The notes beneath the pieces were generated by a model. It saw nothing but the letters and a program-made list of their open reading frames with translations. It had not been told where the DNA came from and ran no database searches. A stretch of DNA of 53,769 nucleotides, from contig CAYYPK010000033.1 of the NCBI GenBank assembly GCA_964473525.1, forward strand, positions 1 through 53,769. Direction: 5' to 3'. Shown here piece by piece: positions 1-53,769 of this stretch (positions are counted from its first letter, which is position 1; every line of letters starts with the position of its first letter). This DNA comes from an uncultured bacterium (GTDB taxonomy: Bacteria; Poribacteria; WGA-4E; GCA-2687025). The translations under genes and the position numbers were made by a program.

Positions 1-287
1 GTCTTCACGCGATCTCCACGACGCTTTGGAACCTTCGACGGGGCGATCACACAGCAGGCGATGTCCCAATCGGTGAACTGCCGCTGGAGCGTATACCCCG
101 CTCCGCTGGCCTCGTAGCAGCACCGAAGCTCATACTGGTTCGACAGCCGACCGAAGTACCGTCGGACTGCTCCCATCTCGTTGGGAAGCGTGACCTCGTC
201 GATGAACGTCTCCCCCACCTGCGCTAGCGCAGCCACTCGGATCGTATCCTGATGCACATCCATGCCAACGCAAGCTACGCTCTGCAT
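1..287 (-). mobile_element. IS110-family (DEDD) transposase, N-terminal ~95 codons; the gene continues beyond the window start
   Basis: Translating the minus strand from the ATG at 287..285 gives MQSVACVGMDVHQDTIRVAAL...ELRCCYEASGAGYTLQRQF...IAPSKVPKRRGDRVK, the conserved N-terminal pattern of IS110/IS116/IS902-type transposases. A GGGAG Shine-Dalgarno lies 8 nt upstream. The ORF is absent from the supplied track only because it runs off the edge. Confidence 0.65.
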
Positions 288-681
288 GACCGGTCTCCCG
301 ATCGGTCTGGGCGGCCCTGCCACAGCGTCTTTTGCTAGCACAAACCAGATACGCCGACAGGCCGAACCGGGCATTCCATGGTGACTGAGGAGCGAAGACG
401 AGCGATGCCACTAGACATCAGCAAGCGAGCGGAAGAACCTCTGCTCAACGACTAACGTTGGAGATCCTACGCTGGGCTCAGGATGACCCCCAACGGCGCG
501 CGTCTTCGGCCCAACAGCATCCTGTCTAGAGGACGCCCGCAGCCGACCCTCCAGGCGCGCGACTCGCTGCTGTGTGGCCCGGGTCGCGTTGCCCGGCCGC
601 CGCGACGCGGTTAAAATCCGTCGGGGCTCGTTAGCGCCTCCGTGGGGGTCGGCGCGCGAATTCAGCAGAGACAGGTGGGGT

Positions 682-1722
682 ATGATCACGCCGGCCACGG
701 GCGCGCGGACCGAAGACAGACTGACACTCGTCGACCCGGACGGTCGTCTCGACCTCTCCATCGTCGTGCCCGTATACGAGGAGCGCGACAACCTCAAGCC
801 TCTACACGAGCAGATCACGACCGCCCTCGACGCACTACCCTACGCGTCCGAGATCGTGTACGTAGACGACGGCTCGCAAGACGGATCCGTGGATGTGCTG
901 CGCGAGATCGCGGAGGGCGACGCTCGCACGCGGGCGGTGCGGTTCCGCCGCAACTTCGGGCAGACCGCGGCGATGAGCGCTGGGTTCGACTACGCGCGCG
1001 GCGCGGTCATCATCACGATGGACGCCGATCTACAGAACGACCCCGCCGACATCGGCATGCTCATGGACAAGCTCGCCGAGGGGTACGACATCGTTAGCGG
1101 CTGGCGCAAGAACCGGCAGGACGGGCTCGTGCTGCGGAAGGTTCCGTCGCGCCTCGCAAATCGCCTGATCTGCCGCATCACGGGCGTCTCCCTGCACGAC
1201 TTCGGGTGCACCCTGAAGGCGTATCGCCGCGAGGTGGTCGAGAACATCCGCCTGTACGGCGAGATGCACCGCTTCATCCCCGCGCTCGCGCATTGGATAG
1301 GCGCGGAGACGACCGAAGTCGTCGTGAACCACCGAGCGCGGGTTTGGGGCCGGTCGAAGTACGGCATCTCCCGGACGATTCGGGTGGTTCTGGATCTCGT
1401 CACCATCGCCTTCCTCATGAACTTCTCCACCCGACCTATTCAGGTGTTCGGGCGGATCGGCCTCGCGTCGGGTTTCGCGGGCACGGGCATCTGCGCGTGG
1501 CTGTCCGTTGCGAAGTTCGTCGCCCCGGAGAGCAACTCGCTGCTGGAGCGCATGCCGATGCTGCTCCTGGGCGTGCTGCTGATCTTCGTGGGCGTGCAGT
1601 TCATCACCATGGGTCTACTCGGCGAGCTGATGACGCGGACCTATCACGAAGCGCAGGGCAAGCCCATCTACGTCGTGCGCGAGGTAATGTCCCAACCTGC
1701 GGACGAAGACGCGACGTCGTGA
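682..1722 (+). CDS. GT2-family polyprenol-phosphate glycosyltransferase (DPM1/GtrB/ArnC-like) with two C-terminal TM helices
   Basis: Internal ATG of ORF 574..1722 with aGGTGGGG 5 nt upstream. Motifs LSIVVPVYEE, YVDDGSQDGS and TMDADLQNDP (DxD) are present, ending in two hydrophobic helices typical of bactoprenol-P glycosyltransferases. Confidence 0.85.
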   Translation: MITPATGARTEDRLTLVDPDGRLDLSIVVPVYEERDNLKPLHEQITTALDALPYASEIVYVDDGSQDGSVDVLREIAEGDARTRAVRFRRNFGQTAAMSAGFDYARGAVIITMDADLQNDPADIGMLMDKLAEGYDIVSGWRKNRQDGLVLRKVPSRLANRLICRITGVSLHDFGCTLKAYRREVVENIRLYGEMHRFIPALAHWIGAETTEVVVNHRARVWGRSKYGISRTIRVVLDLVTIAFLMNFSTRPIQVFGRIGLASGFAGTGICAWLSVAKFVAPESNSLLERMPMLLLGVLLIFVGVQFITMGLLGELMTRTYHEAQGKPIYVVREVMSQPADEDATS

Positions 1723-1767
1723 GACCATCCCGTAGCGCCCGTTCGCCAGCCCGAGAGGGATCCCGCC

Positions 1768-2889
1768 GTGCCAGCCGCTGATGGCGTGCCGGTCGACGCG
1801 GGCGAGGCGTCGTTCTGGCTCCCCGCCGAGTTCCTCAGCTTCACTGGACCGATCACGAGAGCCGACGTCCGCGACGCGCGCGCCTCTGCCAAGGGCGCCC
1901 ACGCGGCTCTGTCGGCAGGGACGGCCGTAGTTCTCCGCGGCGACTTCCGCTACGTGGACGGCTCCTTCCGCCTGTGCCAGCGCATGCGACGGCAACTTGT
2001 CCCGAACCGTCACTTCGCACACATAGAGGATCACCGCGCGCGCAAAGCCGCCTATGTCGAGGAAGGGCGGCGACGGCTCCACAGACTGCTTGTCGAGGGA
2101 GACGGCGACTCCCTGCCCGCACTGGAAGGCGCGCCAGACACGGAGGGACTGACGGCGTGGTTCGACGGCGGGCCGCCGCCGCGTCCGTACCTGATACCGT
2201 ATCGGCGGCTTCAGCGCATACTCACGGACATGCAGCGCGCCCGCGAAGGGGTGATGGTCGACGCCATCGGGCAGTCGCTGACGATCCATCCGCACGTGTA
2301 CGTGCCGTCGGACGGCAGCGTCCCGGCCATGTACCTGAAGCACGCCGACCTTCTGCGTGGCGCGGACGTGCTCGACATCGGCACCGGCACGGGAGTGCTC
2401 GCCATACTGGCCGCCAAGGTGGGAGCCCGGTCGGTGGTGGCGACCGACGTAAGTCCTGACGCCGTCGCGAACGCGAGGGCGAACGTGACGCGGACAGAAA
2501 CCGGCGACATCGTGTCCGTGAAGGACGCCGCGCCGCTCTTCGACGCGGTCGCCGACGAGACGTTCGATGTGGTCATGTTCAACGTGCCGTGGATGGACGC
2601 CGAGCCCCTGACGCGCTACGACGTCGCGCGCTACGATCCGGGCTTCCGCGTACTGAGCGGATTCCTGGCGGGTTGTCGATGTCACTTGCGGCCGGGAGGC
2701 GCCGCGTTGGTGCAGCTATCCGACATCGCGCGGGCGGGCGGAGGCGACCCCGTGGCGCTACTTGTCGAACGGGCAGCCGCCAGCGGCCTCGCCGTCGCGT
2801 CGGCAGAGAGCATCGACAGGCGAAGTCGCACCGCTGGCGGCACGGAGACGGTCTACGTGTTCGAGCTGCGGGCCAGGGACGGCGGCTAG
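1768..2889 (+). CDS. Class I SAM-dependent methyltransferase with an NPPY-like (NVPW) amino-methyltransferase motif
   Basis: GTG start with GAGAGGGA 7 nt upstream. Motif I VLDIGTGTGVLAI and motif IV FNVPW resemble HemK/PrmC/RsmC-type N-methyltransferases. The N-terminal ~200 aa are an unknown domain. Confidence 0.7.
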   Translation: MPAADGVPVDAGEASFWLPAEFLSFTGPITRADVRDARASAKGAHAALSAGTAVVLRGDFRYVDGSFRLCQRMRRQLVPNRHFAHIEDHRARKAAYVEEGRRRLHRLLVEGDGDSLPALEGAPDTEGLTAWFDGGPPPRPYLIPYRRLQRILTDMQRAREGVMVDAIGQSLTIHPHVYVPSDGSVPAMYLKHADLLRGADVLDIGTGTGVLAILAAKVGARSVVATDVSPDAVANARANVTRTETGDIVSVKDAAPLFDAVADETFDVVMFNVPWMDAEPLTRYDVARYDPGFRVLSGFLAGCRCHLRPGGAALVQLSDIARAGGGDPVALLVERAAASGLAVASAESIDRRSRTAGGTETVYVFELRARDGG

Positions 2890-3662
2890 CGCCTGAGGTC
2901 GCCCCACGCGACCGTCAACTTGCCCCGCGAATCAACGGGAAGGCCGCCCAAGGCGGCCTGTAGGCCGTTTTCCGCGATGGCCAGGATGTCCTCTTCGGCG
3001 AGCGCGACGTTGAAGATCCCTACGTCGTCGATGATGCCGACGAAGAAGGAGCCGCCGCCCCAGCGACCAATCTCAACCGCTCCGCCCGCGGCGCCGATCT
3101 TCCCAGGCCGCGTGCTCTGTCCGGCGAGGATGCCGTTGACATAGACCTTCAGGTGGTCGACATCGCCCTTCGGTTCCTGCTCGTAGGTCGCGGCGAAGTG
3201 GATCCACTCGTCCAGGTTCGGGACGGTCGCGCTCGCGCGCGGCTCCCACGCGCCGCCTGGCTTCACGAACGCCGACATCTTGTTCCCCTCGCCGGGGGGA
3301 TCTATCCGCAGCAGGTACTCGTCGTTCTTCGCAATGAGCTGCCGCCAGTCCCCGATGTCCTCGGCGAAGAACCACGCCATCATCGAAAGCTGCTCGGTCG
3401 CTTGTAGCTCAGGTTGGTCCGCGATACTCACCCACGACGCGCCGTCGAACTGCAGCGCGGCGCCGAACTTGCCCACGGCCCAGTCGGGTCCGTTCAACTC
3501 GCCATCGAAGCCGCGGCCCGAGGAATCGGCCGCCGTGTCGCCGCCGTCCTCGTCCAGGAGCCACACGCCGACAGCGGTGGTTGGATCGATGTCGGCCCGG
3601 GCCGTCGCAGCCAGCGCGCCGATGCATACCGAGAGAGTCGCCGCGATCACCAGTCTACCCAT
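2886..3662 (-). CDS. Secreted LamG/concanavalin-A-like domain protein
   Basis: Signal peptide MGRLVIAATLSVCIGALAATARA. AGGAGA RBS 7 nt upstream. Beta-sandwich laminin-G-like features (W/F-rich, VYVNG...IGRWGGG). Lies 43 nt downstream of the metH stop. Its stop overlaps the convergent methyltransferase stop by 4 nt. Confidence 0.55.
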   Translation of the reverse strand: MGRLVIAATLSVCIGALAATARADIDPTTAVGVWLLDEDGGDTAADSSGRGFDGELNGPDWAVGKFGAALQFDGASWVSIADQPELQATEQLSMMAWFFAEDIGDWRQLIAKNDEYLLRIDPPGEGNKMSAFVKPGGAWEPRASATVPNLDEWIHFAATYEQEPKGDVDHLKVYVNGILAGQSTRPGKIGAAGGAVEIGRWGGGSFFVGIIDDVGIFNVALAEEDILAIAENGLQAALGGLPVDSRGKLTVAWGDLRR

Positions 3663-3705
3663 GCCCGTCTCTCCTAACCGGCCAACCCGACCTGCGTGGA
3701 CACGC

Positions 3706-6700
3706 CTACGCCCGCTGCTTCGTGTCGAAGTATACAGCGTCTGGATGGTGGAACACGACCGCGCTGACGCTCGCCTCCGGGTCCATCATGTGCGACTCCG
3801 TGAGGTGGACGCCGATGTCCTCTGGAGATAGTAGGCGCCACATCGCCTCGTGCGCCTGCATGTCCGGGCAAGCCGGATACCCGAAGCTGTAACGCTTGCC
3901 GCGGTAGTCGCCGCGCATGAGGTCACGCGGCGCCGCGGCTGGATCGTCCGCGAATCCCCACATCGCGCGTATCTGCTTGTGCAGGCGTTCCGCGAACGCC
4001 TCGGCCAACTCGTAAGCCAGGGCGGAGAGCGTGTGCGATGCCACGTACTCGCCAGCGTCCTTCAGCCTCTCTGCGGTCTCGCGTGCCGACCCGCCCGCCG
4101 TGGTCACGAACATGCATACGCTGTCCGTCGCGCCCGAGTCGGTCGCGCTGACGTAGTCGGCGAGACAGAGACCGTCCTCCACCGACTGGCGAGGGAACGC
4201 GAATCGCTCGCATGCTCCCGAGCCGTTGCGGTCGGAGATGTCCACTGCGTTCCCGGCCGCCACGGCGCCGTAGAACTGATAGACCGCCTTCGGCGCCAGC
4301 CATCCCTCCGCCATCGCGCGAGAGCGGACATCGCGAACAGAGCGTTCCAGAGCCAGCGCCTTGCTGTCTCCCGCCGCTAACGCCTTGGTGAACGAGCCTC
4401 GGAAACCCATCCCCCTGCCATACAGCAACTGTGGGTTGATCCACTCGAAGAGTTCGTCCGCGTCGCCCTCAATGACGTGTCGGGCGTAGTTGGGCGGCGT
4501 CGGCGGAGCCGTGACGACCGACACGCGCCACGACCTTCGATTGGCCGTGGGCGCGGCCGCTGGCGAAGGCTGAGGGCGCGGAGCCTGCGACGCGGCGGCG
4601 TCGGGAACACGGGTGTCCAGCGGCTCCCCAGCCATCAGAGCGTTGGCGAGCCGGAGTCCATCCATGGCGTCGCGGGCGTACGCCACGACGCCATCATAGG
4701 CCGGGGCGATTCTGCTCTGTGTGAACTTCGCGGACAACGCTGCCCCGCCAACGAGCAACGGGGCGTCCACGCCGCGAGCGGCGAGATCCTCGGCGGTCGT
4801 CACCATCTGTAGGGCCGACTTCACGAGCAACCCGGACAGACCGATGATGTCGGGGTTGTGCTCCTGCACGGCCCCGATCAGCGTCTCGGGCGCAATCTTG
4901 ATGCCGAGATTGACGACGTTGTACCCGTTGTTCGTGAGGATGATGTCCACGAGGTTCTTGCCGATGTCGTGGACGTCCCCTTTGACCGTCGCCAGCAGCA
5001 CCGTGCCGCGTGAGTCGCCGTCGGCCTTGTCCATGTGCGGCTCGAGGTGGGAGACCGCGGCCTTCATGGCTTCTGCGCTCTGTAGCACTTCCGCGACGAT
5101 TAGCTCGTTCGCGTTGAACAGCCGTCCCACTTCGTCCATGCCTGCCATCAGCGGGCCGTTCACGATGTCCAGCGGCGGGCGATCGGCGAGCGCGCTGTCT
5201 AGGTCACCGGTCAGACCGTCGCGGACGCCGTCGACGATGTACCGCGCGAGACGCTCGTCCAGAGACATGTGCGCCCAGTCGTCCGCTGTGGCGGTCGCCT
5301 TGCGGCCGCGGAAGTGGTCGGAGAACTCCTGTATCGCGGCGTCGCTGTTGTCGAACAGAAGGCTCTCGGCCAGCTGCTTCTCGTCGTCGGGGATGGACGC
5401 GTACCGCTCCAACCGTTCGGTGTTCACGATCGCCAGGTCGAGCCCGGCGCGCGTGCAGTGGTACAGGAAGACGGAGTTGAGCACCTCGCGTCCCGCAGGG
5501 GGCAGGCCAAACGACACGTTCGAGATGCCGAGGACCGTCCGTGTGCCGGGGAACCGTTCCTTGAGCGCACGCACGCCCTCCACCGTCTGTCCACCAGCGT
5601 CCATGTACGTGGCGTCGCCGGTGCCGACCGGGAACACGAGCGGATCCCAGATGATGTCCTCCTCGGGCACGCCATACCTGCCGGTCAGCAGATCGTATGA
5701 CCGCTCCGCGATGGCGAGCTTGCGCTCCACCGTGACGCCCATGCCCTGGTCGGGATCCTCGTCGATCGTACCGACCACGAGTGCGGCGCCGTACTGCTTC
5801 GCGAGTGGGACGACCCGCGCGAAGCGGTCCTCGCCATCCTCCAGATTGACGGAGTTGATGATCGCCTTGCCCTGCGAGTATCTCAGCGCCTGCTCGATGA
5901 CCGTGGCGTCCGTCGAGTCCACCATGATCGGCATCTTGATCTTCTTCACGAGCCGCTCGTAGAACTGGCGCACGTCCTCGGCTTCGTCGCGGTCGGGGTC
6001 CTGAAGGCAGACGTCGATGACGTGCGCTCCGCCTCGCGCCTGACGCCTCGCGATCTCCGCCGCCTCGTCGTACTTGCCGCGCTCGATGAGTCGGCGGAAC
6101 TTGCGGCTGCCAAGCACGTTCGTCCGCTCGCCTACGAAGTACGGCCTGCCATCGTCCTCGACGGTAAGCAGGTCGAGCCCGGACACCTGGGTGCGGGAGT
6201 ATTCCGCCGCGGCCCGGGGCGGGTAGGAGGACGCCACCTCGGCAAATGCCGTGACGTGCGCGGGCGTCGTCCCGCAGCATCCACCGATGGCGTTCAGCCA
6301 GCCGTTCTCAGCGAACCGCGACAACACGGCCGCCATCGCCGCGGGCGACTCGTTGTAGTCGCCGTTCTCGTCTGGCAGGCCTGCATTTGGCACGCACGTT
6401 ACCCGCGTCTTCGCGATGTCGGCGAGCGCGCGGACGTGGTCGGTCATGAACGTGGGGCCGGTCGAGCAGTTGACACCCACACTGAAGAGCGGCAAGTGCT
6501 CGACGGCCACGGCGAGGGCCTCGATCGCCTGACCCCCGAGAGTCGCCCCCATGAGTTCGACAGTGCCGGACAGCATCACGGGCGCGTCGGCGCCAGCGTC
6601 GTCGAGGGCGGCGCGGATCCCGGTGATCGCCGCCTTGATGTTCAGCGTGTCCTGCGCGGTCTCCAAGAGCAGCAGGTCGACGCCGCCCTCCAGGAGCGCG

Positions 6701-7155
6701 GCCGCCTGCGCGTAGTAGACGTCGCGGACTTCCTCCCACGTGATCCCGCCGGTCACGGTAATCGACTTGGTGCCGGGACCCAACGAGCCGGCGACGAGCC
6801 TCGGCCGGTCAGGTGTCGACGCGGCGTCCGCGGCCGCGCGCGCCACTTCGGCCGCGGCGAGGTTCACCGCCACCACCTCGTCCTGTAGGCCGTATTCGGC
6901 CAGCACGGTGCCCGACCCGCCGAACGTGTTGGTCTCGATGATGTCCGCGCCGGCGGCCAGGTACTCCGCGTGGATGTCCTGTATGACTTGAGGCCTCGTC
7001 ACGGACACGTAGTCGACGCAGCCCTCGTACTGCTCGCCGCCGTAGTCGGCCGCGCTCAGGTCGCGCTGTTGGATGCTCGTGCCCATGGCGCCGTCGAGCA
7101 CCATGATGCGGTCGGCGAACAGAGCCTCGATTTCGGGCGGGGTCAGTCGGGGCAA
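3706..7155 (-). CDS. metH: Cobalamin-dependent methionine synthase
   Basis: 1149 aa with Hcy-binding, pterin-binding, B12-binding (DVHDIGKNLV...GLSGLL) and AdoMet reactivation domains in canonical order. Start overlaps the upstream gene's stop by 13 nt. Confidence 0.9.
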   Translation of the reverse strand: MPRLTPPEIEALFADRIMVLDGAMGTSIQQRDLSAADYGGEQYEGCVDYVSVTRPQVIQDIHAEYLAAGADIIETNTFGGSGTVLAEYGLQDEVVAVNLAAAEVARAAADAASTPDRPRLVAGSLGPGTKSITVTGGITWEEVRDVYYAQAAALLEGGVDLLLLETAQDTLNIKAAITGIRAALDDAGADAPVMLSGTVELMGATLGGQAIEALAVAVEHLPLFSVGVNCSTGPTFMTDHVRALADIAKTRVTCVPNAGLPDENGDYNESPAAMAAVLSRFAENGWLNAIGGCCGTTPAHVTAFAEVASSYPPRAAAEYSRTQVSGLDLLTVEDDGRPYFVGERTNVLGSRKFRRLIERGKYDEAAEIARRQARGGAHVIDVCLQDPDRDEAEDVRQFYERLVKKIKMPIMVDSTDATVIEQALRYSQGKAIINSVNLEDGEDRFARVVPLAKQYGAALVVGTIDEDPDQGMGVTVERKLAIAERSYDLLTGRYGVPEEDIIWDPLVFPVGTGDATYMDAGGQTVEGVRALKERFPGTRTVLGISNVSFGLPPAGREVLNSVFLYHCTRAGLDLAIVNTERLERYASIPDDEKQLAESLLFDNSDAAIQEFSDHFRGRKATATADDWAHMSLDERLARYIVDGVRDGLTGDLDSALADRPPLDIVNGPLMAGMDEVGRLFNANELIVAEVLQSAEAMKAAVSHLEPHMDKADGDSRGTVLLATVKGDVHDIGKNLVDIILTNNGYNVVNLGIKIAPETLIGAVQEHNPDIIGLSGLLVKSALQMVTTAEDLAARGVDAPLLVGGAALSAKFTQSRIAPAYDGVVAYARDAMDGLRLANALMAGEPLDTRVPDAAASQAPRPQPSPAAAPTANRRSWRVSVVTAPPTPPNYARHVIEGDADELFEWINPQLLYGRGMGFRGSFTKALAAGDSKALALERSVRDVRSRAMAEGWLAPKAVYQFYGAVAAGNAVDISDRNGSGACERFAFPRQSVEDGLCLADYVSATDSGATDSVCMFVTTAGGSARETAERLKDAGEYVASHTLSALAYELAEAFAERLHKQIRAMWGFADDPAAAPRDLMRGDYRGKRYSFGYPACPDMQAHEAMWRLLSPEDIGVHLTESHMMDPEASVSAVVFHHPDAVYFDTKQRA

Positions 7156-8999
7156 GGCAGCGTCCCTTCCCGTTCGCGTATGTAGTCGACGAGCTCGTAC
7201 GCCATCTCGTAGCGGCGGAGCATCGGTATGATGTAGATGTGGCGGAACCCAGCGTCGAGCGCCATGTCGATGTACTCACGCGCGATCGCCACACCCTCGG
7301 ATTCAGGGTCGGAGGCGGCGTGCATGCGCGCCCGCACTGCCTCTGGAATCTCGAAGCCGGGCACCTCGTTGTGCAGGAAGTCCGCGTTCCGCCCGCTGAT
7401 GATCGGTACGATGCCCACGAAGATGGCCACGTCCATGTCACGCGTTTTCTGGCGCAGCTCCTCGGTGCGCTCTCGGTTCTCGGGCGGCTGTGTCATCGCG
7501 TACCTGGCGCCCAGCGAGACCTTCTTCTCGAGCCGGCGTAACTCGCCGTCCATCCGCGCTCGGTTGGGATTCAGCGCGCACCCGATGGTGAACGACGTCG
7601 AGCGGCTGATGGACTCGCCGCCCATGTTCTCGCCACGGTTCATCCGCGAGAGCATGTCGATGAGCCCGAACGAGTTCGTGTCGAAGACCGACGTGCCCTC
7701 GCTGCCCCCGAGCGAGATGGGGTCGCCCGTGATCGCGAGGACGTGATTGATCCCCAGCACGTAACCGCCGAGTAGCTCGGACTGCTGGCCGATGAGGTTC
7801 CGGTCGCGACACGTGCAGTGGCAGATGGCGGTGAGACCCGTTTCCTTCTGGATAAGGTGGCTTAGCGCCCAACTGCTCATGCGCACTGACGCGAGTTGGT
7901 TCTCCGCAATGCTGACGGCGTTCACGCCGCGCCTCTTCAGCTCTCCCGCGACTCGGACGGCCGCGTTGATGGCGAGCCCGCGCGGCGGGTCGACCTCGAC
8001 GATGACGTTTACCGGGTGCGTGTTTGCCTTGAGGAAGTCCGGCGGCCCGGGGACGGCAACGCGCGGCGCCTTCCGCTTCCGCCGCCGCTTCGGAGGCGCG
8101 GGCGGAGGGGTGGTCGCGCGGGGCGCCGGCGCGCGGCCCGCTACTCTCTTCGCCACCTGGCGGATGTGGTCGGGGGTCGTGCCGCAGCACCCCCCGATGA
8201 GGTTCGCGCCAGCGGCCGCCATGTCGTCGGCCGTGTCGGCGAAGTAGTCGGCGTTGCTGGCGTAGAGCAGTCGGCCCTCGACGTACCGGGCGAAGCTGGC
8301 GTTGGCGAACACGGAGATGGGCCGATTGGTTGCCTCGGCCATCGCGCGCACGGCACGCAGGGCGGCGTTCGGCCCGCCGGGGCCGCAGTTGACCCCAATG
8401 ACGTCTACGTCCAGCGCCTCAAGGGCCCGCGCCACGTGGGCGGGATCGCTGTCGCTGCCGACACGCGGGCGGGCGGAGGCGGTCATCTGGGCCACGACAG
8501 GCAGGTCGGCAACGGCGCGCGCCGCCCGTACGGCCGTCTCGAGCGCGTCTAGCCTGCCGAACGTCTCGATGATGAGCGCATCGACGCCGCCCTCGTGCAG
8601 TGCGGCGATCTGCTCTTGCCACACCTCCTCGGGGGTCGTTCCTTCACCTAGCTCCCACTGTCCCGCTGGCCCGACGGAACCGAGGACGTAGCCGTCATCG
8701 CCTGCCGCAGCGCGCGCCAGACGCGCGCCCGCGACGTTGATGGCGACCAGGTCGTCCGCCAGTCCTGCCCCCGTCAGCTTGTTCCGGTTCGCTCCGAACG
8801 TGTTCGTCTCGATGGTCTGCGCGCCGGCCTGTCGGTACTCCTCGTGCACGGCCCGGACAGCGTCGGGGTGGGCGATGTTGAGACGCTCGAAGTTGCCCTC
8901 CAGGGGCACTCCCTTTGCGTGGAGGTACATGCCCATCGCGCCGTCGCCGACGAGTACCTGCCGTGTAAGATGGTCCACGAACGACTTGCTGTCGGGCAC
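7143..8999 (-). CDS. Bifunctional homocysteine S-methyltransferase / 5,10-methylenetetrahydrofolate reductase (YitJ-like fusion)
   Basis: N-terminal Hcy-methyltransferase domain (VGDGAMGMYL...ETNTFGAN...GGCCGTTPDHI) is fused to a C-terminal MetF/MTHFR domain. GTG start with GAGGAAGGA upstream. Same architecture as B. subtilis YitJ. Confidence 0.8.
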   Translation of the reverse strand: MPDSKSFVDHLTRQVLVGDGAMGMYLHAKGVPLEGNFERLNIAHPDAVRAVHEEYRQAGAQTIETNTFGANRNKLTGAGLADDLVAINVAGARLARAAAGDDGYVLGSVGPAGQWELGEGTTPEEVWQEQIAALHEGGVDALIIETFGRLDALETAVRAARAVADLPVVAQMTASARPRVGSDSDPAHVARALEALDVDVIGVNCGPGGPNAALRAVRAMAEATNRPISVFANASFARYVEGRLLYASNADYFADTADDMAAAGANLIGGCCGTTPDHIRQVAKRVAGRAPAPRATTPPPAPPKRRRKRKAPRVAVPGPPDFLKANTHPVNVIVEVDPPRGLAINAAVRVAGELKRRGVNAVSIAENQLASVRMSSWALSHLIQKETGLTAICHCTCRDRNLIGQQSELLGGYVLGINHVLAITGDPISLGGSEGTSVFDTNSFGLIDMLSRMNRGENMGGESISRSTSFTIGCALNPNRARMDGELRRLEKKVSLGARYAMTQPPENRERTEELRQKTRDMDVAIFVGIVPIISGRNADFLHNEVPGFEIPEAVRARMHAASDPESEGVAIAREYIDMALDAGFRHIYIIPMLRRYEMAYELVDYIREREGTLPCPD

Positions 9000-9278
9000 T
9001 CCCTACCCGTCCTTCCTCGCTGTACACACGGACGCTGAGCGAGCAGCGCGGTCACACCGCGGACGAATGGTATCACACCGCGTCGCGCGGGGCGCCGGCG
9101 TTGGAGGTGGTGGCGGGTCGGCCCAGCGGTTCAGGGCTGGGCAGCGGTCGCCGCTAGCGGCGATGGTGTCGTGCCTGACTGGGCGCCGGGCCTGTAGGCG
9201 GACACGGCGCGCTGCCCTGACGTGCGCTGATCGAGTACCCCTGATCGCGAGGGCCCGCGTCGCCCGCTGACCGCGTGC
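9000..9278 (-). promoter_or_regulatory. Long structured 5' leader of the yitJ-like/metH operon; candidate SAM-responsive riboswitch (SAM-IV or SAM-I/IV-variant-like)
   Basis: 340 nt non-coding and GC-rich. Contains hairpins CCCAGC-N8-GCUGGG, palindrome GCCGCUAGCGGC, CCUCCAACGCCGG and a twice-repeated GCGGUGUGA that resemble SAM-IV core elements (GCUGGCCGG...CCUCCAACCGCGG...GGGUGAUGACC). YitJ homologues are classic S-box genes. Confidence 0.3.
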
Positions 9279-9310
9279 ACGGAAAGGCGACCCCATACGT
9301 TGGGATCGCC
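9279..9310 (-). terminator. Intrinsic terminator-like hairpin downstream of the glnA-glnB-secreted protein unit
   Basis: On the minus strand the sequence is GGCGAUCCCA-ACGUA-UGGGGUCGCC, a 10-bp stem with one G-U pair, followed by UUUCC. Confidence 0.5.
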
Positions 9311-9340
9311 AAAATCCGTGGGTCCGCCCAAGTCGTGGAA

Positions 9341-10099
9341 TCAGGGATTCCAGTTGTAGCTCGTGCCGATGGTAACGAACGGCAGGACGCCGTCCGTTTC
9401 GGGGTTGTAGGCGATGGACATGCCGACCGCGACCGACGACTCCCCGCCCGCGGGAGTGTGGAACGCGACGCTGGGGGTGATGTCGACCAACGCTGTGGAG
9501 TCCACACCGTAGTAGTTCGGGCTCTCGCCGGCGATCCCCAGAGTCAGTCCGAGGCTGAGATGACCCAGCGGGTAGCTGACGCTTGGGGCAATGTAGAGCG
9601 AGTCGTCCTCGTCACCGTCGATGTTCATGTAGGCGTCGACGCGCAGGCTCAGGTCCGGGTCGATGAGCGCGCCGACATCGGCGCCGACGAAGGCCTCAAG
9701 GATGTGGCCTTCCTCACCGTCGGCGTTCGCGGATCGGAACGGCGCGCCGACGGGGAACACGTAGTCGATCACCCCCGCAGAGACCGCGATGTCACCCACC
9801 GGGTAGGTGGCGGCCACCGTGTAGTCGATCTCGCTGTTGCCGCTCACCTCGTCCTCAGGGCCCGCCATGTACCAGACGTTCGCGGCGACGGAGCCGTCGC
9901 CCACTGGGTAGGACACGTCGAGGGTCGGTTGCACGAAACCGCGCGTGCCACCAGGCGAGTGTCCGCCTCTCCAGTAGTGGGCGCTGGCGTACGTGACGTC
10001 GAGTGTTACGTCGACGTCTCCCGCACTGGCGCCGACCCCTAGCCCGACGATCCCGGCGGTTAGCATCGCGCTCGCGACGAAACGTCCGCAACGTGTCAT
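9341..10099 (-). CDS. Secreted beta-rich hypothetical protein (possible outer-membrane beta-barrel/porin-like)
   Basis: Signal peptide MTRCGRFVASAMLTAGIVGLGVGASA. Alternating hydrophobic/polar beta-strand pattern, Gly/Tyr-rich (YTVAATYPVGDIAVSAG...). No recognisable enzymatic motif. Confidence 0.5.
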   Translation of the reverse strand: MTRCGRFVASAMLTAGIVGLGVGASAGDVDVTLDVTYASAHYWRGGHSPGGTRGFVQPTLDVSYPVGDGSVAANVWYMAGPEDEVSGNSEIDYTVAATYPVGDIAVSAGVIDYVFPVGAPFRSANADGEEGHILEAFVGADVGALIDPDLSLRVDAYMNIDGDEDDSLYIAPSVSYPLGHLSLGLTLGIAGESPNYYGVDSTALVDITPSVAFHTPAGGESSVAVGMSIAYNPETDGVLPFVTIGTSYNWNP

Positions 10100-10176
10100 G
10101 AGTGTAGTTCTCCCGTGCGTACGCCGCGCCGTCGCTGGCGCGCGGTGTGGAGAACCCCACGTTGGGCGGACGAGAG

Positions 10177-10653
<477 letters not shown>

Positions 10654-10669
10654 CTACCGAAGGCGTAGC

Positions 10670-12091
10670 CTAAATGTCGTGGTAGAGGTAGAACTCGTGT
10701 GGATGCGGACGCAGCCGCACGGCGTCGACCTCTTCCTCGCGTTTGTATTCGATGTACTTCTCGATGAAGTCCGGCGTGAACACGTCGCCTTGCAGCAGGA
10801 AGTCGTGGTCGGCTTCCAGCGCGTCCAGCACCTTGTCGAGTGAGTCGGGAACCTGCTCGATCGCCGCGAGCTCTTCCGGCTCGAGGTCGTACAGATCCTT
10901 GTCCACCGGCTCGCCCGGGTCGATGCGGTTGCGGACGCCGTCCAGGCCAGCCATCAGCATCGCGGCGAACGCGATGTACGGGTTGCAGGAGGGATCGGGC
11001 GTCCGCAACTCGATGCGCGTCGCCTTCTCCGAGCTCGAGTACGTCGGGATGCGGATGCAGGCGCTACGGTTGCGCTGCGAGTACGCCAGACTGACCGGCG
11101 CCTCGAAGCCCGGCACCAGGCGCTTGTACGAGTTCGTCGTTGGCGCGATGAGCGCGCACAACGCCGGCAGATGACGGAGCAGCCCACCGATGTAGTGCAG
11201 GGCCGTCTCGCTCAGGTTGGCGTACGCGCCGCCACCATCGTAGAAGACGTTCTTGCCGTCCTTCCAGATGCTCTGGTGGCAGTGCATCCCCGAGCCGTTG
11301 TCCTCGAAGAGCGGCTTCGGCATGAACGTCGCGGTCTTCCCGGCGGCGCGGGCGACGTTCTTGACGATGTACTTGTAGATCATGAGCTTGTCGGCGACGT
11401 CCACGATCGAGTCGAACCGGATGTCGATCTCGTTCTGGCCGCCCTGCGCCACTTCGTGGTGGTGCAGTTCGACATCGATGCCCGCCTCGATCATCTGAAG
11501 GACCATCTCCGAGCGCAGATCCTGCATGGTGTCCGAGGGCGGCACGGGGAAGTACCCCTCCTTGGGCCGCGGCTTGTATCCGAGGTTCCCGCCGGCTTCC
11601 TCGCGGCCGGAGTTCCAGTTCCCCTCGCCCGAGTCCACGCTGTAGAACTGCGTGTTCGTGGCGCCGCCGTAGCGGATGTCGTCGAACACGAAGAACTCCG
11701 CCTCGGGGCCGAAGTAGGCCTCGTCACCGACGCCCGTGTCCTTCAGGTAGTTCAGCGCCTTCTGAGCAATGTACCGCGCGTCGCGCGAGTAGCTCTCCAG
11801 CGTGATGGGATCCTTGATGTTGCAGATGATGCTAAGCGTGGGCACCTTGCACGCGGGGTCCACGATGGCCGTCGAGGGGTCCGGGAACAGCAGCATGTCG
11901 CTCTCGTGAATCTGCTGGAAGCCGCGGATGCTGGACCCGTCGAACCCGAGGCCTTCCTCGAACAGATCCTCGCTGAGCTCACCTACGGGGATGCTGAAGT
12001 GCTGCATCATGCCGGGCAAGTCTGTGAACTTGAAGTCCACCATCTGGACACCGCTACTCTTAGCGAGTTCCAGTACTTCCTTGGGCGTCAT
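10670..12091 (-). CDS. glnA: Glutamine synthetase type I
   Basis: 473 aa with conserved GSI motifs ([20 protein letters not shown], adenylylation-loop region). Confidence 0.92.
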
Positions 12092-12392
12092 CTATGGATT
12101 TCCTCCATTGGGGTTGTCGCCGACACCCGCTCTTCGGGCGTCGCCACGCCAGGGGTGGCCGACGTCCTGGCGTCCATCGCGCGTCGACGACGCGAGCGGT
12201 GTCACGGTTCCCTGCGAACCGCTGCCGCCTGATGCGGCTGGCGCAAGGTACGTGCCACAGGGCTCCTTGCTGAACCAACGCGCGCGTCTCGTCCGCTTTT
12301 GGCGGTCGACCTGGCGAGCGCCGCCGCGACGCACACGTCGTCGCGCGCGCGCCAGGGACGCCCCGCCCTCATTTTGGGCAATTCCGTGCTGA

Positions 12393-12421
12393 ATTCTTGG
12401 GCATCGGTGGCTTCGTGTCAA
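12393..12421 (-). promoter_or_regulatory. Candidate sigma70-type promoter for glnA (long leader)
   Basis: Minus strand reads TTGACA-N17-AAGAAT immediately downstream of the dcd stop, roughly 300 nt upstream of the glnA start. Confidence 0.25.
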
Positions 12422-12445
12422 GCGGCGAGCCGATACGCGCGCGGC

Positions 12446-13018
12446 CTAACGCGCGGAGTTCTCCACGCGAGGGAGGACGATGCCTTCCTGGCCCTGGTAC
12501 TTCCCCTTCTTGTCGAGGTAGGAAACCTCGCACGGTTCGTCCGATTGCAGGAAGATCGCCTGCCCGATGCCTTCGTTCGCGTATATCTTCGCTGGCAGGG
12601 GAGTCGTGTTCGATATCTCGAGCGTCGCGTACCCTTCCCACTCCGGCTCGAACGGCGTCACGTTCAGGATGATGCCGCACCGCGCGTACGTAGACTTGCC
12701 CAGGCACACTACCAGGGTATCCCGCGGGATGCGCCAGAACTCCACGGTGCGGGCCAGCGCGAACGAGTTCGGCGGGATGACGCACGTCTCCGCCTGTAGC
12801 TCGACGAAGGCTTCCTGCCGGAAGTCCTTGGGATCGACTACCGTCGACGACACGTTCGTGAACACCTTCCACTCGTCCGCTACCCGGAAGTCATACCCAA
12901 ACGACGACAGGCCGTAGCTGACGCAGCCACCCTCTCGCACCTGCGTGCCTACGAACGGTTCTATCATCCCAATCGTGTTGGACATCTCCCGTATCCAGCG
13001 ATCCGACTTCACCGCCAT
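12446..13018 (-). CDS. dcd: dCTP deaminase
   Basis: 190 aa with Dcd family motifs ([25 protein letters not shown]). Confidence 0.9.
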
Positions 13019-13277
13019 CCTGCGTCTCCAAGCGTTTGGCCAGGTACATCAGTCGAGTGTCTACGCAGCAGAACGTGACGCCGGTTGGGTGGTTACACGG
13101 CTCCGACGAGCCGCGCCGATTGTCGGCGTGACGGGGGTCCGATAGTATGGCTGGACGGAGCGCGTGAGGGCCTCGCGATAGCCCAGTGAGCGGCTCGCGG
13201 AGTAGAATGAGGTTCCGTTCTCCCGACGCAACAACGGACGCGATGCAGCGCGACCACTCCTACGGACGGCAGGCAGC

Positions 13278-14075
13278 TTGAAGCTCGCATTCATCGGCGA
13301 CATTGTGGGGAAGCCCGGCAGGCAGGCAGTCCAGGAAGTCATGCCCAGGCTACACGAGCAGTACGGAGGGTTGGACGCGGTCGTGGCGAACGCCGAGAAC
13401 GCCGCCGGCGGCCGAGGCCTGACCGCGAAGATCGCCAAGGAGATCACGTCGTACGGCGTCGACTTCATGACGACCGGCAACCACGTGTGGGACCAGAAGC
13501 AGTTCCTCAAGGAAATCGACTCCGTTCCCAACGTCGTTCGGCCGCTGAACGTCCCAGACGGCACGCCAGGCGTGGGCGCCAAGGTGTTCGAGACGGCCGG
13601 CGGCGTGCGCGTTGGAGTTCTGAACGTGGCTGGCGCGCTCTTCATGAACTACGACAGCCCGTTCCCGCGCGCGATGCCCGCAGTGGAGCAACTGCGGGAG
13701 GACGCGTCGATCGTCCTCGTCGACATGCACGCCGAGGCGACCTCGGAGAAGATCGGAATGGGGCGCTACCTCGACGGCAAGGCCAGCCTCGTCGTCGGCA
13801 CGCACACGCACGTGCAAACCTCGGACGAGACGATCCTCGCCGACGGCACAGCGTACATCACGGATGTCGGTATGACGGGCGCGCATGATTCCGTCATCGG
13901 CGTCGGCGCCGACATGGTCGTGCGGAAGTTCGTCACGCAGCTGCCCGCGAAGTTCGAGGTCGCGACGGGCGACGTGCAGCTCTGCGGCGTCTACGTCGAG
14001 ATCGACGAGGAGACCGGACGCGCCGTTGCCATCGAGCGCCTCCGGGTCCGCTGCGAGGGCTCCTCCGATGGCTGA
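13278..14075 (+). CDS. YmdB-like TIGR00282 metallophosphoesterase (2',3'-cyclic-nucleotide phosphodiesterase family)
   Basis: MKLAFIGDIVGKPGR...VVANAENAAGGRGLT...GNHVWD...DMHAEATSEK...GTHTHVQTSDE matches YmdB. Confidence 0.85.
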   Translation: MKLAFIGDIVGKPGRQAVQEVMPRLHEQYGGLDAVVANAENAAGGRGLTAKIAKEITSYGVDFMTTGNHVWDQKQFLKEIDSVPNVVRPLNVPDGTPGVGAKVFETAGGVRVGVLNVAGALFMNYDSPFPRAMPAVEQLREDASIVLVDMHAEATSEKIGMGRYLDGKASLVVGTHTHVQTSDETILADGTAYITDVGMTGAHDSVIGVGADMVVRKFVTQLPAKFEVATGDVQLCGVYVEIDEETGRAVAIERLRVRCEGSSDG

Positions 14076-15306
14076 CAACGTCTTCACCGTCCACGGCGTG
14101 ACGGACGCCATTAGCGAACTGATGAGCGAGGCGATACCGCCGCTCTGGGTCGAGGGCGAGGTCTCGAACTTCAGCCAGTCGCAGGCAGGTCACTGGTACT
14201 TCACATTGCGCGACGAGAAGGCGCAGCTGCCGTGTGTGATGTGGCGCAGCACGGCGTGGCGCTTCCGCGATATGAAGCCTGAGACCGGGTCGCTCGTCCG
14301 CGTCCATGGGTCGCTGTCCATCTACGCGCAGGGCGGCAGCTACCAGATACAGGCGACTCGGCTCCTGCCCGTGGGGCAGGGGGCGCTCCAGATCGCCTTC
14401 GAGAATCTTCGCGACAGGCTGCGCCTCGAGGGTCTCTTCGACGAGCGGCAGAAGCGGCCCACTCCCCGCTTCCCCAAGCACATCGGAGTCGTGACATCTC
14501 CGACCGGCGCCGCCGTGCGGGACATCCTCAAGGTGCTCGGCGGACGCTACCCGTGCGCGCGCGTTACCATATACCCGGTCGTAGTACAGGGTGATCGGGC
14601 GGCGAGCGAGATTGCCAGCGCCGTGACCCTGATGAACCGTGTCTCCGACGCGGATGTACTCATCGTCGGACGCGGCGGCGGCTCAATGGAAGACCTCTGG
14701 GCGTTCAACGAGGAGGTCGTGGTCCGCGCCATCGCGGCGTCGACTATCCCGGTGATATCTGCGGTCGGCCACGAGATCGACTACACCCTGGCCGACTTCG
14801 CGGCGGACGCGCGCGCGGCCACGCCATCGGTCGCCGCGGAGCAGGTCGCGCCCGACCGCGCCGCGCTGCTCGGAGAGCTGCGCGGCTTCGAGACGCTGAT
14901 GCGCGACCGCGTCCAGACGCGGCTGCGGCTTGCGCGACGCGAGCTGACGCGGCTGTCAGGCGCGCTGACGCCGCGGAGACAACTGGACCGCGTTCGGCAA
15001 CGCGCGCAGCGCACGGACGACCTCGCGCGCCGCATTGAGGCCGCCATGAGACGCCGTGTAGCGGAGGGACAGGCGCGCGTCGAGGCGCTCGCGGGATCGC
15101 TGAACGCGCTCAGCCCGCTGGCCACGCTTGCACGCGGCTACAGCATCTGCCGGCGCCCGGGGCGTGACGGCGGCATCGTGCGCGCGGCTGAGGACGTCGC
15201 GACGGGCGACGCAATACACGTGACGCTGGGCCGCGGGTCGTTGGCCGCGGAGGTGACCGCGCGTACCGAGGGAGACGGCGATGGCCAAGTCCACGAAGTC
15301 CGATGA
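14068..15306 (+). CDS. xseA: Exodeoxyribonuclease VII large subunit
   Basis: Internal ATG (MADNVFTV...) of ORF 13885..15306, overlapping the ymdB stop by 8 nt. OB-fold region LWVEGEVSNFSQSQAGHWYFTLRDEKAQLPCVMWRS plus catalytic domain. The ORF's 5' extension is Ser/Arg-rich junk. Confidence 0.85.
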   Translation: MADNVFTVHGVTDAISELMSEAIPPLWVEGEVSNFSQSQAGHWYFTLRDEKAQLPCVMWRSTAWRFRDMKPETGSLVRVHGSLSIYAQGGSYQIQATRLLPVGQGALQIAFENLRDRLRLEGLFDERQKRPTPRFPKHIGVVTSPTGAAVRDILKVLGGRYPCARVTIYPVVVQGDRAASEIASAVTLMNRVSDADVLIVGRGGGSMEDLWAFNEEVVVRAIAASTIPVISAVGHEIDYTLADFAADARAATPSVAAEQVAPDRAALLGELRGFETLMRDRVQTRLRLARRELTRLSGALTPRRQLDRVRQRAQRTDDLARRIEAAMRRRVAEGQARVEALAGSLNALSPLATLARGYSICRRPGRDGGIVRAAEDVATGDAIHVTLGRGSLAAEVTARTEGDGDGQVHEVR

Positions 15307-15553
15307 GACAGCCCCAACGGTCGAGGAAGCTCTGGGCGAGCTCGAAACACTAGTAGGCCGGCTCGAGGAGGGTGAAGGCGACCTCGAGCAGGCGCTGTCA
15401 GACTTCGAGCGGGGTGTCCATCTCGTGCGCGCGTGTAGCGACCTACTGACGAAGATGGAGCTGAGGGTGCAGCAGCTGGTTGTCACGGAGGATGGTGAGA
15501 TCGTGGCCGGCCCGTTCGGCGCCGACGACGCGGGAGAGGACGAGCAGGTATGA
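15281..15553 (+). CDS. xseB: Exodeoxyribonuclease VII small subunit
   Basis: 90-aa helical protein ...TVEEALGELETLVGRLEEGEGDLEQAL.... Overlaps the xseA 3' end by 26 nt. Confidence 0.85.
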   Translation: MAKSTKSDETAPTVEEALGELETLVGRLEEGEGDLEQALSDFERGVHLVRACSDLLTKMELRVQQLVVTEDGEIVAGPFGADDAGEDEQV

Positions 15554-16647
15554 CCACCGGCGTCACGTACGACGACTTCGTATCCGCGCTGGAAGACCGG
15601 AAGCGGGTCGTCTACGAATACCTGTACCGCGACCGGCACTCCAACCGGTTCCAGCCGCAACACATCCGCGACGCCATCTACAGCTACATGGACGCTGGTG
15701 GGAAATCGCTCCGGCCAGCGGTTCTCCTGTTCGCGTGCGGCGCGGTCGGCGGCGAGGAGGACCGCGCGGTGCCGGTCGCCGCGGCCATCGAGATATTCCA
15801 CACCTGGACGCTCGTGCACGACGATGTCATCGACCGCGACACCAAGCGCCGCGGCGGCCCGACCGTCCACGAGGAGTTCAGACGCCGCGCCATCGACGAG
15901 CTCGGCTACGAGGCGTCCGAAGCTGAACACTACGGTCTCTCCATCGCCATCCTCGCGGGCGACATGCAGCAGGGGTGGGCCGTCTCTATCCTGTCGCGCC
16001 TGGCGGAGGAGGGAGGCGTGGATCCGCGCGTCGCGCTGCACCTCATACACGACGCCGAGATGCGCGTGCTCAGCCTGCTGATCGACGGCGAGATGCGCGA
16101 CGTGCAGTTCTCGAAGACCGACATCACGGAGATCGACGAGGACGACGTCATCTCAATGCTCACGAAGAAGACCGGGGTGCTCTACGAGTACGCCGGCAAG
16201 GCGGGGTCGATGATTGGCCTCGACACGTGCGACGAGAGCGTGCCGCTCATCCGAGCGATATCCGCGTTCGCGTCTGGCTGCGGCACCGCGTTCCAGTTGC
16301 AGGACGACATACTGGGGGTGGTCGGGGACGAGGCGGCGCTCGGCAAGCCAGTCGGCTCCGACATCCGCGAGGGCAAGCGGACCACCATCGTCCTACAGGC
16401 GTACAAGAACGCGTCGCAGGCGGAGCGCGACGAACTCACCGCCGTCCTGGGCAACCCCACGGCGGGCGCCGACGACCTGGCGCGCGCCACGGCGCTGCTG
16501 CGCGATCTCGGCGGCATCGAATACACGGCGAAGCTCGCGCGGACGTACGTCGAGTCAGCGATGGCGCACCTCGACGTGATCCCCGCATCGAGATACCGGG
16601 ACCTGCTCGGGTTCTGGGCGGACTACATGGTGAACCGGGAGTTCTAG
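15550..16647 (+). CDS. ispA: Polyprenyl diphosphate synthase (FPP/GGPP synthase)
   Basis: ATGA overlap with xseB. FARM LVHDDVIDRD and SARM FQLQDDILGV. The xseB-ispA linkage is conserved in many bacteria. Confidence 0.8.
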   Translation: MTTGVTYDDFVSALEDRKRVVYEYLYRDRHSNRFQPQHIRDAIYSYMDAGGKSLRPAVLLFACGAVGGEEDRAVPVAAAIEIFHTWTLVHDDVIDRDTKRRGGPTVHEEFRRRAIDELGYEASEAEHYGLSIAILAGDMQQGWAVSILSRLAEEGGVDPRVALHLIHDAEMRVLSLLIDGEMRDVQFSKTDITEIDEDDVISMLTKKTGVLYEYAGKAGSMIGLDTCDESVPLIRAISAFASGCGTAFQLQDDILGVVGDEAALGKPVGSDIREGKRTTIVLQAYKNASQAERDELTAVLGNPTAGADDLARATALLRDLGGIEYTAKLARTYVESAMAHLDVIPASRYRDLLGFWADYMVNREF

Positions 16648-16655
16648 GGAGGGAC

Positions 16656-17618
16656 ATGCCGCTGATGCACCGGAACCCTCGCCTAACCCGGCGGCCCCCG
16701 TGCGGCGCCCTACGCAGCCGTTCTCCCGTCGTGATGGTCGCGCTGCTGTGGCTGTTCCCGGCGCTCGGGTGGACGGCCGAGGCCCCGTCTTCCCTCATAG
16801 ACCGCACGATCGTCGACCCCGAATACGACCGCTACCCCAACTTCCGGGAGCACGCGCTCACCATCCTGCGCCGTAAGGTCGCCGAGACGCGGCCGTTGGA
16901 CCTGAACCCCTACGTGGCGGACATCCTGGGCGGCCCCGGCCGGGCCTCTGTGGAGATGCACGCTGAGGACGTCGAGGAGTTCTTCGTCGCCGCGGCGCGC
17001 GACGAACTCAGCATCGTCAGGGCTATGGCGCTGGTGGCGCGCGCGGTGCGCGAGACGCGAGTGACGACCTACCTGAACGGGGCGCACGCGCGTGAAGTCG
17101 TCGGCCGTCTGGGGCTCGACGTTGGTCTCGCCGTCCCCATGGACCAGCTACTGCTGTTCGCGTACATCCCCATCGACGCAGGCGCCGACACCGAGACGCA
17201 GTGTCGTTTCGTGGGTGTCTACGCGCGTCCGTACGAGCACCGATTCCGCAAGGATGTGCTCAACGCCACCTTGAGGGTAGGCACTGGGCGCAATGTTCCA
17301 TACCTGGACCCGTGGGACCATGATGCGGAGATCACGACGGCCTACCTCGTGGAAGGACGCATTCTCTACGGCGACGCCGGGGTGGGGTACGTCGACGTCT
17401 CGGGTATCGGCGGGCGGAAGCACGGCATGCTTGGGTTCGTGCAGAAGATGTTCTTCTTCCTGCCCGACGCGATCGATGGCATGGTCGTGCGCGGAGGCGA
17501 CCTGCACGTGAACGCCATCGTCAACCAACGCGTCGAAGGGTTCGAGAGCGCCTTGCGATACGCCGTGCACTACCGAGACGGCATGCTCATCGAGTCGTCC
17601 GTCACTCCCGCTCCCTAA
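16656..17618 (+). CDS. Hypothetical exported protein
   Basis: Internal ATG of ORF 15975..17618 with GGGAGGGA RBS 4 nt upstream. Hydrophobic N-terminus (VVMVALLWLFPALGWTAEAP). No recognisable catalytic motif. The 5' two-thirds of the supplied ORF overlaps ispA out of frame and is discounted. Confidence 0.5.
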   Translation: MPLMHRNPRLTRRPPCGALRSRSPVVMVALLWLFPALGWTAEAPSSLIDRTIVDPEYDRYPNFREHALTILRRKVAETRPLDLNPYVADILGGPGRASVEMHAEDVEEFFVAAARDELSIVRAMALVARAVRETRVTTYLNGAHAREVVGRLGLDVGLAVPMDQLLLFAYIPIDAGADTETQCRFVGVYARPYEHRFRKDVLNATLRVGTGRNVPYLDPWDHDAEITTAYLVEGRILYGDAGVGYVDVSGIGGRKHGMLGFVQKMFFFLPDAIDGMVVRGGDLHVNAIVNQRVEGFESALRYAVHYRDGMLIESSVTPAP

Positions 17619-17638
17619 CCAGCAACGAGGAACCGCGC

Positions 17639-18574
17639 ATGGACGCCGCACGCCTGAGGGACTGTCTGGAAGGTGTCACCACGATACCTGTGCTGCCGTT
17701 CGGCGCCGACGGCTCCTTGGACACCGATGGGCATCTACGGAACGTCCGCTACCTGCTCGACAACAACGGCCTCGCGGACGGAATCGACCGGGTGGTGGCC
17801 GTCGCCGGCACGAGCCTGATTCAGCATCTGGACGAGGCCGACCAGACGCCGCTGATCGCCGCGACCGGTCGCGAGATCGGCGACAAGGGAGTGCTGGTCT
17901 CAGGAATCGCCGCGCAGGGACGCGCCGCGGACAGGCTTGTGGCGGCGCAACTGCAATCCGAACGCCCACCGGACGCGTTTCTCATCATGCCTCTGAACGG
18001 CGTTTACGACCCCGCTGGGTATCTGGACACGATGCGCCGACTGGGTGACGCCCACGGGCCGGACGGCGGCCGGTTCGTCGTCTACATGCGCAACGCCCGC
18101 GACGCCGGGGTAATCCGTGAACTGCTGCTGTCGTCGGAGCACTTCATTGGCGTGAAGATCGGGACCGGCATCGAGGACGTCGAGCCCATGGTGTCGGCTG
18201 TGGGCTCTGACAACATGGTCATCTGGGGCATCGGCGAGCTGAATTCCACGGCGGCGCGGAAACTGGGCGCCCGAGGGCACACATCCGGCACCGCGGTCGT
18301 CGCGGCTGGTGTCGCCGACTCCCTCAACAACGCGCATCGACAAGGCGACTACGACGAGGCGTTGCAGCTCGAGGACGCCATCCGCGGGCTGGAGGAGATA
18401 AGATTCCGCCACGGCCGCATGTACAATTACTCGGCCGTCGTGGAAGCGATGATTCTCGGTGGGTTCGACGATGTCGTGGCCGGCGAGGGGCACCCGCTGA
18501 ACCCACGCGTCCCCGCCGACGTGGCGCGCGAGGTCGAGAAGGCTCTCGAGCCGATCCGGGAACACCACGCGTAG
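17639..18574 (+). CDS. Dihydrodipicolinate synthase/N-acetylneuraminate lyase family (class I aldolase) protein
   Basis: TTIPVLPF...DGSLD start typical of the DapA/NAL family. GAGGA RBS 8 nt upstream. Candidate Schiff-base Lys in IGVKIG. Confidence 0.7.
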   Translation: MDAARLRDCLEGVTTIPVLPFGADGSLDTDGHLRNVRYLLDNNGLADGIDRVVAVAGTSLIQHLDEADQTPLIAATGREIGDKGVLVSGIAAQGRAADRLVAAQLQSERPPDAFLIMPLNGVYDPAGYLDTMRRLGDAHGPDGGRFVVYMRNARDAGVIRELLLSSEHFIGVKIGTGIEDVEPMVSAVGSDNMVIWGIGELNSTAARKLGARGHTSGTAVVAAGVADSLNNAHRQGDYDEALQLEDAIRGLEEIRFRHGRMYNYSAVVEAMILGGFDDVVAGEGHPLNPRVPADVAREVEKALEPIREHHA

Positions 18575-18596
18575 GCGCCGCGAACTGGAGCCGCAT

Positions 18597-18743
18597 ATGC
18601 TGGCTGGACGACCACGCACCCGCGCTGAACGCGAGCTACGCGCGAAACGCGCCATGCGACGCGGCGTATTCTACATCGTCTTCCTCATACTGGTGCTCAT
18701 CGCCATCAAATGGCCACATCTTCTGCTGCGGTATCTGCCATAG
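18597..18743 (+). CDS. Possible 48-aa single-TM small protein
   Basis: ATG...TAG ORF MLAGRPRTRAERELRAKRAMRRGVFYIVFLILVLIAIKWPHLLLRYLP with a basic N-terminus plus one hydrophobic helix. Locally lower GC than the surroundings. Below the ORF-track size cut-off. Confidence 0.25.
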   Translation: MLAGRPRTRAERELRAKRAMRRGVFYIVFLILVLIAIKWPHLLLRYLP

Positions 18744-18782
18744 CGGCCGTCGCGTACAGGGAATCAACCGTTGGAGAAACGT

Positions 18783-20111
18783 ATGCACGCTGCACGGCGA
18801 TGGGCAGGCGCGCTCTCTGTCCTGCTCGCCCTCACGGTGTGTGGCACGGCGATGGCGCAGGACGCCCTGCGCATCGTGTCGCCACACCCGCCCGCATTGC
18901 GCGATGAATTCGACACGGGCTTCAAGGCTTGGGTTCTAGCGGAGCACGGTCTCGAAGCGGAAATCGAGTGGATGGACCAGGGCGGCACGTCGAACATCGT
19001 CCGGTTCATCAACTCCGAGTTCAAGCGCGCGCCCGAGGGCATCAACGTCGACATCTTCTTCGGCGGCGGCACGGACTCCTACATCCAGTTGGTGCGCGAC
19101 GGGTACCTCGAGACGTACGTCGTCCCCGACGAGATCCTCGGCGCGGTACAGCCGGACATCTTCGGCGTGCCCATGGTCGACCCTGATCACCAGTGGTACG
19201 GCGTGGCGCTCGCCGGATTCGGCATCATGCACAACAAGCTCCTCGCCAGGCGCTTCCGCCTGCCCGCCGTCATGACGTGGGAAGACCTCACCGACCCGGC
19301 CCTCCAGGGCCGCATCGCGACTGCGGATCCGCGCAACAGTGGCAGCGCGCACATGGTCTACGAGATCATCCTGCAGGCCTACGGCTGGGAGAAGGGCTGG
19401 CAAGTCCTCCAGGAGATGGGCGGGAATGTAAAGGCGTTCACGACAGGCGCCAGCGACGTGCCGAACGAAGTAGCCCTGGGCAATGTCGTCTACGGCCCCG
19501 TGATCGACTTCTACGCGTACGCTCAGATCTCACAGACCGGCGCCGACAAACTCGGCTATGTCACCCCGGACGGCCTGTCGGTCATCAACGCGGACCCCAT
19601 CGGCATCCTCAAGGGCGCCCCACGGCTGGAGCTCGCGCAACGCTTCGTGGACTACTGCCTGACGCCAGCGGCGCAGAAGCTGCTCATGCTGCCCATGGGC
19701 CACCCCGACGGGCCGAAGACCGACAACCTCGCGCGTGCGAGCGTGATACCGGCGCTGTACGAGGAGTTGGGAGACGCCGCCATCGTGGGTGAGAACCCGT
19801 TCGCACTGAAGAACACGATCAAGTACGACGCCACCAAGGGCGGTAAGCGTTGGGGGCTCGTGAACGACCTGTACGGTACGCTCATCATCGACTCGCACAA
19901 GGAGCTGACGGCAGCGTGGAAGGCGGTCGGCGAATCCCAGAGCGAGGAGGCTCGCGCGACGCTCGTCAAGATGCCCCTGACCGAGGCCGAAGCGACGGAG
20001 TTGACCGCGACGTGGGGCTCCGCCGACAACGCCCTCGTGCGCAAGGCGACGATCTCGGAGTGGCGCGGATTCGCGCGCGACAAATACGCAGCCGCGCGGA
20101 AGGCGAGATAG
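18783..20111 (+). CDS. ABC transporter periplasmic substrate-binding protein (family 1; Fe3+/polyamine/thiamine-type)
   Basis: Second ATG (GGAGA 7 nt upstream), signal peptide MHAARRWAGALSVLLALTVCGTAMAQ, and FbpA/PotD-like fold signatures. Confidence 0.75.
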   Translation: MHAARRWAGALSVLLALTVCGTAMAQDALRIVSPHPPALRDEFDTGFKAWVLAEHGLEAEIEWMDQGGTSNIVRFINSEFKRAPEGINVDIFFGGGTDSYIQLVRDGYLETYVVPDEILGAVQPDIFGVPMVDPDHQWYGVALAGFGIMHNKLLARRFRLPAVMTWEDLTDPALQGRIATADPRNSGSAHMVYEIILQAYGWEKGWQVLQEMGGNVKAFTTGASDVPNEVALGNVVYGPVIDFYAYAQISQTGADKLGYVTPDGLSVINADPIGILKGAPRLELAQRFVDYCLTPAAQKLLMLPMGHPDGPKTDNLARASVIPALYEELGDAAIVGENPFALKNTIKYDATKGGKRWGLVNDLYGTLIIDSHKELTAAWKAVGESQSEEARATLVKMPLTEAEATELTATWGSADNALVRKATISEWRGFARDKYAAARKAR

Positions 20112-20121
20112 CCGCCACCGC

Positions 20122-21948
20122 ATGCACAAGCCCACCGGCCGCCGCCCATCCGCATGGTCGCGGTGGCTGAGCCAATACGACCTGACGTGGCGCACGACGC
20201 TGATCCTGGCGGCGATCGTCGCCTTCTTCGGCGTCTTCCTGGTTTACCCGATCGGGTACGTGCTCCGCGAGGCGTTCTTCCTCGGCGGCGACTTCAGCAT
20301 CGGCTTCTTCCGGCTCGACGAGCAGGAGCTGCTGGAGATCTGGAACAGCACGCTCCTGGCGGTCATCACCACCGCCACGACGACGCTCGTAAGCCTCCCC
20401 CTCGCCTACGTTCTCATTCGCTACTCGTTCCCGGGCAAGTCCCTCATGCAGGGCTTCGTGCTTGTGCCCATGATCATGCCGCCCTTCGTTGGCGCGGTGG
20501 GTATCAAGCAGCTGTTCTCGCAGTTCGGCGCGGTGAACATGCTCGCCATGAAGCTCGGGATCATGGACTGGGACACTGTCATCGACTGGTTCGGCGGCAG
20601 CGAGCTACGCAAGCTCGGCGGCGTTGTCTTCCTTGGGACGCTGCATCTCTACCCGATCATGTACCTGAACGTCGCGGCGGCGCTGGCTAACGTGGACCCG
20701 ACGCTCGAAGACGCCGCGCGGAACATGGGCGCTGGACGTTGGCGGCTGTTCCGCACGATCTCGCTCCCCTTGATGATGCCCGGCTACTTCGCGGGCGCGA
20801 TCATCGTGTTCATCTGGGCGTTCACGGACCTCGGCACGCCGCTGATGTTCGAGTTCCGCGACGTCGTCGCCGTGCGGATCTTTGAGTCCAGCCGCGAACT
20901 GGCGACATCGCAGAGCGCGTACGCGCTGGTCGTCATCGTCATCGTGCTGACAGCGGGGTTCTTCTATCTTGCCAAGCGCATCTCCGGCTCCCGCAGGCAC
21001 GAGATGATGGCGCGTGGACATACGGGATCGCTGGAGGTGCCGGCGCGCGGCCGTCAGCTGGCGCTGGTGTACGGGACGGTGCTGTCCATCACGTTCCTCG
21101 CCATCCTGCCGCACATCAGTGTGATACTGACGTCGTTCTCAGAGGCGGGCACCTGGTCTGGGGCGCTCTACGAGGAGGTCGAGTGGAAGGGGAGCATTCT
21201 CCCCCGGGAATTCACGGGTGAGCACTTCGGGCACGTCTTCGTGACGCGCAGCGGCGAGCAGTCGTTCACGTCCGAGGGCGCGCAGAGCATCAAGAACAGT
21301 CTCAAGTACTCGTGCGCCAGCACGTTCATCGACCTCATCTTGGGCGTGACGCTCGCGTGGATGCTCACGCGGCGGCGGATCCCGTGGAAGAACCTGCTCG
21401 ATGCCACGGCGATGATGCCCCTCGCGCTGCCTGGCGTGGTCATGGCGTTCGGGTACGTTGGCAGCTTTGGCGTTGGCCCGTTCGAGGAGGGAAGGCTGTT
21501 CGGCTTCCTGAATCCACGCGTCAACCCCATGTGGCTGCTCATCATTGCGTACTCCGTGCGCCGACTCCCGTACATGATGAGGTCGGCGTACGCCGGGTTC
21601 GAACAGACGAGCGTGACGTTGGAGGAGGCGTCGCACAACCTCGGCGCGAGTCCGAGTCGGACACTCATCAAGATCACGCTCCCGCTGGTAACTGCGAACC
21701 TCATCGCGGGCGCGATACTCGCGTTCTCGTTCGCCATGCTGGAGGTGTCCGACAGCCTCATCCTTGCGGGCCTGCGCTCCGGGTATGACCCCATCACCAA
21801 GGTCATCTACGAGTTCTCGACGCGGCTGGGTGACGGGCAGTACGTAGCCAGCGCCATGGGCGTGCTCGCCATGATCCTGCTAACGTGCAGCCTGCTTGTC
21901 GCCGCGAAGGTGCTTGGGCGACGCATGGGCGATCTGTTCCGGGCCTGA
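20122..21948 (+). CDS. ABC transporter permease with two fused transmembrane domains (FbpB-like)
   Basis: 608 aa and 12 predicted TM segments, with two EAA-like loops (NVDPTLEDAARNMGAGRWRLF; TLEEASHNLGASPSRTLIKITLP). Confidence 0.85.
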   Translation: MHKPTGRRPSAWSRWLSQYDLTWRTTLILAAIVAFFGVFLVYPIGYVLREAFFLGGDFSIGFFRLDEQELLEIWNSTLLAVITTATTTLVSLPLAYVLIRYSFPGKSLMQGFVLVPMIMPPFVGAVGIKQLFSQFGAVNMLAMKLGIMDWDTVIDWFGGSELRKLGGVVFLGTLHLYPIMYLNVAAALANVDPTLEDAARNMGAGRWRLFRTISLPLMMPGYFAGAIIVFIWAFTDLGTPLMFEFRDVVAVRIFESSRELATSQSAYALVVIVIVLTAGFFYLAKRISGSRRHEMMARGHTGSLEVPARGRQLALVYGTVLSITFLAILPHISVILTSFSEAGTWSGALYEEVEWKGSILPREFTGEHFGHVFVTRSGEQSFTSEGAQSIKNSLKYSCASTFIDLILGVTLAWMLTRRRIPWKNLLDATAMMPLALPGVVMAFGYVGSFGVGPFEEGRLFGFLNPRVNPMWLLIIAYSVRRLPYMMRSAYAGFEQTSVTLEEASHNLGASPSRTLIKITLPLVTANLIAGAILAFSFAMLEVSDSLILAGLRSGYDPITKVIYEFSTRLGDGQYVASAMGVLAMILLTCSLLVAAKVLGRRMGDLFRA

Positions 21949-21964
21949 CGCGCGACCACCAGTT

Positions 21965-21985
21965 CCTTCCCCTCGCAGGGGAAGG
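21965..21985 (+). terminator. Perfect 9-bp GC-rich hairpin (CCUUCCCCU-CGC-AGGGGAAGG) after the ABC permease gene
   Basis: Seen directly in the sequence. Followed by UUAGG rather than a full U-tract, which is common in high-GC genomes. Confidence 0.45.
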
Positions 21986-22047
21986 TTAGGATGGGGTCGG
22001 GAACACGCCACTATCCTGCGCGGCGGACCCAGACAAGGAGAAGTGCA

Positions 22048-23061
22048 TTGCAGCCAGCCGACACCCGGCCTCTCGTAGCGAAGACTCGCGGCGATGTTGT
22101 CGAGATGATCCACCGCGGCACGTACGTCGTCGTCGACACGGAAGGCGATGTGGTGCACGCGTGTGGCAACCCGGATATGCCGTCCTACCTCCGGTCCTCC
22201 GCGAAGCCGTTCCAGCTGACGCCGACGATAGAGCGAGGCGCGCACACGGCGTACGGGCTGACGCAGCGCGAGCTGTCGGTGATTTCAGCGTCGCACAGCG
22301 GTGAGCCCGTGCACCTCGACACAGTGCGGTCAGTGCTGCGCAAGGGGGGCGTGCCAGAGACAGCGCTGAAGTGCGGCCCGCACCTGCCCGGAGATGAGGC
22401 CTCCGCGCGCGTCCTCATCAGGCGGCGCATGGTCGCGCAGACGATCCACTCGAACTGCTCCGGGAAGCACAGCGGCATGCTCATCGGCGCCAAGGTCGCC
22501 GGCGAACCGCTGGACACCTACCTCGAGTACGACCACCCGCTGCAGCAGCGGATCCTCGCCACGGTGTCCGAGCTATCCGACACGCCAGCGTCGGACATCG
22601 CAGTTAGCCGTGACGGCTGCGGCGCCCCTATCTTCGCCATCCCGGTGAAGCGCATCGCGCTGCTGTTTGCACGGCTTGGCCGTCCCGACGGGTTGGGGGA
22701 GAACCGCGCGACGGCCCTCAGCACGATACGAGACGCGATCATGGCGGCTCCGTATTTGATGTCCGGCAAAGGCCGCATTGAGGTGGCGCTCATGGAGGGC
22801 GCCCCAGGTAAGGTCGTCCTGAAGTCCGGCGCGCTGGGTGTCTTCGGATTGGGTCTGCCTGAGTTAGGCCTCGGCATCGGCCTCAAGATTGAGGACGGCG
22901 ACGGCGTCACCCGCAACGCGGCGGTGATCCAGTCCCTCCGCAGCGTGGCGGAGGACCATCTGGGCGCTGACTTCCTGGACGGGCTGTGGGAACGCTTCTG
23001 TCCGCGCGTCCACAACCTGCGCGACGAGCTCGTCGGCGAGACGCTATGGATCGGCGACTAG
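22048..23061 (+). CDS. Asparaginase II family protein (PF06089-like)
   Basis: TTG start with AAGGAG 7 nt upstream; the alternative ATG at 21991 is also possible. Motifs ASHSGEP and NCSGKHSGML are typical of the L-asparaginase II family. Confidence 0.7.
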   Translation: MQPADTRPLVAKTRGDVVEMIHRGTYVVVDTEGDVVHACGNPDMPSYLRSSAKPFQLTPTIERGAHTAYGLTQRELSVISASHSGEPVHLDTVRSVLRKGGVPETALKCGPHLPGDEASARVLIRRRMVAQTIHSNCSGKHSGMLIGAKVAGEPLDTYLEYDHPLQQRILATVSELSDTPASDIAVSRDGCGAPIFAIPVKRIALLFARLGRPDGLGENRATALSTIRDAIMAAPYLMSGKGRIEVALMEGAPGKVVLKSGALGVFGLGLPELGLGIGLKIEDGDGVTRNAAVIQSLRSVAEDHLGADFLDGLWERFCPRVHNLRDELVGETLWIGD

Positions 23062-23083
23062 CGCGCGGCCTACCGCGACTCGC

Positions 23084-24811
23084 CTACAGCACGGCAATGC
23101 TCTGCTCGAAACGGAAGCCGTAGCGTGTCACGGTCGTGGCGCCGTCGTCAGCAGTGGCGCCGTCGAGTAGCAGCCGCAGCACGGTGGCGTCCTCGAGCGG
23201 CGAGCCAGCCGCGAGCCGGCCGTCGGCGGCCGTGACGTCGCGCCGCGCGTCCTCCCAGGCGGTCAGCTCCGCCGATGTCCACCACTCCATCCCTCTGTCC
23301 CGCGCGTAATTCGCCAGGTCGTGGAACGAGTCAGCGACCCCCTCCTTGGCTATGTGCGCGGGGTGGTAGAGGAAGTGCGCGACGCCGTACCGCTGTCGCG
23401 CGGCGTCCGTCAGCACCTGCGCAAACGCCGCCGGCGCCGTGATGACGAGATCCTGCGTCATCAGGGGCAGGCAGTACGCGTCGATGAAGCGCGGCGTCGA
23501 CCCGTGCGTGTCGAGGGGCTTCCAGAGGTGGCACGAGCCGAACGGGAAGCCGATCGTGCCTGTCTTGCTCGGCCCCTTCGATTGGTCCACGCGTATGCCT
23601 TCGTCGACGCACCAGTCGAAGAACTCGAGACGGCCCTCCCACCTCGTGTAGTGGTTCTTGTTGCTGATGATCTCGTCGCGCCCCGTCATGTCTCGCAGCC
23701 AGGCGGCCTGCGCCGAGAAGTTCTCCTTCCCCCATGCGCGCACGCCGCGACCCTCGAGGGCGTCGTAGTGCAGGGCGACCTCGGAGCCATCGTCACGGAC
23801 GCGCCGGTAGAAGGCTGGGGCATAACCGCCCGGGTAGAGCATGCACCACGTCGTGCGCACGTCCGCGTCGAGGCAAACCTGATGGAGCTTGTCCGCGACG
23901 ACCGGATCGTTCCCATCGGAGTCGTGCGATATGTGCCCGACGGCGGGCAGACCGCGCGGCCAGTACCAGAGCATCGTCAGTGGCACGCGCGACAACGACG
24001 CCAGGTTCAGGACCGAGCCCAGCAGCAACTCCCGCAGGCTGTCTGCGACCGGATCGCGGAAGATCGGGAATGAGTGCAGCGCGTCAGGAGGCCCTACGTC
24101 CGCTGGCGCCGACGCGCCGCCGCCCCACGAGCCCGGGAACAGCCCACGCGGTACGCGCGCGTCCTGCCGGTCTCGCTCCCAGTCGAGGACGAGACCGTCT
24201 TCGGCCTTGAGGATGCCGTCGTCGAGCGGCGCGGTGCCGTCCGGGGCGGGCGCGCCGTCTTCGCGCACGGGGTCTGCCTGCTGGATGTGCGCGACCGCCG
24301 AGACGATGTCCGGGCCGATGAGCCCGGCGTGACCGCCCACGTGTCTGCTCCACGTGACTGCCGATCTGCCGTGGAGCGTGGCGATCTCGTCGGCGCTGCG
24401 CGCCGCCACCGTGATTCCTCCGTAGACATGCAGTGGGCCAGACGCGGTCGCCATCGCGGGGTGCGACGACACCGTCGGCTCGATCCATCCAGGCCCGCAG
24501 TCATGCGGGGACATGACGCCCAGGAGGTCTTCCAGTCCACCTGTGGTCCCAACGCAGAGGACGGCTTCGCCTCTCGCCACGTGTCGAGCGACGGCGTCTC
24601 GCCACGCGGTCGACAGCGTGCCGCCGCAGACAAGCACGATGGGCAGGAGGGCGGATGGCGGGCCAGCGCCGTCAGCGACGACGTGGAAGATGCCCGCGTG
24701 CGTGAGGATCTCCTCGATGTACCGCGCCGTCGGTGGGCTGCCAGCTCCGTACAGAACAGACACGTGCGGCGGCCCGGAAGCAACCTCGGGCTGTGGAGCG
24801 GCGTCATTCAT
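23084..24811 (-). CDS. Two-domain protein: N-terminal class-I glutamine-amidotransferase-like/ThuA-like domain plus C-terminal putative polysaccharide-deacetylase (NodB-like) domain
   Basis: Internal ATG (MNDAAPQ...) overlaps the upstream stop by 8 nt (ATGAATGA). HISHDSDGND...LHYD...FLYHPAHI resemble divergent CE4 motifs. The first 87 codons of the supplied ORF are out-of-frame overlap and are discounted. Confidence 0.45.
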   Translation of the reverse strand: MNDAAPQPEVASGPPHVSVLYGAGSPPTARYIEEILTHAGIFHVVADGAGPPSALLPIVLVCGGTLSTAWRDAVARHVARGEAVLCVGTTGGLEDLLGVMSPHDCGPGWIEPTVSSHPAMATASGPLHVYGGITVAARSADEIATLHGRSAVTWSRHVGGHAGLIGPDIVSAVAHIQQADPVREDGAPAPDGTAPLDDGILKAEDGLVLDWERDRQDARVPRGLFPGSWGGGASAPADVGPPDALHSFPIFRDPVADSLRELLLGSVLNLASLSRVPLTMLWYWPRGLPAVGHISHDSDGNDPVVADKLHQVCLDADVRTTWCMLYPGGYAPAFYRRVRDDGSEVALHYDALEGRGVRAWGKENFSAQAAWLRDMTGRDEIISNKNHYTRWEGRLEFFDWCVDEGIRVDQSKGPSKTGTIGFPFGSCHLWKPLDTHGSTPRFIDAYCLPLMTQDLVITAPAAFAQVLTDAARQRYGVAHFLYHPAHIAKEGVADSFHDLANYARDRGMEWWTSAELTAWEDARRDVTAADGRLAAGSPLEDATVLRLLLDGATADDGATTVTRYGFRFEQSIAVL

Positions 24812-26201
24812 CGGTGAGCGCCTCCTGGGCGTGCAACATGGTGGGGATGTCCGTCGGCAGCTCGCCCCGCTTGCGGAACATCGCGAGGCACACGTCCCAT
24901 ACGGCGGGGTCGTACGCCGTGAGCTCGGCCCACCGGCGCAGCGTGAAGTACGTGTCGCCTTCGTCCGTGTCGACCCGGTCGCCGACGTTGGGGGCGGTCG
25001 TTGAGCCGTTCCACATGACGTCCAGCAGCGTGCGGGCCACGCGCATCGCGTCCTCGGCGTCGAAGACGACACCCCGATGGGCGCCCTCGACCACGAAACC
25101 CACGTTGATGGCGGCGTGGCTGGAGTCCTCAGGCCCGCTCGAGCCGCCTTCCCAGTCCCAGTAGTTCCACTCGTATGCGTCGCCCACCCGGCGTAGGTTC
25201 GCCTGGAAGTTGGTCGCCATCCGTTCCGCCCGGCCGCGCAGCCCGAGCGACGGCAGGTACTTATGCAGCGCCATGTACGCCTGCGCGTGCATCGCGTATT
25301 GGTTGTGGGGCAGGACGCGCCCGGGAGTGCGTTCCGCGGGCGAGTCGGTGGCGGCGTACGCGCCTCGGCCGGGCGCCGTGTCGACCCAGCAGACGTCCCA
25401 CTTCGGGACGAAGTTGTCCTCGATGAGCGACAGGTATCGCTCGGCGGCGGCGCGCGTCTCGGCGTCGTCGCCCTCCATGGCCACCTCGATGAACAGGGCC
25501 AGCGGGTACAGCAGCATACCCTCGTGGATGAGGTACTCCAGCGGCGCGACGGCTGTCGTCTCGACGGCGTACACGTCGCCCGCGGCGGGGCGCCGCGTTG
25601 TCGTGATCTTCACCCCCGGCACGCCGGGAACGGCGTCGCCGTCCAATGTGTGGTTCGCCCGTTCGCCCGTCGCGACGTTCTCGACGGTGTACGCGCCATC
25701 TCCCGCGAAGTCCAGCCGGTACGCGGCGCCGGTGACTTCGTGGGCCGCCGCGATGTCCGCGATCCGCGTCTGCACGTCCAGGTCGCCGCCGTGAGGCTCA
25801 GTTAGCCGGGCGTGGGCGACTGAGTACCTATCGGTCTGCCACCCGGCGTAACCGTCGCGGTCGTGATCAGACATACACGCGAAGACAGCTTCGGCGTGCT
25901 CGCGCACCTTGGCGAGCCACGCGCGGTCGCCCGTGACGCGCCACAGATACATGTAGTCGGCCAAGACGTAGCTTTCACCCCAGCCCAACTGAGCGGCGTC
26001 GGCGCTGTCGGAATAGCCCTTGCCGTCGTTCCTCTCGGCGTCGAAGACGCGGTACCGCTCGACGTACTCGTCCACGGGCAATCGGTCGGGCGACGTTGCG
26101 TGGGATGCGCTGATGGACACGGCGATGAGCGTTCCTATCGTTAGCCGGCGCCACGCGCGCCGACGACCAGGCTGGCGGCCAGCGACACGGTCACTCTCCA
26201 T
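24804..26201 (-). CDS. Exported hypothetical protein, possibly an (alpha/alpha)-toroid polysaccharide-lyase-like enzyme
   Basis: Start MESDRV... followed by a TM/signal segment LTIGTLIAVSISASHA. NQYAMHAQAYMALHKY is reminiscent of the N-H-Y catalytic cluster of PL5/PL17 lyases. The call is weak. Overlaps the upstream stop by 11 nt. Confidence 0.4.
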   Translation of the reverse strand: MESDRVAGRQPGRRRAWRRLTIGTLIAVSISASHATSPDRLPVDEYVERYRVFDAERNDGKGYSDSADAAQLGWGESYVLADYMYLWRVTGDRAWLAKVREHAEAVFACMSDHDRDGYAGWQTDRYSVAHARLTEPHGGDLDVQTRIADIAAAHEVTGAAYRLDFAGDGAYTVENVATGERANHTLDGDAVPGVPGVKITTTRRPAAGDVYAVETTAVAPLEYLIHEGMLLYPLALFIEVAMEGDDAETRAAAERYLSLIEDNFVPKWDVCWVDTAPGRGAYAATDSPAERTPGRVLPHNQYAMHAQAYMALHKYLPSLGLRGRAERMATNFQANLRRVGDAYEWNYWDWEGGSSGPEDSSHAAINVGFVVEGAHRGVVFDAEDAMRVARTLLDVMWNGSTTAPNVGDRVDTDEGDTYFTLRRWAELTAYDPAVWDVCLAMFRKRGELPTDIPTMLHAQEALTDE

Positions 26202-28833
26202 CGTCTGTCTCGGCGAACGACTCTCCCGCGGGGATGTCCAGGCGACGGGCGCCGGCCCGGAGGTACTCCCCGTGCCAGGCGGCGGCGTGCTCGACGGAGC
26301 CGTCGGACGCGTAACGCACGAATCCCAGACGCGCCGCCATCTCAATGTCCACTTCGGGAACCGTCGCCGCGACGGGCTCGGCGTTGCCGTCCCACGCCCG
26401 AGCGTCCGCGTCGAGGGCCACTACGACGTCGCGACGGCCGTCGTCGAGCGTGACCTCCAGGGCAACGTCGGCGCTCGCCGGGGCGGCTCCGTTGCGAGGC
26501 GCGATGGTCAGCCGGCGCGCGGCCACGACCCGCGGCGTGTCTATGTACGGCTCGAGGACGCCGACGAACGCGCTGCTAAGGTCGGCGCCCCCGCGTCGCA
26601 CGAGCAGACGTGGTACCCACACCTCGTCGACGCCCCAATTCGACCCACTGAGCGCCACCCAGCCCTCGGCCGTGAGAGCCTCGGCGTCCTCCGTCAGACC
26701 CGTGTACCTCAGGCAGGGAGCGGCATCGCCGGCCAGCAGCTCGTACCGGTCCTCAACTTGGAACGTGGCGCGCCACGCGTCGGCTGGGTCGCGGTCGACC
26801 CGATACTCCCGCATCTGCCACGTCGCGTCCATGTCTTCGGCTGGGCCTAGGTCCAGGCCGCTCGTCGTCACCTCCGCGAAGTGACTGTTGAGGGCGTACA
26901 GGTGCTCCGATCCGCCGGCTACGCGGAAGATGTCCACGACGTAGGAGGACGAGTCGTCCACGTCAACCAGCAGCGCCGTGCGGTCGTACCGCGTGCCGTT
27001 GACGAGCTCGGGACAGGCCGCGCGCAGTCCGCGCACGACCCGACCCTCGGCCCAGAGGAGCGTGGTGCCTGAGGCCGGCTTCTGGTTCTCCCCGTCGACG
27101 ACTACGGTGTTGTGCGCCGCCGTGGCCTTGTACCAGTTGGCGCGCTCGGAGTACCAACCGCCGTACTGCACGGGCGGATACCCTAGCTCCGGTAGCAGGT
27201 CCAGACCGTGCGCGAAGAGGCCGAGGTTCATTCCGTCCGCGTGGCCGTGTCTGCCGCCGGCTTGATAGTGCATCCACAGCGCGCGACGCTGCGTACCCCT
27301 ACCCGACCGGACGATGCCTAGGCCCCACTCCTCCTTGTTGACGCTGCCTGGTGGGGTCGCGCGTGCCGCGGCCTCCGTGACGCCAGCGCGCATGCCCGCG
27401 AGATCCGGCACGAACCAGTCGTCCGGGATGGCCGCCGCGTCTCCTCCCGCCCCATCCAGCATTGCGCGGGCGAACATCGCATCTCCGGTGATGCCGTGCA
27501 GGCGCCAGAACAGGGTGTACGCCGAGGGTGTCAGGCCTGGCTGTGAGGGGAAGGACGCTCCGGCGTACCTGCCGTAGGGCCGGGCGAAGCCGCCGCAGTC
27601 GCCGACCATCGGGTAGTAGGCGTCGAGGCACCGCGTGTCGTAGTGGAACCGGTACATGTCGTGCAGCCGCGGATGGCGCGCGACCAGCTCGTCGAGGTAC
27701 GTGTCCTCGAGCATGGACACAAGCGACAGGATGTCGGCGACGCCCGTCGGCCCGATGACGGAGTAGCCGCTCAGTCCCTTTTCGCCCGTGACCCCATCCA
27801 CCGCGGTCGCGTCGGCAATGAGGTCGTCGAGCATCTCCGTCACTCGGTGGCGCGATTCCGGCCACCTCAGCGTGGCTTCGGCGGCGATCTGCGTCATCTC
27901 TTCGCGCGGGTAGTTCGTCTGTAGCTTCTTGTGGTCGCCCAGTGAATCCCCGACGATGCGCGTCTCGATGTTCGCCTGGATGTCGGCGAGGCCCGCCTTG
28001 CCCCGTGGCACGTCGATGCTGGAGGCCTTCGCCGCAAGGAACGTCACTGCGTCGGAGTCGGGGGCCAACCCCTCGTAGATTCGGTCGTAGCCCAGGATGA
28101 GCTGGCGGGTCTCCTCGCAGGCGTCGTGCCACACGGACACGTACCCTCGGTGCCCCGCCGTCTCGTACACCAGGCCCTGTGACGCGTAGTCGTAGTCGGG
28201 GTAGATGTCGGCGACGCGGTCAAGGACCACGAGCGCCCGGTTGGCGTACGCCGGATCCTGAGTGACTACGTACGCGCGGGACAGCGCCTCGACGCCCGCG
28301 ACAACGAGTTGCTTCCAGTGTCCGTAGATGAGGTAAGCGCCGATGAAGCGCCACGTCTTGTCGCCGTCGCGGTAGCCCTCGCCGTCGTCCACGCCGAAAC
28401 CCCGGAGCGAGTCGTCGGGCTCTGGATGCTCGACGTTGTAGAGTGTCGCCCTGTCTGCGAGCGATGCGTCGAAGATGCCCGCCCCGTCCAGGCCTGACTC
28501 GTAGTAGCTCGCGAAGTCGTTCTTTGGGAACGTCTCGTCGCACCTCGGGCAGGCGAGAGACCACGGGCGATTCACGGCGTCTATCCGCCAGTCATACATA
28601 GTGACGGACTGCTCGCACGCCGGGCAGTGGCCGTCCGACCACACCATCCACGACCGCGTCATCGTCGGCCCCACGACCATGTCCCACAGCTCGTCGTACG
28701 TGCGGGCCATCCACGGCTCGGCGGCTGCTACGAAACCATCGGCCGCTGCGGCGAGCGTAGGCGACGCGTCGGTAGCGGCGCGCATCCTGTCCAGCGTCGA
28801 GGTCGGATAGAACGCGCTACGTGTCTTCGCCAT
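26191..28833 (-). CDS. Heparinase II/III-like family protein (alpha-toroid plus beta-sandwich), cytoplasmic, with an N-terminal CxxC...CxxC zinc-ribbon-like segment
   Basis: C-terminal HGHADGMNLGLFAHG...LLPELGYPP...WYKATAAHNTVVVDG matches the Hepar_II_III pattern. No signal peptide. The sequence includes GHCPACEQ...CPRCDETF. Confidence 0.6.
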   Translation of the reverse strand: MAKTRSAFYPTSTLDRMRAATDASPTLAAAADGFVAAAEPWMARTYDELWDMVVGPTMTRSWMVWSDGHCPACEQSVTMYDWRIDAVNRPWSLACPRCDETFPKNDFASYYESGLDGAGIFDASLADRATLYNVEHPEPDDSLRGFGVDDGEGYRDGDKTWRFIGAYLIYGHWKQLVVAGVEALSRAYVVTQDPAYANRALVVLDRVADIYPDYDYASQGLVYETAGHRGYVSVWHDACEETRQLILGYDRIYEGLAPDSDAVTFLAAKASSIDVPRGKAGLADIQANIETRIVGDSLGDHKKLQTNYPREEMTQIAAEATLRWPESRHRVTEMLDDLIADATAVDGVTGEKGLSGYSVIGPTGVADILSLVSMLEDTYLDELVARHPRLHDMYRFHYDTRCLDAYYPMVGDCGGFARPYGRYAGASFPSQPGLTPSAYTLFWRLHGITGDAMFARAMLDGAGGDAAAIPDDWFVPDLAGMRAGVTEAAARATPPGSVNKEEWGLGIVRSGRGTQRRALWMHYQAGGRHGHADGMNLGLFAHGLDLLPELGYPPVQYGGWYSERANWYKATAAHNTVVVDGENQKPASGTTLLWAEGRVVRGLRAACPELVNGTRYDRTALLVDVDDSSSYVVDIFRVAGGSEHLYALNSHFAEVTTSGLDLGPAEDMDATWQMREYRVDRDPADAWRATFQVEDRYELLAGDAAPCLRYTGLTEDAEALTAEGWVALSGSNWGVDEVWVPRLLVRRGGADLSSAFVGVLEPYIDTPRVVAARRLTIAPRNGAAPASADVALEVTLDDGRRDVVVALDADARAWDGNAEPVAATVPEVDIEMAARLGFVRYASDGSVEHAAAWHGEYLRAGARRLDIPAGESFAETDDGE

Positions 28834-28847
28834 GGTTCATCTCCGAG

Positions 28848-29585
28848 TCAGCCGAGGGCCTGGTCGACGGCGAGGGTCAGGTATTCCTCGATCCGGCGCA
28901 ACGCCCACTCTCCCAGCGCGACCGACGCCGTCTCCCGCACCCGCTGGCCTCGGTAGTGTCCCGGTTCGCCTGTCGCGCGGTCGGCGACGGCCGCGAGTCG
29001 CGCGCCGCCCCCTCGGAGCGCCATGAAGATGCTCGTCTCCCACTTGCCGCCGTGGTCGCCCCCGCCGCCGCACGCGAGTGGCTCCCAGAACGGGATCACC
29101 GTGACGCTGGGGGTCGAGCATTCGGCGGCGATGGTGGCGACGGCGTCGGTCTGCACCGTCGGGTAGTGGCCCGTGTAGGCGACGACGGCGCGGCAACCGA
29201 GGTTGGCGAGTCCATCGACCGTCTGGCGCAAGTGGCGCCGGAAGACGTCCACAGTGAACAGCATGTCGCCAGCGTCGGCAGCCCCCGCGCGCCAAGAGCT
29301 TTCGTGGCCTGGCGCGGGGTCACCGTGTACGCCCGACAGGTGCGACGGCGGCAGCACGACACCTCGGAGCGTCTCCGACAGTCTCAAGCAGACGCCGTGC
29401 GCCTTGAGACCGTCCAGGCCCCACGGGAGGTGCTCGCCGTGCTCTTCGAGGATGCCGAGAGGAACCCAGGCGAGCGGACGGTCGGCGATGAGACGGGGCA
29501 GCTCGTCGCCGTAGAGCCACTCGTACCGCCGCTCGATGCGTCGTGAGGGGCGGCGTTGCTGCTGCTCCATCGGTGACGACCCCAT
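28848..29585 (-). CDS. Creatininase-family amidohydrolase
   Basis: LPLGILEEHGEHLPWGLD, an H..D..E metal-binding pattern, and GHYPTVQ resemble creatinine amidohydrolase/MftE-like proteins. Confidence 0.75.
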   Translation of the reverse strand: MGSSPMEQQQRRPSRRIERRYEWLYGDELPRLIADRPLAWVPLGILEEHGEHLPWGLDGLKAHGVCLRLSETLRGVVLPPSHLSGVHGDPAPGHESSWRAGAADAGDMLFTVDVFRRHLRQTVDGLANLGCRAVVAYTGHYPTVQTDAVATIAAECSTPSVTVIPFWEPLACGGGGDHGGKWETSIFMALRGGGARLAAVADRATGEPGHYRGQRVRETASVALGEWALRRIEEYLTLAVDQALG

Positions 29586-29604
29586 GGCGCGCGTCGAGGT
29601 GGAC

Positions 29605-30789
29605 TCAGTCGCGCCAGTGTGACGAGCCCTCGGGAGCCGCGTAGGCGATGGCCAACTCCGGCGTTTCGAGCCGCGCGCCGCCCTCGTGCAGGCTGTCCAC
29701 CGCGAACGCCGTCTGACCCGTCGTCAGCAGCGTGCGCTCAACGGGGTACGTGGCGACACCCGTGTGGAACATCTGCTCGATGTTGTACACGAGTGGGCTG
29801 AAGAAGCTCGCCAGACTCGCGCGCCGCGGGGGCATGGGCAGGTACATCTGCGTCGACGTCACGGCCCCGTCGCCCAGCCGCGCGGAGAAGTTGAAGTCCT
29901 CGAGGAAGCCACTCAGCAGGAACATGCTCGCTTTGAGACCGTCGCCGTATTCCATCAAGTACACGACCGGGTCGCTGACATGCGCGCGCGCGGTGTCCAG
30001 GTCCACGCGGAAGTCGCCGTCGTCCTCGGACTTCGGCTTGCGCGTGTGGCTGCGCGACACGGCTGCCCAGAACAACTCGGGGTCTACGCGCCCGTCGGAG
30101 AGCGTGTCCCACGCCGCATCCCCGCGTAGCGCCTGGATGCTCGATACGCCGACTTCGCCGTCGCCGCGCCGCTCCACCATGCACTGGATCGTCTCCAGTC
30201 CGTGGAAGTCGTAGCTGTCCACACCTCCGTAGCACGCGCAGACCGCCTCGCGGACGTCGGCTCCTAGCGGCAACTCGAGGTCGGGGACGCGCCATGTCAC
30301 GGGCAGAGACGAGCCAGCCATGAACGCGAAGCCGAGCTCGCGAGACACGTCGTACATCTCGACCGCCTGCCCCCAGTCGTACGAGAGGTGCTTGTCGTTG
30401 AAGACTGGGGCGGAACGCCCGCTGTCCCGGAACACGTCGGCGATCTGCGTGAAGAACTCGTACCGCGGGTACTTCCGCTGTCCCTTTTCGGTGCTTGGGT
30501 ATAAGCCGTGCTCGCCGACGAGCAGGACGCCGTCCACGGCCAGCTTCTCGCCACCCAGCGTTAGCGCTTCGGCGATGGTTGGGTAAAGTGGGACGCCGAA
30601 CCGTTCGCACCGCTCCTCGCCGAAGTCGTTCTCGCCGATCTGGTCAATGAACATCGACGCCAGCTCGAACGGTGGCATGTGGTGCCGGCCCTGCCAGCCG
30701 TAGCCCTCGAGGAATCGGTCCACGATGTGTTGGGCGTGCGAGTACTTGTGGTAGATCGTGTTGATCGCGGCGATCTTCTTGCGACCCAT
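29605..30789 (-). CDS. Conserved hypothetical protein (394 aa), first gene of the glycan-enzyme operon
   Basis: Codon usage is coherent and the gene is tightly spaced (19 nt) to the creatininase gene. No motif I can name. Confidence 0.5.
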   Translation of the reverse strand: MGRKKIAAINTIYHKYSHAQHIVDRFLEGYGWQGRHHMPPFELASMFIDQIGENDFGEERCERFGVPLYPTIAEALTLGGEKLAVDGVLLVGEHGLYPSTEKGQRKYPRYEFFTQIADVFRDSGRSAPVFNDKHLSYDWGQAVEMYDVSRELGFAFMAGSSLPVTWRVPDLELPLGADVREAVCACYGGVDSYDFHGLETIQCMVERRGDGEVGVSSIQALRGDAAWDTLSDGRVDPELFWAAVSRSHTRKPKSEDDGDFRVDLDTARAHVSDPVVYLMEYGDGLKASMFLLSGFLEDFNFSARLGDGAVTSTQMYLPMPPRRASLASFFSPLVYNIEQMFHTGVATYPVERTLLTTGQTAFAVDSLHEGGARLETPELAIAYAAPEGSSHWRD

Positions 30790-30887
30790 GGCACTCCTAA
30801 CGGGCGGCGGGACGCGAACCCCTCGGCGAGGACAGCGCCGCGATTATCCCACACGGAATGGCGCCTGTCGACCAGGCTGGGTGGGCA

Positions 30888-31784
30888 TCAGGCGCGACGA
30901 GCGGTGAACGTCGCCTCGGCGAGGGTATCGAATTGTGACCGGATGGTCTTGAGCCTCGCGCGCGCCGCGTCGATCTTGGACGCGAGGTCGGCGCGCAGGC
31001 CGCCGACCAGGTCGTCGCCTCTCGCCTGCGCTTCCTCCGCCTGCCGCATGAGCGCGTAGGTGTCCTTGCGCTTGATGCGTTCGACGTCGCTCTCGATGTC
31101 GCGCGCCGCGCGATCCACATCGAGCGCTTCGCGGAACAGCCGACGTTCGCAAGCGTCGGCGCCCTCGTCCGTCAGGTCGTCGCCGTCGTCCAACGTGGCC
31201 GCGATCTGACGCAGACGCCGCACATCCTCCGCCTCGTAGGCGTCGTTGATGAGCGCCATCAGTCGTTCGGCATCGCCCGGATCGACTACACCGTCGGTCT
31301 TGTCCGGGTGGTACCGCTTCGCCAGGCGAAGGTAGAGCGTGCGCAGCTCGGCGGGGTCGTCGCTCTGCCTCGCGGGCGCCGCCGCCCGGCGGGTAGACGT
31401 CGTCCGCGACTCCGAGCCCGGCTTGCCGGTCGTGGGTTCGCCCGCCACGCGTTCCCGCTCCCGCTTGAAGGCGTTGTCCACGCGCCGCTGTAGATGCTCC
31501 GCGTTGCGCGTGAAGCCCTTCTCGACCAGGCGCGCGCGGTATAGCAGCTCCTTGATGTCCAACTGCACACGGTCCAGGTCGCCGTATAGAGAAGCCACGC
31601 GGGCGGCGTATTCGTGCTCGAACGTCGCCAACGCTGCCTCGATGGCCGCGCGCTCGAGGGTGAGAGTGATGATCTTCGCGCGCGCCGCGGCGATCCGCGT
31701 TCGCTGTGTCTCGATGCGCGCTTGCTGCCCGGACTGCTTGCGTGGCGCGACCGCAGCTTCGGCTGTCGGCGCCGCGTCCATCAC
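30888..31784 (-). CDS. J-domain (DnaJ-like) coiled-coil protein
   Basis: Central J-domain LYLRLAKRYHPDKTDG (HPD motif) flanked by coiled-coil, Ala/Arg/Glu-rich regions. Start overlaps the band-7 gene stop by 4 nt. Confidence 0.7.
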   Translation of the reverse strand: MMDAAPTAEAAVAPRKQSGQQARIETQRTRIAAARAKIITLTLERAAIEAALATFEHEYAARVASLYGDLDRVQLDIKELLYRARLVEKGFTRNAEHLQRRVDNAFKRERERVAGEPTTGKPGSESRTTSTRRAAAPARQSDDPAELRTLYLRLAKRYHPDKTDGVVDPGDAERLMALINDAYEAEDVRRLRQIAATLDDGDDLTDEGADACERRLFREALDVDRAARDIESDVERIKRKDTYALMRQAEEAQARGDDLVGGLRADLASKIDAARARLKTIRSQFDTLAEATFTARRA

Positions 31785-32545
31785 GCCGGACCCGCAGGTG
31801 TCGTCAACTTGCCCATGAGCGATCGGACGATCTGCAACGGCAGCGGGAGGATCGTCGTCGAGTTATTCTCGGACGCCACCTCCGTGATGCTCTGGAGGAA
31901 GCGCAGGTGCATCGCCGTGGGGTGTGTCCCGAGTATCTCGGCGGAGCTCGACAGTTGCTCGGCTGCGGACAGTTCGCCGTCGGCGTGTATGACCTTGGCG
32001 CGTCGCTCGCGTTCCGCCTCGGCGCGCTTCGCCAGCGCACGCTTCATCGTCTCCGGCAACTGCACGTCCTTCATGTCTACTGACAGGATCTCGACGCCCC
32101 ACTCCGCCACCTGTTGCGCGATGATTCCTTGTAGGTCGGCGCCGAGGCTCTCCTGCTTCGTGAGCAGCGTGTCGAGGTCGGCTCGCCCGAGCACGCTGCG
32201 GAGGGTCGTCTGAGCCACCTGCGCGGTCGCGAAGGCGACGTCCTCGACGCCCAATATCGCACGGCTCGGGTCCACGATGCGGCGGTACACGACCGCGTTG
32301 ACCGTCACGGAGACGTTGTCGCGCGTGATGACGTCCTGCGGCGGGATATCGTCGGTGTAGATGCGCAGATCGACCTTGACGACGCGATCCACGAACGGGA
32401 GCAGCACGATGAGGCCCGGCCCGCGCACGCCCCGGAACCGGCCGAGTCGGAACACGACGGCGCGCTCGTATTCGCGCAGCACGCGGAACGTGTTGACGAG
32501 GACCAGAATCGCGACGGCCGCGCCTACGGCCCACTGAAAGAACAT
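31781..32545 (-). CDS. SPFH/band-7 (stomatin-like) membrane protein
   Basis: Start MFFQWAVGAAVAILVLV (TM) followed by an SPFH core (VVFRLGRF...RIYTDDIPPQDVITRDNVSVTVNAVVYRR...) and a C-terminal coiled coil. Confidence 0.8.
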   Translation of the reverse strand: MFFQWAVGAAVAILVLVNTFRVLREYERAVVFRLGRFRGVRGPGLIVLLPFVDRVVKVDLRIYTDDIPPQDVITRDNVSVTVNAVVYRRIVDPSRAILGVEDVAFATAQVAQTTLRSVLGRADLDTLLTKQESLGADLQGIIAQQVAEWGVEILSVDMKDVQLPETMKRALAKRAEAERERRAKVIHADGELSAAEQLSSSAEILGTHPTAMHLRFLQSITEVASENNSTTILPLPLQIVRSLMGKLTTPAGPA

Positions 32546-32596
32546 GCGATGTCCACGGGAGAAGTGACTGCGGATGAGCGCGCGGGACGCCACCCG

Positions 32597-32625
32597 ATTA
32601 TGCCACCGGTCGGCCGGCCAGGGAA
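32597..32625 (-). promoter_or_regulatory. Candidate promoter for the band-7/J-domain unit
   Basis: Minus strand reads TTCCCT-N17-CATAAT about 50 nt upstream of the band-7 start. Confidence 0.3.
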
Positions 32626-32710
32626 GGCGCGTAGACAGCTAGGCGAGGGCGGGAGAGTTGGGGCGCCGCCGGCCGTTGGTTGACGCGGCAGCGCCGAGAG
32701 GACGGTCTCG

Positions 32711-33229
32711 CTACGTCAGCTCGGATATCGCGGAGATCGCCGCGCCATAGTCCGGCTGATCGGTGAACTCGGGGACGATCTGCTTGTATCGCACCACGCC
32801 GGACCCGTCGATAACCCACACGCTGCGGGCGAGCAAGCCGAACTCCTTTATGCGAATGCCGAACGCCAGCCCGAACGAATGGTCGCGGTAGTCCGACAGC
32901 AGCGTCACGTTGTCGACATCGGCCGCGCCGCACCACCGCTCCTGCGCGGGCGGGAGGTCCATGCTGACGACCACTACGGCGACATCGTCGCCCAAGCCGG
33001 CGGCAATCTCACTGAAGCGTCTGCCCATCGCGTCGCACACGCCCGTGTCGAGACACGGGACGACGCTCAGCACGAGTGTCTTGCCCGCGTAGTCGGCGAG
33101 CGAAGCCATGTCACCTAGTCCGTTAGCGATGCTGAAGGCCGGCGCGTTGTCGCCGACCTCCACGGCTTCTCCGAGGAGGGTGACGGGGTCGCCTTGGAAG
33201 ACCTGGATTCCAGTGTGTTCTGTAGCCAT
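32711..33229 (-). CDS. tpx: Thiol peroxidase (atypical 2-Cys peroxiredoxin)
   Basis: MATEHTGIQVFQGDPVTLLG... with peroxidatic Cys in VVPCLDTGVCD and a resolving Cys downstream. Typical Tpx length from the internal start. Confidence 0.85.
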   Translation of the reverse strand: MATEHTGIQVFQGDPVTLLGEAVEVGDNAPAFSIANGLGDMASLADYAGKTLVLSVVPCLDTGVCDAMGRRFSEIAAGLGDDVAVVVVSMDLPPAQERWCGAADVDNVTLLSDYRDHSFGLAFGIRIKEFGLLARSVWVIDGSGVVRYKQIVPEFTDQPDYGAAISAISELT

Positions 33230-33330
33230 GTGGCTGCGTGCCTTTCTTCTGTGTGGCAATGGGTCGCGTCGCGCGACCATCGGTGAGTGTAGGCCGCGCG
33301 AGCGCGAATAACCAAATCGTGGGAGACGCC

Positions 33331-34326
33331 TCAGAGGCTCTTGAGGAACTCGCCGATCTCCGCGTCGGTGCGCTGGCTGGTGGAGCAGAACACCCCGTAC
33401 ACGAGCGGGAGCCGTGCGGCAAGGGCGTCCCAGGCGGGATGCGGTCGCACGCAGATCCAGTTATCGGGCCAGGCGTCCGGTGTCTGGATGCTGGGATCGT
33501 CCGGGTCGAACAGCTCCGTATCGGCGACCTGGATGCGTCGGTCGGTCGGCGACCGGTGGCCCAGACACCTGAACCCATGGCTCCGCATGAGAGCCAGCGT
33601 GTCGCTCGCGGTGCGGTTGTGCCCGCCCGGGTGCATGCCGTGGTTCAGCTCCAGCAGCACGCACTGCACGGAGGGAGACGCGAGCAGCTCGGGGGCGCCG
33701 TTCAGCGCCTGCCACTCGTACCCCTCCACGTCGATCTTGATGGTCACCGGGCCGGGCAGACTGGCCGCCTGGAACAGGTTGTCCAGGCGCCGCACCGGCA
33801 CGGGCACGGCCTCCTGCTCGTCGCCCCTGCCCTCGTCCCATCCGGCGACGAACGACGCGCCGGTGCCGTAGTCGGACATCGGCAGCTCGCCCTCCTCGTC
33901 GCCCGCAGCGACTGCGTACGCGGCGACCGTGCTGGAGAGGCCGTTGGCGTCGATGTTCTCGCGGACCCAGCGGAAGTTGCGGGGCAGCGGCTCCAGCGCG
34001 TGGACCTGCAACGGCGCCGCTGTGCCCCGGGCCGCGAGGAGGCTGAAATACCCAAGGTTCGCCCCAACATCGATGAACGTGCCCCCGTTCCGGGTCATGA
34101 ACAGGGCAAGCATGGAGATGAGGGGCTCGTACGGGCACGTGCCGCCCAGCTTCATCATAGACATCATGACGGCGTTGTGTGGCGGGCCGCAGAGGTGGAA
34201 CCCGAACGGCGTAGGGATGCGAGTAGGAACGTCGTCCACGCCCATGAGAGGATGCAGGACGGTGGCGTTGTCAGGGCGGTTCTCGATACGCCCCGCCAGT
34301 TCGTACACCAGCGACATTCGGCTCAA
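33331..34326 (-). CDS. FkbM-family SAM-dependent methyltransferase
   Basis: FIDVGANLGYFSL and IKIDVEGYE are signatures of the FkbM methyltransferase domain. Confidence 0.75.
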   Translation of the reverse strand: MSRMSLVYELAGRIENRPDNATVLHPLMGVDDVPTRIPTPFGFHLCGPPHNAVMMSMMKLGGTCPYEPLISMLALFMTRNGGTFIDVGANLGYFSLLAARGTAAPLQVHALEPLPRNFRWVRENIDANGLSSTVAAYAVAAGDEEGELPMSDYGTGASFVAGWDEGRGDEQEAVPVPVRRLDNLFQAASLPGPVTIKIDVEGYEWQALNGAPELLASPSVQCVLLELNHGMHPGGHNRTASDTLALMRSHGFRCLGHRSPTDRRIQVADTELFDPDDPSIQTPDAWPDNWICVRPHPAWDALAARLPLVYGVFCSTSQRTDAEIGEFLKSL

Positions 34327-34357
34327 AGGTCGTGCTCCGTGTGTAATGACGCGTCGA

Positions 34358-36158
34358 CTATCGCACCTCGACGATCGCTTCGCGGATGGGGCCTAGCGGG
34401 CGCCCGTGGTACGTGATGTCCGCAGTAACGACATGGCGCCGAGGGGCAGCGTCGGCTGGCGCGGTGACCCGAAACGGCACGGCTCCTTCGGACTTCGCCG
34501 GGATCGTCGCGCGCGCCGCGCTGGGAGCGCCCCACCCGTCGGGCGTGCGCAGCTGGACACGGACGTCGCGCGCTTCGGCCGAGTGGTTCGTCACGCGCGC
34601 CTGCACCGTGATGACATCCCCGGGCCGGGCGCTCTGCTCGTACGGGTCACACCGGATCCAGTGCGCATCGAGGGCGTAGTTCGGATGCTCCCACGCCGAC
34701 AGCTCGCCGAAGGTACGCTCCCGCTCCGCCAGGTTGGCGCGCATCTGGGCCAGTTGGGCGTCCGTGAAGGTGAACGCGCGGTCGACGTGGCAGTTGAAGA
34801 TGTGCGTGGGCGCCAACTCCTGCAACAGGGCGACACACCGGTCGTACCCGACGCCGCTTCCCAGCAGGTTGCGGTTGTTGGCGCAGTAGTCGTCCATCCC
34901 TCCGGGCGTGAAGGAGTCACCCGAGAAGAACAGGCGCGTTCCGTGACCCTCCACGAGCAGCCCACCGTGGTAGTACGTCTGCCCGGGGAAGTGGTACGCG
35001 GTCATGCGGAATTCGTTCCAGATCCACGACTCGCCATCGCCCGTGATGCGGTCGACGCGCGGCCGCCGGTGAGATGCACGGGATGCGGTGCGCCTCCGGG
35101 CGAGTGACGACGTCGGCTACGACGCCGTCCGCGCGCGTGACGCAGTCGTACGTCGCCTGGAACGCGGGAATCTCGTCGACGTGGTCGTCGTGGTAGTGCG
35201 TGATCCAGAAGCCCGTGACGTCGACGATCTCGCTCGCCTCCCGCATCTCGGCCAACGCCTCCAGGACGCGCGGGGCGCCGCAGTCCATGACGTACGCCTC
35301 GCCCGAGTCAGAGACGACAATCCAACTCGTCCCAACGTGACGCAGGAAGGTCGGCGGATCAATGCCCTCGCGTATCGGCATGTGGTCCTCGCGGCCCTCG
35401 AACTGCGTGAACAGGCGCGGGAAGTAGAAGCGCAACGCCGCGACGGCGGCGTACTGGTCGTAGCAGGCGTCCAGGCGTTCGAGCAGCCTGGAAATGGCGT
35501 CGGCCGGGTCGCGGATGATGTCCCCGTGAGACGGCACGATGATGTCTGGCTGGGCGTCACGCAGGCGGTTGAGACTGGCGGCCAACTCGTGTCGGGCTCC
35601 GAGGAAGCCGTGGTAGTCCGTGAGCCCGTCCTCGCCCTTCTGAAGGCTGTAGATGTCCCACAGGCGACCACCGTCGTACATCACGTCGCCCACGAAGGCC
35701 ACCCGCGTGTCGCCGTCCTGGACGAGGTACGACATGCTGCCGTTCGTGTGACCCGGCGTGTGGAGCGCGGTGACAGCCATGCCGCACCAGTCGAACGTGT
35801 CGCCGTCCTGGATACCGGCGCCGACGGTGACGCTTTCCGCCATGACGGGTGGGAACGGGTGGTCGTCGTACAGATGCCACCGCCGCTTTTCGTCGGCCCA
35901 ATGCGCCTCGACGCCGTCGAAGAGGCCGCGCTCAGTAGCGGGAACGTGGAGCTCGGCTCCGCTGGCGACGGCGTCCGCGAGACCGACCGCCTGATCGCGG
36001 TGGTAGTGCGTCATGGCCACGCGCGCGATGCCCGCCGCTCCCACGGCGGCCGGAACGTCGGCGCAGCAGTCCACCAGCGTGGCGCCTTGATCTGACTGGA
36101 GAACGCCCACGTTGATGTGCGCTACGTGGACGGCAATGCGTGGCGTGAGTTGTTCCAT
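34358..36158 (-). pseudogene. Tandem metallo-beta-lactamase-fold hydrolase with a beta-sandwich tail, interrupted by a frameshift (ORFs 34917..36158 and 34358..35005)
   Basis: The first MBL domain is complete (HYHRDQ, HTPGHT, GDVMYDGG, SHGD). The second begins with ITHYHDDHVDEIP in ORF 34917..36158. Its later motifs (H in AYHFPGQT, D in FFSGDSF, H in NCHVD) continue in a different frame in ORF 34358..35005, so a frame change must lie near 35000-35080. Confidence 0.5.
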
Positions 36159-36247
36159 GTCGGCTTTCGTCGCCGAAGGCCTGCGGGTCAGGAAAGGCGA
36201 CCGAGGCCCCGGCTATCCCTTGCTGCGGCGTCGGGCCCGCGACGCGG

Positions 36248-37354
36248 CTAAATGAACTCGCTACGCGTGTCGAAGAGCGTCTGGTCGAGGTCGTGCCACG
36301 GCTCGTAGTCCGTGTAGAGCGTCACGGTTTGCCCGGTCTCGGCGGATTCGTAGCCGCCGAACATGATCTCGTGCACGTGCAGCGTGCGCGCGCCCGAGCA
36401 GGTCGGCTCCGCGTCGTCCAGGATGCACTGCACGAAGTGCTCGGTCATATTCTCGGTTCCCGACACCGTTGGGATTGAGAAGCAGCCGTTCCAGCCCCGC
36501 CACGCGGTCGGTTCGCCTCCGTCAATCGGGCACTCGCCGTCGCGCCGCTGGAGAATGGCGCGACCGTCGCCGGGAATGATGACCGTGCCCTCGCGGCCGT
36601 ATACCGTCGTCGAGTTCTCCGCGTAAGCGGCGCCCCACAGGGAACGGATTACCACCTGCTGCCCGCCGAGGTACTCGACGACGAGAGTGACGTTGTCGTC
36701 GACGTCCGAGTCAACGCGCTTCCCGTCGCCCACGATGCGCTGAGGGATGAGCGTGTTGACCATGCCAGTCACGCGCGCGGCCCCTCCAAGGAGTGCCGTG
36801 ACACGACCGGCGGGGTACACGAAGCAGTCGAGCATGGCGCCGCCGTGGGCGACCGAGTGGTCGTAGTACCAGTTGTCCCGAGGAGGGCCGGGAATGTTGA
36901 GGCACGCCTCTCCGCCCGTGATCTTGCCGATGTACTTCTGGCGGAGCAGCGACTGCGCGGTGACGATCGCGCCGTTCTTGTCGTACGGCAGCGCCATGAA
37001 GGTGACGTCCGCTTCGTCGGCGGCGTCCGCCATCACGCGGCAATCCTCCAGCGACGTGGCCATCGGCTTCTCGTTGAGGACGTGCAGCCCGCGTTCGAAT
37101 GCCGCCAGGCACACCTCGGCGTGCACCGAGTGGGGCGTGGTGACGAATACGGCGTCGAGGCCCTCCGCGTCCATCATGGCCTCGTAGCTGTCGTAATGCG
37201 CGCCGACGCCGTACTCCTCGCCCTTGCGCTTGGCGTTCGCCAGGCGTCGAGCGCACGTCGCCACGAATTCAGCATCTTCGATGTTCTGGGCCATGCGGAA
37301 GAATCGATCGCTGATGTCACCGCAGCCGACCATTCCCATGCGCAACTTCGCCAT
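36248..37354 (-). CDS. Gfo/Idh/MocA-family NAD(P)-dependent oxidoreductase
   Basis: Internal start MAKLRMGMVGCGDISDRFF (Rossmann GxGxxG) and an EKP motif (VLNEKPMA). The upstream 104 codons of the supplied ORF are discounted. Confidence 0.8.
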   Translation of the reverse strand: MAKLRMGMVGCGDISDRFFRMAQNIEDAEFVATCARRLANAKRKGEEYGVGAHYDSYEAMMDAEGLDAVFVTTPHSVHAEVCLAAFERGLHVLNEKPMATSLEDCRVMADAADEADVTFMALPYDKNGAIVTAQSLLRQKYIGKITGGEACLNIPGPPRDNWYYDHSVAHGGAMLDCFVYPAGRVTALLGGAARVTGMVNTLIPQRIVGDGKRVDSDVDDNVTLVVEYLGGQQVVIRSLWGAAYAENSTTVYGREGTVIIPGDGRAILQRRDGECPIDGGEPTAWRGWNGCFSIPTVSGTENMTEHFVQCILDDAEPTCSGARTLHVHEIMFGGYESAETGQTVTLYTDYEPWHDLDQTLFDTRSEFI

Positions 37355-37558
37355 GCATCGTCCTTTCGCGTGTGAGGGGGCATTGTCGCATGGTCGGGCG
37401 TTCTGGCATAGGGCGCCCGCTGGCGCGGTCTGACGGGGCCATGCGACGCGGCGCCGTGGCACGCAGCTTGCGATGTGAAGGGCAGCGCCGTTGCCGCTGT
37501 CCCAATCGGGTGATAGGGTACGGCGAGGCCCGGAACTGCCAGCGTTGGACAATGCCGC

Positions 37559-38491
37559 ATGCGCAGCGTCGCCCGGACATTCCACGCGTATCTCGAACTG
37601 GTGCGCTACCCGCTGTTCGCGATTCCGATCGTCGCGACGCTGCCCGGTATCGTGCTCGCGGCGCACGAATTCGGGTGGGACTGGCGCGCGCCGTGCGCGC
37701 TCCTAACCGCGCTGCTCGGCTACTTCGCCGGGATGATCAAGAACGACTACTTCCATCGCGTCGAGGACGACGTCGCCAACCCCGGCAGGCCCATACCTTC
37801 CGGGCGGGTGCGGCCGACGGACGCCATGCGACTCGCAAGCGGCCTGTACTTGACCTGCGTCGGGTTGGGGTTCGCCATGCACTGGAAGGCGGGCCTGCTC
37901 GTCTTCGCGCTGATCGCGCTATCACACTCGTACAACGCCTACCTGAAAATGCGCGGCGTCTGGGGCAGCCTTGCGCTCCCCTTGGGCATTGGTCTCCTCA
38001 GCGTCTTCGGCGCCGTATGCGTGTCCGGCCATGTTCCGACGCTCGTATGGTTCGCCTTCGGCGCGACGTTCCTATACGACTTTGGAACGCACGTCGCCAG
38101 CACATTCAAGGACATCGACCGTGACGCCGCCCTGGGTGTCAAGACCACGCCTCTCCAGCTCGGCCGTGGGGTCGCGCTGACGGCCTCGACCGTGGCGTCC
38201 CTGGGAGCGTTCGTGGTGGCCGCCATTCCACTCCTACTAGGGCACAGTCCCTACTACGCCGTGTGGATCGCTGTGGCGTTCGCGGCCACCGTGGTCACAC
38301 GCGTGCCGCTGTTGAGGGAGCAGACGGAGCGCAACGGGTACTTCGCGCTCGAAGGTTCCATGGTCGCGGCGATTCTGCTGTTCCCCGCGCTCATGGGCGC
38401 GGTGCTACCGTTCGCCACCTCGGCCGCGGTGATCTTGTCGCTTCTGGCGACGACGCTGTACCTCCTCCGCACTAGCAAGCAAGAAGTCTAG
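37559..38491 (+). CDS. UbiA-family membrane prenyltransferase
   Basis: NDYFHRVEDDVANPGRPIPSGRV (first Asp-rich motif) and a second motif DFGTHVASTFKDIDRD. About 8 TM helices. Confidence 0.85.
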   Translation: MRSVARTFHAYLELVRYPLFAIPIVATLPGIVLAAHEFGWDWRAPCALLTALLGYFAGMIKNDYFHRVEDDVANPGRPIPSGRVRPTDAMRLASGLYLTCVGLGFAMHWKAGLLVFALIALSHSYNAYLKMRGVWGSLALPLGIGLLSVFGAVCVSGHVPTLVWFAFGATFLYDFGTHVASTFKDIDRDAALGVKTTPLQLGRGVALTASTVASLGAFVVAAIPLLLGHSPYYAVWIAVAFAATVVTRVPLLREQTERNGYFALEGSMVAAILLFPALMGAVLPFATSAAVILSLLATTLYLLRTSKQEV

Positions 38492-38619
38492 CCGGCCGCG
38501 CCGTGGTGACCGCAGCGGCGCTCTGCGCCTCCGGCGTGTGGCCTGTGTTACACTGCTGCCGCCGCGCGGCCGGTGGTAATCGCCCAGCTAGGACTTGGAC
38601 GACGGGCCTGACATTGCAC

Positions 38620-39720
38620 ATGCGCATGGCTGCTCTCCTTTCACTGCTCACGTTCGTCGTGGCGCCGACGCGCCTGCCTGCCCAGTCCGAGGCGTCTGAG
38701 TACCGCATCCGTCCCGGCGACACGTTGCGCATCGTCGTGCTCAACCGCGTGGAGTACGGCCAGGAGGTGTTCGTTCGCGACGACGGCAGGATCGACTACT
38801 TCGTCCTGGGCTCCATCGACGTTGATGACATGACGCTGGGCGCCCTGAGAACGGCCCTGGTCGACGGGCTGCGAGGGCACTTGACCGAGCCGGAGGTCCT
38901 GATCGTGCCGGTTCCGCGGGAGGCGTTCGTGTACGTCGGTGGACAGGTCGCGTCGCCGGGGAAGTACGGCTTCATGGAGCCGGTCATCGACGTACGGAAG
39001 GCGCTGGCCCTGGCCGGGTCCGCCTTGCCCGTGTCGTCTGACCTGTCACGCGTCCTTGTGTTGCGCGCCGGCGAGCCCGTCGAGACGTATGACTTGACGA
39101 CCGCGCCAGGGCCGCACATAGAGATACGGCGTGGCGATGTGGTGTACGTGCCGGAACTGTGCAGAATCCGTGTGACCGGCAATGTCCGGGAGCCTGGGGT
39201 CTTCTACGTCCAAGGGTCAGCGACGGCGGGCTACGCCCTGTCGCTCGCTGGCGGGATCGTCGATGACCAGGGCACCCTAGCGCGGCTATCCGTGCTACGC
39301 GCCGACGGGTCGACGGAGCCCGCGCGGCTGGACTCCGACGCGCTCACCGCGGAAGGCGCCGAGGTGGTCCTCCGGCACGGTGACGCTCTTCACGTGCCGA
39401 ACGCCTATCTCGTCGAGGAGATCAGCGTCGTCGGTTACGTGCAGAGCCCTGGCCTATATCGCGTGCGTGGGCCGGTCTCGGTTGGCCGCGCGCTCGCGCT
39501 CGCGGGTGACGCCGTGCGTGAGGAAGCCAATCTGGGCGAAGTCGACATCGTGCGTATCGACGGGACTGTTGAGAAGGTCGACCTTCGGTCGGGCGGGTCG
39601 AGCGTAGCGGTGCGGCCCGGCGAGACCGTGCGGGTCAACCGACGGTTCCAGATGAACTGGCCGATGCTGTTCAGCGCCGTGTCGACCGCCGTGCTTCTTA
39701 CGAGCCTCGTTAGGAACTAG
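38620..39720 (+). CDS. Polysaccharide export protein (Wza/SLBB-domain family)
   Basis: Signal peptide MRMAALLSLLTFVVAPTRLPAQS. An N-terminal PES-like segment (YRIRPGDTLRIVV) and repeated SLBB-like units (GDVVYVPE..., GETVRVNRR) are followed by a C-terminal TM helix. Confidence 0.65.
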   Translation: MRMAALLSLLTFVVAPTRLPAQSEASEYRIRPGDTLRIVVLNRVEYGQEVFVRDDGRIDYFVLGSIDVDDMTLGALRTALVDGLRGHLTEPEVLIVPVPREAFVYVGGQVASPGKYGFMEPVIDVRKALALAGSALPVSSDLSRVLVLRAGEPVETYDLTTAPGPHIEIRRGDVVYVPELCRIRVTGNVREPGVFYVQGSATAGYALSLAGGIVDDQGTLARLSVLRADGSTEPARLDSDALTAEGAEVVLRHGDALHVPNAYLVEEISVVGYVQSPGLYRVRGPVSVGRALALAGDAVREEANLGEVDIVRIDGTVEKVDLRSGGSSVAVRPGETVRVNRRFQMNWPMLFSAVSTAVLLTSLVRN

Positions 39721-39838
39721 CTGCGATGGCCTTCGCCTCGAGACGCGCTGGCTCGGCTGGTTGAAACACACGGCGCCCCCTGCGTCGTTGTATGTGGGGT
39801 CGAGAGCGCCGACACGCCAGGCGGAGGCGAGGCGACCG

Positions 39839-40168
39839 ATGTCCTGGGAACGCCGCGAGTCACATCATGTCGCGTCGTACGCGTTCCACTGGTTTGCGGA
39901 CGGGGACGGCGGCTGGCTGGTCGCGGTATGGGGCGAGGGCCGCGGCCCCGACGAACCGACGGAGCAGGAAGTCACAGATGCCCTCACGATTCATCACGTC
40001 CCGGCCCGGGACAACCCGAAGGGACGGCTCAAGCCCGTTCGGCAGTTCTGCGAACGGTTTGTGTCGGACATACCGTTCCGGGTGCGCGCCATCCGTCTCC
40101 GCGTGCCCACTGTGCGGCGTCTCGTCGAGCAGGGAGCGCTCGAGCCGCCCGACGGCGGCTGGGCGTGA
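39839..40168 (+). CDS. Hypothetical protein (109 aa)
   Basis: Internal ATG with GGAGG upstream. Its stop overlaps the next gene's GTG start (GTGA). Confidence 0.35.
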   Translation: MSWERRESHHVASYAFHWFADGDGGWLVAVWGEGRGPDEPTEQEVTDALTIHHVPARDNPKGRLKPVRQFCERFVSDIPFRVRAIRLRVPTVRRLVEQGALEPPDGGWA

Positions 40169-40518
40169 AGCGGCTCTATGCGTTGCTGTGTTCCGCGCTG
40201 CCGTCCACCAGGCGTCGATGGGTGGGTGTCGGCGAACTGGTCGAGTACCCCGTGGAGTCCGTACGATGTGTCATGGTGCGCGGCGCCTCGGTGGCGGTGT
40301 TTCACAGCGACAGGGGGCTGCAGGCGATCGCCGATGTCTGCGCGCATATGGGGGCGTCCCTCAGCGAGGGCGTGCTCCACGACGACGGATACGTCGAGTG
40401 TCCGGCGCACACGATGCGGTTCTGCCTGCGCACCGGCGTGTGTCCGGAGAGCCCCATGTACACTGGACGGATATACCCCACACGCGTTCGCGGCGGGCGT
40501 CTCTACATACGGGCCTGA
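40165..40518 (+). CDS. Small Rieske [2Fe-2S] domain protein (NirD/ferredoxin-like)
   Basis: CAHMGASLSEG...ECPAHTMRF gives the CxH...CxxH Rieske ligands. The N-terminal WVGVGELVEYPVESV...VAVFH matches small Rieske ferredoxins. A GTG start is inferred. Confidence 0.6.
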   Translation: MKRLYALLCSALPSTRRRWVGVGELVEYPVESVRCVMVRGASVAVFHSDRGLQAIADVCAHMGASLSEGVLHDDGYVECPAHTMRFCLRTGVCPESPMYTGRIYPTRVRGGRLYIRA

Positions 40519-40587
40519 CAGGCGCCCCAGACGCGAAGGCGCAGCCGGAACGGGCAGTTCAGCGCACGAAGGTGCACGGAGCGCGCG

Positions 40588-42849
40588 ATGACACGTAGAC
40601 ACGGTACGCCGGCAACGGCTCTGGCGCAGGCCCGCTGGGTTCGCTGGGCCGGTTGCGCGGTGGTTCTGGCGGCGCTCCTCAGCGCGTGCGGCGACCCGAC
40701 CCCCGAGCCCGAGCAGTTCGACGCGTTCCTGACGGAGTTCAAGGCAGATGGCCCGTTGGAGGAGGATGTCCCCAAGCGCGTGGCGCGCTTCCGCCGCAGA
40801 GCGGAGCAGCGTGACCTGCGCGACCAACTCACATACGCCTACGCGCGCGCGTTGCAGACGCGCAAGAGGTACGAGGAAGCAGCGGACGCGTACGGCCGCG
40901 CCGACGTCGCCGAGTTCCCTCTACGGGACTTCGCGCGCTACTACCGCGCGCAGTGCCTTGCCAGCCTGGCGCGATACGACGAGGCGGTAGCCGAACACCG
41001 GTCGCTGCTCGAGGCGTTCCCCGACTTCCCCCTGCGTGAGAGCGCCACGTTGCGCGTGGGCAAGGCGCTGGAAAACGCCGGCCGGTATGCGGAGGCGCTC
41101 GCGGTCTTCGAAGAGCTGGCGGAGGGTCTCCCTGATGGGTCTTCCATAGGACGCGAGGCGCAGTACTTCGTCGGGGTCGCCCATGACGGCCTGGACGCGC
41201 CGCAAGCGGCGTATGAGGCGTATCAGCAGGTCGTCGAGGACAAGACGAACGACTCCTTTGCCCAACGGGCGGTGAAGAAGATCCAGAAGCTGGCGGAGGA
41301 GCGGCCGGAGCTCAGGCTGACGCGCGCACACCAGTTCGTGCACGCCCAGGTGCTGCACGGCGGCGGCGAGCGCAAGGAGGCGCGCGCGGTCTGGGAGCGC
41401 ATCCACAAGAACAGCAAGGACGAACTGGCGACGCGGGCGCGCTACGAAATCGGCCGTTCGTACCTTCGGGATCGGCAGTACAACAACGCCATCCGCACGT
41501 TCGAGGGGATGCTCCGGTCGGGTCACCCGAACTACAAGACGCGCGCGCAGTTCCAGCGCATCCTGGCGACTCGCCGGTCAGGGCAGCGCACGCGGGCGTT
41601 GAGGCTCTTCCGCGACTTCATCAGCGAGAACCCGTGGTCGTCCCTGCTGGACGACGTGATGATGGAGTACGGCTGGACGCTCCGGGACGCCCGGCAGTTC
41701 AGCACGGCGGGCAAGGTGTATGGAGAGCTGGTCGCAAAGTTTCCCAAGAGCTCGCACGCGGCCGAGGCGGCCTGGCTTGCGGCGTGGTGTGACATACGGC
41801 TCAAGCGGTACGGAGACAGCATCGCCGCGCTAGACCGACTGATTCTGGGCTACCCCACAAGCAGCTATGCCGGCCGTGGGCACTTCTGGCTAGGTAAGGT
41901 GCACGCGCGTCTCGGGGATTCGCAGGCGGCTGCGGAGTACTACCGTCAAGTCGTCGAGATGGACACGCACTACTATGGCGCCCGCGCGGACGAGAAGCTG
42001 CGCGAGCTGGCGTCGAGCGGAGCCGTGGGTTCAGAATACATCGACTCAGTAAGGCGCATGGTGCGGCAGGCCAGCGTTTCGGTAGACACGCTCCAGCACA
42101 TGCCTATCGCCCGGGTGGAGATTCTCACACGTCTGGACGACAACGCCGGCGCCATCGCCGAGATGGAGGCGCTGCTCGAGCGGCGCAAGGACGACCGCGC
42201 GCTGCTCTACTACCACCTCATGCGCGCGAACGAGGAGCTCGGGCGCTCGTACCGCGCGTACATCATGGCGTACCGCTTCTCGAATCTTCCCGAAGTGAGA
42301 TGGAGTGGCGAGGATCCTCCGGTCGAGGTCGGGCAGTTGCTGTACCCGATTCCGTTCCAGGAGACGCTCGTCGAGGCCGGCGAGGAATTTGGTGTGGACC
42401 CGCACTACCTCGCCGCGATGATGCGTGAGGAGAGTCGGTTCAACGCGAGTGTCGTGTCGTGGGCGGGCGCGTACGGGCTCATGCAGGTGATGCCCGACAC
42501 CGGCAAGCGGATCGCGAAGAAGATCGGCATCGAGGACTTCGACAAGGACATGCTCCTGGACCCCGAGGTGAACATCCGCATGGGGGCGTGGTACATCAGG
42601 TTCCTGCTGGACGAGTTTGGTGGCGAGTTCTCGCTCGTATCGGGCGCCTATAACGCCGGCGAGGGGCGCATGGGGCAGTGGCGCGAGCGGTACTCCGTCG
42701 AGGATCTGGACGAGTTCATCGAACAGGTGCCCTACGACGAAACCCGCAACCACATCAAGAAGGTGATGCACTCGTACCACGTCTACCGGGACCTCTACGG
42801 CGACGAGGAAGAGCCGCGCCAACTGACGCCAGTGGACCACCCCGGCTGA
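40588..42849 (+). CDS. Lipoprotein soluble lytic transglycosylase (TPR/superhelical N-domain plus SLT domain)
   Basis: Lipobox ALLSAC-G. TPR-like repeats are followed by the SLT catalytic motif MMREESRFNASVVSWAGAYGLMQVMPDTG. Confidence 0.8.
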   Translation: MTRRHGTPATALAQARWVRWAGCAVVLAALLSACGDPTPEPEQFDAFLTEFKADGPLEEDVPKRVARFRRRAEQRDLRDQLTYAYARALQTRKRYEEAADAYGRADVAEFPLRDFARYYRAQCLASLARYDEAVAEHRSLLEAFPDFPLRESATLRVGKALENAGRYAEALAVFEELAEGLPDGSSIGREAQYFVGVAHDGLDAPQAAYEAYQQVVEDKTNDSFAQRAVKKIQKLAEERPELRLTRAHQFVHAQVLHGGGERKEARAVWERIHKNSKDELATRARYEIGRSYLRDRQYNNAIRTFEGMLRSGHPNYKTRAQFQRILATRRSGQRTRALRLFRDFISENPWSSLLDDVMMEYGWTLRDARQFSTAGKVYGELVAKFPKSSHAAEAAWLAAWCDIRLKRYGDSIAALDRLILGYPTSSYAGRGHFWLGKVHARLGDSQAAAEYYRQVVEMDTHYYGARADEKLRELASSGAVGSEYIDSVRRMVRQASVSVDTLQHMPIARVEILTRLDDNAGAIAEMEALLERRKDDRALLYYHLMRANEELGRSYRAYIMAYRFSNLPEVRWSGEDPPVEVGQLLYPIPFQETLVEAGEEFGVDPHYLAAMMREESRFNASVVSWAGAYGLMQVMPDTGKRIAKKIGIEDFDKDMLLDPEVNIRMGAWYIRFLLDEFGGEFSLVSGAYNAGEGRMGQWRERYSVEDLDEFIEQVPYDETRNHIKKVMHSYHVYRDLYGDEEEPRQLTPVDHPG

Positions 42850-42870
42850 ACCGTACCCGCGAGAGACGCC

Positions 42871-44331
42871 ATGATCCGCCGGATCATCCTCCGCAACTTC
42901 ATGTCGCATGTCGAAACCGTCATCGAGCCCGCCGACGGTCTGACGGTCATCGTTGGCCCCAACAACTCCGGCAAGAGCGCCATCGTCGAGGCGTTGCGCA
43001 CCCTATGCACCAACGAGAACAGCACGCACGTCATGCGCCACGGCGCGCGGGAGTGCGCCGTCATCGTCGAGACCGACGACGGTCACGTCATCGAGTGGGC
43101 GAGGAAGAAGTCGCCAGCCTACACCGTGGACGACCAGCGGTTCGACCGCATGAGCCGCGGTCGAAGCGGCGTGCCCGCTGAGCTGCACGCGGCCCTTCGG
43201 TTGCCGTGGGTCGCCGGCAGCGGGGATGAGAAGTTCGATGTCCACCTCGGCGAGCAGAAGTCGCCGATATTTCTGCTTGGGTCCGCATCCGACGCCGCGA
43301 AGTTCTTCGCCTCGTCGTCGGACGCCACGAAGCTCCTCGCGATGCAGGGGCGCCACAAGGCGAAGGTCACGCAGGCGCGCGCGCGCAAGCGCGAGCTGGA
43401 CGCCCTTGCCAGCAAGCAGTCGGCGCGGATGGCGGAACTAGACGTCGTTCCTGGCCTGGCGCGCCGGATGGAGGCCGCAGAGGCGGCCTATGGCTCCATC
43501 GTGGCGTCGTCGGACGCGATCAGCAGGCTGGAGTCGGCGATCGGCGCCATACACGCCGCGCGGACGCTGGCCGGGGAACTAGGGGACCTGGCGCGGGCGC
43601 TCGCGCCGCTGGACGCGCCTCCCGTTCTCGATGACACGCAGCTGCTTGCCCACGTGACGACACAGGTCGCGCTGGCTGACGAGGAGTGCGCCGCCGCTGA
43701 CGCGCAGGCGAAGGCGGCAGCTCCGCTGTTAGACCCCCCTGAGCAGCAGCCTGCCACGCAGTTGGCGAAGCACATCGACGACCTTGCCGCGTCCTCAGCG
43801 GCCGCCCAACTTCGTGCGGCGGAAGCCGGCGCGCTCGACGAGGTCGCCTCGCCGCCCCCGCTGGAAGACGCGCAACGGTTGGTTGCCGACATTCGGGCGA
43901 CGCGCGTGGCGCTCGTGCAAGTGGCGACTTGCGAAGTGGAGGGGCGGGCGCTCGACGAGATTGCCGGGCCGCCCGAACTCGCCGACACGGTCACACTGAG
44001 TCGCGACGTGGCGGGCCTGACTGCTGCGCATGCGGCGACGACGACAGCTTCGGCGCGCCACGCACTGCTCGGCGCCCTCTTGGAGACGCCCGCCACGGAC
44101 GACACGCGAGCCGTCACCGAGATGCTCGCGGAGCTGCGCGACGCGACTGCGGCCGCTGCGGCCAACGAGCGTGATCTGGGCGAGGCGAAGGCGGAAGGGC
44201 GCGACGTCGCCGACGCGATCCGCAGGTGGGCGGAAGACAGCGTGACATGTCCCACCTGCGGGGCGGCTCTCGACGCGGAGGCCGTTGCCCAGCACGTCGC
44301 TGGCGCTCACGAGGAGCGGGGCCGTGGCTGA
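42871..44331 (+). CDS. Rad50/SbcC-type ABC ATPase N-lobe plus ascending coiled coil, ending in a CxxC zinc-hook motif (split SMC-like protein, part 1)
   Basis: MIRRIILRNFMSHVETVIEP...IVGPNNSGKSAIVEAL (Walker A), then about 330 aa of Ala/Leu/Glu-rich coiled coil, then ...VTCPTCGAALD 25 residues before the stop. No signature motif or Walker B is present in this ORF. Confidence 0.7.
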   Translation: MIRRIILRNFMSHVETVIEPADGLTVIVGPNNSGKSAIVEALRTLCTNENSTHVMRHGARECAVIVETDDGHVIEWARKKSPAYTVDDQRFDRMSRGRSGVPAELHAALRLPWVAGSGDEKFDVHLGEQKSPIFLLGSASDAAKFFASSSDATKLLAMQGRHKAKVTQARARKRELDALASKQSARMAELDVVPGLARRMEAAEAAYGSIVASSDAISRLESAIGAIHAARTLAGELGDLARALAPLDAPPVLDDTQLLAHVTTQVALADEECAAADAQAKAAAPLLDPPEQQPATQLAKHIDDLAASSAAAQLRAAEAGALDEVASPPPLEDAQRLVADIRATRVALVQVATCEVEGRALDEIAGPPELADTVTLSRDVAGLTAAHAATTTASARHALLGALLETPATDDTRAVTEMLAELRDATAAAAANERDLGEAKAEGRDVADAIRRWAEDSVTCPTCGAALDAEAVAQHVAGAHEERGRG

Positions 44332-45280
44332 TTCCGGCTACCAGGGCCTTCTCATCATCGGCGATCCCCACCTGGAAGGCCGTGTTCCCGGATTCCGCAA
44401 GGATGACTATCCCACGGTTCTACTGGCGAAGCTCGAGTGGTGTCTCGACTACGCCGCGACGCACCAACTGCTGCCGGCGATCCTTGGGGATCTGTTCCAC
44501 ATGCCGCGCGACAACCCCACGTGGATGCTCGCCGCCCTCATGGACATCCTTGACCGCGAGGTGGTGGGCATTTACGGGAACCACGATACGGCGGACCCGG
44601 CCCTCAACGAGAACGACTCGTTGACGCTGCTGGAGCGCGCGGGACGCCTGAGGCTCCTCACGCCTGATGAGCCCTGGCGTGGGGTGATGGGCGGCCGCGC
44701 GGTTGTGGTCGGAGGCTCGTCCTACCGCGTCGCGATCCCTAGCAGTTTCGATGTCGAGGTAGACGCTGACCCGCCGCCGTTCGTCGTGTGGTTGACGCAC
44801 CACGACATTGGCGTACCCGGGTACGATGGCGGCCGCATATCGCCCAAGGAGTTGCCGGGCATTGACGTCGTCGTGAACGGGCACATCCATCGCAGCCTCG
44901 ATACCGTCACGACGGGATGCACGCGGTGGATCACGCCGGGGAACATCTCACGCAGGACGCGCACCGAGGCGACCGAGGAGCACGTCCCGGCGGCGCTGCG
45001 CGTCGATATCGGACGCGACACCGTGGGATTCGAGCGGCCGGTCGTCCCGCACGCGACGTTTACCGATGTCTTCCACGACGCGGTGGCCGAGGCCGCTGTG
45101 GGAGGCACGGAGCAGTCGTCGTCATTCGTGGCCGGCCTCGGCGACATGCTCGCGCGCAAGACGGAGGGCGGCGCGGGCCTCCTGGAGTTCATCCGTCGCA
45201 ATGTCGGCGGATTCGAGGAAGAGGTAGCACGCGAGATTCTCACCCTAGCCGAAGAGGTGACAGACGGTGGCGAGCAATGA
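44324..45280 (+). CDS. Calcineurin-like metallophosphoesterase (Mre11/SbcD-like nuclease)
   Basis: GTG start overlapping the upstream stop (GTGGCTGA). All five phosphoesterase motifs are present: IIGDPHL, GDLFH, GNHD, THHD and GHIHR. Confidence 0.7.
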   Translation: MADSGYQGLLIIGDPHLEGRVPGFRKDDYPTVLLAKLEWCLDYAATHQLLPAILGDLFHMPRDNPTWMLAALMDILDREVVGIYGNHDTADPALNENDSLTLLERAGRLRLLTPDEPWRGVMGGRAVVVGGSSYRVAIPSSFDVEVDADPPPFVVWLTHHDIGVPGYDGGRISPKELPGIDVVVNGHIHRSLDTVTTGCTRWITPGNISRRTRTEATEEHVPAALRVDIGRDTVGFERPVVPHATFTDVFHDAVAEAAVGGTEQSSSFVAGLGDMLARKTEGGAGLLEFIRRNVGGFEEEVAREILTLAEEVTDGGEQ

Positions 45281-45608
45281 ACCGACGGCCGGCGACGCGC
45301 AGACGATCGAGGAGTTGCGCGGCCGCTATGAGAAGCTGAACACGCGGCGCATTCAGGTCCAGGAGCGGCTGGATACCGCGCGACAGCGGCTCTCGGATCT
45401 ACAGAAGCAGGCGCGGGAGAGCTACGGCACGGACGATGTCGCCGAGCTGCAGACCAAGCTCGATGAGATGAAGAGCGAAAACCTGCGCAAACGCGCGGAA
45501 TACCAGGCATCGCTCGACGCCATCGAGGCCGGCCTCGCCAAGGTCGAGGACGAGGCCGCGACTGCCAGCGTCGCGCCGCCCGCCTCGGGCAATGGGGATG
45601 ACGCGTGA
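45267..45608 (+). CDS. Coiled-coil protein, probable descending arm of the split Rad50-like ATPase
   Basis: GTG start overlapping the upstream gene by 14 nt. 113 aa with heptad-like ELRGRYEKLNTRRIQVQERLDTARQRLSDLQKQARE... and a low-complexity tail. Confidence 0.5.
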   Translation: MASNEPTAGDAQTIEELRGRYEKLNTRRIQVQERLDTARQRLSDLQKQARESYGTDDVAELQTKLDEMKSENLRKRAEYQASLDAIEAGLAKVEDEAATASVAPPASGNGDDA

Positions 45609-46291
45609 CGGTGGGCGCGCCGGAGACCACGCCGATCCCGACGCCCGCCGCCACACGGGGGCGAGTCGACCGTCTCGCATGGGAGCGCGACACCCTCGTG
45701 GCGCAGTCGGCCACCACAGCCGAGGAACTGGGTGAGGTCGAGCGCCAGCTTGCCGTCGCCACCAAGGTGACGGACGCGCTGAAGCAGCTCAGCAACACGC
45801 TCTTCCAGCAGACGCTCGAAGTCGTCGAGGAGCAGCTGACCACGGCTCTCCAGGAAATCCTCGAGCAACCGATCCAACTGCGCGCGAATCCCCGATTCCT
45901 CAACAACGCCGCGGCCGTCGACTTCTACATCGAGCGCGACGGCAACCGCGAGCACGTGCTGCGCGGACAGGGCGGCTCCGTGGCGAACGTGCTCTCGGTC
46001 GGCCTACGCATGTTCGCCCTGACAACCCTGGACGAAGCCGAGCACCGGCGGTTCCTCGTGCTCGATGAGCAGGACTGCTGGCTCAAGCCCAACCTCGTCC
46101 CACGCCTTGTCAAGATGGTCCACGATGCTGGCAAGGCGCTGGGGTTCCAGGTTCTGATGATCTCCCACCACGATCCCGAGCCCTTCCAGCGGTACGCCGA
46201 TCGCATGTATCGTCTCGTGCCGCGCGGCGAGGACGGTGTGTCCGTTGAGCGGTTGGACATCTCTCCTGACTCTGTAGATCCCGTGCTGTAG
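45605..46291 (+). CDS. ABC ATPase C-lobe (signature-like motif, Walker B, H-loop) of the split Rad50/SbcC-like protein
   Basis: GTG start overlapping the upstream stop (GTGA). A coiled-coil segment precedes RGQGGSVANVLSVGLRMFAL (signature/Q-like), RRFLVLDEQD (Walker B plus D-loop) and VLMISHHDPE (H-loop). Confidence 0.7.
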   Translation: MTVGAPETTPIPTPAATRGRVDRLAWERDTLVAQSATTAEELGEVERQLAVATKVTDALKQLSNTLFQQTLEVVEEQLTTALQEILEQPIQLRANPRFLNNAAAVDFYIERDGNREHVLRGQGGSVANVLSVGLRMFALTTLDEAEHRRFLVLDEQDCWLKPNLVPRLVKMVHDAGKALGFQVLMISHHDPEPFQRYADRMYRLVPRGEDGVSVERLDISPDSVDPVL

Positions 46292-46431
46292 GGGCGCCGC
46301 CTCGCCATCCACAGAGAAGTGTGGGGTCGGCGCGAGGCCATCCAGCCCGGTGGATGACCGAAATGACCCCAGAAAGGTGGCGGATCGCCGGCCGCGGCGC
46401 CGTCTATACATGTGAAGCCCGGGGGCCGGCG

Positions 46432-49107
46432 ATGGAACACCTACCGGACGACATCCTCGTGAGGCGCGTGCTCGCGGGAGACCAGGAAGCGTTCCGCCCC
46501 CTGGTGGAACGGTACGACCGCACTGTGCACGCCGCCATCTACATCGTGCTTGTCGGCCGCGCGATGCCGGAGGAGATGGCGGAGCTCAGCGGCGACGCGT
46601 TCGAGGCCGCATACCGTGGCCTGCGGGGCCTACAGCGGCGCGAGCGGTTCGGGCCGTGGATCTACCGCATCGCGCGCCGCAAGGCGATCGACTTCACTCG
46701 TCGGGGCCGTCAGCAGGTCGACCACGTGTCCTCGGACCACATGGAGGCGGAGACAGGGCTCGCCCTCGCAGACGCGCGACCCACGGGCCAGGACACCTGG
46801 GAGCGGGACAGCGACCGGCGCCGGATCGTGGAAGCCGCCCTCGCCTCGCTGCCGGAAGAGTTGCGCGTGCCTGCGGTCCTGCGGTACATGCGTGGCTTGG
46901 CCGTGAGGACGATCAGCGAGATCCTGGGCATCCCCATTAGGACGGTGGAACGGCGCGTGTCTCACGCGCGCGAGCGCTTGCGCGCGTACTTTGAGGCGCG
47001 AGGACTCACGAACGAGGTGAAGGCGCTCCAGAGGTGCGCGCTGCCTATCGCGGCCGGGGGAGATGTCGTCGCGCGGACGATGGCCGCTGTACAGGAGGCC
47101 GGTCCACACCAGCGCTCGGAGATTGGGATCAAGACGGCGGGGGCGCCCGCCACGGTCGTGGCGGCCGGTTCGTCGCTTGTGGCGGCGGCCGTGCTCGCGC
47201 TGTCCCTCGTCGTGACGGCGCAGCACGGCGCCGTGCAGCCGCGGCGCGGCGAGGAAGAGCTGCTCGTATCACTCGTGCCGCCAGCAGCCACGAGCGTCCC
47301 AAGGCCCCCCGGGCTCGCGCGGCCCGCGGGCGTGAGAGCGTTCGTCGAGACCGGCGACACGCTCGGGACGTGGCGGCCCGTGGCGCCCACGCTAGACGGC
47401 GCTCCGCCGGTAGCGGACGGCGACCTGCTATGGGGGAGGGACACCGGCTTCCACGTCGCGAACGAGGAAGGCGTGTACCTCGATACAGGACGGCTCTACG
47501 GGACGGTGACGCTAGACGCGCTTGTGGACATACCGACGTTCGGCGGCGCGCACGCGTCGATCGGCCTCGTCATTGACGGCCAGCACCGCGGCGTTGTAAA
47601 CCCCTCCGGCGGCAAGCAGCTCCGCGTCGACGTCGCCAGACACCGCGATGGCATGTGGGCGCACGTCAACCCGGACTGGCCGGCCTTTGCCTCCCCGAAC
47701 TACGACGGGTGGGCGCGCGACAGATCGCAGGCGTGGGTGGGTATCGCTGAGGCCAGCGCGCGCCCTACCCACGTGCGGCTCGTGCACCGCACCGACCTGG
47801 GCGCCTACGACATCTACATCGACGGTGTGCTGTCGGCGTCGTCAGTGCGGACGCCGGCGACGCGTGGGTTGCCCGTCACTGGGGCCGCGTTTGCCTCATG
47901 CGCCCGTGAGATTCCCGCGCCGATGCGGGTGCTGGGCCTGGAACTATGGGTGGACGGCCCCGACCTCGCGCCCCGCCGGCCAGACTACGTCGTCCGTGAC
48001 CCTGTAATGACGGATCCGGCAGCTGTCGCCACCCGTGTGCAGCAGAGGGTGGCGAACGGCGACCTCCGCGAGGCAAAGGATCTACTCCTGATGCTGAGGA
48101 TGCTCCGGGGACCCAGAGACGCCGTCGAACGCGCCGAAGAGCTCGTCCTCGCCCTCGAGCGCCGGCACGAGGCCGCCGTCCCGGCGATTGAGGCGAGGCT
48201 CGCGCGGCTGCGCACGGCCGCTGCGGACATCGCGCCCTCCGACACGCCGCTCGCTCCCGTGCCTGCGGCTACCCGCTATCTGCGTTGGGTCTGGCGTAAC
48301 TCAGACGTACAGTGGGCGCACTTCGACGTCGATTGGGAGGGCCAGGGCCACCCGCGTGTGCTTGTGGCCCTTCCCCGGGGAGACTACGTGGACGGGATCC
48401 ACCGGTTCGTATTCACTAGCCTGCTCGCCGAGTCTTACCGGCGACTCACGGGCCAGAACGGGGCGTTGACGGTGTCGTTGCGAGCCCCCGCGGACCTGCA
48501 GCACGAGGCGCTGGCCAACAACTGGCACGGTGACAGGCCCGAGGGCGGCCGGCCTGTTCGTGACGGGGTCGATGCCCTGCTGACCGTGGTCGAGGACGCC
48601 GTCGCCTTCGGCGCTCTGGCGGGCGCGCTCCCCAAGGCGGAGCAGTTGGCGTCGCGGCACGACGGTGGCGAGCAGGCAGAAGCCGCGCGTCGGCTGGTGG
48701 CGCCTTTCAGGCGAACGTGGGACAGGGATCTGGCGGCGGCCGACGTCTGGTGTCGAGGCATTGCTCGCGGCCTCGACGACCTCAGGAGTGGGTACCCCTC
48801 GCCCCACGGTTCTCTGAACGGTTGGCTGACGGCGTGCGTGCCCGACGCGAGCGTGCGTGAGGGCGCGGACGGCGAAGCGTACGTGACCCTCCCATCACCC
48901 ATGCACTACAGCACGGCGCGCCTCATGCGCCTGTCACGCGATCTCGCCGAGGTCAGCGCCCTTCTCGACGGTGGTCGGCGTGCGACCGACGTGTTCCTGT
49001 GCGTTCCCAACCAGCCACAGCACGTGGTTGGCTTCGCCAGGCCTCCGGCGCCGCGGGACGGGCAGACCACGACGGACGACCTCGCCGTGGCGGCCGTCGG
49101 CAGGTAG
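46432..49107 (+). CDS. ECF sigma factor fused to a transmembrane helix and a large (~600 aa) C-terminal extracytoplasmic domain (one-polypeptide sigma/anti-sigma-like protein)
   Basis: Internal start MEHLPDDILVRRVLAGDQEAF. Sigma-2 region (FRPLVERYDRTVHAAIYIV) and sigma-4 (LPEELRVPAVLRYMRGLAVRTISEILGIPIRTVERRVSHARERL), then TM segment VVAAGSSLVAAAVLALSLVV, then a long domain of unknown fold. Confidence 0.7.
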   Translation: MEHLPDDILVRRVLAGDQEAFRPLVERYDRTVHAAIYIVLVGRAMPEEMAELSGDAFEAAYRGLRGLQRRERFGPWIYRIARRKAIDFTRRGRQQVDHVSSDHMEAETGLALADARPTGQDTWERDSDRRRIVEAALASLPEELRVPAVLRYMRGLAVRTISEILGIPIRTVERRVSHARERLRAYFEARGLTNEVKALQRCALPIAAGGDVVARTMAAVQEAGPHQRSEIGIKTAGAPATVVAAGSSLVAAAVLALSLVVTAQHGAVQPRRGEEELLVSLVPPAATSVPRPPGLARPAGVRAFVETGDTLGTWRPVAPTLDGAPPVADGDLLWGRDTGFHVANEEGVYLDTGRLYGTVTLDALVDIPTFGGAHASIGLVIDGQHRGVVNPSGGKQLRVDVARHRDGMWAHVNPDWPAFASPNYDGWARDRSQAWVGIAEASARPTHVRLVHRTDLGAYDIYIDGVLSASSVRTPATRGLPVTGAAFASCAREIPAPMRVLGLELWVDGPDLAPRRPDYVVRDPVMTDPAAVATRVQQRVANGDLREAKDLLLMLRMLRGPRDAVERAEELVLALERRHEAAVPAIEARLARLRTAAADIAPSDTPLAPVPAATRYLRWVWRNSDVQWAHFDVDWEGQGHPRVLVALPRGDYVDGIHRFVFTSLLAESYRRLTGQNGALTVSLRAPADLQHEALANNWHGDRPEGGRPVRDGVDALLTVVEDAVAFGALAGALPKAEQLASRHDGGEQAEAARRLVAPFRRTWDRDLAAADVWCRGIARGLDDLRSGYPSPHGSLNGWLTACVPDASVREGADGEAYVTLPSPMHYSTARLMRLSRDLAEVSALLDGGRRATDVFLCVPNQPQHVVGFARPPAPRDGQTTTDDLAVAAVGR

Positions 49108-49311
49108 TACACGCGAGCGGCTCTCGCTCGCCCTGCATCCGCGCCCAGGTTAGTATGGTAGTACGAGGCCGACAGTGGCACGCGGCGACGACCCGTAGGG
49201 GCAACACGATGTGGAACTTCCAGCTCTCCCACCCGTAGGCCACGAGGCCAACGGGAACAGACTGCGGCATCACGCGCGACGACGGAGCCGGCCGAAGCAA
49301 CCGGCGCGGCA

Positions 49312-50628
49312 TTGGGAGACGATCCAAGCATGGATCTGTTTGAACTTAGAGAACGGATTGAGCAGAAGGAACGGGCGATCCTCGTCGGCGTCGAGTGGAC
49401 CGGCCCGGAGAGCGACACGTACAGCGTGCAAGACTCCATGGCGGAGCTGTCGGCGCTCGCGGGCACCGCTGGCGTCGAGGTGGTGTGTCAGGTGGTGCAG
49501 AGACGCCACGCGCCGCACCCGTCGACACTCATCGGCTCGGGCAAGGTCGAGGAACTTCGCGTCCTGAACGAGGAGATCGATGCCGACATCTTCCTATTCG
49601 ACGACGACCTCGCCCCCGGTCAGATGCGCAATCTTGACAAGATCCTCGACCGAAAGGTCCTGGACCGCACCGATGTCATCCTCGACATCTTCGCGCAGCG
49701 AGCGCGGACGAAGGAAGCCAAAGTGCAGGTGGAGTTGGCGCAGCTCGAGTACGCCATACCCCGGCTGCGGAGGGCGTGGACGCACCTCTCACGCGTGGGC
49801 GCGGGCTCCGGGATCTCTGGAGGTGTAGGTACCCGCGGCCCTGGACGCACGCAGTTGGAGATGGACCAGCGGCTGATTCAGCGGCGTATCAAGCAGCTCC
49901 GCAAGGAATTGGTCGACATGCGGCGGCAGCGGCGTGTCCAGCGGTCGGCGCGCGCGAAGGAGTACACCGCGTCGCTCGTCGGGTATACTAACGCGGGCAA
50001 GTCCTCGCTGCTGAACGCGCTCACCGGCGAGCGTCACGTCGAGACGGAAGACAAGCTCTTCAAGACACTCGACCCCACGACCCGCCGGCTCGAAGTCGAC
50101 GACGCGAGGAGCGTACTCGTCACCGACACTGTGGGGTTCATCCAGCGCCTTCCACATCGCCTGGTCGAGGCGTTCCGCGCCACGCTCGAGGAGGTGCTCG
50201 AGGCGGACCTGCTCATCCACGTCGTCGACGGATCTCACTCTGACCCGATCGCGCAGGTTGCGGCCGTCAACGAGGTGCTGGCAGAACTTGACGCGCAGGA
50301 TCTGCCTACGCTGCTCGTCCTCAACAAGATCGACCTCGTCGACGATGCGCAGACGCTTGCCGACCTGAAGGCGGAGTATCCAGACGCGGTACCGGTGTCG
50401 GCGATGACCGGCGAGGGAGTCGCGACGTTGCGTCACGAGCTCTCCACGCGGGCGGGCGAAGGCGAGCAGGAGTATGAGTTCCGCCTTCCCCACGAGCGCG
50501 GCCGCCTGCTGTCCTACCTGTACGAGCACGGGCACGTCGACGACGTGGACTACGGCGAGAAGGAAGTCACCGTCAGGGCGCACCTGCATCCGAAGCACGT
50601 CGCGCCGCTGCGCGACTACGTCTCGTAG
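49312..50628 (+). CDS. hflX: GTPase HflX
   Basis: HflX N-domain plus G-domain with G1 GYTNAGKSSLLNALT, G3 DTVGF and G4 NKID. An alternative start is at 49330. Confidence 0.9.
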   Translation: MGDDPSMDLFELRERIEQKERAILVGVEWTGPESDTYSVQDSMAELSALAGTAGVEVVCQVVQRRHAPHPSTLIGSGKVEELRVLNEEIDADIFLFDDDLAPGQMRNLDKILDRKVLDRTDVILDIFAQRARTKEAKVQVELAQLEYAIPRLRRAWTHLSRVGAGSGISGGVGTRGPGRTQLEMDQRLIQRRIKQLRKELVDMRRQRRVQRSARAKEYTASLVGYTNAGKSSLLNALTGERHVETEDKLFKTLDPTTRRLEVDDARSVLVTDTVGFIQRLPHRLVEAFRATLEEVLEADLLIHVVDGSHSDPIAQVAAVNEVLAELDAQDLPTLLVLNKIDLVDDAQTLADLKAEYPDAVPVSAMTGEGVATLRHELSTRAGEGEQEYEFRLPHERGRLLSYLYEHGHVDDVDYGEKEVTVRAHLHPKHVAPLRDYVS

Positions 50629-50661
50629 GCGCCCAGAGGCCGCGCGCTCGGTTCGCGACAG

Positions 50662-51486
50662 TCAACTCAGACTGAGGGCCTCCCACTCGCGAGCCGTCGC
50701 CACGACCTCGTGCGGCCGCTCCTTCGACCGCAGCAGATGCCCGCCTAGCTCGCGCATTGTGGACTGCGTTGCGTCCTGATACCGAAAGTCCAGACTCCAT
50801 CGGATGTGGTCCGACACGTTCGGCAGCCCTCGGTGGAACACCAGGTTGCTGAACAGGACGACATCGCCGGGATCGCACTCGACGGCGACGGCGCGGTCCT
50901 CGAGCGGCAGGATCACGTCGTCCGCGATGCGCAGGTAGAATTCGTCCTTCTCATGCCGTACGACGCCCTGCCGATGCGTGCCCGGCACAATCTCCATGCA
51001 GCCGTTCTCCCGCGTCGCGGGGACGAGCGGCGTCCACACGTTCATCATGCGCAACACGTCCGACGCGCGCGACGTGTACCCTGCATCCTGATGCCACAAC
51101 ACCAGCGTCCGTTCGTTCTCCGGGAGTTTGGGACGCACCGAGTAGTTCGGGTACAGCCGGACCTCCGGCCCGAGAGCCTCCTCGGCGAGATCGAGGAGGC
51201 CGGAGTGTCCGAACAGTTGGAAGAAGCCTGGTCGGTGCAACTCCGGCCGGAAGATCGTGGGCGTTTCACCCGCGCGGCCCTCGTACAGCCGCATCATGCG
51301 CTTGTCGAACGGGGCGTCGGCGAACGTCGACGACGTCCTGCCGTCCTCCACGAGTCGCGAGGCAAGGAGATCCACGAGCGCGGAACTCTCCTCAATCACC
51401 GCCCGTCGGACGCCGGGCTCGATGAGACCACGCACGATCGCATAGCCATCCTCGCGAAACTGCTCGATCCAGGACATGGATGCCAC
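50662..51486 (-). CDS. Phytanoyl-CoA dioxygenase (PhyH) family Fe(II)/2-oxoglutarate oxygenase
   Basis: WHQDAGY...(HxD)...FHRG pattern characteristic of the PhyH family. Starts 4 nt after the trpB2 stop. Confidence 0.7.
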   Translation of the reverse strand: MASMSWIEQFREDGYAIVRGLIEPGVRRAVIEESSALVDLLASRLVEDGRTSSTFADAPFDKRMMRLYEGRAGETPTIFRPELHRPGFFQLFGHSGLLDLAEEALGPEVRLYPNYSVRPKLPENERTLVLWHQDAGYTSRASDVLRMMNVWTPLVPATRENGCMEIVPGTHRQGVVRHEKDEFYLRIADDVILPLEDRAVAVECDPGDVVLFSNLVFHRGLPNVSDHIRWSLDFRYQDATQSTMRELGGHLLRSKERPHEVVATAREWEALSLS

Positions 51487-51490
51487 GCCT

Positions 51491-52855
51491 CTACGACGGC
51501 GGCGATGGGAACGCCGCGAACGCCGCCTTGTTGTCGTCGATGTCGCCCGCGGACAACTGGTAGTCCGTCAGCGATCCGGCGAAGTACGCGTCGTACGCGG
51601 ACATGTCGAAGTGGCCGTGACCCGACAGGTTGAACAGGATCGTCTTCGCGACGCCCTCCTGCTTGGCCGCCTCCGCGTGCGCCACCGCGGACTTCACGGC
51701 GTGGCTCGATTCGGGCGCCGGGATGATGCCCTCCTCGCGCGCGAACAGGGTCGCCGCGTCGAAGCAATCCACCTGCGTGTACGCCTCGGCCTCGATCCAT
51801 CCATCGTTGACCAGTTGGCTCGCGAGAGGCGCCGCGCCATGGTAACGAAGGCCGCCCGAATGGATGGACGCCGGCACGAACTCGTGCCCGAGCGTGTGCA
51901 TGGGCAGCAGGGGGGTCATGCCGATCGTGTCGCCGAAGTCGTACGCGAATGTGCCCTTCGTCAACGTCGGGCACGCCAACGGCTCGACGGCGACGATTCG
52001 CGTGCCCTTGCCTGCGAACTTCTCGCGCAGGTACGGGAACGCCAGGCCCGCGAAGTTGCTGCCTCCGCCGAAGCACCCAATGATGACGTCGGGCTCCGCG
52101 TCCGCCAGCGCCATCTGCTTCTCTGTCTCGAGCCCGATGATCGTCTGGTGCAACAGCACGTGGTTCAGCACGCTGCCCAGCGAGTATTTCGTGTCGTCGC
52201 GGCCGGCGGCTTCCTCCACGGCCTCGGAGATGGCTATGCCCAGGCTTCCCGCGGTGTCCGGCATGTCGGCGAGCACCTTGCGGCCAGCTTCGGTCTGGTC
52301 GGACGGGCTCGGGATGACCTCCGCGCCCCAGGTGGTCATCATCGACCTGCGGTACGGCTTCTGCTCGAAGCTGATCCGTACCATGTAGACCTTGCACTCG
52401 AGGTCGAACAGATTGCACGCGAAGCTGAGCGCGCTGCCCCACTGCCCCGCGCCGGTCTCGGTCGTGATGCGCGCGACGCCTTCCTGCTTGTTGTAGTAGG
52501 CCTGTGGGACGGCGGTGTTCGGCTTGTGGCTGCCGGTCGGACTGACGCCCTCGTACTTGTAGAAGATCTTCGCCGGCGTATCGAGCGCCTTCTCAAGCCG
52601 GTGAGCACGGTACAGCGGGCTCGGCCGCCACAGCGTGTACGCGTCGCGCACGGGGTCGGGGATGTCGATCCACCTCTCTTGCGACACCTCCTGCTTTATC
52701 AGCTCCATCGGGAACAACGGCGCCAGCGCCTCTGGGCCGATGGGCTCGCCGGTGCCCGGGTTGAGGGGCGGCAGTGGCGGCGACGGCAGGTCAGCAGCGA
52801 TGTTGTACCAGTGACGGGGCACGTCGGAGTCGGGTAGGACGTACTTCGACTGCAT
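51491..52855 (-). CDS. TrpB2-type tryptophan synthase beta-subunit paralogue (PLP enzyme)
   Basis: Internal start [19 protein letters not shown] with GGGAGAG upstream. The PLP-lysine region is present. Confidence 0.8.
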
Positions 52856-52994
52856 GCGCGGGGCTCTCCCTGATCCTGTGCGTGAGGAGCATACACGGAC
52901 GCTCAAGGAATAACCAGCGCACGCACCGATTGCAACGCTCCTGCGCCCCCGCGTCTGGTAGGGGAGCGGGCTCTCGGTTGCGGCCCTCCCTAGC

Positions 52995-53018
52995 TTGGAT
53001 GTTATACTCTCCTATATT
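52995..53018 (+). promoter_or_regulatory. Conspicuously AT-rich box (TTGGATGTTATACTCTCCTATATT) about 85 nt upstream of the Kelch gene; candidate promoter
   Basis: Two TATA-like hexamers (TATACT, TATATT) in a 68% GC background. The spacing to any -35 is ambiguous. Confidence 0.25.
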
Positions 53019-53098
53019 GGCGCTGCCGCGGCGGCCGGCGGCAGTGGCCCGACGTCGGCGCCGTCAACGTGGGGCAGGGCTATTGGGGAGGAACCGTG

Positions 53099-53769
53099 AT
53101 GAGGGCTGTCGCAACGTGGGTCACGCTTCTGCTGGCTTTCGCGCCGACCATCGCGCGGGCGCAAGAGGGCGTCTGGCGCGAGGCGCGGCAGCTCGGGGAG
53201 GCCAGGGCATACCTCGGCGCGGCGCCGGTTGACGGCCGCGTCTACACGGTCGGAGGCATTCGGGGGTGGCCTCCGCTCTCGTCTGTGGAGGAATACGATC
53301 CGTCGCGGGACGTCTGGCGGGAGCGGGAGCCGCTCCCCGTGCCGCGCATGGCCCTCGCCGTGCTGGGCGCGGGCAACCTGCTGTACGCGGTTGCTGGAGC
53401 CACCAGCACGGCCTGGATCGGCCGCGTCGACGTCTACGACCCTGGCGCCGACCGCTGGAGTGAGCGCGCCCCGCTACCAGATGGCCGCGGCTACGTCGGG
53501 GCGGCGGCCGCTTTCGGGGGGCTGTACATCGTCGGCGGGTGGACCGGTATCGTCACGACGGCTCGCGTTGACCGTTACGACCCGGCGGTGGACGAGTGGA
53601 CACGCGTGGCTGACCTACCGACGCCTCGGGCGGGCGCTGCGGCGTGCGCCGCGCGCGGTAGATCTACGTGCTCGGGGCCGGGGCGAAGGCGTCGGCGACA
53701 GGGGGCCGCTGACCGACTCGCTCTTGGAATACGACCCGCTCGCGGACGTGTGGGCAGAACGGGCGCCCC
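53099..53769 (+). CDS. Secreted Kelch-repeat protein (partial, continues past the window end)
   Basis: GGGGAGG RBS 7 nt upstream. Signal peptide MRAVATWVTLLLAFAPTIARAQ. Repeated Kelch-like blades (RVYTVGG, YDPSRDVWRE, LLYAVAG, YDPGADRWSERAPLP, LYIVGG, YDPAVDEWTR). The frame appears to slip twice in the last ~110 nt. Confidence 0.6.
   Translation, partial: MRAVATWVTLLLAFAPTIARAQEGVWREARQLGEARAYLGAAPVDGRVYTVGGIRGWPPLSSVEEYDPSRDVWREREPLPVPRMALAVLGAGNLLYAVAGATSTAWIGRVDVYDPGADRWSERAPLPDGRGYVGAAAAFGGLYIVGGWTGIVTTARVDRYDPAVDEWTRVADLPTPRAGAAACAARGRSTCSGPGRRRRRQGAADRLALGIRPARGRVGRTGA

Follow-up and report, generated by a model that had tools for sequence, protein, structure and literature searches.

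Five co-directional genes on the minus strand (G1 to G5, positions 23084 to 30789) of a 53,769-nt stretch of DNA (the window) from an uncultured Poribacteria-like bacterium, one of a marine group about which little is known, raise the question of whether they work as one unit and, if so, upon what. On our best reading, two enzyme pairs, G1 with G2 and G5 with G3, have merged in this lineage only, together with G4. It is quite possible, though by no means assured, that this clade-restricted transcription unit, which joins the two enzyme pairs and a rare exported protein, degrades an acetylated uronic-acid glycan or oligosaccharide. If so, the block would supply a small group of enzymes, open to experimental test, for a glycan that lies outside the known CAZyme families.

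The ORF coordinates agree with the arrangement described in the first-pass annotation: G1 and G2 are 19 nt apart and G2 and G3 14 nt apart, while the next two junctions overlap by 11 nt (G3 and G4) and 8 nt (G4 and G5). G1, G3 and G5 are each preceded by a GGAG-type ribosome-binding site, and a consensus scan placed a sigma-70-like promoter candidate (30843 to 30871, minus strand; TCGACA-17-GATAAT, with TG before the -10 hexamer) within the 98-nt intergenic interval ahead of G1. Gene calls published for identical contigs (L006 and L007) agree on the five genes. All five have homologs, ranging in number from 17 (G4) to more than 8000 (G1). The whole window gave no hits in Rfam and tRNA scans.

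At least eight contigs share the order G1 to G5, at 66%–86% amino-acid identity, and the overlapping stop and start codons are retained in relatives, while the downstream flank varies, with a rearrangement breakpoint exactly after G5. The tight junctions, the one promoter-like site, and the persistence of order and coupling next to a differing downstream flank all count for a single unit. The full five-gene cluster was seen only in one Poribacteria-affiliated clade. G1, G2, G4 and G5 were absent within 10 kb of the G3 homologs in 79 other species, and neighbor clustering around those 79 homologs yielded no conserved partner; G1 occurs without the other block genes in a Poribacteria MAG, as does G5 in Pirellulaceae. 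Two pairs recur outside the clade: G1 with a creatininase-family gene, and G5 with G3.

The conserved block carries no transporter, regulator, unsaturated-uronate hydrolase or KDG-pathway gene. We considered the adjoining plus-strand DHDPS-like, ABC and asparaginase II genes as a transporter for the block and rejected them, since relatives carry other genes at that place; the neighboring ABC system is not beside the cluster in relatives L001, L008 and L096. Since no conserved transporter, sensor/regulator or downstream sugar-acid enzymes are linked to the block, we do not class it as a polysaccharide-utilization operon.

G1 (29605 to 30789, minus strand; 394 aa), which had been listed as an unknown protein, is a divergent protein with the Gfo/Idh/MocA fold, made up of a Rossmann domain plus an alpha/beta domain, and the structures nearest to it are those of NAD-dependent glycosidases and of dehydrogenases acting on sugars or cyclitols. 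Sequence methods barely register this relationship: G1 matched no Pfam family at E ≤ 0.01, including PF01408 and PF02894, sequence searches of NCBIfam and the PDB also returned nothing, and a profile search of the PDB reached Gfo/Idh/MocA proteins at E 0.46 only (hhalign probability 17.5%). The known systems with which we compared G1 were the NAD-dependent glycosidases (8qc2; GH109 2ixb), GenD2, inositol dehydrogenase, WlbA and DgpA. G1 differs from known Gfo/Idh/MocA proteins in being missed by PF01408, PF02894 and NCBIfam, and in an altered loop. Specifically, the Gly-rich dinucleotide loop is lacking; the sequence after beta-1 reads AAINTIYHKYSHAQH, with no GxGxxG/A, a feature conserved family-wide, and the loop position is occupied instead by a conserved T-x-Y-x-K-Y-S-H-A-Q-H. 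In addition, an NDKH motif stands in place of EKP. The family is unusually conserved, with its more than 8000 proteins 60%–70% identical across phyla.

G2 (28848 to 29585, minus strand; 245 aa, or 240 aa in some annotations, which start it five codons later) belongs, as previously annotated, to the creatininase family (PF02633, 66.9 bits; cut-off 31.3; E 2e-18) and is a putative metal-dependent hydrolase. It is not an equivalog of either creatinine amidohydrolase or MftE (TIGR04448, 34.2 bits vs. 235; TIGR03964, 28 vs. 172). The metal-binding and catalytic motifs of the creatininase family are E-x-H, D, H-x-E and H...E-T-S. Aligned to creatinine amidohydrolase, G2 shows LEEHGEHL, GLD and DHGGKWETS, in agreement with E-x-H...D, GH and H-G-G-x-x-E-T-S, but GHYE reads GHYP, with Pro in place of Glu, so that the motif set is retained in part. 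One member of this family, IolN, is the ring-opening hydrolase of the Thermotoga inositol pathway and adjoins a Gfo/Idh/MocA-type oxidoreductase, as G2 does here. We found no literature on heparinase together with creatininase, or on creatininase together with Thermotoga inositol catabolism.

The pairing of G1 with a creatininase-family gene extends beyond this clade. In 11 of 80 metagenome loci, such a gene lay within two genes of a G1 homolog and in the same direction. These creatininase genes form two lineages, 31%–38% identical to each other, and G2 represents a third, 25% identical to those that neighbor G1 homologs elsewhere. Recurrent neighbors of the pairs include genes for an RraA-like aldolase, MFS or EamA transporters, an SDR, an aldo-keto reductase and a protein of the enolase superfamily; DUF362 and an M19 dipeptidase also accompany the pair. 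Such company suggests that the pair acts on a small molecule and not on a polymer. This small-molecule catabolic company of the G1–G2-type pair, like the clade specificity of the five-gene set, counts against a glycan pathway.

G3 (26191 to 28833, minus strand; 880 aa) is a heparinase II/III-like protein (PF07940, 48.8 bits; threshold 24) with an N-terminal, zinc-ribbon-like Cys4 motif (C70, C73, C95 and C98) that is invariant across 35 homologs, which bears out its original description. With a profile of the G3 family, the PDB search found PL17 alginate lyases at E ~3e-18 over residues 507 to 844, and the PL40 enzyme Uly1040 at E 6e-16. The beta-sandwich domain aligns with the PL17 lyases, and the alignment covers the HGHxD and AHNT motifs; G3 has in common with PL17, PL39 and PL40 (Uly1040, PDB 9vtk) a Hepar_II_III_C beta-sandwich and the HGHxD...AHNT metal/base motif. 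The N-terminal 500 residues matched no Pfam or PDB sequence family, and the toroid there gave only a 26-residue fragment against PL17 (i-Evalue 3e+02). Further motifs of G3 are FPxNDF, N307-x-P309, Y357, D412, H529-x-H531 and H574-N575, among which N307, Y357, D412, H529 and H531 are invariant in the alignment. To our knowledge, neither the Cys4 nor the FPxNDF motif occurs in the PL17, PL39 or PL40 families.

The catalytic set of Uly1040 comprises Asn245, Tyr305, Asp358 and His485-x-His487, and in the His/Tyr mechanism of PL39 and PL40 the Asn is the neutralizer, the Tyr the acid, and an Asp-His-metal tetrad activates the His base (PMC12915356). The order and spacing of the invariant Asn, Tyr, Asp and His-x-His of G3 resemble this set, in a mapping by spacing alone; a truncated G3 profile (residues 290 to 548) intended to align the toroid residues with Uly1040 returned nothing relevant. 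Unlike in PL17, PL39 and PL40, the position after the Asn is variable in G3 and is followed by an invariant Pro. The family is large: it numbers 591 clusters at E ≤ 1e-30, and 537 genome stretches hold confirmed relatives. Some homologs are fused to a CE15 glucuronyl esterase, CBM9 or Ig domains. G3 has no signal peptide, nor do most members of its family. Indeed, G1, G2 and G5 likewise have no N-terminal signal-like segment, in line with the proposal of a mostly cytoplasmic set.

G5 (23084 to 24811, minus strand; 575 aa counted from ATG) had been described as a fusion of GATase1-like and NodB-like domains. Both folds are present: the N-terminal domain is GATase1-like (DUF4350/ThuA-like), and the C-terminal domain has the CE4-type deacetylase beta/alpha barrel. 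The NodB family assignment itself did not hold, as neither PF01522 nor any other Pfam family matched G5 or its 39 aligned homologs, and sequence searches of NCBIfam and the PDB, as well as a profile search of the PDB, found nothing. The canonical CE4/NodB motifs are TFDD, H(S/T)xxH, RxPY, DxxDW and LxH. TFDD and HSxxH are absent from G5, which reads H-D-S-D-G, L-H-Y-D, N-H-Y-T-R-W-E and F-L-Y-H-P-A-H where CE4 motifs are expected. We compared G5 with CE4-type structures (3rxz, HP0310 PgdA 3qbu and ArnD 8t0j) and with the two-domain exopolysaccharide deacetylases PelA (9cgy) and Agd3 (6nwz). Unlike these deacetylases, G5 lacks PF01522 and the canonical motifs, carries the N-terminal GATase1-like fusion, and is predicted to be cytoplasmic here; its homologs in Planctomycetota are Tat-exported. 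In an unrelated contig (L179), G5 and G3 homologs (61% and 48% identity) recur as a pair with a 4-nt overlap, both without signal peptides, at a locus from which G1 and G2 are missing.

G4 (24804 to 26201, minus strand; 465 aa counted from ATG) is the rarest member, with its 17 homologs found among 5.8 billion proteins. It is the sole signal-like protein of the block, and the hydrophobic N-terminal segment is also present in most full-length homologs, although the NCBI start (438 aa) removes it. Of the earlier label "exported lyase-like," therefore, the signal-like segment stood, while "lyase-like" was dropped, since an hhalign comparison of G4 with the G3 family gave a negative result. Its one recognizable part is an insert resembling FlgK/FlgL D2 at residues ~147 to 212 (profile search of the PDB, FlgL 5ziz, E 1.4e-5), and PF21158 matched 3 of 15 homologs; the rest of G4 had no Pfam, NCBIfam or PDB match. 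Two of the four distant G4 homologs lie inside exopolysaccharide/O-antigen-type clusters (L012 and L013).

From these observations we infer a substrate class, an order of steps, a catabolic direction and a catalytic role for each enzyme. G4 would act outside the cytoplasm. Inside the cell, G5 would strip acetyl groups, and G3 might then cleave beside a uronic acid by beta-elimination, using an Asn/Tyr/Asp/His-x-His-metal constellation like that of the PL39 and PL40 lyases. The sugar so released could be oxidized by G1, and the oxidized product hydrolyzed by G2. The original idea of a pathway that depolymerizes and de-N-acylates an acidic amino-sugar glycan fits the folds, the fusions of G3 homologs to CE15 and CBM9, and the recurrence of the G5–G3 pair; the clade specificity of the set and the lack of a conserved adjacent transporter speak against it. 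The absent Gly-rich loop of G1, which leaves NAD binding in doubt, and the absent TFDD and HSxxH motifs of G5 also count against the scheme.

We considered that the block might instead comprise two independent modules under one promoter, with G1 and G2 breaking down a small compound (a cyclitol, a sugar acid or one of amide type), G3, G4 and G5 acting on a glycan, and no metabolite shared between them. This seems rather unlikely, but it would account for the G5–G3 pair of L179, as well as for the company of the G1–creatininase pairs, which is of the small-molecule type and never included G3, G4 or G5 in the 80-locus metagenome sample. Against such a division are the tight packing (two overlaps, and gaps of at most 19 nt) and an order kept across the clade as the downstream flank changes; these argue for selection on the whole unit, although they do not prove a shared substrate. 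Another possibility, which we regard as very unlikely, is that the five genes are merely neighbors in this lineage, with synteny inherited in the absence of functional coupling. Upstream of the block, Band_7 and DnaJ-like genes are conserved beside it as strongly as the block itself, so general synteny is high in this clade, and each of the families is found independently elsewhere. Against simple synteny stand the stop and start codons that still overlap in relatives, the downstream breakpoint exactly after G5, and the recurrence of two of the pairs in unrelated lineages.

It is also unlikely, if somewhat less so than synteny without coupling, that the block, instead of breaking down a nutrient, alters the envelope or exopolysaccharide of the cell itself. 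In that case G3 would be a C5-epimerase or a trimming lyase, G5 a de-N-acetylase of the PelA/PgaB/Agd3 type, and G1 a nucleotide-sugar 3-dehydrogenase of the WlbA/GnnA type. However, genes for a glycosyltransferase, flippase, polymerase or aminotransferase are absent from the block, and the polysaccharide-export gene of the window (38503 to 39720) is 8 kb away on the opposite strand. Moreover, neither G3 nor G5 has a signal peptide here, although enzymes that modify polymers in this way work outside the cytoplasm.

We also entertain, with considerable doubt, the reading that this operon unites founding members of two large, uncharacterized enzyme families, the loop-altered G1 and the Cys4 heparinase-like G3. 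If so, the G1–creatininase pairing could mark a new oxidize-then-hydrolyze route for sugars or cyclitols, and G3, mostly cytoplasmic, would constitute a new family of polysaccharide lyases or epimerases. Both the altered-loop Gfo/Idh/MocA-like family and the Cys4 heparinase-like family are widespread, and domain libraries miss or only half describe them; the recurrent G1–creatininase and G5–G3 pairs offer entry points for assigning functions to proteins labeled "hypothetical," of which soil and marine metagenomes hold thousands. We also note that members of the G1 family usually occur as a tandem pair; in the one pair for which N-termini were read, a Tat signal was present on one copy only.

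The five minus-strand genes at 23084-30789 (G1 to G5 in transcription order) agree exactly in their ORF coordinates with the layout in the first-pass annotation: they are co-directional, with 19 nt between G1 and G2, 14 nt between G2 and G3, and overlaps of 11 nt (G3/G4) and 8 nt (G4/G5). They encode a divergent Gfo/Idh/MocA-fold protein (G1, 29605-30789, 394 aa), a creatininase-family protein (G2, 28848-29585, 245 aa), a heparinase II/III-like protein (G3, 26191-28833, 880 aa), a protein with a signal-like N-terminus (G4, 24804-26201, 465 aa counted from the ATG), and a protein with GATase1-like and CE4-type deacetylase-fold domains (G5, 23084-24811, 575 aa counted from the ATG), in a window with a G+C content of ~67%. 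GGAG-type ribosome-binding sites lie 5' of G1, G3 and G5, and a sigma-70-like site (TCGACA-17-GATAAT, with TG upstream) is predicted by consensus match within the 98-nt gap before G1. The same five genes were called independently on public contigs of identical sequence. Annotations differ in their starts for two of them, giving 245 or 240 aa for G2 and either 465 or 438 aa for G4. We favor the longer G4 start because homologs with a complete N-terminus have a hydrophobic N-terminal segment. The NCBI G4 protein (P0241, 438 aa) begins 27 codons 3' of the ATG, losing the signal-like segment kept by homologs, and its start is probably mis-called.

G1 had been called unknown, which holds to the extent that no sequence match was found in Pfam, NCBIfam or PDB, but a Gfo/Idh/MocA fold could be assigned. 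In this family (>8000 members, 60-70% identity across phyla, many with Tat signals), a conserved T-x-Y-x-K-Y-S-H-A-Q-H takes the place of the Gly-rich loop, and NDKH stands at the EKP motif position in G1. In 11 of 80 metagenome loci sampled for G1 homologs, a gene of the creatininase family (PF02633, E 1e-57) is co-directional with the G1 homolog and no more than two genes away, and a tandem G1 pair occurs in 50 of 71 loci. The 11 loci show two arrangements. Their creatininases belong to two lineages with 31-38% identity between them; G2, with 25% identity to these, represents a third. Further neighbors at these loci are an RraA-like aldolase, MFS and EamA transporters, DUF362 and peptidase M19. 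In several of the loci L099-L178, the tandem pair is followed by genes for a creatininase-family protein and an RraA-like aldolase. In the pair on L118 (7995-11215) only the second copy bears a Tat signal, a hint that the two may be exported together as a heterodimer. The assignment of G2 itself to the creatininase family stands (PF02633 at 66.9 bits, cut-off 31.3), with scores far under the equivalog cut-offs of creatininase and MftE. G2 aligns to Pseudomonas creatinine amidohydrolase via LEEHGEHL, GHYP and DHGGKWETS motifs, with GHYP in G2 where the enzyme has GHYE.

The description of G3 as heparinase II/III-like with an N-terminal Cys4 segment was borne out by a Hepar_II_III_C domain and by four cysteines (C70, C73, C95, C98) that are invariant in the family, as are FPxNDF, N307-x-P309, Y357, D412, H529 and H574; H531 is nearly invariant. 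A profile built from 35 sequences of the family is matched by PL17 alginate lyases (E about 3e-18, residues 507-844) and by the PL40 ulvan lyase Uly1040 (E 6e-16), which share motifs including HGHxD and AHNT with the G3 family, while the N-terminal 500 residues of G3 gave no family match. In Uly1040, Asn245/Trp246 act as neutralizers, Tyr305 as the acid, and His485 as the base, activated by Asp358-His487-Mn (PMC12915356). The G3 invariants may correspond to these residues, as inferred from their identical order and similar spacing (50, 55 and 117 residues, compared to 60, 53 and 127). G3 relatives form 591 clusters (50% identity) at E<=1e-30 and were confirmed at 537 genome stretches; the 80 loci kept come from Planctomycetota, Armatimonadota, Gemmatimonadota, Latescibacterota, Hydrogenedentota, Verrucomicrobiota and others. 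Roughly two thirds of the family lack a signal peptide (judged from their N-termini), and some members are fused to CE15 glucuronyl esterase, CBM9 or Ig domains, which supports carbohydrate substrates.

G5 has invariant residues in motif-like order (H296, D297, D299, H348, D350, H387, H479, H483, H486) that differ from the canonical CE4 motifs, and its planctomycetal homologs carry Tat signals. On contig L179 (8142-12505), homologs of G5 (61% identity) and G3 (48% identity) overlap by 4 nt. Neither has a signal peptide, and G1, G2 and G4 are absent from the contig; this is an independent deacetylase-lyase-like pair. G4 is rare (17 homologs), and we found nothing in support of its earlier description as lyase-like. 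Its family match is limited to an insert resembling the D2 domain of flagellar hook-associated FlgL/FlgK (residues about 147-212; 5ziz, E 1.4e-5; PF21158 in 3 of 15 homologs).

In our tentative reading, two enzyme pairs that recur elsewhere have merged with an exported protein in this lineage alone, and the operon would degrade an acetylated uronic-acid-containing glycan. The folds, the fusion partners of G3, the pairing of G5 with G3 and the G4 context point to such a glycan; substrate, order and direction are inferred. Outside the clade, the five-gene cluster dissolves, and the G1-creatininase and G5-G3 pairs recur. None of the four partners lies within 10 kb of full-length G3 homologs in 79 species outside the clade, nor is any other neighbor conserved there; a Poribacteria MAG has G1 on its own, as Pirellulaceae have G5. 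That the operon holds two independent modules under one promoter seems rather doubtful. Of four distant G4 homologs, two are located inside polysaccharide-synthesis clusters. A role of the operon in envelope or EPS remodeling is unlikely. At least eight contigs share the full G1-G5 order (66-86% identity), among them GCA_018644665.1 (labeled Candidatus Poribacteria); in these, a Band_7 and a DnaJ-like gene always precede the block, and the downstream flank varies with a breakpoint exactly after G5. Mere synteny is quite improbable.

If the operon does degrade such a glycan, G4 would act extracellularly, G5 would deacetylate in the cytoplasm, G3 would carry out cytoplasmic beta-elimination, and the released sugar would be oxidized by G1 and then hydrolyzed by G2. 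This last step would parallel the oxidize-then-hydrolyze logic of the Thermotoga inositol pathway, in which the ring is opened by a creatininase-family hydrolase, IolN. Multi-enzyme glycan-processing operons are already known as a kind; this one is unusual in that its families are missed or half-described by domain libraries, it is without a transporter or regulator, and it occurs in one clade only. It is possible, if somewhat unlikely, that G1 together with the creatininase forms a novel oxidative route, and that G3 represents a novel family of lyases or epimerases.

Directly upstream of the block, in every relative examined, is the Band_7/DnaJ-like pair, which in the window (30888-32593, minus) is a Band_7/SPFH gene with a 4-nt overlap with that of a 298-aa protein (sub-threshold DnaJ match), 98 nt with the promoter-like site separating the pair from G1. 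On the other side, a plus-strand run (17639-23061), in which no ATPase gene was seen, encodes a DHDPS-like protein, an SBP_bac_6-type binding protein, a permease with two fused BPD_transp_1 domains and asparaginase II, and converges on G5 with 22 nt between G5 and the asparaginase gene; relatives L001, L008 and L096 lack it beside the cluster. Farther away (3706-8999, minus), a 618-aa homocysteine S-methyltransferase-MTHFR fusion directly precedes, with a 13-nt overlap, a full-length MetH-type methionine synthase (1149 aa).

Follow-up and report, generated by a model that had tools for sequence, protein, structure and literature searches.

A Rad50/SbcC-type ATPase divided between two genes: a four-gene cassette from Poribacteria belonging to a large family of predicted DNA-end-processing systems

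The closest known systems to the locus described here are SbcCD of E. coli and Mre11-Rad50 of archaea, eukaryotes and phage T4 (gp46/gp47). SbcEF (YhaN/YhaO) of Bacillus subtilis, an SMC-like ATPase with a phosphoesterase, is distinct from SbcCD and takes part in double-strand-break repair (PMC2811018). Lamassu (LmuB/LmuC/LmuA), as well as RloC and DndD, represents the CxxC-SMC class originating from SbcCD-like ancestors (PMC12663957).

The locus is located in the window, the whole 53,769-nucleotide stretch of contig CAYYPK010000033.1 that was analysed. ORF analysis gives four overlapping plus strand genes, g1-g4, coding for 486, 318, 113 and 228 aa. The g1/g2 overlap is 8 nt (GTGGCTGA), the g2/g3 overlap 14 nt and the g3/g4 overlap 4 nt (GTGA), and the three internal starts are preceded, at a distance of 5-8 nt, by GAGGAG, GAGGTG and GGGGA. 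The sequence-only reading had described such a cassette, and both the ORFs and the three junctions are exactly as it gave them. The longest g2 ORF begins at a TTG (44285); the GTG start at 44324, yielding 318 aa, is preferred on account of homologue alignments and the conserved 8-nt overlap. Translational coupling would be expected to provide the four products in equal stoichiometry. The features are:

42871..44331, + strand: g1, N-lobe of the ABC ATPase, followed by the segmented helical arm and, at the C-terminus, CxxC (ORF, Pfam, AlphaFold, Foldseek)
42955..42978, + strand: Walker A GPNNSGKS, g1 aa 29-36 (G29, N32, G34, K35 and S36 invariant, 108 sequences)
43255..43257, + strand: Q-loop glutamine Q129 of g1, in GEQKSPIFLL (invariant in the family alignment)
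43324..43602, + strand: arm base helices, g1 aa 152-244 (model helices 152-190 and 193-244)
43591..44175, + strand: five 39-aa modules, g1 aa ~241-435 (Pro-Pro anchors, spacing, model)
44248..44262, + strand: zinc-hook-like CPTCG, g1 aa 460-464 (C460 and C463 invariant, P461 and G464 at least 90% conserved)
44324..45280, + strand: g2, 318-aa calcineurin-like metallophosphoesterase whose C-terminal helical module is conserved (Pfam, alignment)
45267..45608, + strand: g3, small 113-aa coiled-coil protein carrying a YGTDD motif at its centre (coiled-coil matches, loci)
45605..46291, + strand: g4, arm-base helix and ABC-ATPase C-lobe, 228 aa (AlphaFold, Foldseek, profile search)
45965..45979, + strand: signature-like GQGGS, g4 aa 121-125 (G121, G123, G124 and S125 invariant, 115 sequences)
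46052..46075, + strand: Walker B and D-loop FLVLDEQD, g4 aa 150-157 (L151, L153, D154, E155, Q156 and D157 invariant)
46163..46171, + strand: H-loop SHH, g4 aa 187-189 (S187, H188 and H189 invariant)

Like SbcCD and Mre11-Rad50, the cassette has the full set of ABC head motifs (Walker A, Q-loop, signature, Walker B, D-loop, H-loop), a long helical arm with CP-x-CG at its end and, directly adjoining, a translationally coupled metallophosphoesterase gene. Unlike them, it has a head made of two polypeptides (one circularly permuted chain in its relatives), an additional obligatory small coiled-coil subunit (g3) and a different gene order. Its CxxC is placed at a free C-terminus, whereas that of Rad50 caps an intramolecular hairpin, the arm consists of 39-aa helix-linker modules in variable number, and the nuclease candidate g2 has only 318 aa and no demonstrable Mre11-specific similarity. 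With SbcEF the cassette shares the pairing of an SMC-like ATPase with a phosphoesterase, and g1 passes the cut-off of the YhaN-type Pfam model AAA_27 (24.5 bits vs 22), matching profile positions 24-97 only. YhaN, however, is a single polypeptide of about 960 aa with a central domain, is neither split nor permuted and has no g3 equivalent. A small accessory subunit encoded next to the ATPase is also found in Lamassu and other CxxC-SMC defence ATPases, but LmuB is one polypeptide whose arm is a hairpin, and in Lamassu the effector role falls to domains such as Cap4, Sir2 or a protease rather than to a metallophosphoesterase. LmuA and LmuC are absent at the cassette, where PADLOC LmuB models match the g1 P-loop only.

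g1 and g4 had been read as halves of one Rad50/SMC-type ABC ATPase, which agrees with Pfam matches on g1 and structure matches of both proteins. AAA_23 (1.6e-12), AAA_15 and SMC_N match g1 residues 1-60. The AlphaFold model of g1 (mean pLDDT 81.6) has the N-lobes of SMC, Rad50 and RecF as its best Foldseek matches, and P. furiosus Rad50 is the best match of g1 among PDB sequences. The g4 model (pLDDT 78.6) comprises a helix (14-86) followed by an alpha/beta lobe. Its best Foldseek matches are C-terminal half-chains of P. furiosus Rad50 (9a9j_B, 3qkr_B, 1f2u_B) and SMC heads, and the g4 profile matched a cohesin SMC head among PDB sequences at 1.6e-4. The PADLOC model mad3, a 374-aa single-chain ABC ATPase, is matched by g1 at positions 1-58 and by g4 at positions 186-348. 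Both proteins score far (about 20-fold) under all curated Rad50/SbcC model cut-offs, and existing annotation pipelines label the halves generically as "exonuclease SbcC" or "DNA repair protein".

The motifs quoted earlier are all present, MIRRIILRNFMSHV, GPNNSGKS and CPTCG in g1 and RGQGGS, RRFLVLDEQD and MISHHD in g4. Invariant or nearly so in the family alignments are G29, N32, G34, K35, S36, Q129, C460 and C463 of g1, and G121, G123, G124, S125, L151, L153, D154, E155, Q156, D157, S187, H188 and H189 of g4; C158 and W159, just past the g4 D-loop, are likewise invariant. Judged from alignments and models, g1 and g4 jointly carry every ABC ATPase motif, each protein resembling the matching half of a Rad50/SMC head. 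Q129 adjoins a low-confidence stretch of the g1 model (126-151), where contact with the missing C-lobe would be expected. The g1 base helices 152-244 are likely the antiparallel partner of g4 helix 14-86. We infer this pairing from Rad50/SMC head structures.

The N-lobe and the CPTCG of g1 stand as originally described, but the "~330-aa coiled coil" is not continuous. The arm runs from ~90 aa of base helices through the five 39-aa modules and a 45-aa helix to the CxxC. The modules follow the consensus ALxxLxxPPxLxDxxxLxxLIxxL..., with Pro-Pro anchors at aa 250, 289, 328, 367 and 407, and each is modelled as a ~28-aa helix with an 11-aa Pro-Pro linker. A period of 38-40 aa is seen in 150 of ~190 spacings between repeats in g1 homologues, which differ in module number; a tandem repeat behind the modules was looked for at the DNA level and not found. 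CPTCG is located 23 aa from the g1 C-terminus and lies in a beta knuckle (458-466) of the model. Alignments and the model thus show an arm of a variable number of helix-linker modules ending in an invariant CxxC. Since the number of modules varies, g1 cannot form a plain antiparallel pair with g3 plus g4, as was proposed before: in the related loci g1 has 402-754 aa, whereas the lengths of g3 (96-118 aa) and g4 (about 212-250 aa in most) hardly change. In its geometry the arm departs from that of Rad50, the ascending strand of g1 being longer than g3 and the g4 helix taken together and varying in 39-aa steps.

Pfam Metallophos matches g2 over cut-off (1.5e-6), and all metal-binding motif residues are invariant (D14, H16, G55, D56, N86, H87, D88, H159, H160, G186, H187, H189), showing at the sequence level an intact binuclear metallophosphoesterase. 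Further conserved residues are located in the C-terminal part: S266, F268, G271, L272, G285, L286, F289, A302, I305 and L308. The reading of g2 as a complete phosphoesterase is therefore retained, but its assignment to Mre11/SbcD is not: among PDB sequences Vps29 (E 0.05) ranks before Mre11 (E 0.24-0.33), and hhalign with E. coli SbcD gives 31% probability over motifs I-III only. Profile searches with g3 returned nothing beyond generic coiled-coil matches.

The arrangement is not a one-off. The search for the same gene order in related genomes, suggested earlier, recovered it, g3 included, at every related locus whose DNA extends far enough downstream (68 of 68), and in most of these g1 and g2 again overlap by 8 nt. 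These loci belong mostly to Planctomycetota and Poribacteria, also to Desulfobacterales, Bipolaricaulia and Sumerlaeia, and include complete genomes (CP036267, NZ_CP195793). g1 relatives were found by pattern scan in 294 of 185,579 species-level genomes, with a patchy distribution. At least 272 g1 homologues of 445-560 aa and 2277 g4 homologues of about 225-245 aa were collected. The gene arrangement is far beyond chance and, as the split is conserved, it is not an assembly artefact. By sequence the cassette belongs to a large family of Rad50/SbcC-type, predicted DNA-end-processing systems. No conserved fifth gene was found in the related loci.

Bosea, Variovorax, Vibrio and Alteromonas carry a homologous operon on megaplasmids. 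There a g3-like gene is followed by a single ATPase gene (C-lobe, N-lobe, arm, C-terminal CxxC) and a g2-like gene. Among the best 150 profile hits are 78 long proteins; the C-lobe precedes the N-lobe and a CxxC lies within the last 60 aa in all 78, Walker A falls at residues 180-320 in 76, and PP-linker repeats are detectable in 16. In these proteins the match to Pfam SMC_N positions 145-216 comes earlier in the chain than that to positions 1-50, and residues 247-667 of the Vibrio protein align with positions 3-447 of an 878-position Rad50 model, that is, the N-lobe towards the hook. Examples are WP_173049974.1 (Bosea sp. ANAM02), WP_264401824.1 (V. parahaemolyticus) and WP_102906931.1 (Variovorax), and the annotation of such proteins goes no further than "AAA family ATPase" or "hypothetical protein". 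BLASTP identity of the Bosea proteins to the cassette is 32% for the g4 part, 34% for g2 (annotated in Bosea as a metallophosphoesterase), 32% for g3 and 24% for the g1 part including CPTCG. The g3 homologue preceding the permuted ATPase gene was also recognised in Vibrio (8.1e-10) and, weakly, in Alteromonas (4.8e-4).

The cassette and the megaplasmid operons thus have four homologous modules, the cyclic gene order and the C-terminal CxxC in common. They differ in that the lobes are fused in a 546-782-aa chain with g3 first on the megaplasmids, and are separate with g1 first in the chromosomal cassette. To judge from the megaplasmid operons, the genes have kept their cyclic order, and the cassette simply starts at another point of it. 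The position of the nuclease gene between the halves, noted earlier, is conserved in 68/68 loci, but is better read as a rotated order than as an insertion. From this homology the cassette would be a fissioned and rotated form of the three-gene megaplasmid operon. The permuted ATPase would in effect be a Rad50 opened at the hook with its native termini joined, and a tandem duplication with end-points in the inter-lobe linker would turn one of the two forms, split or permuted, into the other.

Sequence and models lead us to favour, as reasonably probable, an ATP-dependent nuclease of four subunits that acts on DNA ends or DNA structures. It would be of the Mre11-Rad50/SbcCD kind and a member of the CxxC-SMC class. 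Neighbours of the plasmid form act in DNA metabolism (LigD, RecQ, a helicase with topoisomerase, RecJ). An anti-phage or anti-plasmid SMC-like defence system analogous to Lamassu, Gabija or retron-PtuA, with a split Rad50-like sensor of foreign DNA ends and a phosphoesterase effector degrading invader or host DNA, appears unlikely. It would suit the patchy distribution, the relatives on megaplasmids, one phage match and the published origin of Lamassu from SbcCD (PMC12663957). Between the window lineage and Planctomycetota, Desulfobacterales and Bipolaricaulia, g4 retains about 60% identity, a similarity across phyla that would also suit an accessory or conflict system spreading horizontally. 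The weak PADLOC matches to AriA, GajA, LmuB and mad3 are, however, P-loop or Walker B stretches only, far from full-length membership, and the permuted relatives give the same partial matches. None of the known defence systems is represented by a partner gene, and the related loci show no defence-island context; among 127 neighbouring ORFs at 25 diverse loci there was neither a recurrent family (at most 3 members) nor enrichment of defence genes. The effector is of the canonical SbcC/Rad50 partner type, not a promiscuous toxin domain, and the window is ordinary housekeeping chromosome (MetH, MTHFR, GlnA, XseA) syntenic with a Poribacteria MAG.

We regard as still less probable a recombination or replication-maintenance module of mobile elements, like T4 gp46/gp47 or jumbo-phage SbcCD-type proteins, captured by chromosomes and processing ends for the element rather than the host. 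On Variovorax plasmid 2 the permuted form does adjoin RepB/ParAB and RecJ, on a Vibrio megaplasmid it has a helicase and a topoisomerase nearby, the best BFVD structural matches are stand-alone C-lobe proteins of 193-219 aa (A0A6J7XLB5, TM 0.72-0.76), and gp2 of Microbacterium phage Magritte matches the g4 profile at 1e-19. Yet no integrase, replication or phage genes are conserved beside the 68 chromosomal loci, an IMG/VR pattern scan gave no close relative, and the base composition of the cassette equals that of its flanks. A related metagenome contig in which an 8-nt insertion truncates g3 could raise the suspicion of a degenerate or wrongly assembled sbcC, either one gene broken by a frameshift or a chimera in the contig. 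The conservation data effectively refute this: five independent contigs of other assemblies have the same gene boundaries and order, the order recurs in the 68 loci across many phyla, complete genomes included, every catalytic motif is invariant, and a different gene, g2, separates the halves.

In the favoured DNA-end nuclease, g1 and g4 would co-fold into one composite head, with the g4 helix and the g1 base helices forming the base of the arm, and two such heads would sandwich two ATP, as in Rad50. g2, the putative nuclease subunit, may dock on the arm base via its conserved C-terminal helical module, in the manner of the Rad50-binding domain of Mre11/SbcD. A Zn2+ ion shared by two CxxC motifs could link two arms or two whole complexes, as the Rad50 hook does. 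The conserved small coiled-coil partner g3 may be an adaptor or may make up the distal part of the descending strand.

Stand-alone Rad50-like C-lobe proteins are also known from phages (BFVD A0A6J7XLB5, 215 aa; A0A8S5ME05, 219 aa; Magritte gp2, 216 aa). They resemble g4 in being separate proteins of ~200 aa with the helix and C-lobe fold, but are only 17-27% identical to it; the g1 profile, run on Magritte gp4, detected no match. These phage proteins show that natural splitting of the Rad50-like head recurs.

The cassette consists of four overlapping plus-strand reading frames (window 42871-46291) coding for proteins of 486, 318, 113 and 228 aa, here called g1 to g4. g1 comprises an ABC-ATPase N-lobe, a helical arm and a C-terminal CPTCG motif, g2 is a calcineurin-like metallophosphoesterase, g3 is a small coiled-coil protein and g4 includes an arm-base helix and the C-lobe. 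The gene junctions are just as the sequence-only reading described them, and each of the internal starts is preceded at 5-8 nt by a purine-rich Shine-Dalgarno-like stretch:

44324, plus strand: GTG start of g2, in an 8-nt overlap with the g1 stop, GTGGCTGA
45267, plus strand: GTG start of g3, 14 nt within g2 (14-nt overlap)
45605, plus strand: GTG start of g4, overlapping the g3 stop (GTGA)

The longest g2 reading frame starts with a TTG at 44285. The start at 44324 is the likely one, since g2 homologues start at the matching position and the 8-nt g1/g2 overlap is found in most related loci.

The window is ordinary chromosome. The cassette has the base composition of its flanks, and the neighbours include MetH, an MTHFR fusion, glutamine synthetase, the large subunit of exonuclease VII and ABC-transporter components. 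Ten large ORFs of the window were scanned: beyond the cassette, the one DNA-repair nuclease recognised in them is encoded by the exonuclease VII gene xseA (13885-15306, plus strand), ~28 kb upstream of the cassette, and none of the ten is a canonical sbcC or sbcD. Promoter-like sites and tRNA or Rfam matches were not found, and the count of terminator-like sites is not above the shuffled expectation. The gene in front of the cassette (40588-42849, plus strand) codes for a 753-aa TPR and SLT lytic transglycosylase protein, ends 21 nt before g1 and may be co-transcribed with it. This pairing is retained in Poribacteria-like relatives. Directly downstream of g4 (46321-49107, plus strand) lies a gene for a 928-aa protein, conserved in close relatives, with ECF-type sigma-70 regions 2/4 at residues 61-222 followed by a ~700-aa unannotated extension.

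What defines Rad50, SbcC and SMC proteins is a two-lobed head, its lobes connected via a long hairpin coiled coil. The complete motif set of Rad50/SbcC (Walker A, Q-loop, signature, Walker B, D-loop and H-loop) is present in the cassette too, spread over two polypeptides. Pfam models AAA_23, AAA_15 and SMC_N match only the first ~60 residues of g1, the best PDB sequence match of which is P. furiosus Rad50. Its Walker A and Q-loop glutamine are invariant in a 108-sequence alignment. In the AlphaFold model of g1 (108 homologues, pLDDT 81.6) the predicted N-lobe covers residues 1-125 and is followed by a low-confidence stretch (126-151) around the Q-loop. A Foldseek search with this model groups the N-lobe with those of SMC, Rad50 and RecF.

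g4 is barely recognisable by profile or PDB search as a single sequence. Single-sequence PDB searches with g2 or g4 gave nothing useful, and hhalign found no match between the g4 profile and full-length E. coli SbcC. The g4 family profile matches the cohesin SMC head (1.6e-4, PDB sequences). The AlphaFold model of g4 (pLDDT 78.6) consists of a 73-residue helix and an alpha/beta lobe, with C-terminal half-chains of P. furiosus Rad50 (9a9j_B, 3qkr_B, 1f2u_B) and SMC heads as the best PDB matches. GQGGS, LVLDEQD and SHH are invariant in a 115-sequence alignment. As modelled, g1 and g4 match the N- and C-half-chains of a Rad50/SMC-type head fold. The PADLOC mad3 model, which describes a single-chain ABC protein, is divided between the same two proteins: positions 1-58 are matched by g1 and 186-348 by g4 (E about 5e-7 each). 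Since both the motifs and the mad3 match are split in this way, g1 and g4 would together make up one complete Rad50/SMC-type head.

The g1 arm is modular. Its model predicts two base helices (152-244), four 28-aa helices with 11-aa loops between them and a 45-aa helix, with a small beta knuckle at CPTCG and then a short helix at the very end. Pro-Pro anchors are found at residues 250, 289, 328, 367 and 407. A repeat HMM run across g1 homologues gave a period of 38-40 aa in 150 out of ~190 spacings, and g1 lengths cluster near 404, 445, 485, 520 and 562 aa, i.e., in one-repeat steps, with a single protein at 754 aa. Conservation within the repeat sits in the linker and helix ends (ALxxLxxPPxLxDxxxLxxLIxxL), while the helix centres are variable. 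No DNA tandem repeats were found behind the arm modules. The 754-aa outlier is encoded in a Planctomycetota MAG (L056, 6995-9265; other homologues have 402-562 aa); the HMM detected only six repeats in this protein, whose length may be due to numerous degenerate modules, to an additional domain or to a wrongly chosen start.

While g1 varies in length, its partners remain constant (g3 96-118 aa, g4 mostly about 212-250 aa). Therefore, g3 and the g4 helix cannot pair residue-for-residue with the ascending arm. Only the arm base (g1 152-244 with g4 14-86) looks like the canonical antiparallel stub, and the arm modules may pack against one another, against a second g1 or against g3. When 504 pairs of adjacent repeats were analysed by mean-field DCA for hairpin packing of neighbouring helices, the signal came mainly from conserved linker positions and from homogenisation of the repeats. 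The CPTCG motif is invariant and, located at the free C-terminus of g1, may be regarded as a putative zinc hook. Many homologues end with GGHxH after the CxxC (window ~44263-44328; consensus CPTCGxxLDPxRLxxxAxxxxGGHxH). The window g1 has H475 and H480, and several homologues are without tail histidines. With these histidines the CxxC could possibly form a Cys2His2 zinc site within one molecule, as an alternative to an intermolecular hook.

The metallophosphoesterase motifs I-VI of g2 are intact and all invariant (GDPH, GD, GNHD, HH, GHIH), and g2 scores 29.3 bits with Pfam Metallophos (cut-off 21.5). Relationships beyond the superfamily are weak. Among PDB sequences the family profile picks up Vps29 with an E-value of 0.05, ahead of Mre11 with 0.24-0.33; hhalign with E. 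coli SbcD covers only motifs I-III at 31% probability, and the sole NCBIfam match, PdeM (1.3e-4), is below its cut-off. g2 also has a conserved C-terminal module (residues ~266-308). g3 gives generic coiled-coil matches only and has a conserved central YGTDD motif. Its kinship to the g1 repeats or the g4 helix was tested and ruled out.

A tblastn search against plasmids has found distant g4 homologues on megaplasmids (about 27-32% identity). In Bosea sp. ANAM02 the g4 match occupies the N-terminus (residues 21-210, 2e-25) of a 639-aa "AAA family ATPase", residues 223-482 of which align with the g1 N-lobe and arm and residues 618-636 with the g1 CPTCG. A g3 homologue (32% identity) is located upstream of the ATPase gene and a g2 homologue (34% identity), annotated as a metallophosphoesterase, downstream. 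The identical three-gene layout is found on plasmids of Vibrio parahaemolyticus, Alteromonas mediterranea and Variovorax. An exhaustive g4-family profile search has returned 2124 cluster representatives, 702 of them at E <= 1e-10. Among the best 150 of these 2124 representatives there are 78 proteins of at least 580 aa; the g4-like part precedes the g1-like part in 78/78, CxxC lies within the last 60 residues in 78/78, and Walker A is at residues 180-320 in 76/78. Pfam SMC_N likewise matches these proteins with its C-terminal profile positions upstream of the N-terminal ones, and the Vibrio protein from residue 247 to its end aligns with positions 3-447 (N-lobe to hook) of the 878-position Rad50 model. 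By their alignments, these proteins are circularly permuted Rad50-like ATPases, apparently opened at the hook and closed where the native termini would be.

The split and permuted forms share one cyclic order, g1, g2, g3, g4. Therefore, g2 was not inserted into a split gene, as the sequence-only reading had proposed for the nuclease between the halves; it keeps its place in a rotated operon. Either the window cassette has arisen by rotation and fission, or the plasmid form by fusion. The two would be converted into each other by a tandem duplication whose end-points fall within the inter-lobe linker. The neighbours of the plasmid form include LigD (Bosea), RecQ (Alteromonas), a helicase and a topoisomerase (Vibrio), and RecJ with RepB/ParAB (Variovorax). 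SLT-domain genes are also found near the permuted operons of the Variovorax and Vibrio plasmids, probably by coincidence. Three further proteins of 475-531 aa (P0249, P0257 and P0268) carry the g4-like helix and C-lobe (E 1e-63 to 1e-77), followed by ~300 residues that have no Pfam or PADLOC match and contain no N-lobe.

The split form itself is widespread. An identical g4 protein is encoded on five contigs of other metagenome assemblies with the gene layout unchanged, and the same four genes, order and overlapping junctions are found in Thalassoglobus polymorphus (CP036267), a Bipolaricaulia MAG and a 440-kb JGI contig. In a scan of one genome per species, g1 relatives were present in 294 genomes. 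The closest belong to Candidatus Poribacteria MAGs (52-54% identity); the others are mostly from Planctomycetota, with a few from Desulfobacterales, Bipolaricaulia, Sumerlaeia and others. The order g1-g2-g3-g4, which the sequence-only reading suggested looking for in related genomes, was recovered in all 68 of the 68 loci with enough downstream DNA. This conservation excludes an assembly artefact or a pseudogene. When all flanking ORFs were clustered, nothing beyond g1-g4 and their antisense shadows was shared by more than nine loci. The three nearest neighbours on each side were compared in 25 diverse loci; these 127 ORFs are a mixed set, largely of metabolic genes, with no family occurring more than three times and no defence enrichment. 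The window flanks shared with a Poribacteria MAG include Poly_export, SLT-TPR, HflX and PhyH. The source of the window is probably a Poribacteria-like bacterium. On one contig of the same population (L004, ~850-1360, corresponding to window 45201-45700) an 8-nt insertion frameshifts g3, so that the called product is 46 aa vs 113 aa; the insertion reflects either variation within the population or faulty assembly.

No model dedicated to the split or permuted form exists in Pfam, NCBIfam or PADLOC, and the cassette falls short of curated thresholds for Rad50/SbcC: the highest score with an NCBIfam Rad50 model is 35.5 bits, where 700 are required, and Pfam SMC_N gives 32.5 bits with g1 and 14.2 bits with g4 (cut-off 40). 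In Rad50/SbcC the lobes belong to a single chain and are joined by an intramolecular antiparallel coiled coil, whereas here each lobe has its own gene and g2 and g3 lie in between; the canonical chain is missing from the relatives as well, those being, by their alignments, circularly permuted. Unlike the hinge-type SMC proteins (Smc, MukB, JetC), the cassette contains no hinge domain detectable by Pfam, NCBIfam or in the g1 model, and no kleisin-like gene is found among its neighbours.

Taken together, the Rad50-type head, invariant hook motif, intact binuclear phosphoesterase and tight translational coupling make an ATP-dependent nuclease of the SbcCD/Mre11-Rad50 kind, acting on DNA ends or DNA structures, the most likely function of the cassette, and we consider it reasonably probable. 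The main rival is a role in defence, in favour of which are a patchy distribution across phyla and the case of Lamassu, which evolved from SbcCD (PMC12663957). However, the loci lack a defence context and no defence model is matched over its full length. LmuB models of Lamassu match only g1 residues 2-80 (E 1e-8), and LmuA and LmuC have no matches. GajA models of Gabija and the OLD family match only ~50 residues around the P-loop, and the cassette encodes neither a Toprim domain nor a helicase. The mad3 profile of MADS is split over g1 and g4, and no other mad1-8 genes are conserved nearby. We consider a defence role unlikely. A part in mobile-element recombination deserves less weight still: stand-alone C-lobe proteins do occur in phages (best BFVD match TM 0.72-0.76; Microbacterium phage Magritte gp2), but a pattern scan of IMG/VR with the g4 family has found no close relatives.

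In the Magritte genome (L091, 1-2377, genes 1-4) gp2, a 216-aa protein annotated as "exonuclease", consists of a g4-like C-lobe on its own (1e-19 with the g4 profile). The g1 profile does not hit the 361-aa gp4 ("ASCE ATPase") close by. Phages may possess their own version of the split head.

We also put forward, with considerable reservation, that the split and permuted forms constitute a distinct widespread Rad50-like class characterised by open non-hairpin arms, a free-end hook, length quantised in 39-aa steps and pairing between subunits. If so, g1 arms would pair with each other or with g3, the resulting tethering or measuring geometry would differ from that of every solved SMC or Rad50 complex, and the role might fall outside classical double-strand-break repair, e.g., in megaplasmid maintenance or foreign-DNA sensing.

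Automated pipelines already label the halves as "exonuclease SbcC", "DNA repair exonuclease SbcCD ATPase subunit" or "DNA repair protein", so kinship to SbcC is not new. The split, the permutation, the g3 subunit and the 39-aa modules were not found in full-text literature searches, and may be mentioned in an earlier classification. The Mimivirus Mre11/Rad50 fusion paper and a jumbo-phage survey describe other arrangements.

Here the chain appears to be cut at the hook, one lineage having the lobes as separate proteins and another having them joined in reverse order. Signalling between the hook or hinge and the head is an open mechanistic question, and the family offers a natural test system for the covalent continuity of the arm, the role of a hook at the chain end and the effect of arm length in countable 39-aa modules. 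It is thousands strong and now labelled merely "AAA family ATPase", "hypothetical protein" or "DNA repair protein", which is relevant to the annotation of Planctomycetota and Poribacteria genomes and of megaplasmids: SbcC/Rad50 searches relying on domain order would miss or mis-call such genes. Mis-annotation of the g1 start is illustrated by a contig 99.8% identical to the window (L001, 2992-6727 vs window 40588-44331), where, with one indel, the SLT gene is called as extended to 861 aa and g1 as shortened to 401 aa (P0001).

Follow-up and report, generated by a model that had tools for sequence, protein, structure and literature searches.

Of all known routes from an extracellular signal to the choice of a promoter, single-chain sigma/sensor proteins are the shortest. 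Only a handful of them have been studied, IutY of Pseudomonas putida (ECF243) experimentally and SCO4117 of Streptomyces coelicolor (ECF52) in part. In IutY, a single polypeptide comprises a cytosolic ECF sigma factor, one transmembrane (TM) helix and a periplasmic domain. The latter is an anti-sigma domain of the FecR type that is signalled by a TonB-dependent receptor, and it was demonstrated experimentally that trimming by Prc and subsequent cleavage by RseP free the sigma domain (PMC5411451). The groups ECF48, ECF52 and ECF53 are predicted to work likewise (PMC8999054). In ECF52, as exemplified by SCO4117, one chain carries the ECF core, a zf-HC2 zinc finger that follows sigma-4 as an anti-sigma element, the membrane helix or helices, a Pro-rich spacer and an extracytoplasmic carbohydrate-binding-type domain; there is no separate anti-sigma gene, and proteolytic release was proposed (PMC5826349, PMC8999054).

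Here, we describe an 891-aa protein encoded in a stretch of 53,769 nucleotides, referred to as the window. It consists of an ECF sigma core (aa 19-185), a linker of about 50 aa, a hydrophobic helix (aa 238-264) and a C-terminal part of 627 aa. In layout it resembles ECF52, and likewise no separate anti-sigma gene is found adjacent to the sigma gene. In contrast to ECF52, the protein has neither a match to PF13490 nor an HxxxCxxC motif, and the NPCBM-type module of SCO4117 (PMC5826349) is replaced by a Concanavalin A (ConA)-like jelly roll and two novel modules. Furthermore, ECF52 has been reported only from Actinobacteria, whereas the GlnA encoded in the window shares 84% and 78% identity with those of Candidatus Poribacteria MAGs, the next ones reaching at most 69%, which makes this lineage the probable host. 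With IutY, the protein shares the cytosolic sigma factor and the single TM helix in one polypeptide, but FecR gives no match in the 891 aa even at E<=10, and neither FecR/DUF4880 nor a TonB-dependent receptor occurs among the window ORFs scanned by Pfam. Judged from its sequence, the protein is therefore not a member of ECF52 or of the IutY type, as it lacks both a zinc finger and a FecR domain.

Two further kinds of system show a more general likeness. RpoE/RseA and SigW/RsiW type pairs have the same logic of transmembrane signalling as well as autoregulated ECF promoters (PMC7826278), and the sigma core in the window is distantly SigW/RpoE-like; here, however, sigma factor and membrane sensor form one chain with no recognisable anti-sigma domain. 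Sigma-I/RsgI of cellulolytic clostridia, as described in PMC6056542, PMC4711584 and PMC6582324, places a carbohydrate-binding module outside the cell on a single-pass membrane protein and puts an alternative sigma factor under polysaccharide control. It differs in comprising two separate proteins with a sigma-I family that is not ECF, and a sequence relationship to the window protein was not found.

The initial annotation had called the architecture rare and ECF52-like. The likeness in layout stands; as a class, membrane-spanning sigma fusions are better documented than this implies (IutY, ECF48/52/53; PMC8999054, PMC5411451). The single-chain design of sigma factor, TM helix and sensor is already known; it is the sensor part that is new and very rare. 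A TM helix followed by a long extension is also a feature of ECF01-Gob. This group, from the Planctomycetes as a PVC-related lineage, is listed among the ECF groups with C-terminal extensions (PMC4937300).

Gene and domain architecture

The open reading frame covers 46321-49107 on the forward strand, on which all features given below are located. It comprises 928 codons opening at GTG; counted from the ATG at 46432, 891 aa result, and the CDS extends over 46432..49107 including the stop codon. The 37 codons in front of this ATG had been proposed to remain untranslated. This is in good agreement with the start codon of the relative P0002, which is the equivalent of 46432, and with the lack of codon periodicity in 46321-46431 (GC at the codon positions 0.68/0.73/0.73). 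In the related contig L002, a conserved block from this part is shifted to another frame relative to the ATG and carries a TGA in frame. The 37 codons are thus non-coding DNA with a promoter-like element common to the relatives. The claim of one 891-aa chain also holds. GC3 amounts to 0.82-0.87 across all segments of the frame, and P0002 (889 aa), located in a syntenic locus on a 440-kb contig and 46% identical in its C-terminal part, can be aligned over its entire length, starting at residue 1 and spanning the junctions of sigma, TM and C-terminal parts. This colinearity within a syntenic locus argues for a single polypeptide and against a frameshift artefact.

Sigma-70 region 2 (46501..46710, aa 24-93; Pfam PF04542, Sigma70_r2, 31.7 bits, cutoff 24) and region 4 (46822..46986, aa 131-185; PF08281, Sigma70_r4_2, aa 131-183, 36 bits, cutoff 25.7; PF04545, 24.5 bits) are as clear as first described. 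The NCBIfam model TIGR02937 (sigma70-ECF) matches aa 19-185 with 75.5 bits (cutoff 42.9), and regions 1 and 3 gave no match in the Pfam and NCBIfam scans. Sigma-2, sigma-4 and TIGR02937 together assign the predicted protein to the ECF (group 4) sigma-70 family. Many NCBIfam ECF equivalog models match aa 5-192 with E-values of 1e-25 to 1e-10; none of the named ones (SigW, RpoE, SigM, SigK and others) scores above its cutoff, the best being PRK12518 with 88.5 bits versus 208, and the SigW model PRK09641 reaches 86.3 bits versus 209.

Sigma-4 is followed by a conserved cytoplasmic juxtamembrane linker (46987..47142, aa 186-237) with the pattern RLR.YF.r.Gl.....dllr...L...........vme.v in the family alignment. 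A class I anti-sigma domain is a helical bundle of approximately 70-90 aa that binds sigma-2 and sigma-4. The linker, only about 50 aa after sigma-4, is shorter than this canonical domain, and its pattern is kept across the family. It has no Pfam match even at E<=10, it contains no zinc-finger motif HxxxCxxC (there are only 5 Cys among the 891 aa), and an anti-sigma domain was not detected anywhere in the protein by Pfam to E<=10 or by the HxxxCxxC motif search. In the proposed union of sigma and anti-sigma/sensor in one chain, an anti-sigma function in cis can therefore be no more than presumed.

The linker leads into a single TM helix, APATVVAAGSSLVAAAVLALSLVVTAQ (47143..47223, aa 238-264), the position of which is conserved in the family, and then into a proline-rich spacer (47224..47331, aa 265-300) with 7 Pro in 36 residues. 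For the AlphaFold2 (AF2) model an alignment of 18 sequences was used; a model from two sequences was poor (pLDDT 48.7) and was discarded. Confidence is low in the N-terminal two-thirds of the spacer (block pLDDT 38 and 38) and rises to approximately 72-81 near the domain that follows.

The initial annotation recognised no motif in the long C-terminal domain. We find that it resolves into a ConA-like jelly roll and an internally duplicated module of approximately 175 aa. The first of these, a Concanavalin A-like lectin/glucanase domain (47332..47955, aa ~301-508) with the family motif G.YDIY.DG, belongs to the superfamily at the level of fold: its two-sheet jelly-roll beta-sandwich is superimposable on L-type lectins, GH16 or LamG. 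Pfam Laminin_G_3 and its relatives gave no match for aa 267-533 at E<=10, and the link in sequence is only indirect, via the weak relative P0023, where the match overlaps the Laminin_G_3 domain of that protein. A GH16-type catalytic motif ExDxxE was not seen by eye in aa 301-508. ConA-like folds bind proteins as well as sugars; most plausibly, the ligand of the ectodomain would be a glycan or glycoconjugate.

Module M1 (48004..48546, aa 525-705) combines a hairpin of helices with a long helix and a small subdomain of alpha/beta type, predicted by AF2 with pLDDT of about 70-93, and module M2 (48547..49104, aa 706-891) is its tandem duplicate in the AF2 model and by hhalign (probability 95.9%, E 5.9e-9, 151 columns). 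The homology is visible only by profile-profile comparison and is not significant by BLASTP (E 0.4). Neither of these helical/alpha-beta modules has a sequence match in Pfam or PDB. A single M1-like copy is present in P0007, P0008, P0009, P0013 and P0018, and P0004 and P0006 represent M2-like fragments. The composition of the sensor is new and absent from Pfam, and M1/M2 is apparently a new duplicated module.

Upstream region and genomic neighbourhood

The non-coding DNA in front of the gene contains a promoter-like element, TGGCGGATCGCC-N11-CGTCTATAC (46378..46409), which is conserved in the non-coding DNA upstream of the related L002 gene. Its -35-like part TGGCGGATCGCC (46378-46389) is separated by 11 nt from the -10-like part CGTCTATAC (46401-46409), with a spacing of 17 nt from TGGCGG to CGTCTA. 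A leader of 22 nt follows, in which a GGGGG run (46421-46425) resembles a Shine-Dalgarno sequence. The identical 12-mer together with CGTCATA is found in L086 upstream of P0018, a distant family member, and three further family genes are preceded by -10-like CGTCT.T.TAC or GGTCTATAC variants; the -35-like part is backed by three loci only. An element with a CGTC-type -10, located 22 nt upstream of the ATG and common to distant members, is as expected for an autoregulated ECF gene. Autoregulation from the putative promoter at 46378-46409 is thus suggested, and the same element may define a regulon. The 54-kb window holds no second copy of the motif, hence no target gene was identified in it. 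A scan for sigma-70 promoters and terminators around the gene yielded nothing useful.

The sigma gene starts 140 bp downstream of a four-gene cassette of SMC/Rad50-like ATPase and Metallophos proteins (42871-46291). A link between the two had been suggested, with a cognate promoter as the proposed check. This link is not borne out, as within the window the motif occurs only upstream of the sigma gene; the synteny shared with the P0002 locus, which takes in housekeeping genes as well, also weighs against it. A connection to defence systems was considered and rejected for want of evidence: PADLOC reports generic P-loop ATPase matches for the cassette and none for the sigma protein.

Proposed mode of action and alternative explanations

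The most likely reading, which we consider somewhat probable, is that the protein is a one-protein transmembrane signalling device whose sigma domain is freed by regulated proteolysis. The ECF sigma domain, with sigma-2 and sigma-4, would reside in the cytoplasm, tethered by the linker and one helix to the extracytoplasmic sensor, and would be held inactive at the membrane, possibly masked by the linker. Binding of a ligand, most plausibly the glycan or glycoconjugate considered above, by the lectin/M1/M2 ectodomain would lead to trimming of the ectodomain and then to intramembrane cleavage by a site-2 protease. The freed sigma domain would join RNA polymerase and direct transcription from ECF-type promoters, presumably including its own, which would result in positive autoregulation. 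The proteolytic step is proposed by analogy: the layout of TM helix, Pro-rich spacer and carbohydrate-binding-type domain parallels that of SCO4117, for which release was proposed (PMC5826349, PMC8999054), and IutY is a proven single chain of sigma and anti-sigma released by Prc and RseP (PMC5411451). The composition of the TM helix, rich in Ala, Gly and Ser, is consistent with release as well. A gene for a site-1 or site-2 protease is absent among the window ORFs scanned, which counts weakly against this model. Such proteases are usually encoded elsewhere in the genome.

An identical architecture would be expected if the sigma factor were never released, and a ligand outside the cell altered its conformation or oligomeric state such that RNA polymerase is recruited at the membrane, much as with one-component membrane regulators of the ToxR/CadC type. 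The conserved juxtamembrane linker could pass on such a change, and neither a protease gene nor a cleavage motif was identified in the scan of the window ORFs. We nevertheless regard this mode as unlikely, as IutY, the sole single-chain sigma/anti-sigma studied experimentally, is released by proteolysis (PMC5411451), and the same is proposed for ECF48/52/53 (PMC8999054). Moreover, a sigma factor is buried in the RNA polymerase holoenzyme, which would be sterically hard to achieve approximately 50 residues from the membrane.

Both release and activity at the membrane presuppose that the C-terminal part lies outside the cell. This topology would follow from the sigma domain, which lacks a signal peptide and needs access to RNA polymerase, in combination with one TM helix. 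Hydropathy agrees with the original description of one TM helix and a C-terminal domain of ~600 aa in the same chain: aa 238-264 form one strong peak with a Kyte-Doolittle value of 2.33 over 19 residues, well over the usual threshold for membrane helices of 1.6. The only other part above 1.6 is aa 715-733 (1.73), which contains charged residues and lies inside a helix of the well-predicted M2 module. A hydrophobic peak is also present at about aa 229-275 in 12 further sigma-bearing relatives; all 13 sigma-bearing proteins of the family that were examined thus keep a comparable segment at this place, although their sequence identity is low. It is highly unlikely, therefore, that the segment is no membrane helix and that the whole protein is cytoplasmic, with the C-terminal extension acting on the sigma core as in the ECF41/ECF42 type. 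In its favour, the helix is Ala-rich and only moderately hydrophobic, and the positive-inside rule is uninformative across the family (K+R flanking the helix 16 vs 15). In addition, the near-identical contig L001 (99.9%) has an in-frame deletion of 54 nt (47147-47200), which removes aa 239-256, that is 18 TM residues, and leaves the frame open; if real and functional, this allele would not be membrane-anchored. L001, however, was scaffolded from short reads and includes an N gap, so the deletion may stem from misassembly or mark a defective allele; in the NCBI copy P0049, the helix is intact. The Pro-rich spacer and the lectin-type jelly roll, too, are typical of extracytoplasmic proteins.

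Even less probable is the loss of transcriptional function in the sigma-like domain, which would leave a protein that is mainly a surface lectin or adhesin with an N-terminal cytoplasmic anchor. The individual Pfam scores of the sigma regions are modest, stand-alone ECFs reach 35% identity at best, and region 2 of the window clade shows an insertion and a substitution relative to other family members in the family alignment. On the other hand, the core as a whole exceeds the TIGR02937 cutoff and is matched by the many equivalog models named above, the sigma part is the best-conserved portion between the window protein and P0002/P0003, and the ECF-type promoter-like element is kept upstream of the gene. 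A spurious fusion, in which misassembly or a frameshift had joined a sigma gene to an unrelated gene further downstream, is effectively refuted already: the related gene in the short contig L002 is indeed frameshifted, but beyond the lectin domain rather than at the junction with the sigma part, and the architecture is uninterrupted in independent assemblies (the window and its NCBI copy P0049; ENA L001), in P0002 and in about 10 distant relatives, with uniform GC3 periodicity along the frame.

The reading as a membrane-tethered sigma factor released by proteolysis can be extended, tentatively and with more doubt than confidence. The protein would then be the founder, and the best-preserved example, of an ECF group not described before, with a sigma factor that acts as its own receptor for glycans. 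The ConA-like lectin and M1/M2, the latter as a new, duplicated extracytoplasmic signalling fold, would respond directly to glycans of the host or matrix and set the sigma factor free with neither an anti-sigma protein nor a recognisable anti-sigma domain, the regulon would include PD40-cohesin-FlgD_ig surface proteins, and the hosts would be uncultured and apparently marine or sponge-associated bacteria. The source of the window is a symbiont lineage that cannot be cultured and is probably sponge-associated. Binding of a sponge-matrix glycan by the lectin domain, if it occurs, would give Poribacteria a concrete mechanism of host sensing. Sigma factor, sensor and candidate promoter are all located within about 2.8 kb and are therefore directly testable in a heterologous host, and the unit could find use as an orthogonal transcription switch gated by a ligand.

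Distribution of the family

Relatives of the C-terminal domain are exceedingly scarce. An exhaustive HMMER search found 26 among 1.84 billion representative proteins, and the full-length ones are nearly all fusions of ECF sigma factor, TM helix and lectin domain. The exhaustive search was needed to reveal the family, a word-indexed search with the family profile having returned only 4 proteins. The patterns NE[EQ]GVYLD and D[VR]DW[ET]GQG from the C-terminal part had no match in the GTDB species genomes. Among the JGI metagenome contigs, the alignment of close relatives found none, and the alignment of a lectin-only subfamily detected two short loci of limited value. Other members of the family are flanked by PD40-cohesin-FlgD_ig surface proteins.

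Architecture and Reading Frame of the Sigma Fusion

The gene at 46432-49107 (+) encodes a sigma factor of the ECF type that continues, on one chain, into a membrane helix and a long C-terminal part (the sigma fusion). The initial annotation, which had proposed this order of domains, was essentially right. The sigma-2 and sigma-4 regions are found by Pfam above the gathering scores (Sigma70_r2, aa 24-93; Sigma70_r4_2/r4, aa 131-185), and TIGR02937, the NCBIfam model of the ECF superfamily, covers aa 19-185 with 75.5 bits (cutoff 42.9). None of the NCBIfam equivalog cutoffs is reached by the sigma core (best 88.5 bits versus a cutoff of 208), and stand-alone SigW/RpoE-like ECFs are at most 35% identical to it.

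The open reading frame spans 46321-49107 on the plus strand, with a GC3 of 0.82-0.87 in all segments of the sigma fusion frame. P0002, a related protein of 889 aa encoded on a 440-kb JGI contig, is 46% identical and colinear from the first to the last residue, through the sigma, linker, helix and C-terminal junctions. Both loci have the gene order Rieske, TPR-SLT, SMC-like ATPase, Metallophos, coiled coil, 236-aa protein, sigma fusion and HflX in common. The sigma fusion is thus a real single polypeptide, and a frameshift separating the sigma factor from its C-terminal domain is ruled out.

Translation from the ATG at 46432 yields 891 aa. Several observations support the earlier suggestion that the 37 codons upstream are untranslated: P0002 and P0003, another relative, start at the equivalent residue; 46321-46431 has no codon periodicity (GC by codon position 0.68/0.73/0.73); and two blocks conserved with the window are located in the 63 nt 5' of the P0003 gene on contig L002. 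Because on L002 the distance to the ATG is changed by one base, which puts an in-frame TGA into the conserved block, this conservation is not coding. The public gene calls starting at MTPERW, P0049 (NCBI, 914 aa) and P0001 (ENA), are probably 23 codons too long. They begin at the ATG at 46363, 23 codons 5' of the likely true start, which would put translation through the conserved promoter-like element.

A Kyte-Doolittle scan shows a single strong hydropathy peak at aa 238-264 (2.33 over 19 residues), in line with the transmembrane helix noticed before. The sole other segment to exceed 1.6, aa 715-733, includes charged residues and falls within a helix of a well-predicted C-terminal module (M2). 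The linker between sigma-4 and the membrane helix comprises approximately 50 residues with the family-wide pattern RLR.YF.r.Gl.....dllr...L....vme.v. Canonical anti-sigma domains are longer, and the linker lacks the HxxxCxxC motif; the whole protein has only five cysteines.

The C-terminal Part and its Family

The C-terminal 627 residues have no Pfam match, even at E<=10. An exhaustive HMMER search with a profile of this part against 1.84 billion representative proteins gave 26 proteins in total at E<=1e-3. The full-length relatives (P0003, P0010-14, P0016, P0018, P0019, P0021, P0022) are ECF sigma factors too, as judged by Pfam for those scanned and by alignment over the sigma regions for the remainder. 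In every one of them the same beta-rich domain, marked by a G.YDIY.DG motif, comes after a hydrophobic helix located around aa 229-275. In the sigma fusion, a proline-rich spacer (aa 265-300, 7 prolines in 36 residues) directly precedes this domain, which exhibits a ConA-like lectin fold (aa ~301-508).

According to structure prediction, the last ~365 residues form two units, M1 (aa 525-705) and M2 (aa 706-891), whose secondary-structure elements run in identical order: a pair of short helices, a long helix, a further helix and a small beta-beta-alpha-beta subdomain. Together with the hhalign comparison of the two profiles (probability 95.9%, E 5.9e-9, 151 columns), this identifies M1 and M2 as a tandem duplication. 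The module matches no Pfam family and has no significant sequence match in the PDB. P0007, P0008, P0009, P0013 and P0018 have a single M1-like copy after the lectin domain, and P0004 and P0006 are M2-like fragments.

Some relatives deviate from this layout. P0009 and P0018 (L086 2034-5630) carry an extra C-terminal extension of ~480 aa beyond M1, in which Asp-box-like motifs, e.g., SDDDGRHWTRV, were seen by eye. P0014, P0017 and P0021 have instead a different additional domain of ~200 aa after the lectin domain. On the 1.96-kb contig L002, a frameshift at ~1640-1730 breaks the P0003 gene between the lectin domain and M1, and M1-like sequence goes on in another frame up to the contig end.

Proposed Mode of Action

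Since the sigma domain must be cytoplasmic and there is just one helix, the remainder of the chain would be located outside the membrane, where the ConA-like fold suggests a glycan as the ligand class. The sigma domain might then be set free by sequential proteolysis, as we infer from known cases. In IutY, a sigma and a periplasmic domain share one chain, on which Prc acts first by trimming and RseP second by cutting (PMC5411451); for ECF48/52/53 and SCO4117, the same release model has been put forward (PMC8999054, PMC5826349). These precedents speak for release; its main rival is signalling in which the sigma domain is not released. A wholly cytoplasmic protein is unlikely, as all 13 sigma-bearing members of the family that were examined have kept the helix, but it would fit an in-frame 54-nt deletion (window 47147-47200 vs L001 10781-10784) that removes aa 239-256, 18 of the ~27 helix residues, in L001 (ENA ERZ23498963), a copy of the same locus. 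GCGC microhomology (4 nt) borders this deletion. L001, a scaffold built from short reads that includes an N gap, is 99.8-99.95% identical to the window over 15 kb, and the gene is otherwise only two SNPs apart. The helix is intact in the NCBI copy P0049, and the deletion might reflect a genuine allele for a soluble protein or else an error of short-read assembly.

The design principle of a membrane-spanning ECF sigma fusion is already known. In its way of working the sigma fusion would resemble ECF52 and IutY, but it belongs to neither: in contrast to ECF52 it has no zinc finger, a different carbohydrate-type module and a host that is not actinobacterial, and in contrast to IutY it has no FecR domain, nor is there a TonB-dependent receptor among the window ORFs scanned. 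New are the very rare sensor, composed of a ConA-like lectin and a duplicated new module, the lineage, and the compact testable unit of sigma fusion and candidate cognate promoter. Our literature search found no paper that brings together Poribacteria, ECF and sigma factor.

A Candidate Promoter

Upstream of the ATG, the block TGGCGGATCGCC (46378-46389) is followed after 11 nt by CGTCTATAC (46401-46409) and a 22-nt leader with a GGGGG run. The counterpart on L002 reads TTGGCGGGCCGC...CCGTCTATAC, with AGGA at the position of the GGGGG run. In P0018 (L086), a distant member, the 12-mer recurs unchanged and CGTCATA follows, again with 17 nt between it and TGGCGG; among the 90 loci examined, the 12-mer is present in two, L001 and L086. 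Variants are located about 10-25 nt upstream of P0013 (GGTCTATAC) and of the gene for a 509-aa paralogue in L088 (CGTCTGTGTAC). A further one, CGTCTATGTAC, lies inside the over-long annotated start of P0012, at about the same distance if an internal start is assumed. ECF promoters typically have a CGTC-type -10 element, and we read the element at 46378-46409 as the candidate ECF-type promoter of the sigma gene itself. ECF genes are usually autoregulated (PMC7826278). The search for a cognate motif upstream of neighbouring genes, as suggested initially, turned up no further copy anywhere in the 54-kb window with up to three mismatches allowed, neither upstream of the 42871 cassette nor of the TPR-SLT gene, and thus no target gene was identified.

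Host and Genomic Context

The window is ordinary chromosome, with MetH, GlnA, XseA, HflX and a TrpB-like gene, and contains no rRNA or tRNA. GlnA shares 84% and 78% identity with its counterparts in two Candidatus Poribacteria MAGs (next best <=69%), so, judged by this single gene, the host is probably a poribacterium. Poribacteria are sponge symbionts.

The split Rad50-like cassette at 42871-46291 (+) ends, as described initially, directly upstream of the sigma gene, with a gap of 140 bp that contains the promoter-like element. Of its four overlapping or abutting ORFs, one codes for a 486-aa protein in which an SMC/Rad50-like N-terminal ATPase head is joined to a long coiled region rich in Ala; the others specify a 331-aa Metallophos nuclease, a 113-aa coiled-coil protein and a 228-aa protein that matches the C-terminal halves of AAA_15/21-type ATPases and has the Walker B motif LVLDE. 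PADLOC gives generic matches only. The cassette is conserved in the P0002 contig, where synteny also covers housekeeping genes and is therefore no argument for a functional link to the sigma gene.

Glycan-related genes of the window, all on the minus strand, encode a 258-aa Laminin_G_3 (ConA-like) protein (2889-3662), an 880-aa protein with a heparinase II/III C-terminal domain (26194-28833) and a protein with an NPCBM-associated NEW3 domain (34361-35005). Three long minus-strand ORFs with coding-like GC3 have no Pfam match: 23087-25072 (662 aa), 24807-26345 (513 aa) and 29608-30789 (394 aa). The first two overlap by ~270 nt, and thus one start or one ORF of this pair may be wrong.

The window gene has no neighbour of the PD40/cohesin/FlgD_ig type. 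In four of five loci of distant members, a large protein with DUF1573/ASH Ig-like, PD40 beta-propeller, cohesin and FlgD_ig domains flanks the sigma fusion (L087 3211-5865(-); L088 5609-9571(+); L089 1641-3542(+); L090 1117-3876(+) and 6095-6521(+)), and a FlgD_ig protein gene lies two genes downstream of P0002. Such neighbours might belong to the family's regulon or serve as its partners. L088 also encodes two paralogous sigma-TM-lectin fusions of 509 and 523 aa (167-1696 and 4001-5572), which alternate with two genes for aldehyde oxidase/xanthine dehydrogenase Mo-binding subunits.
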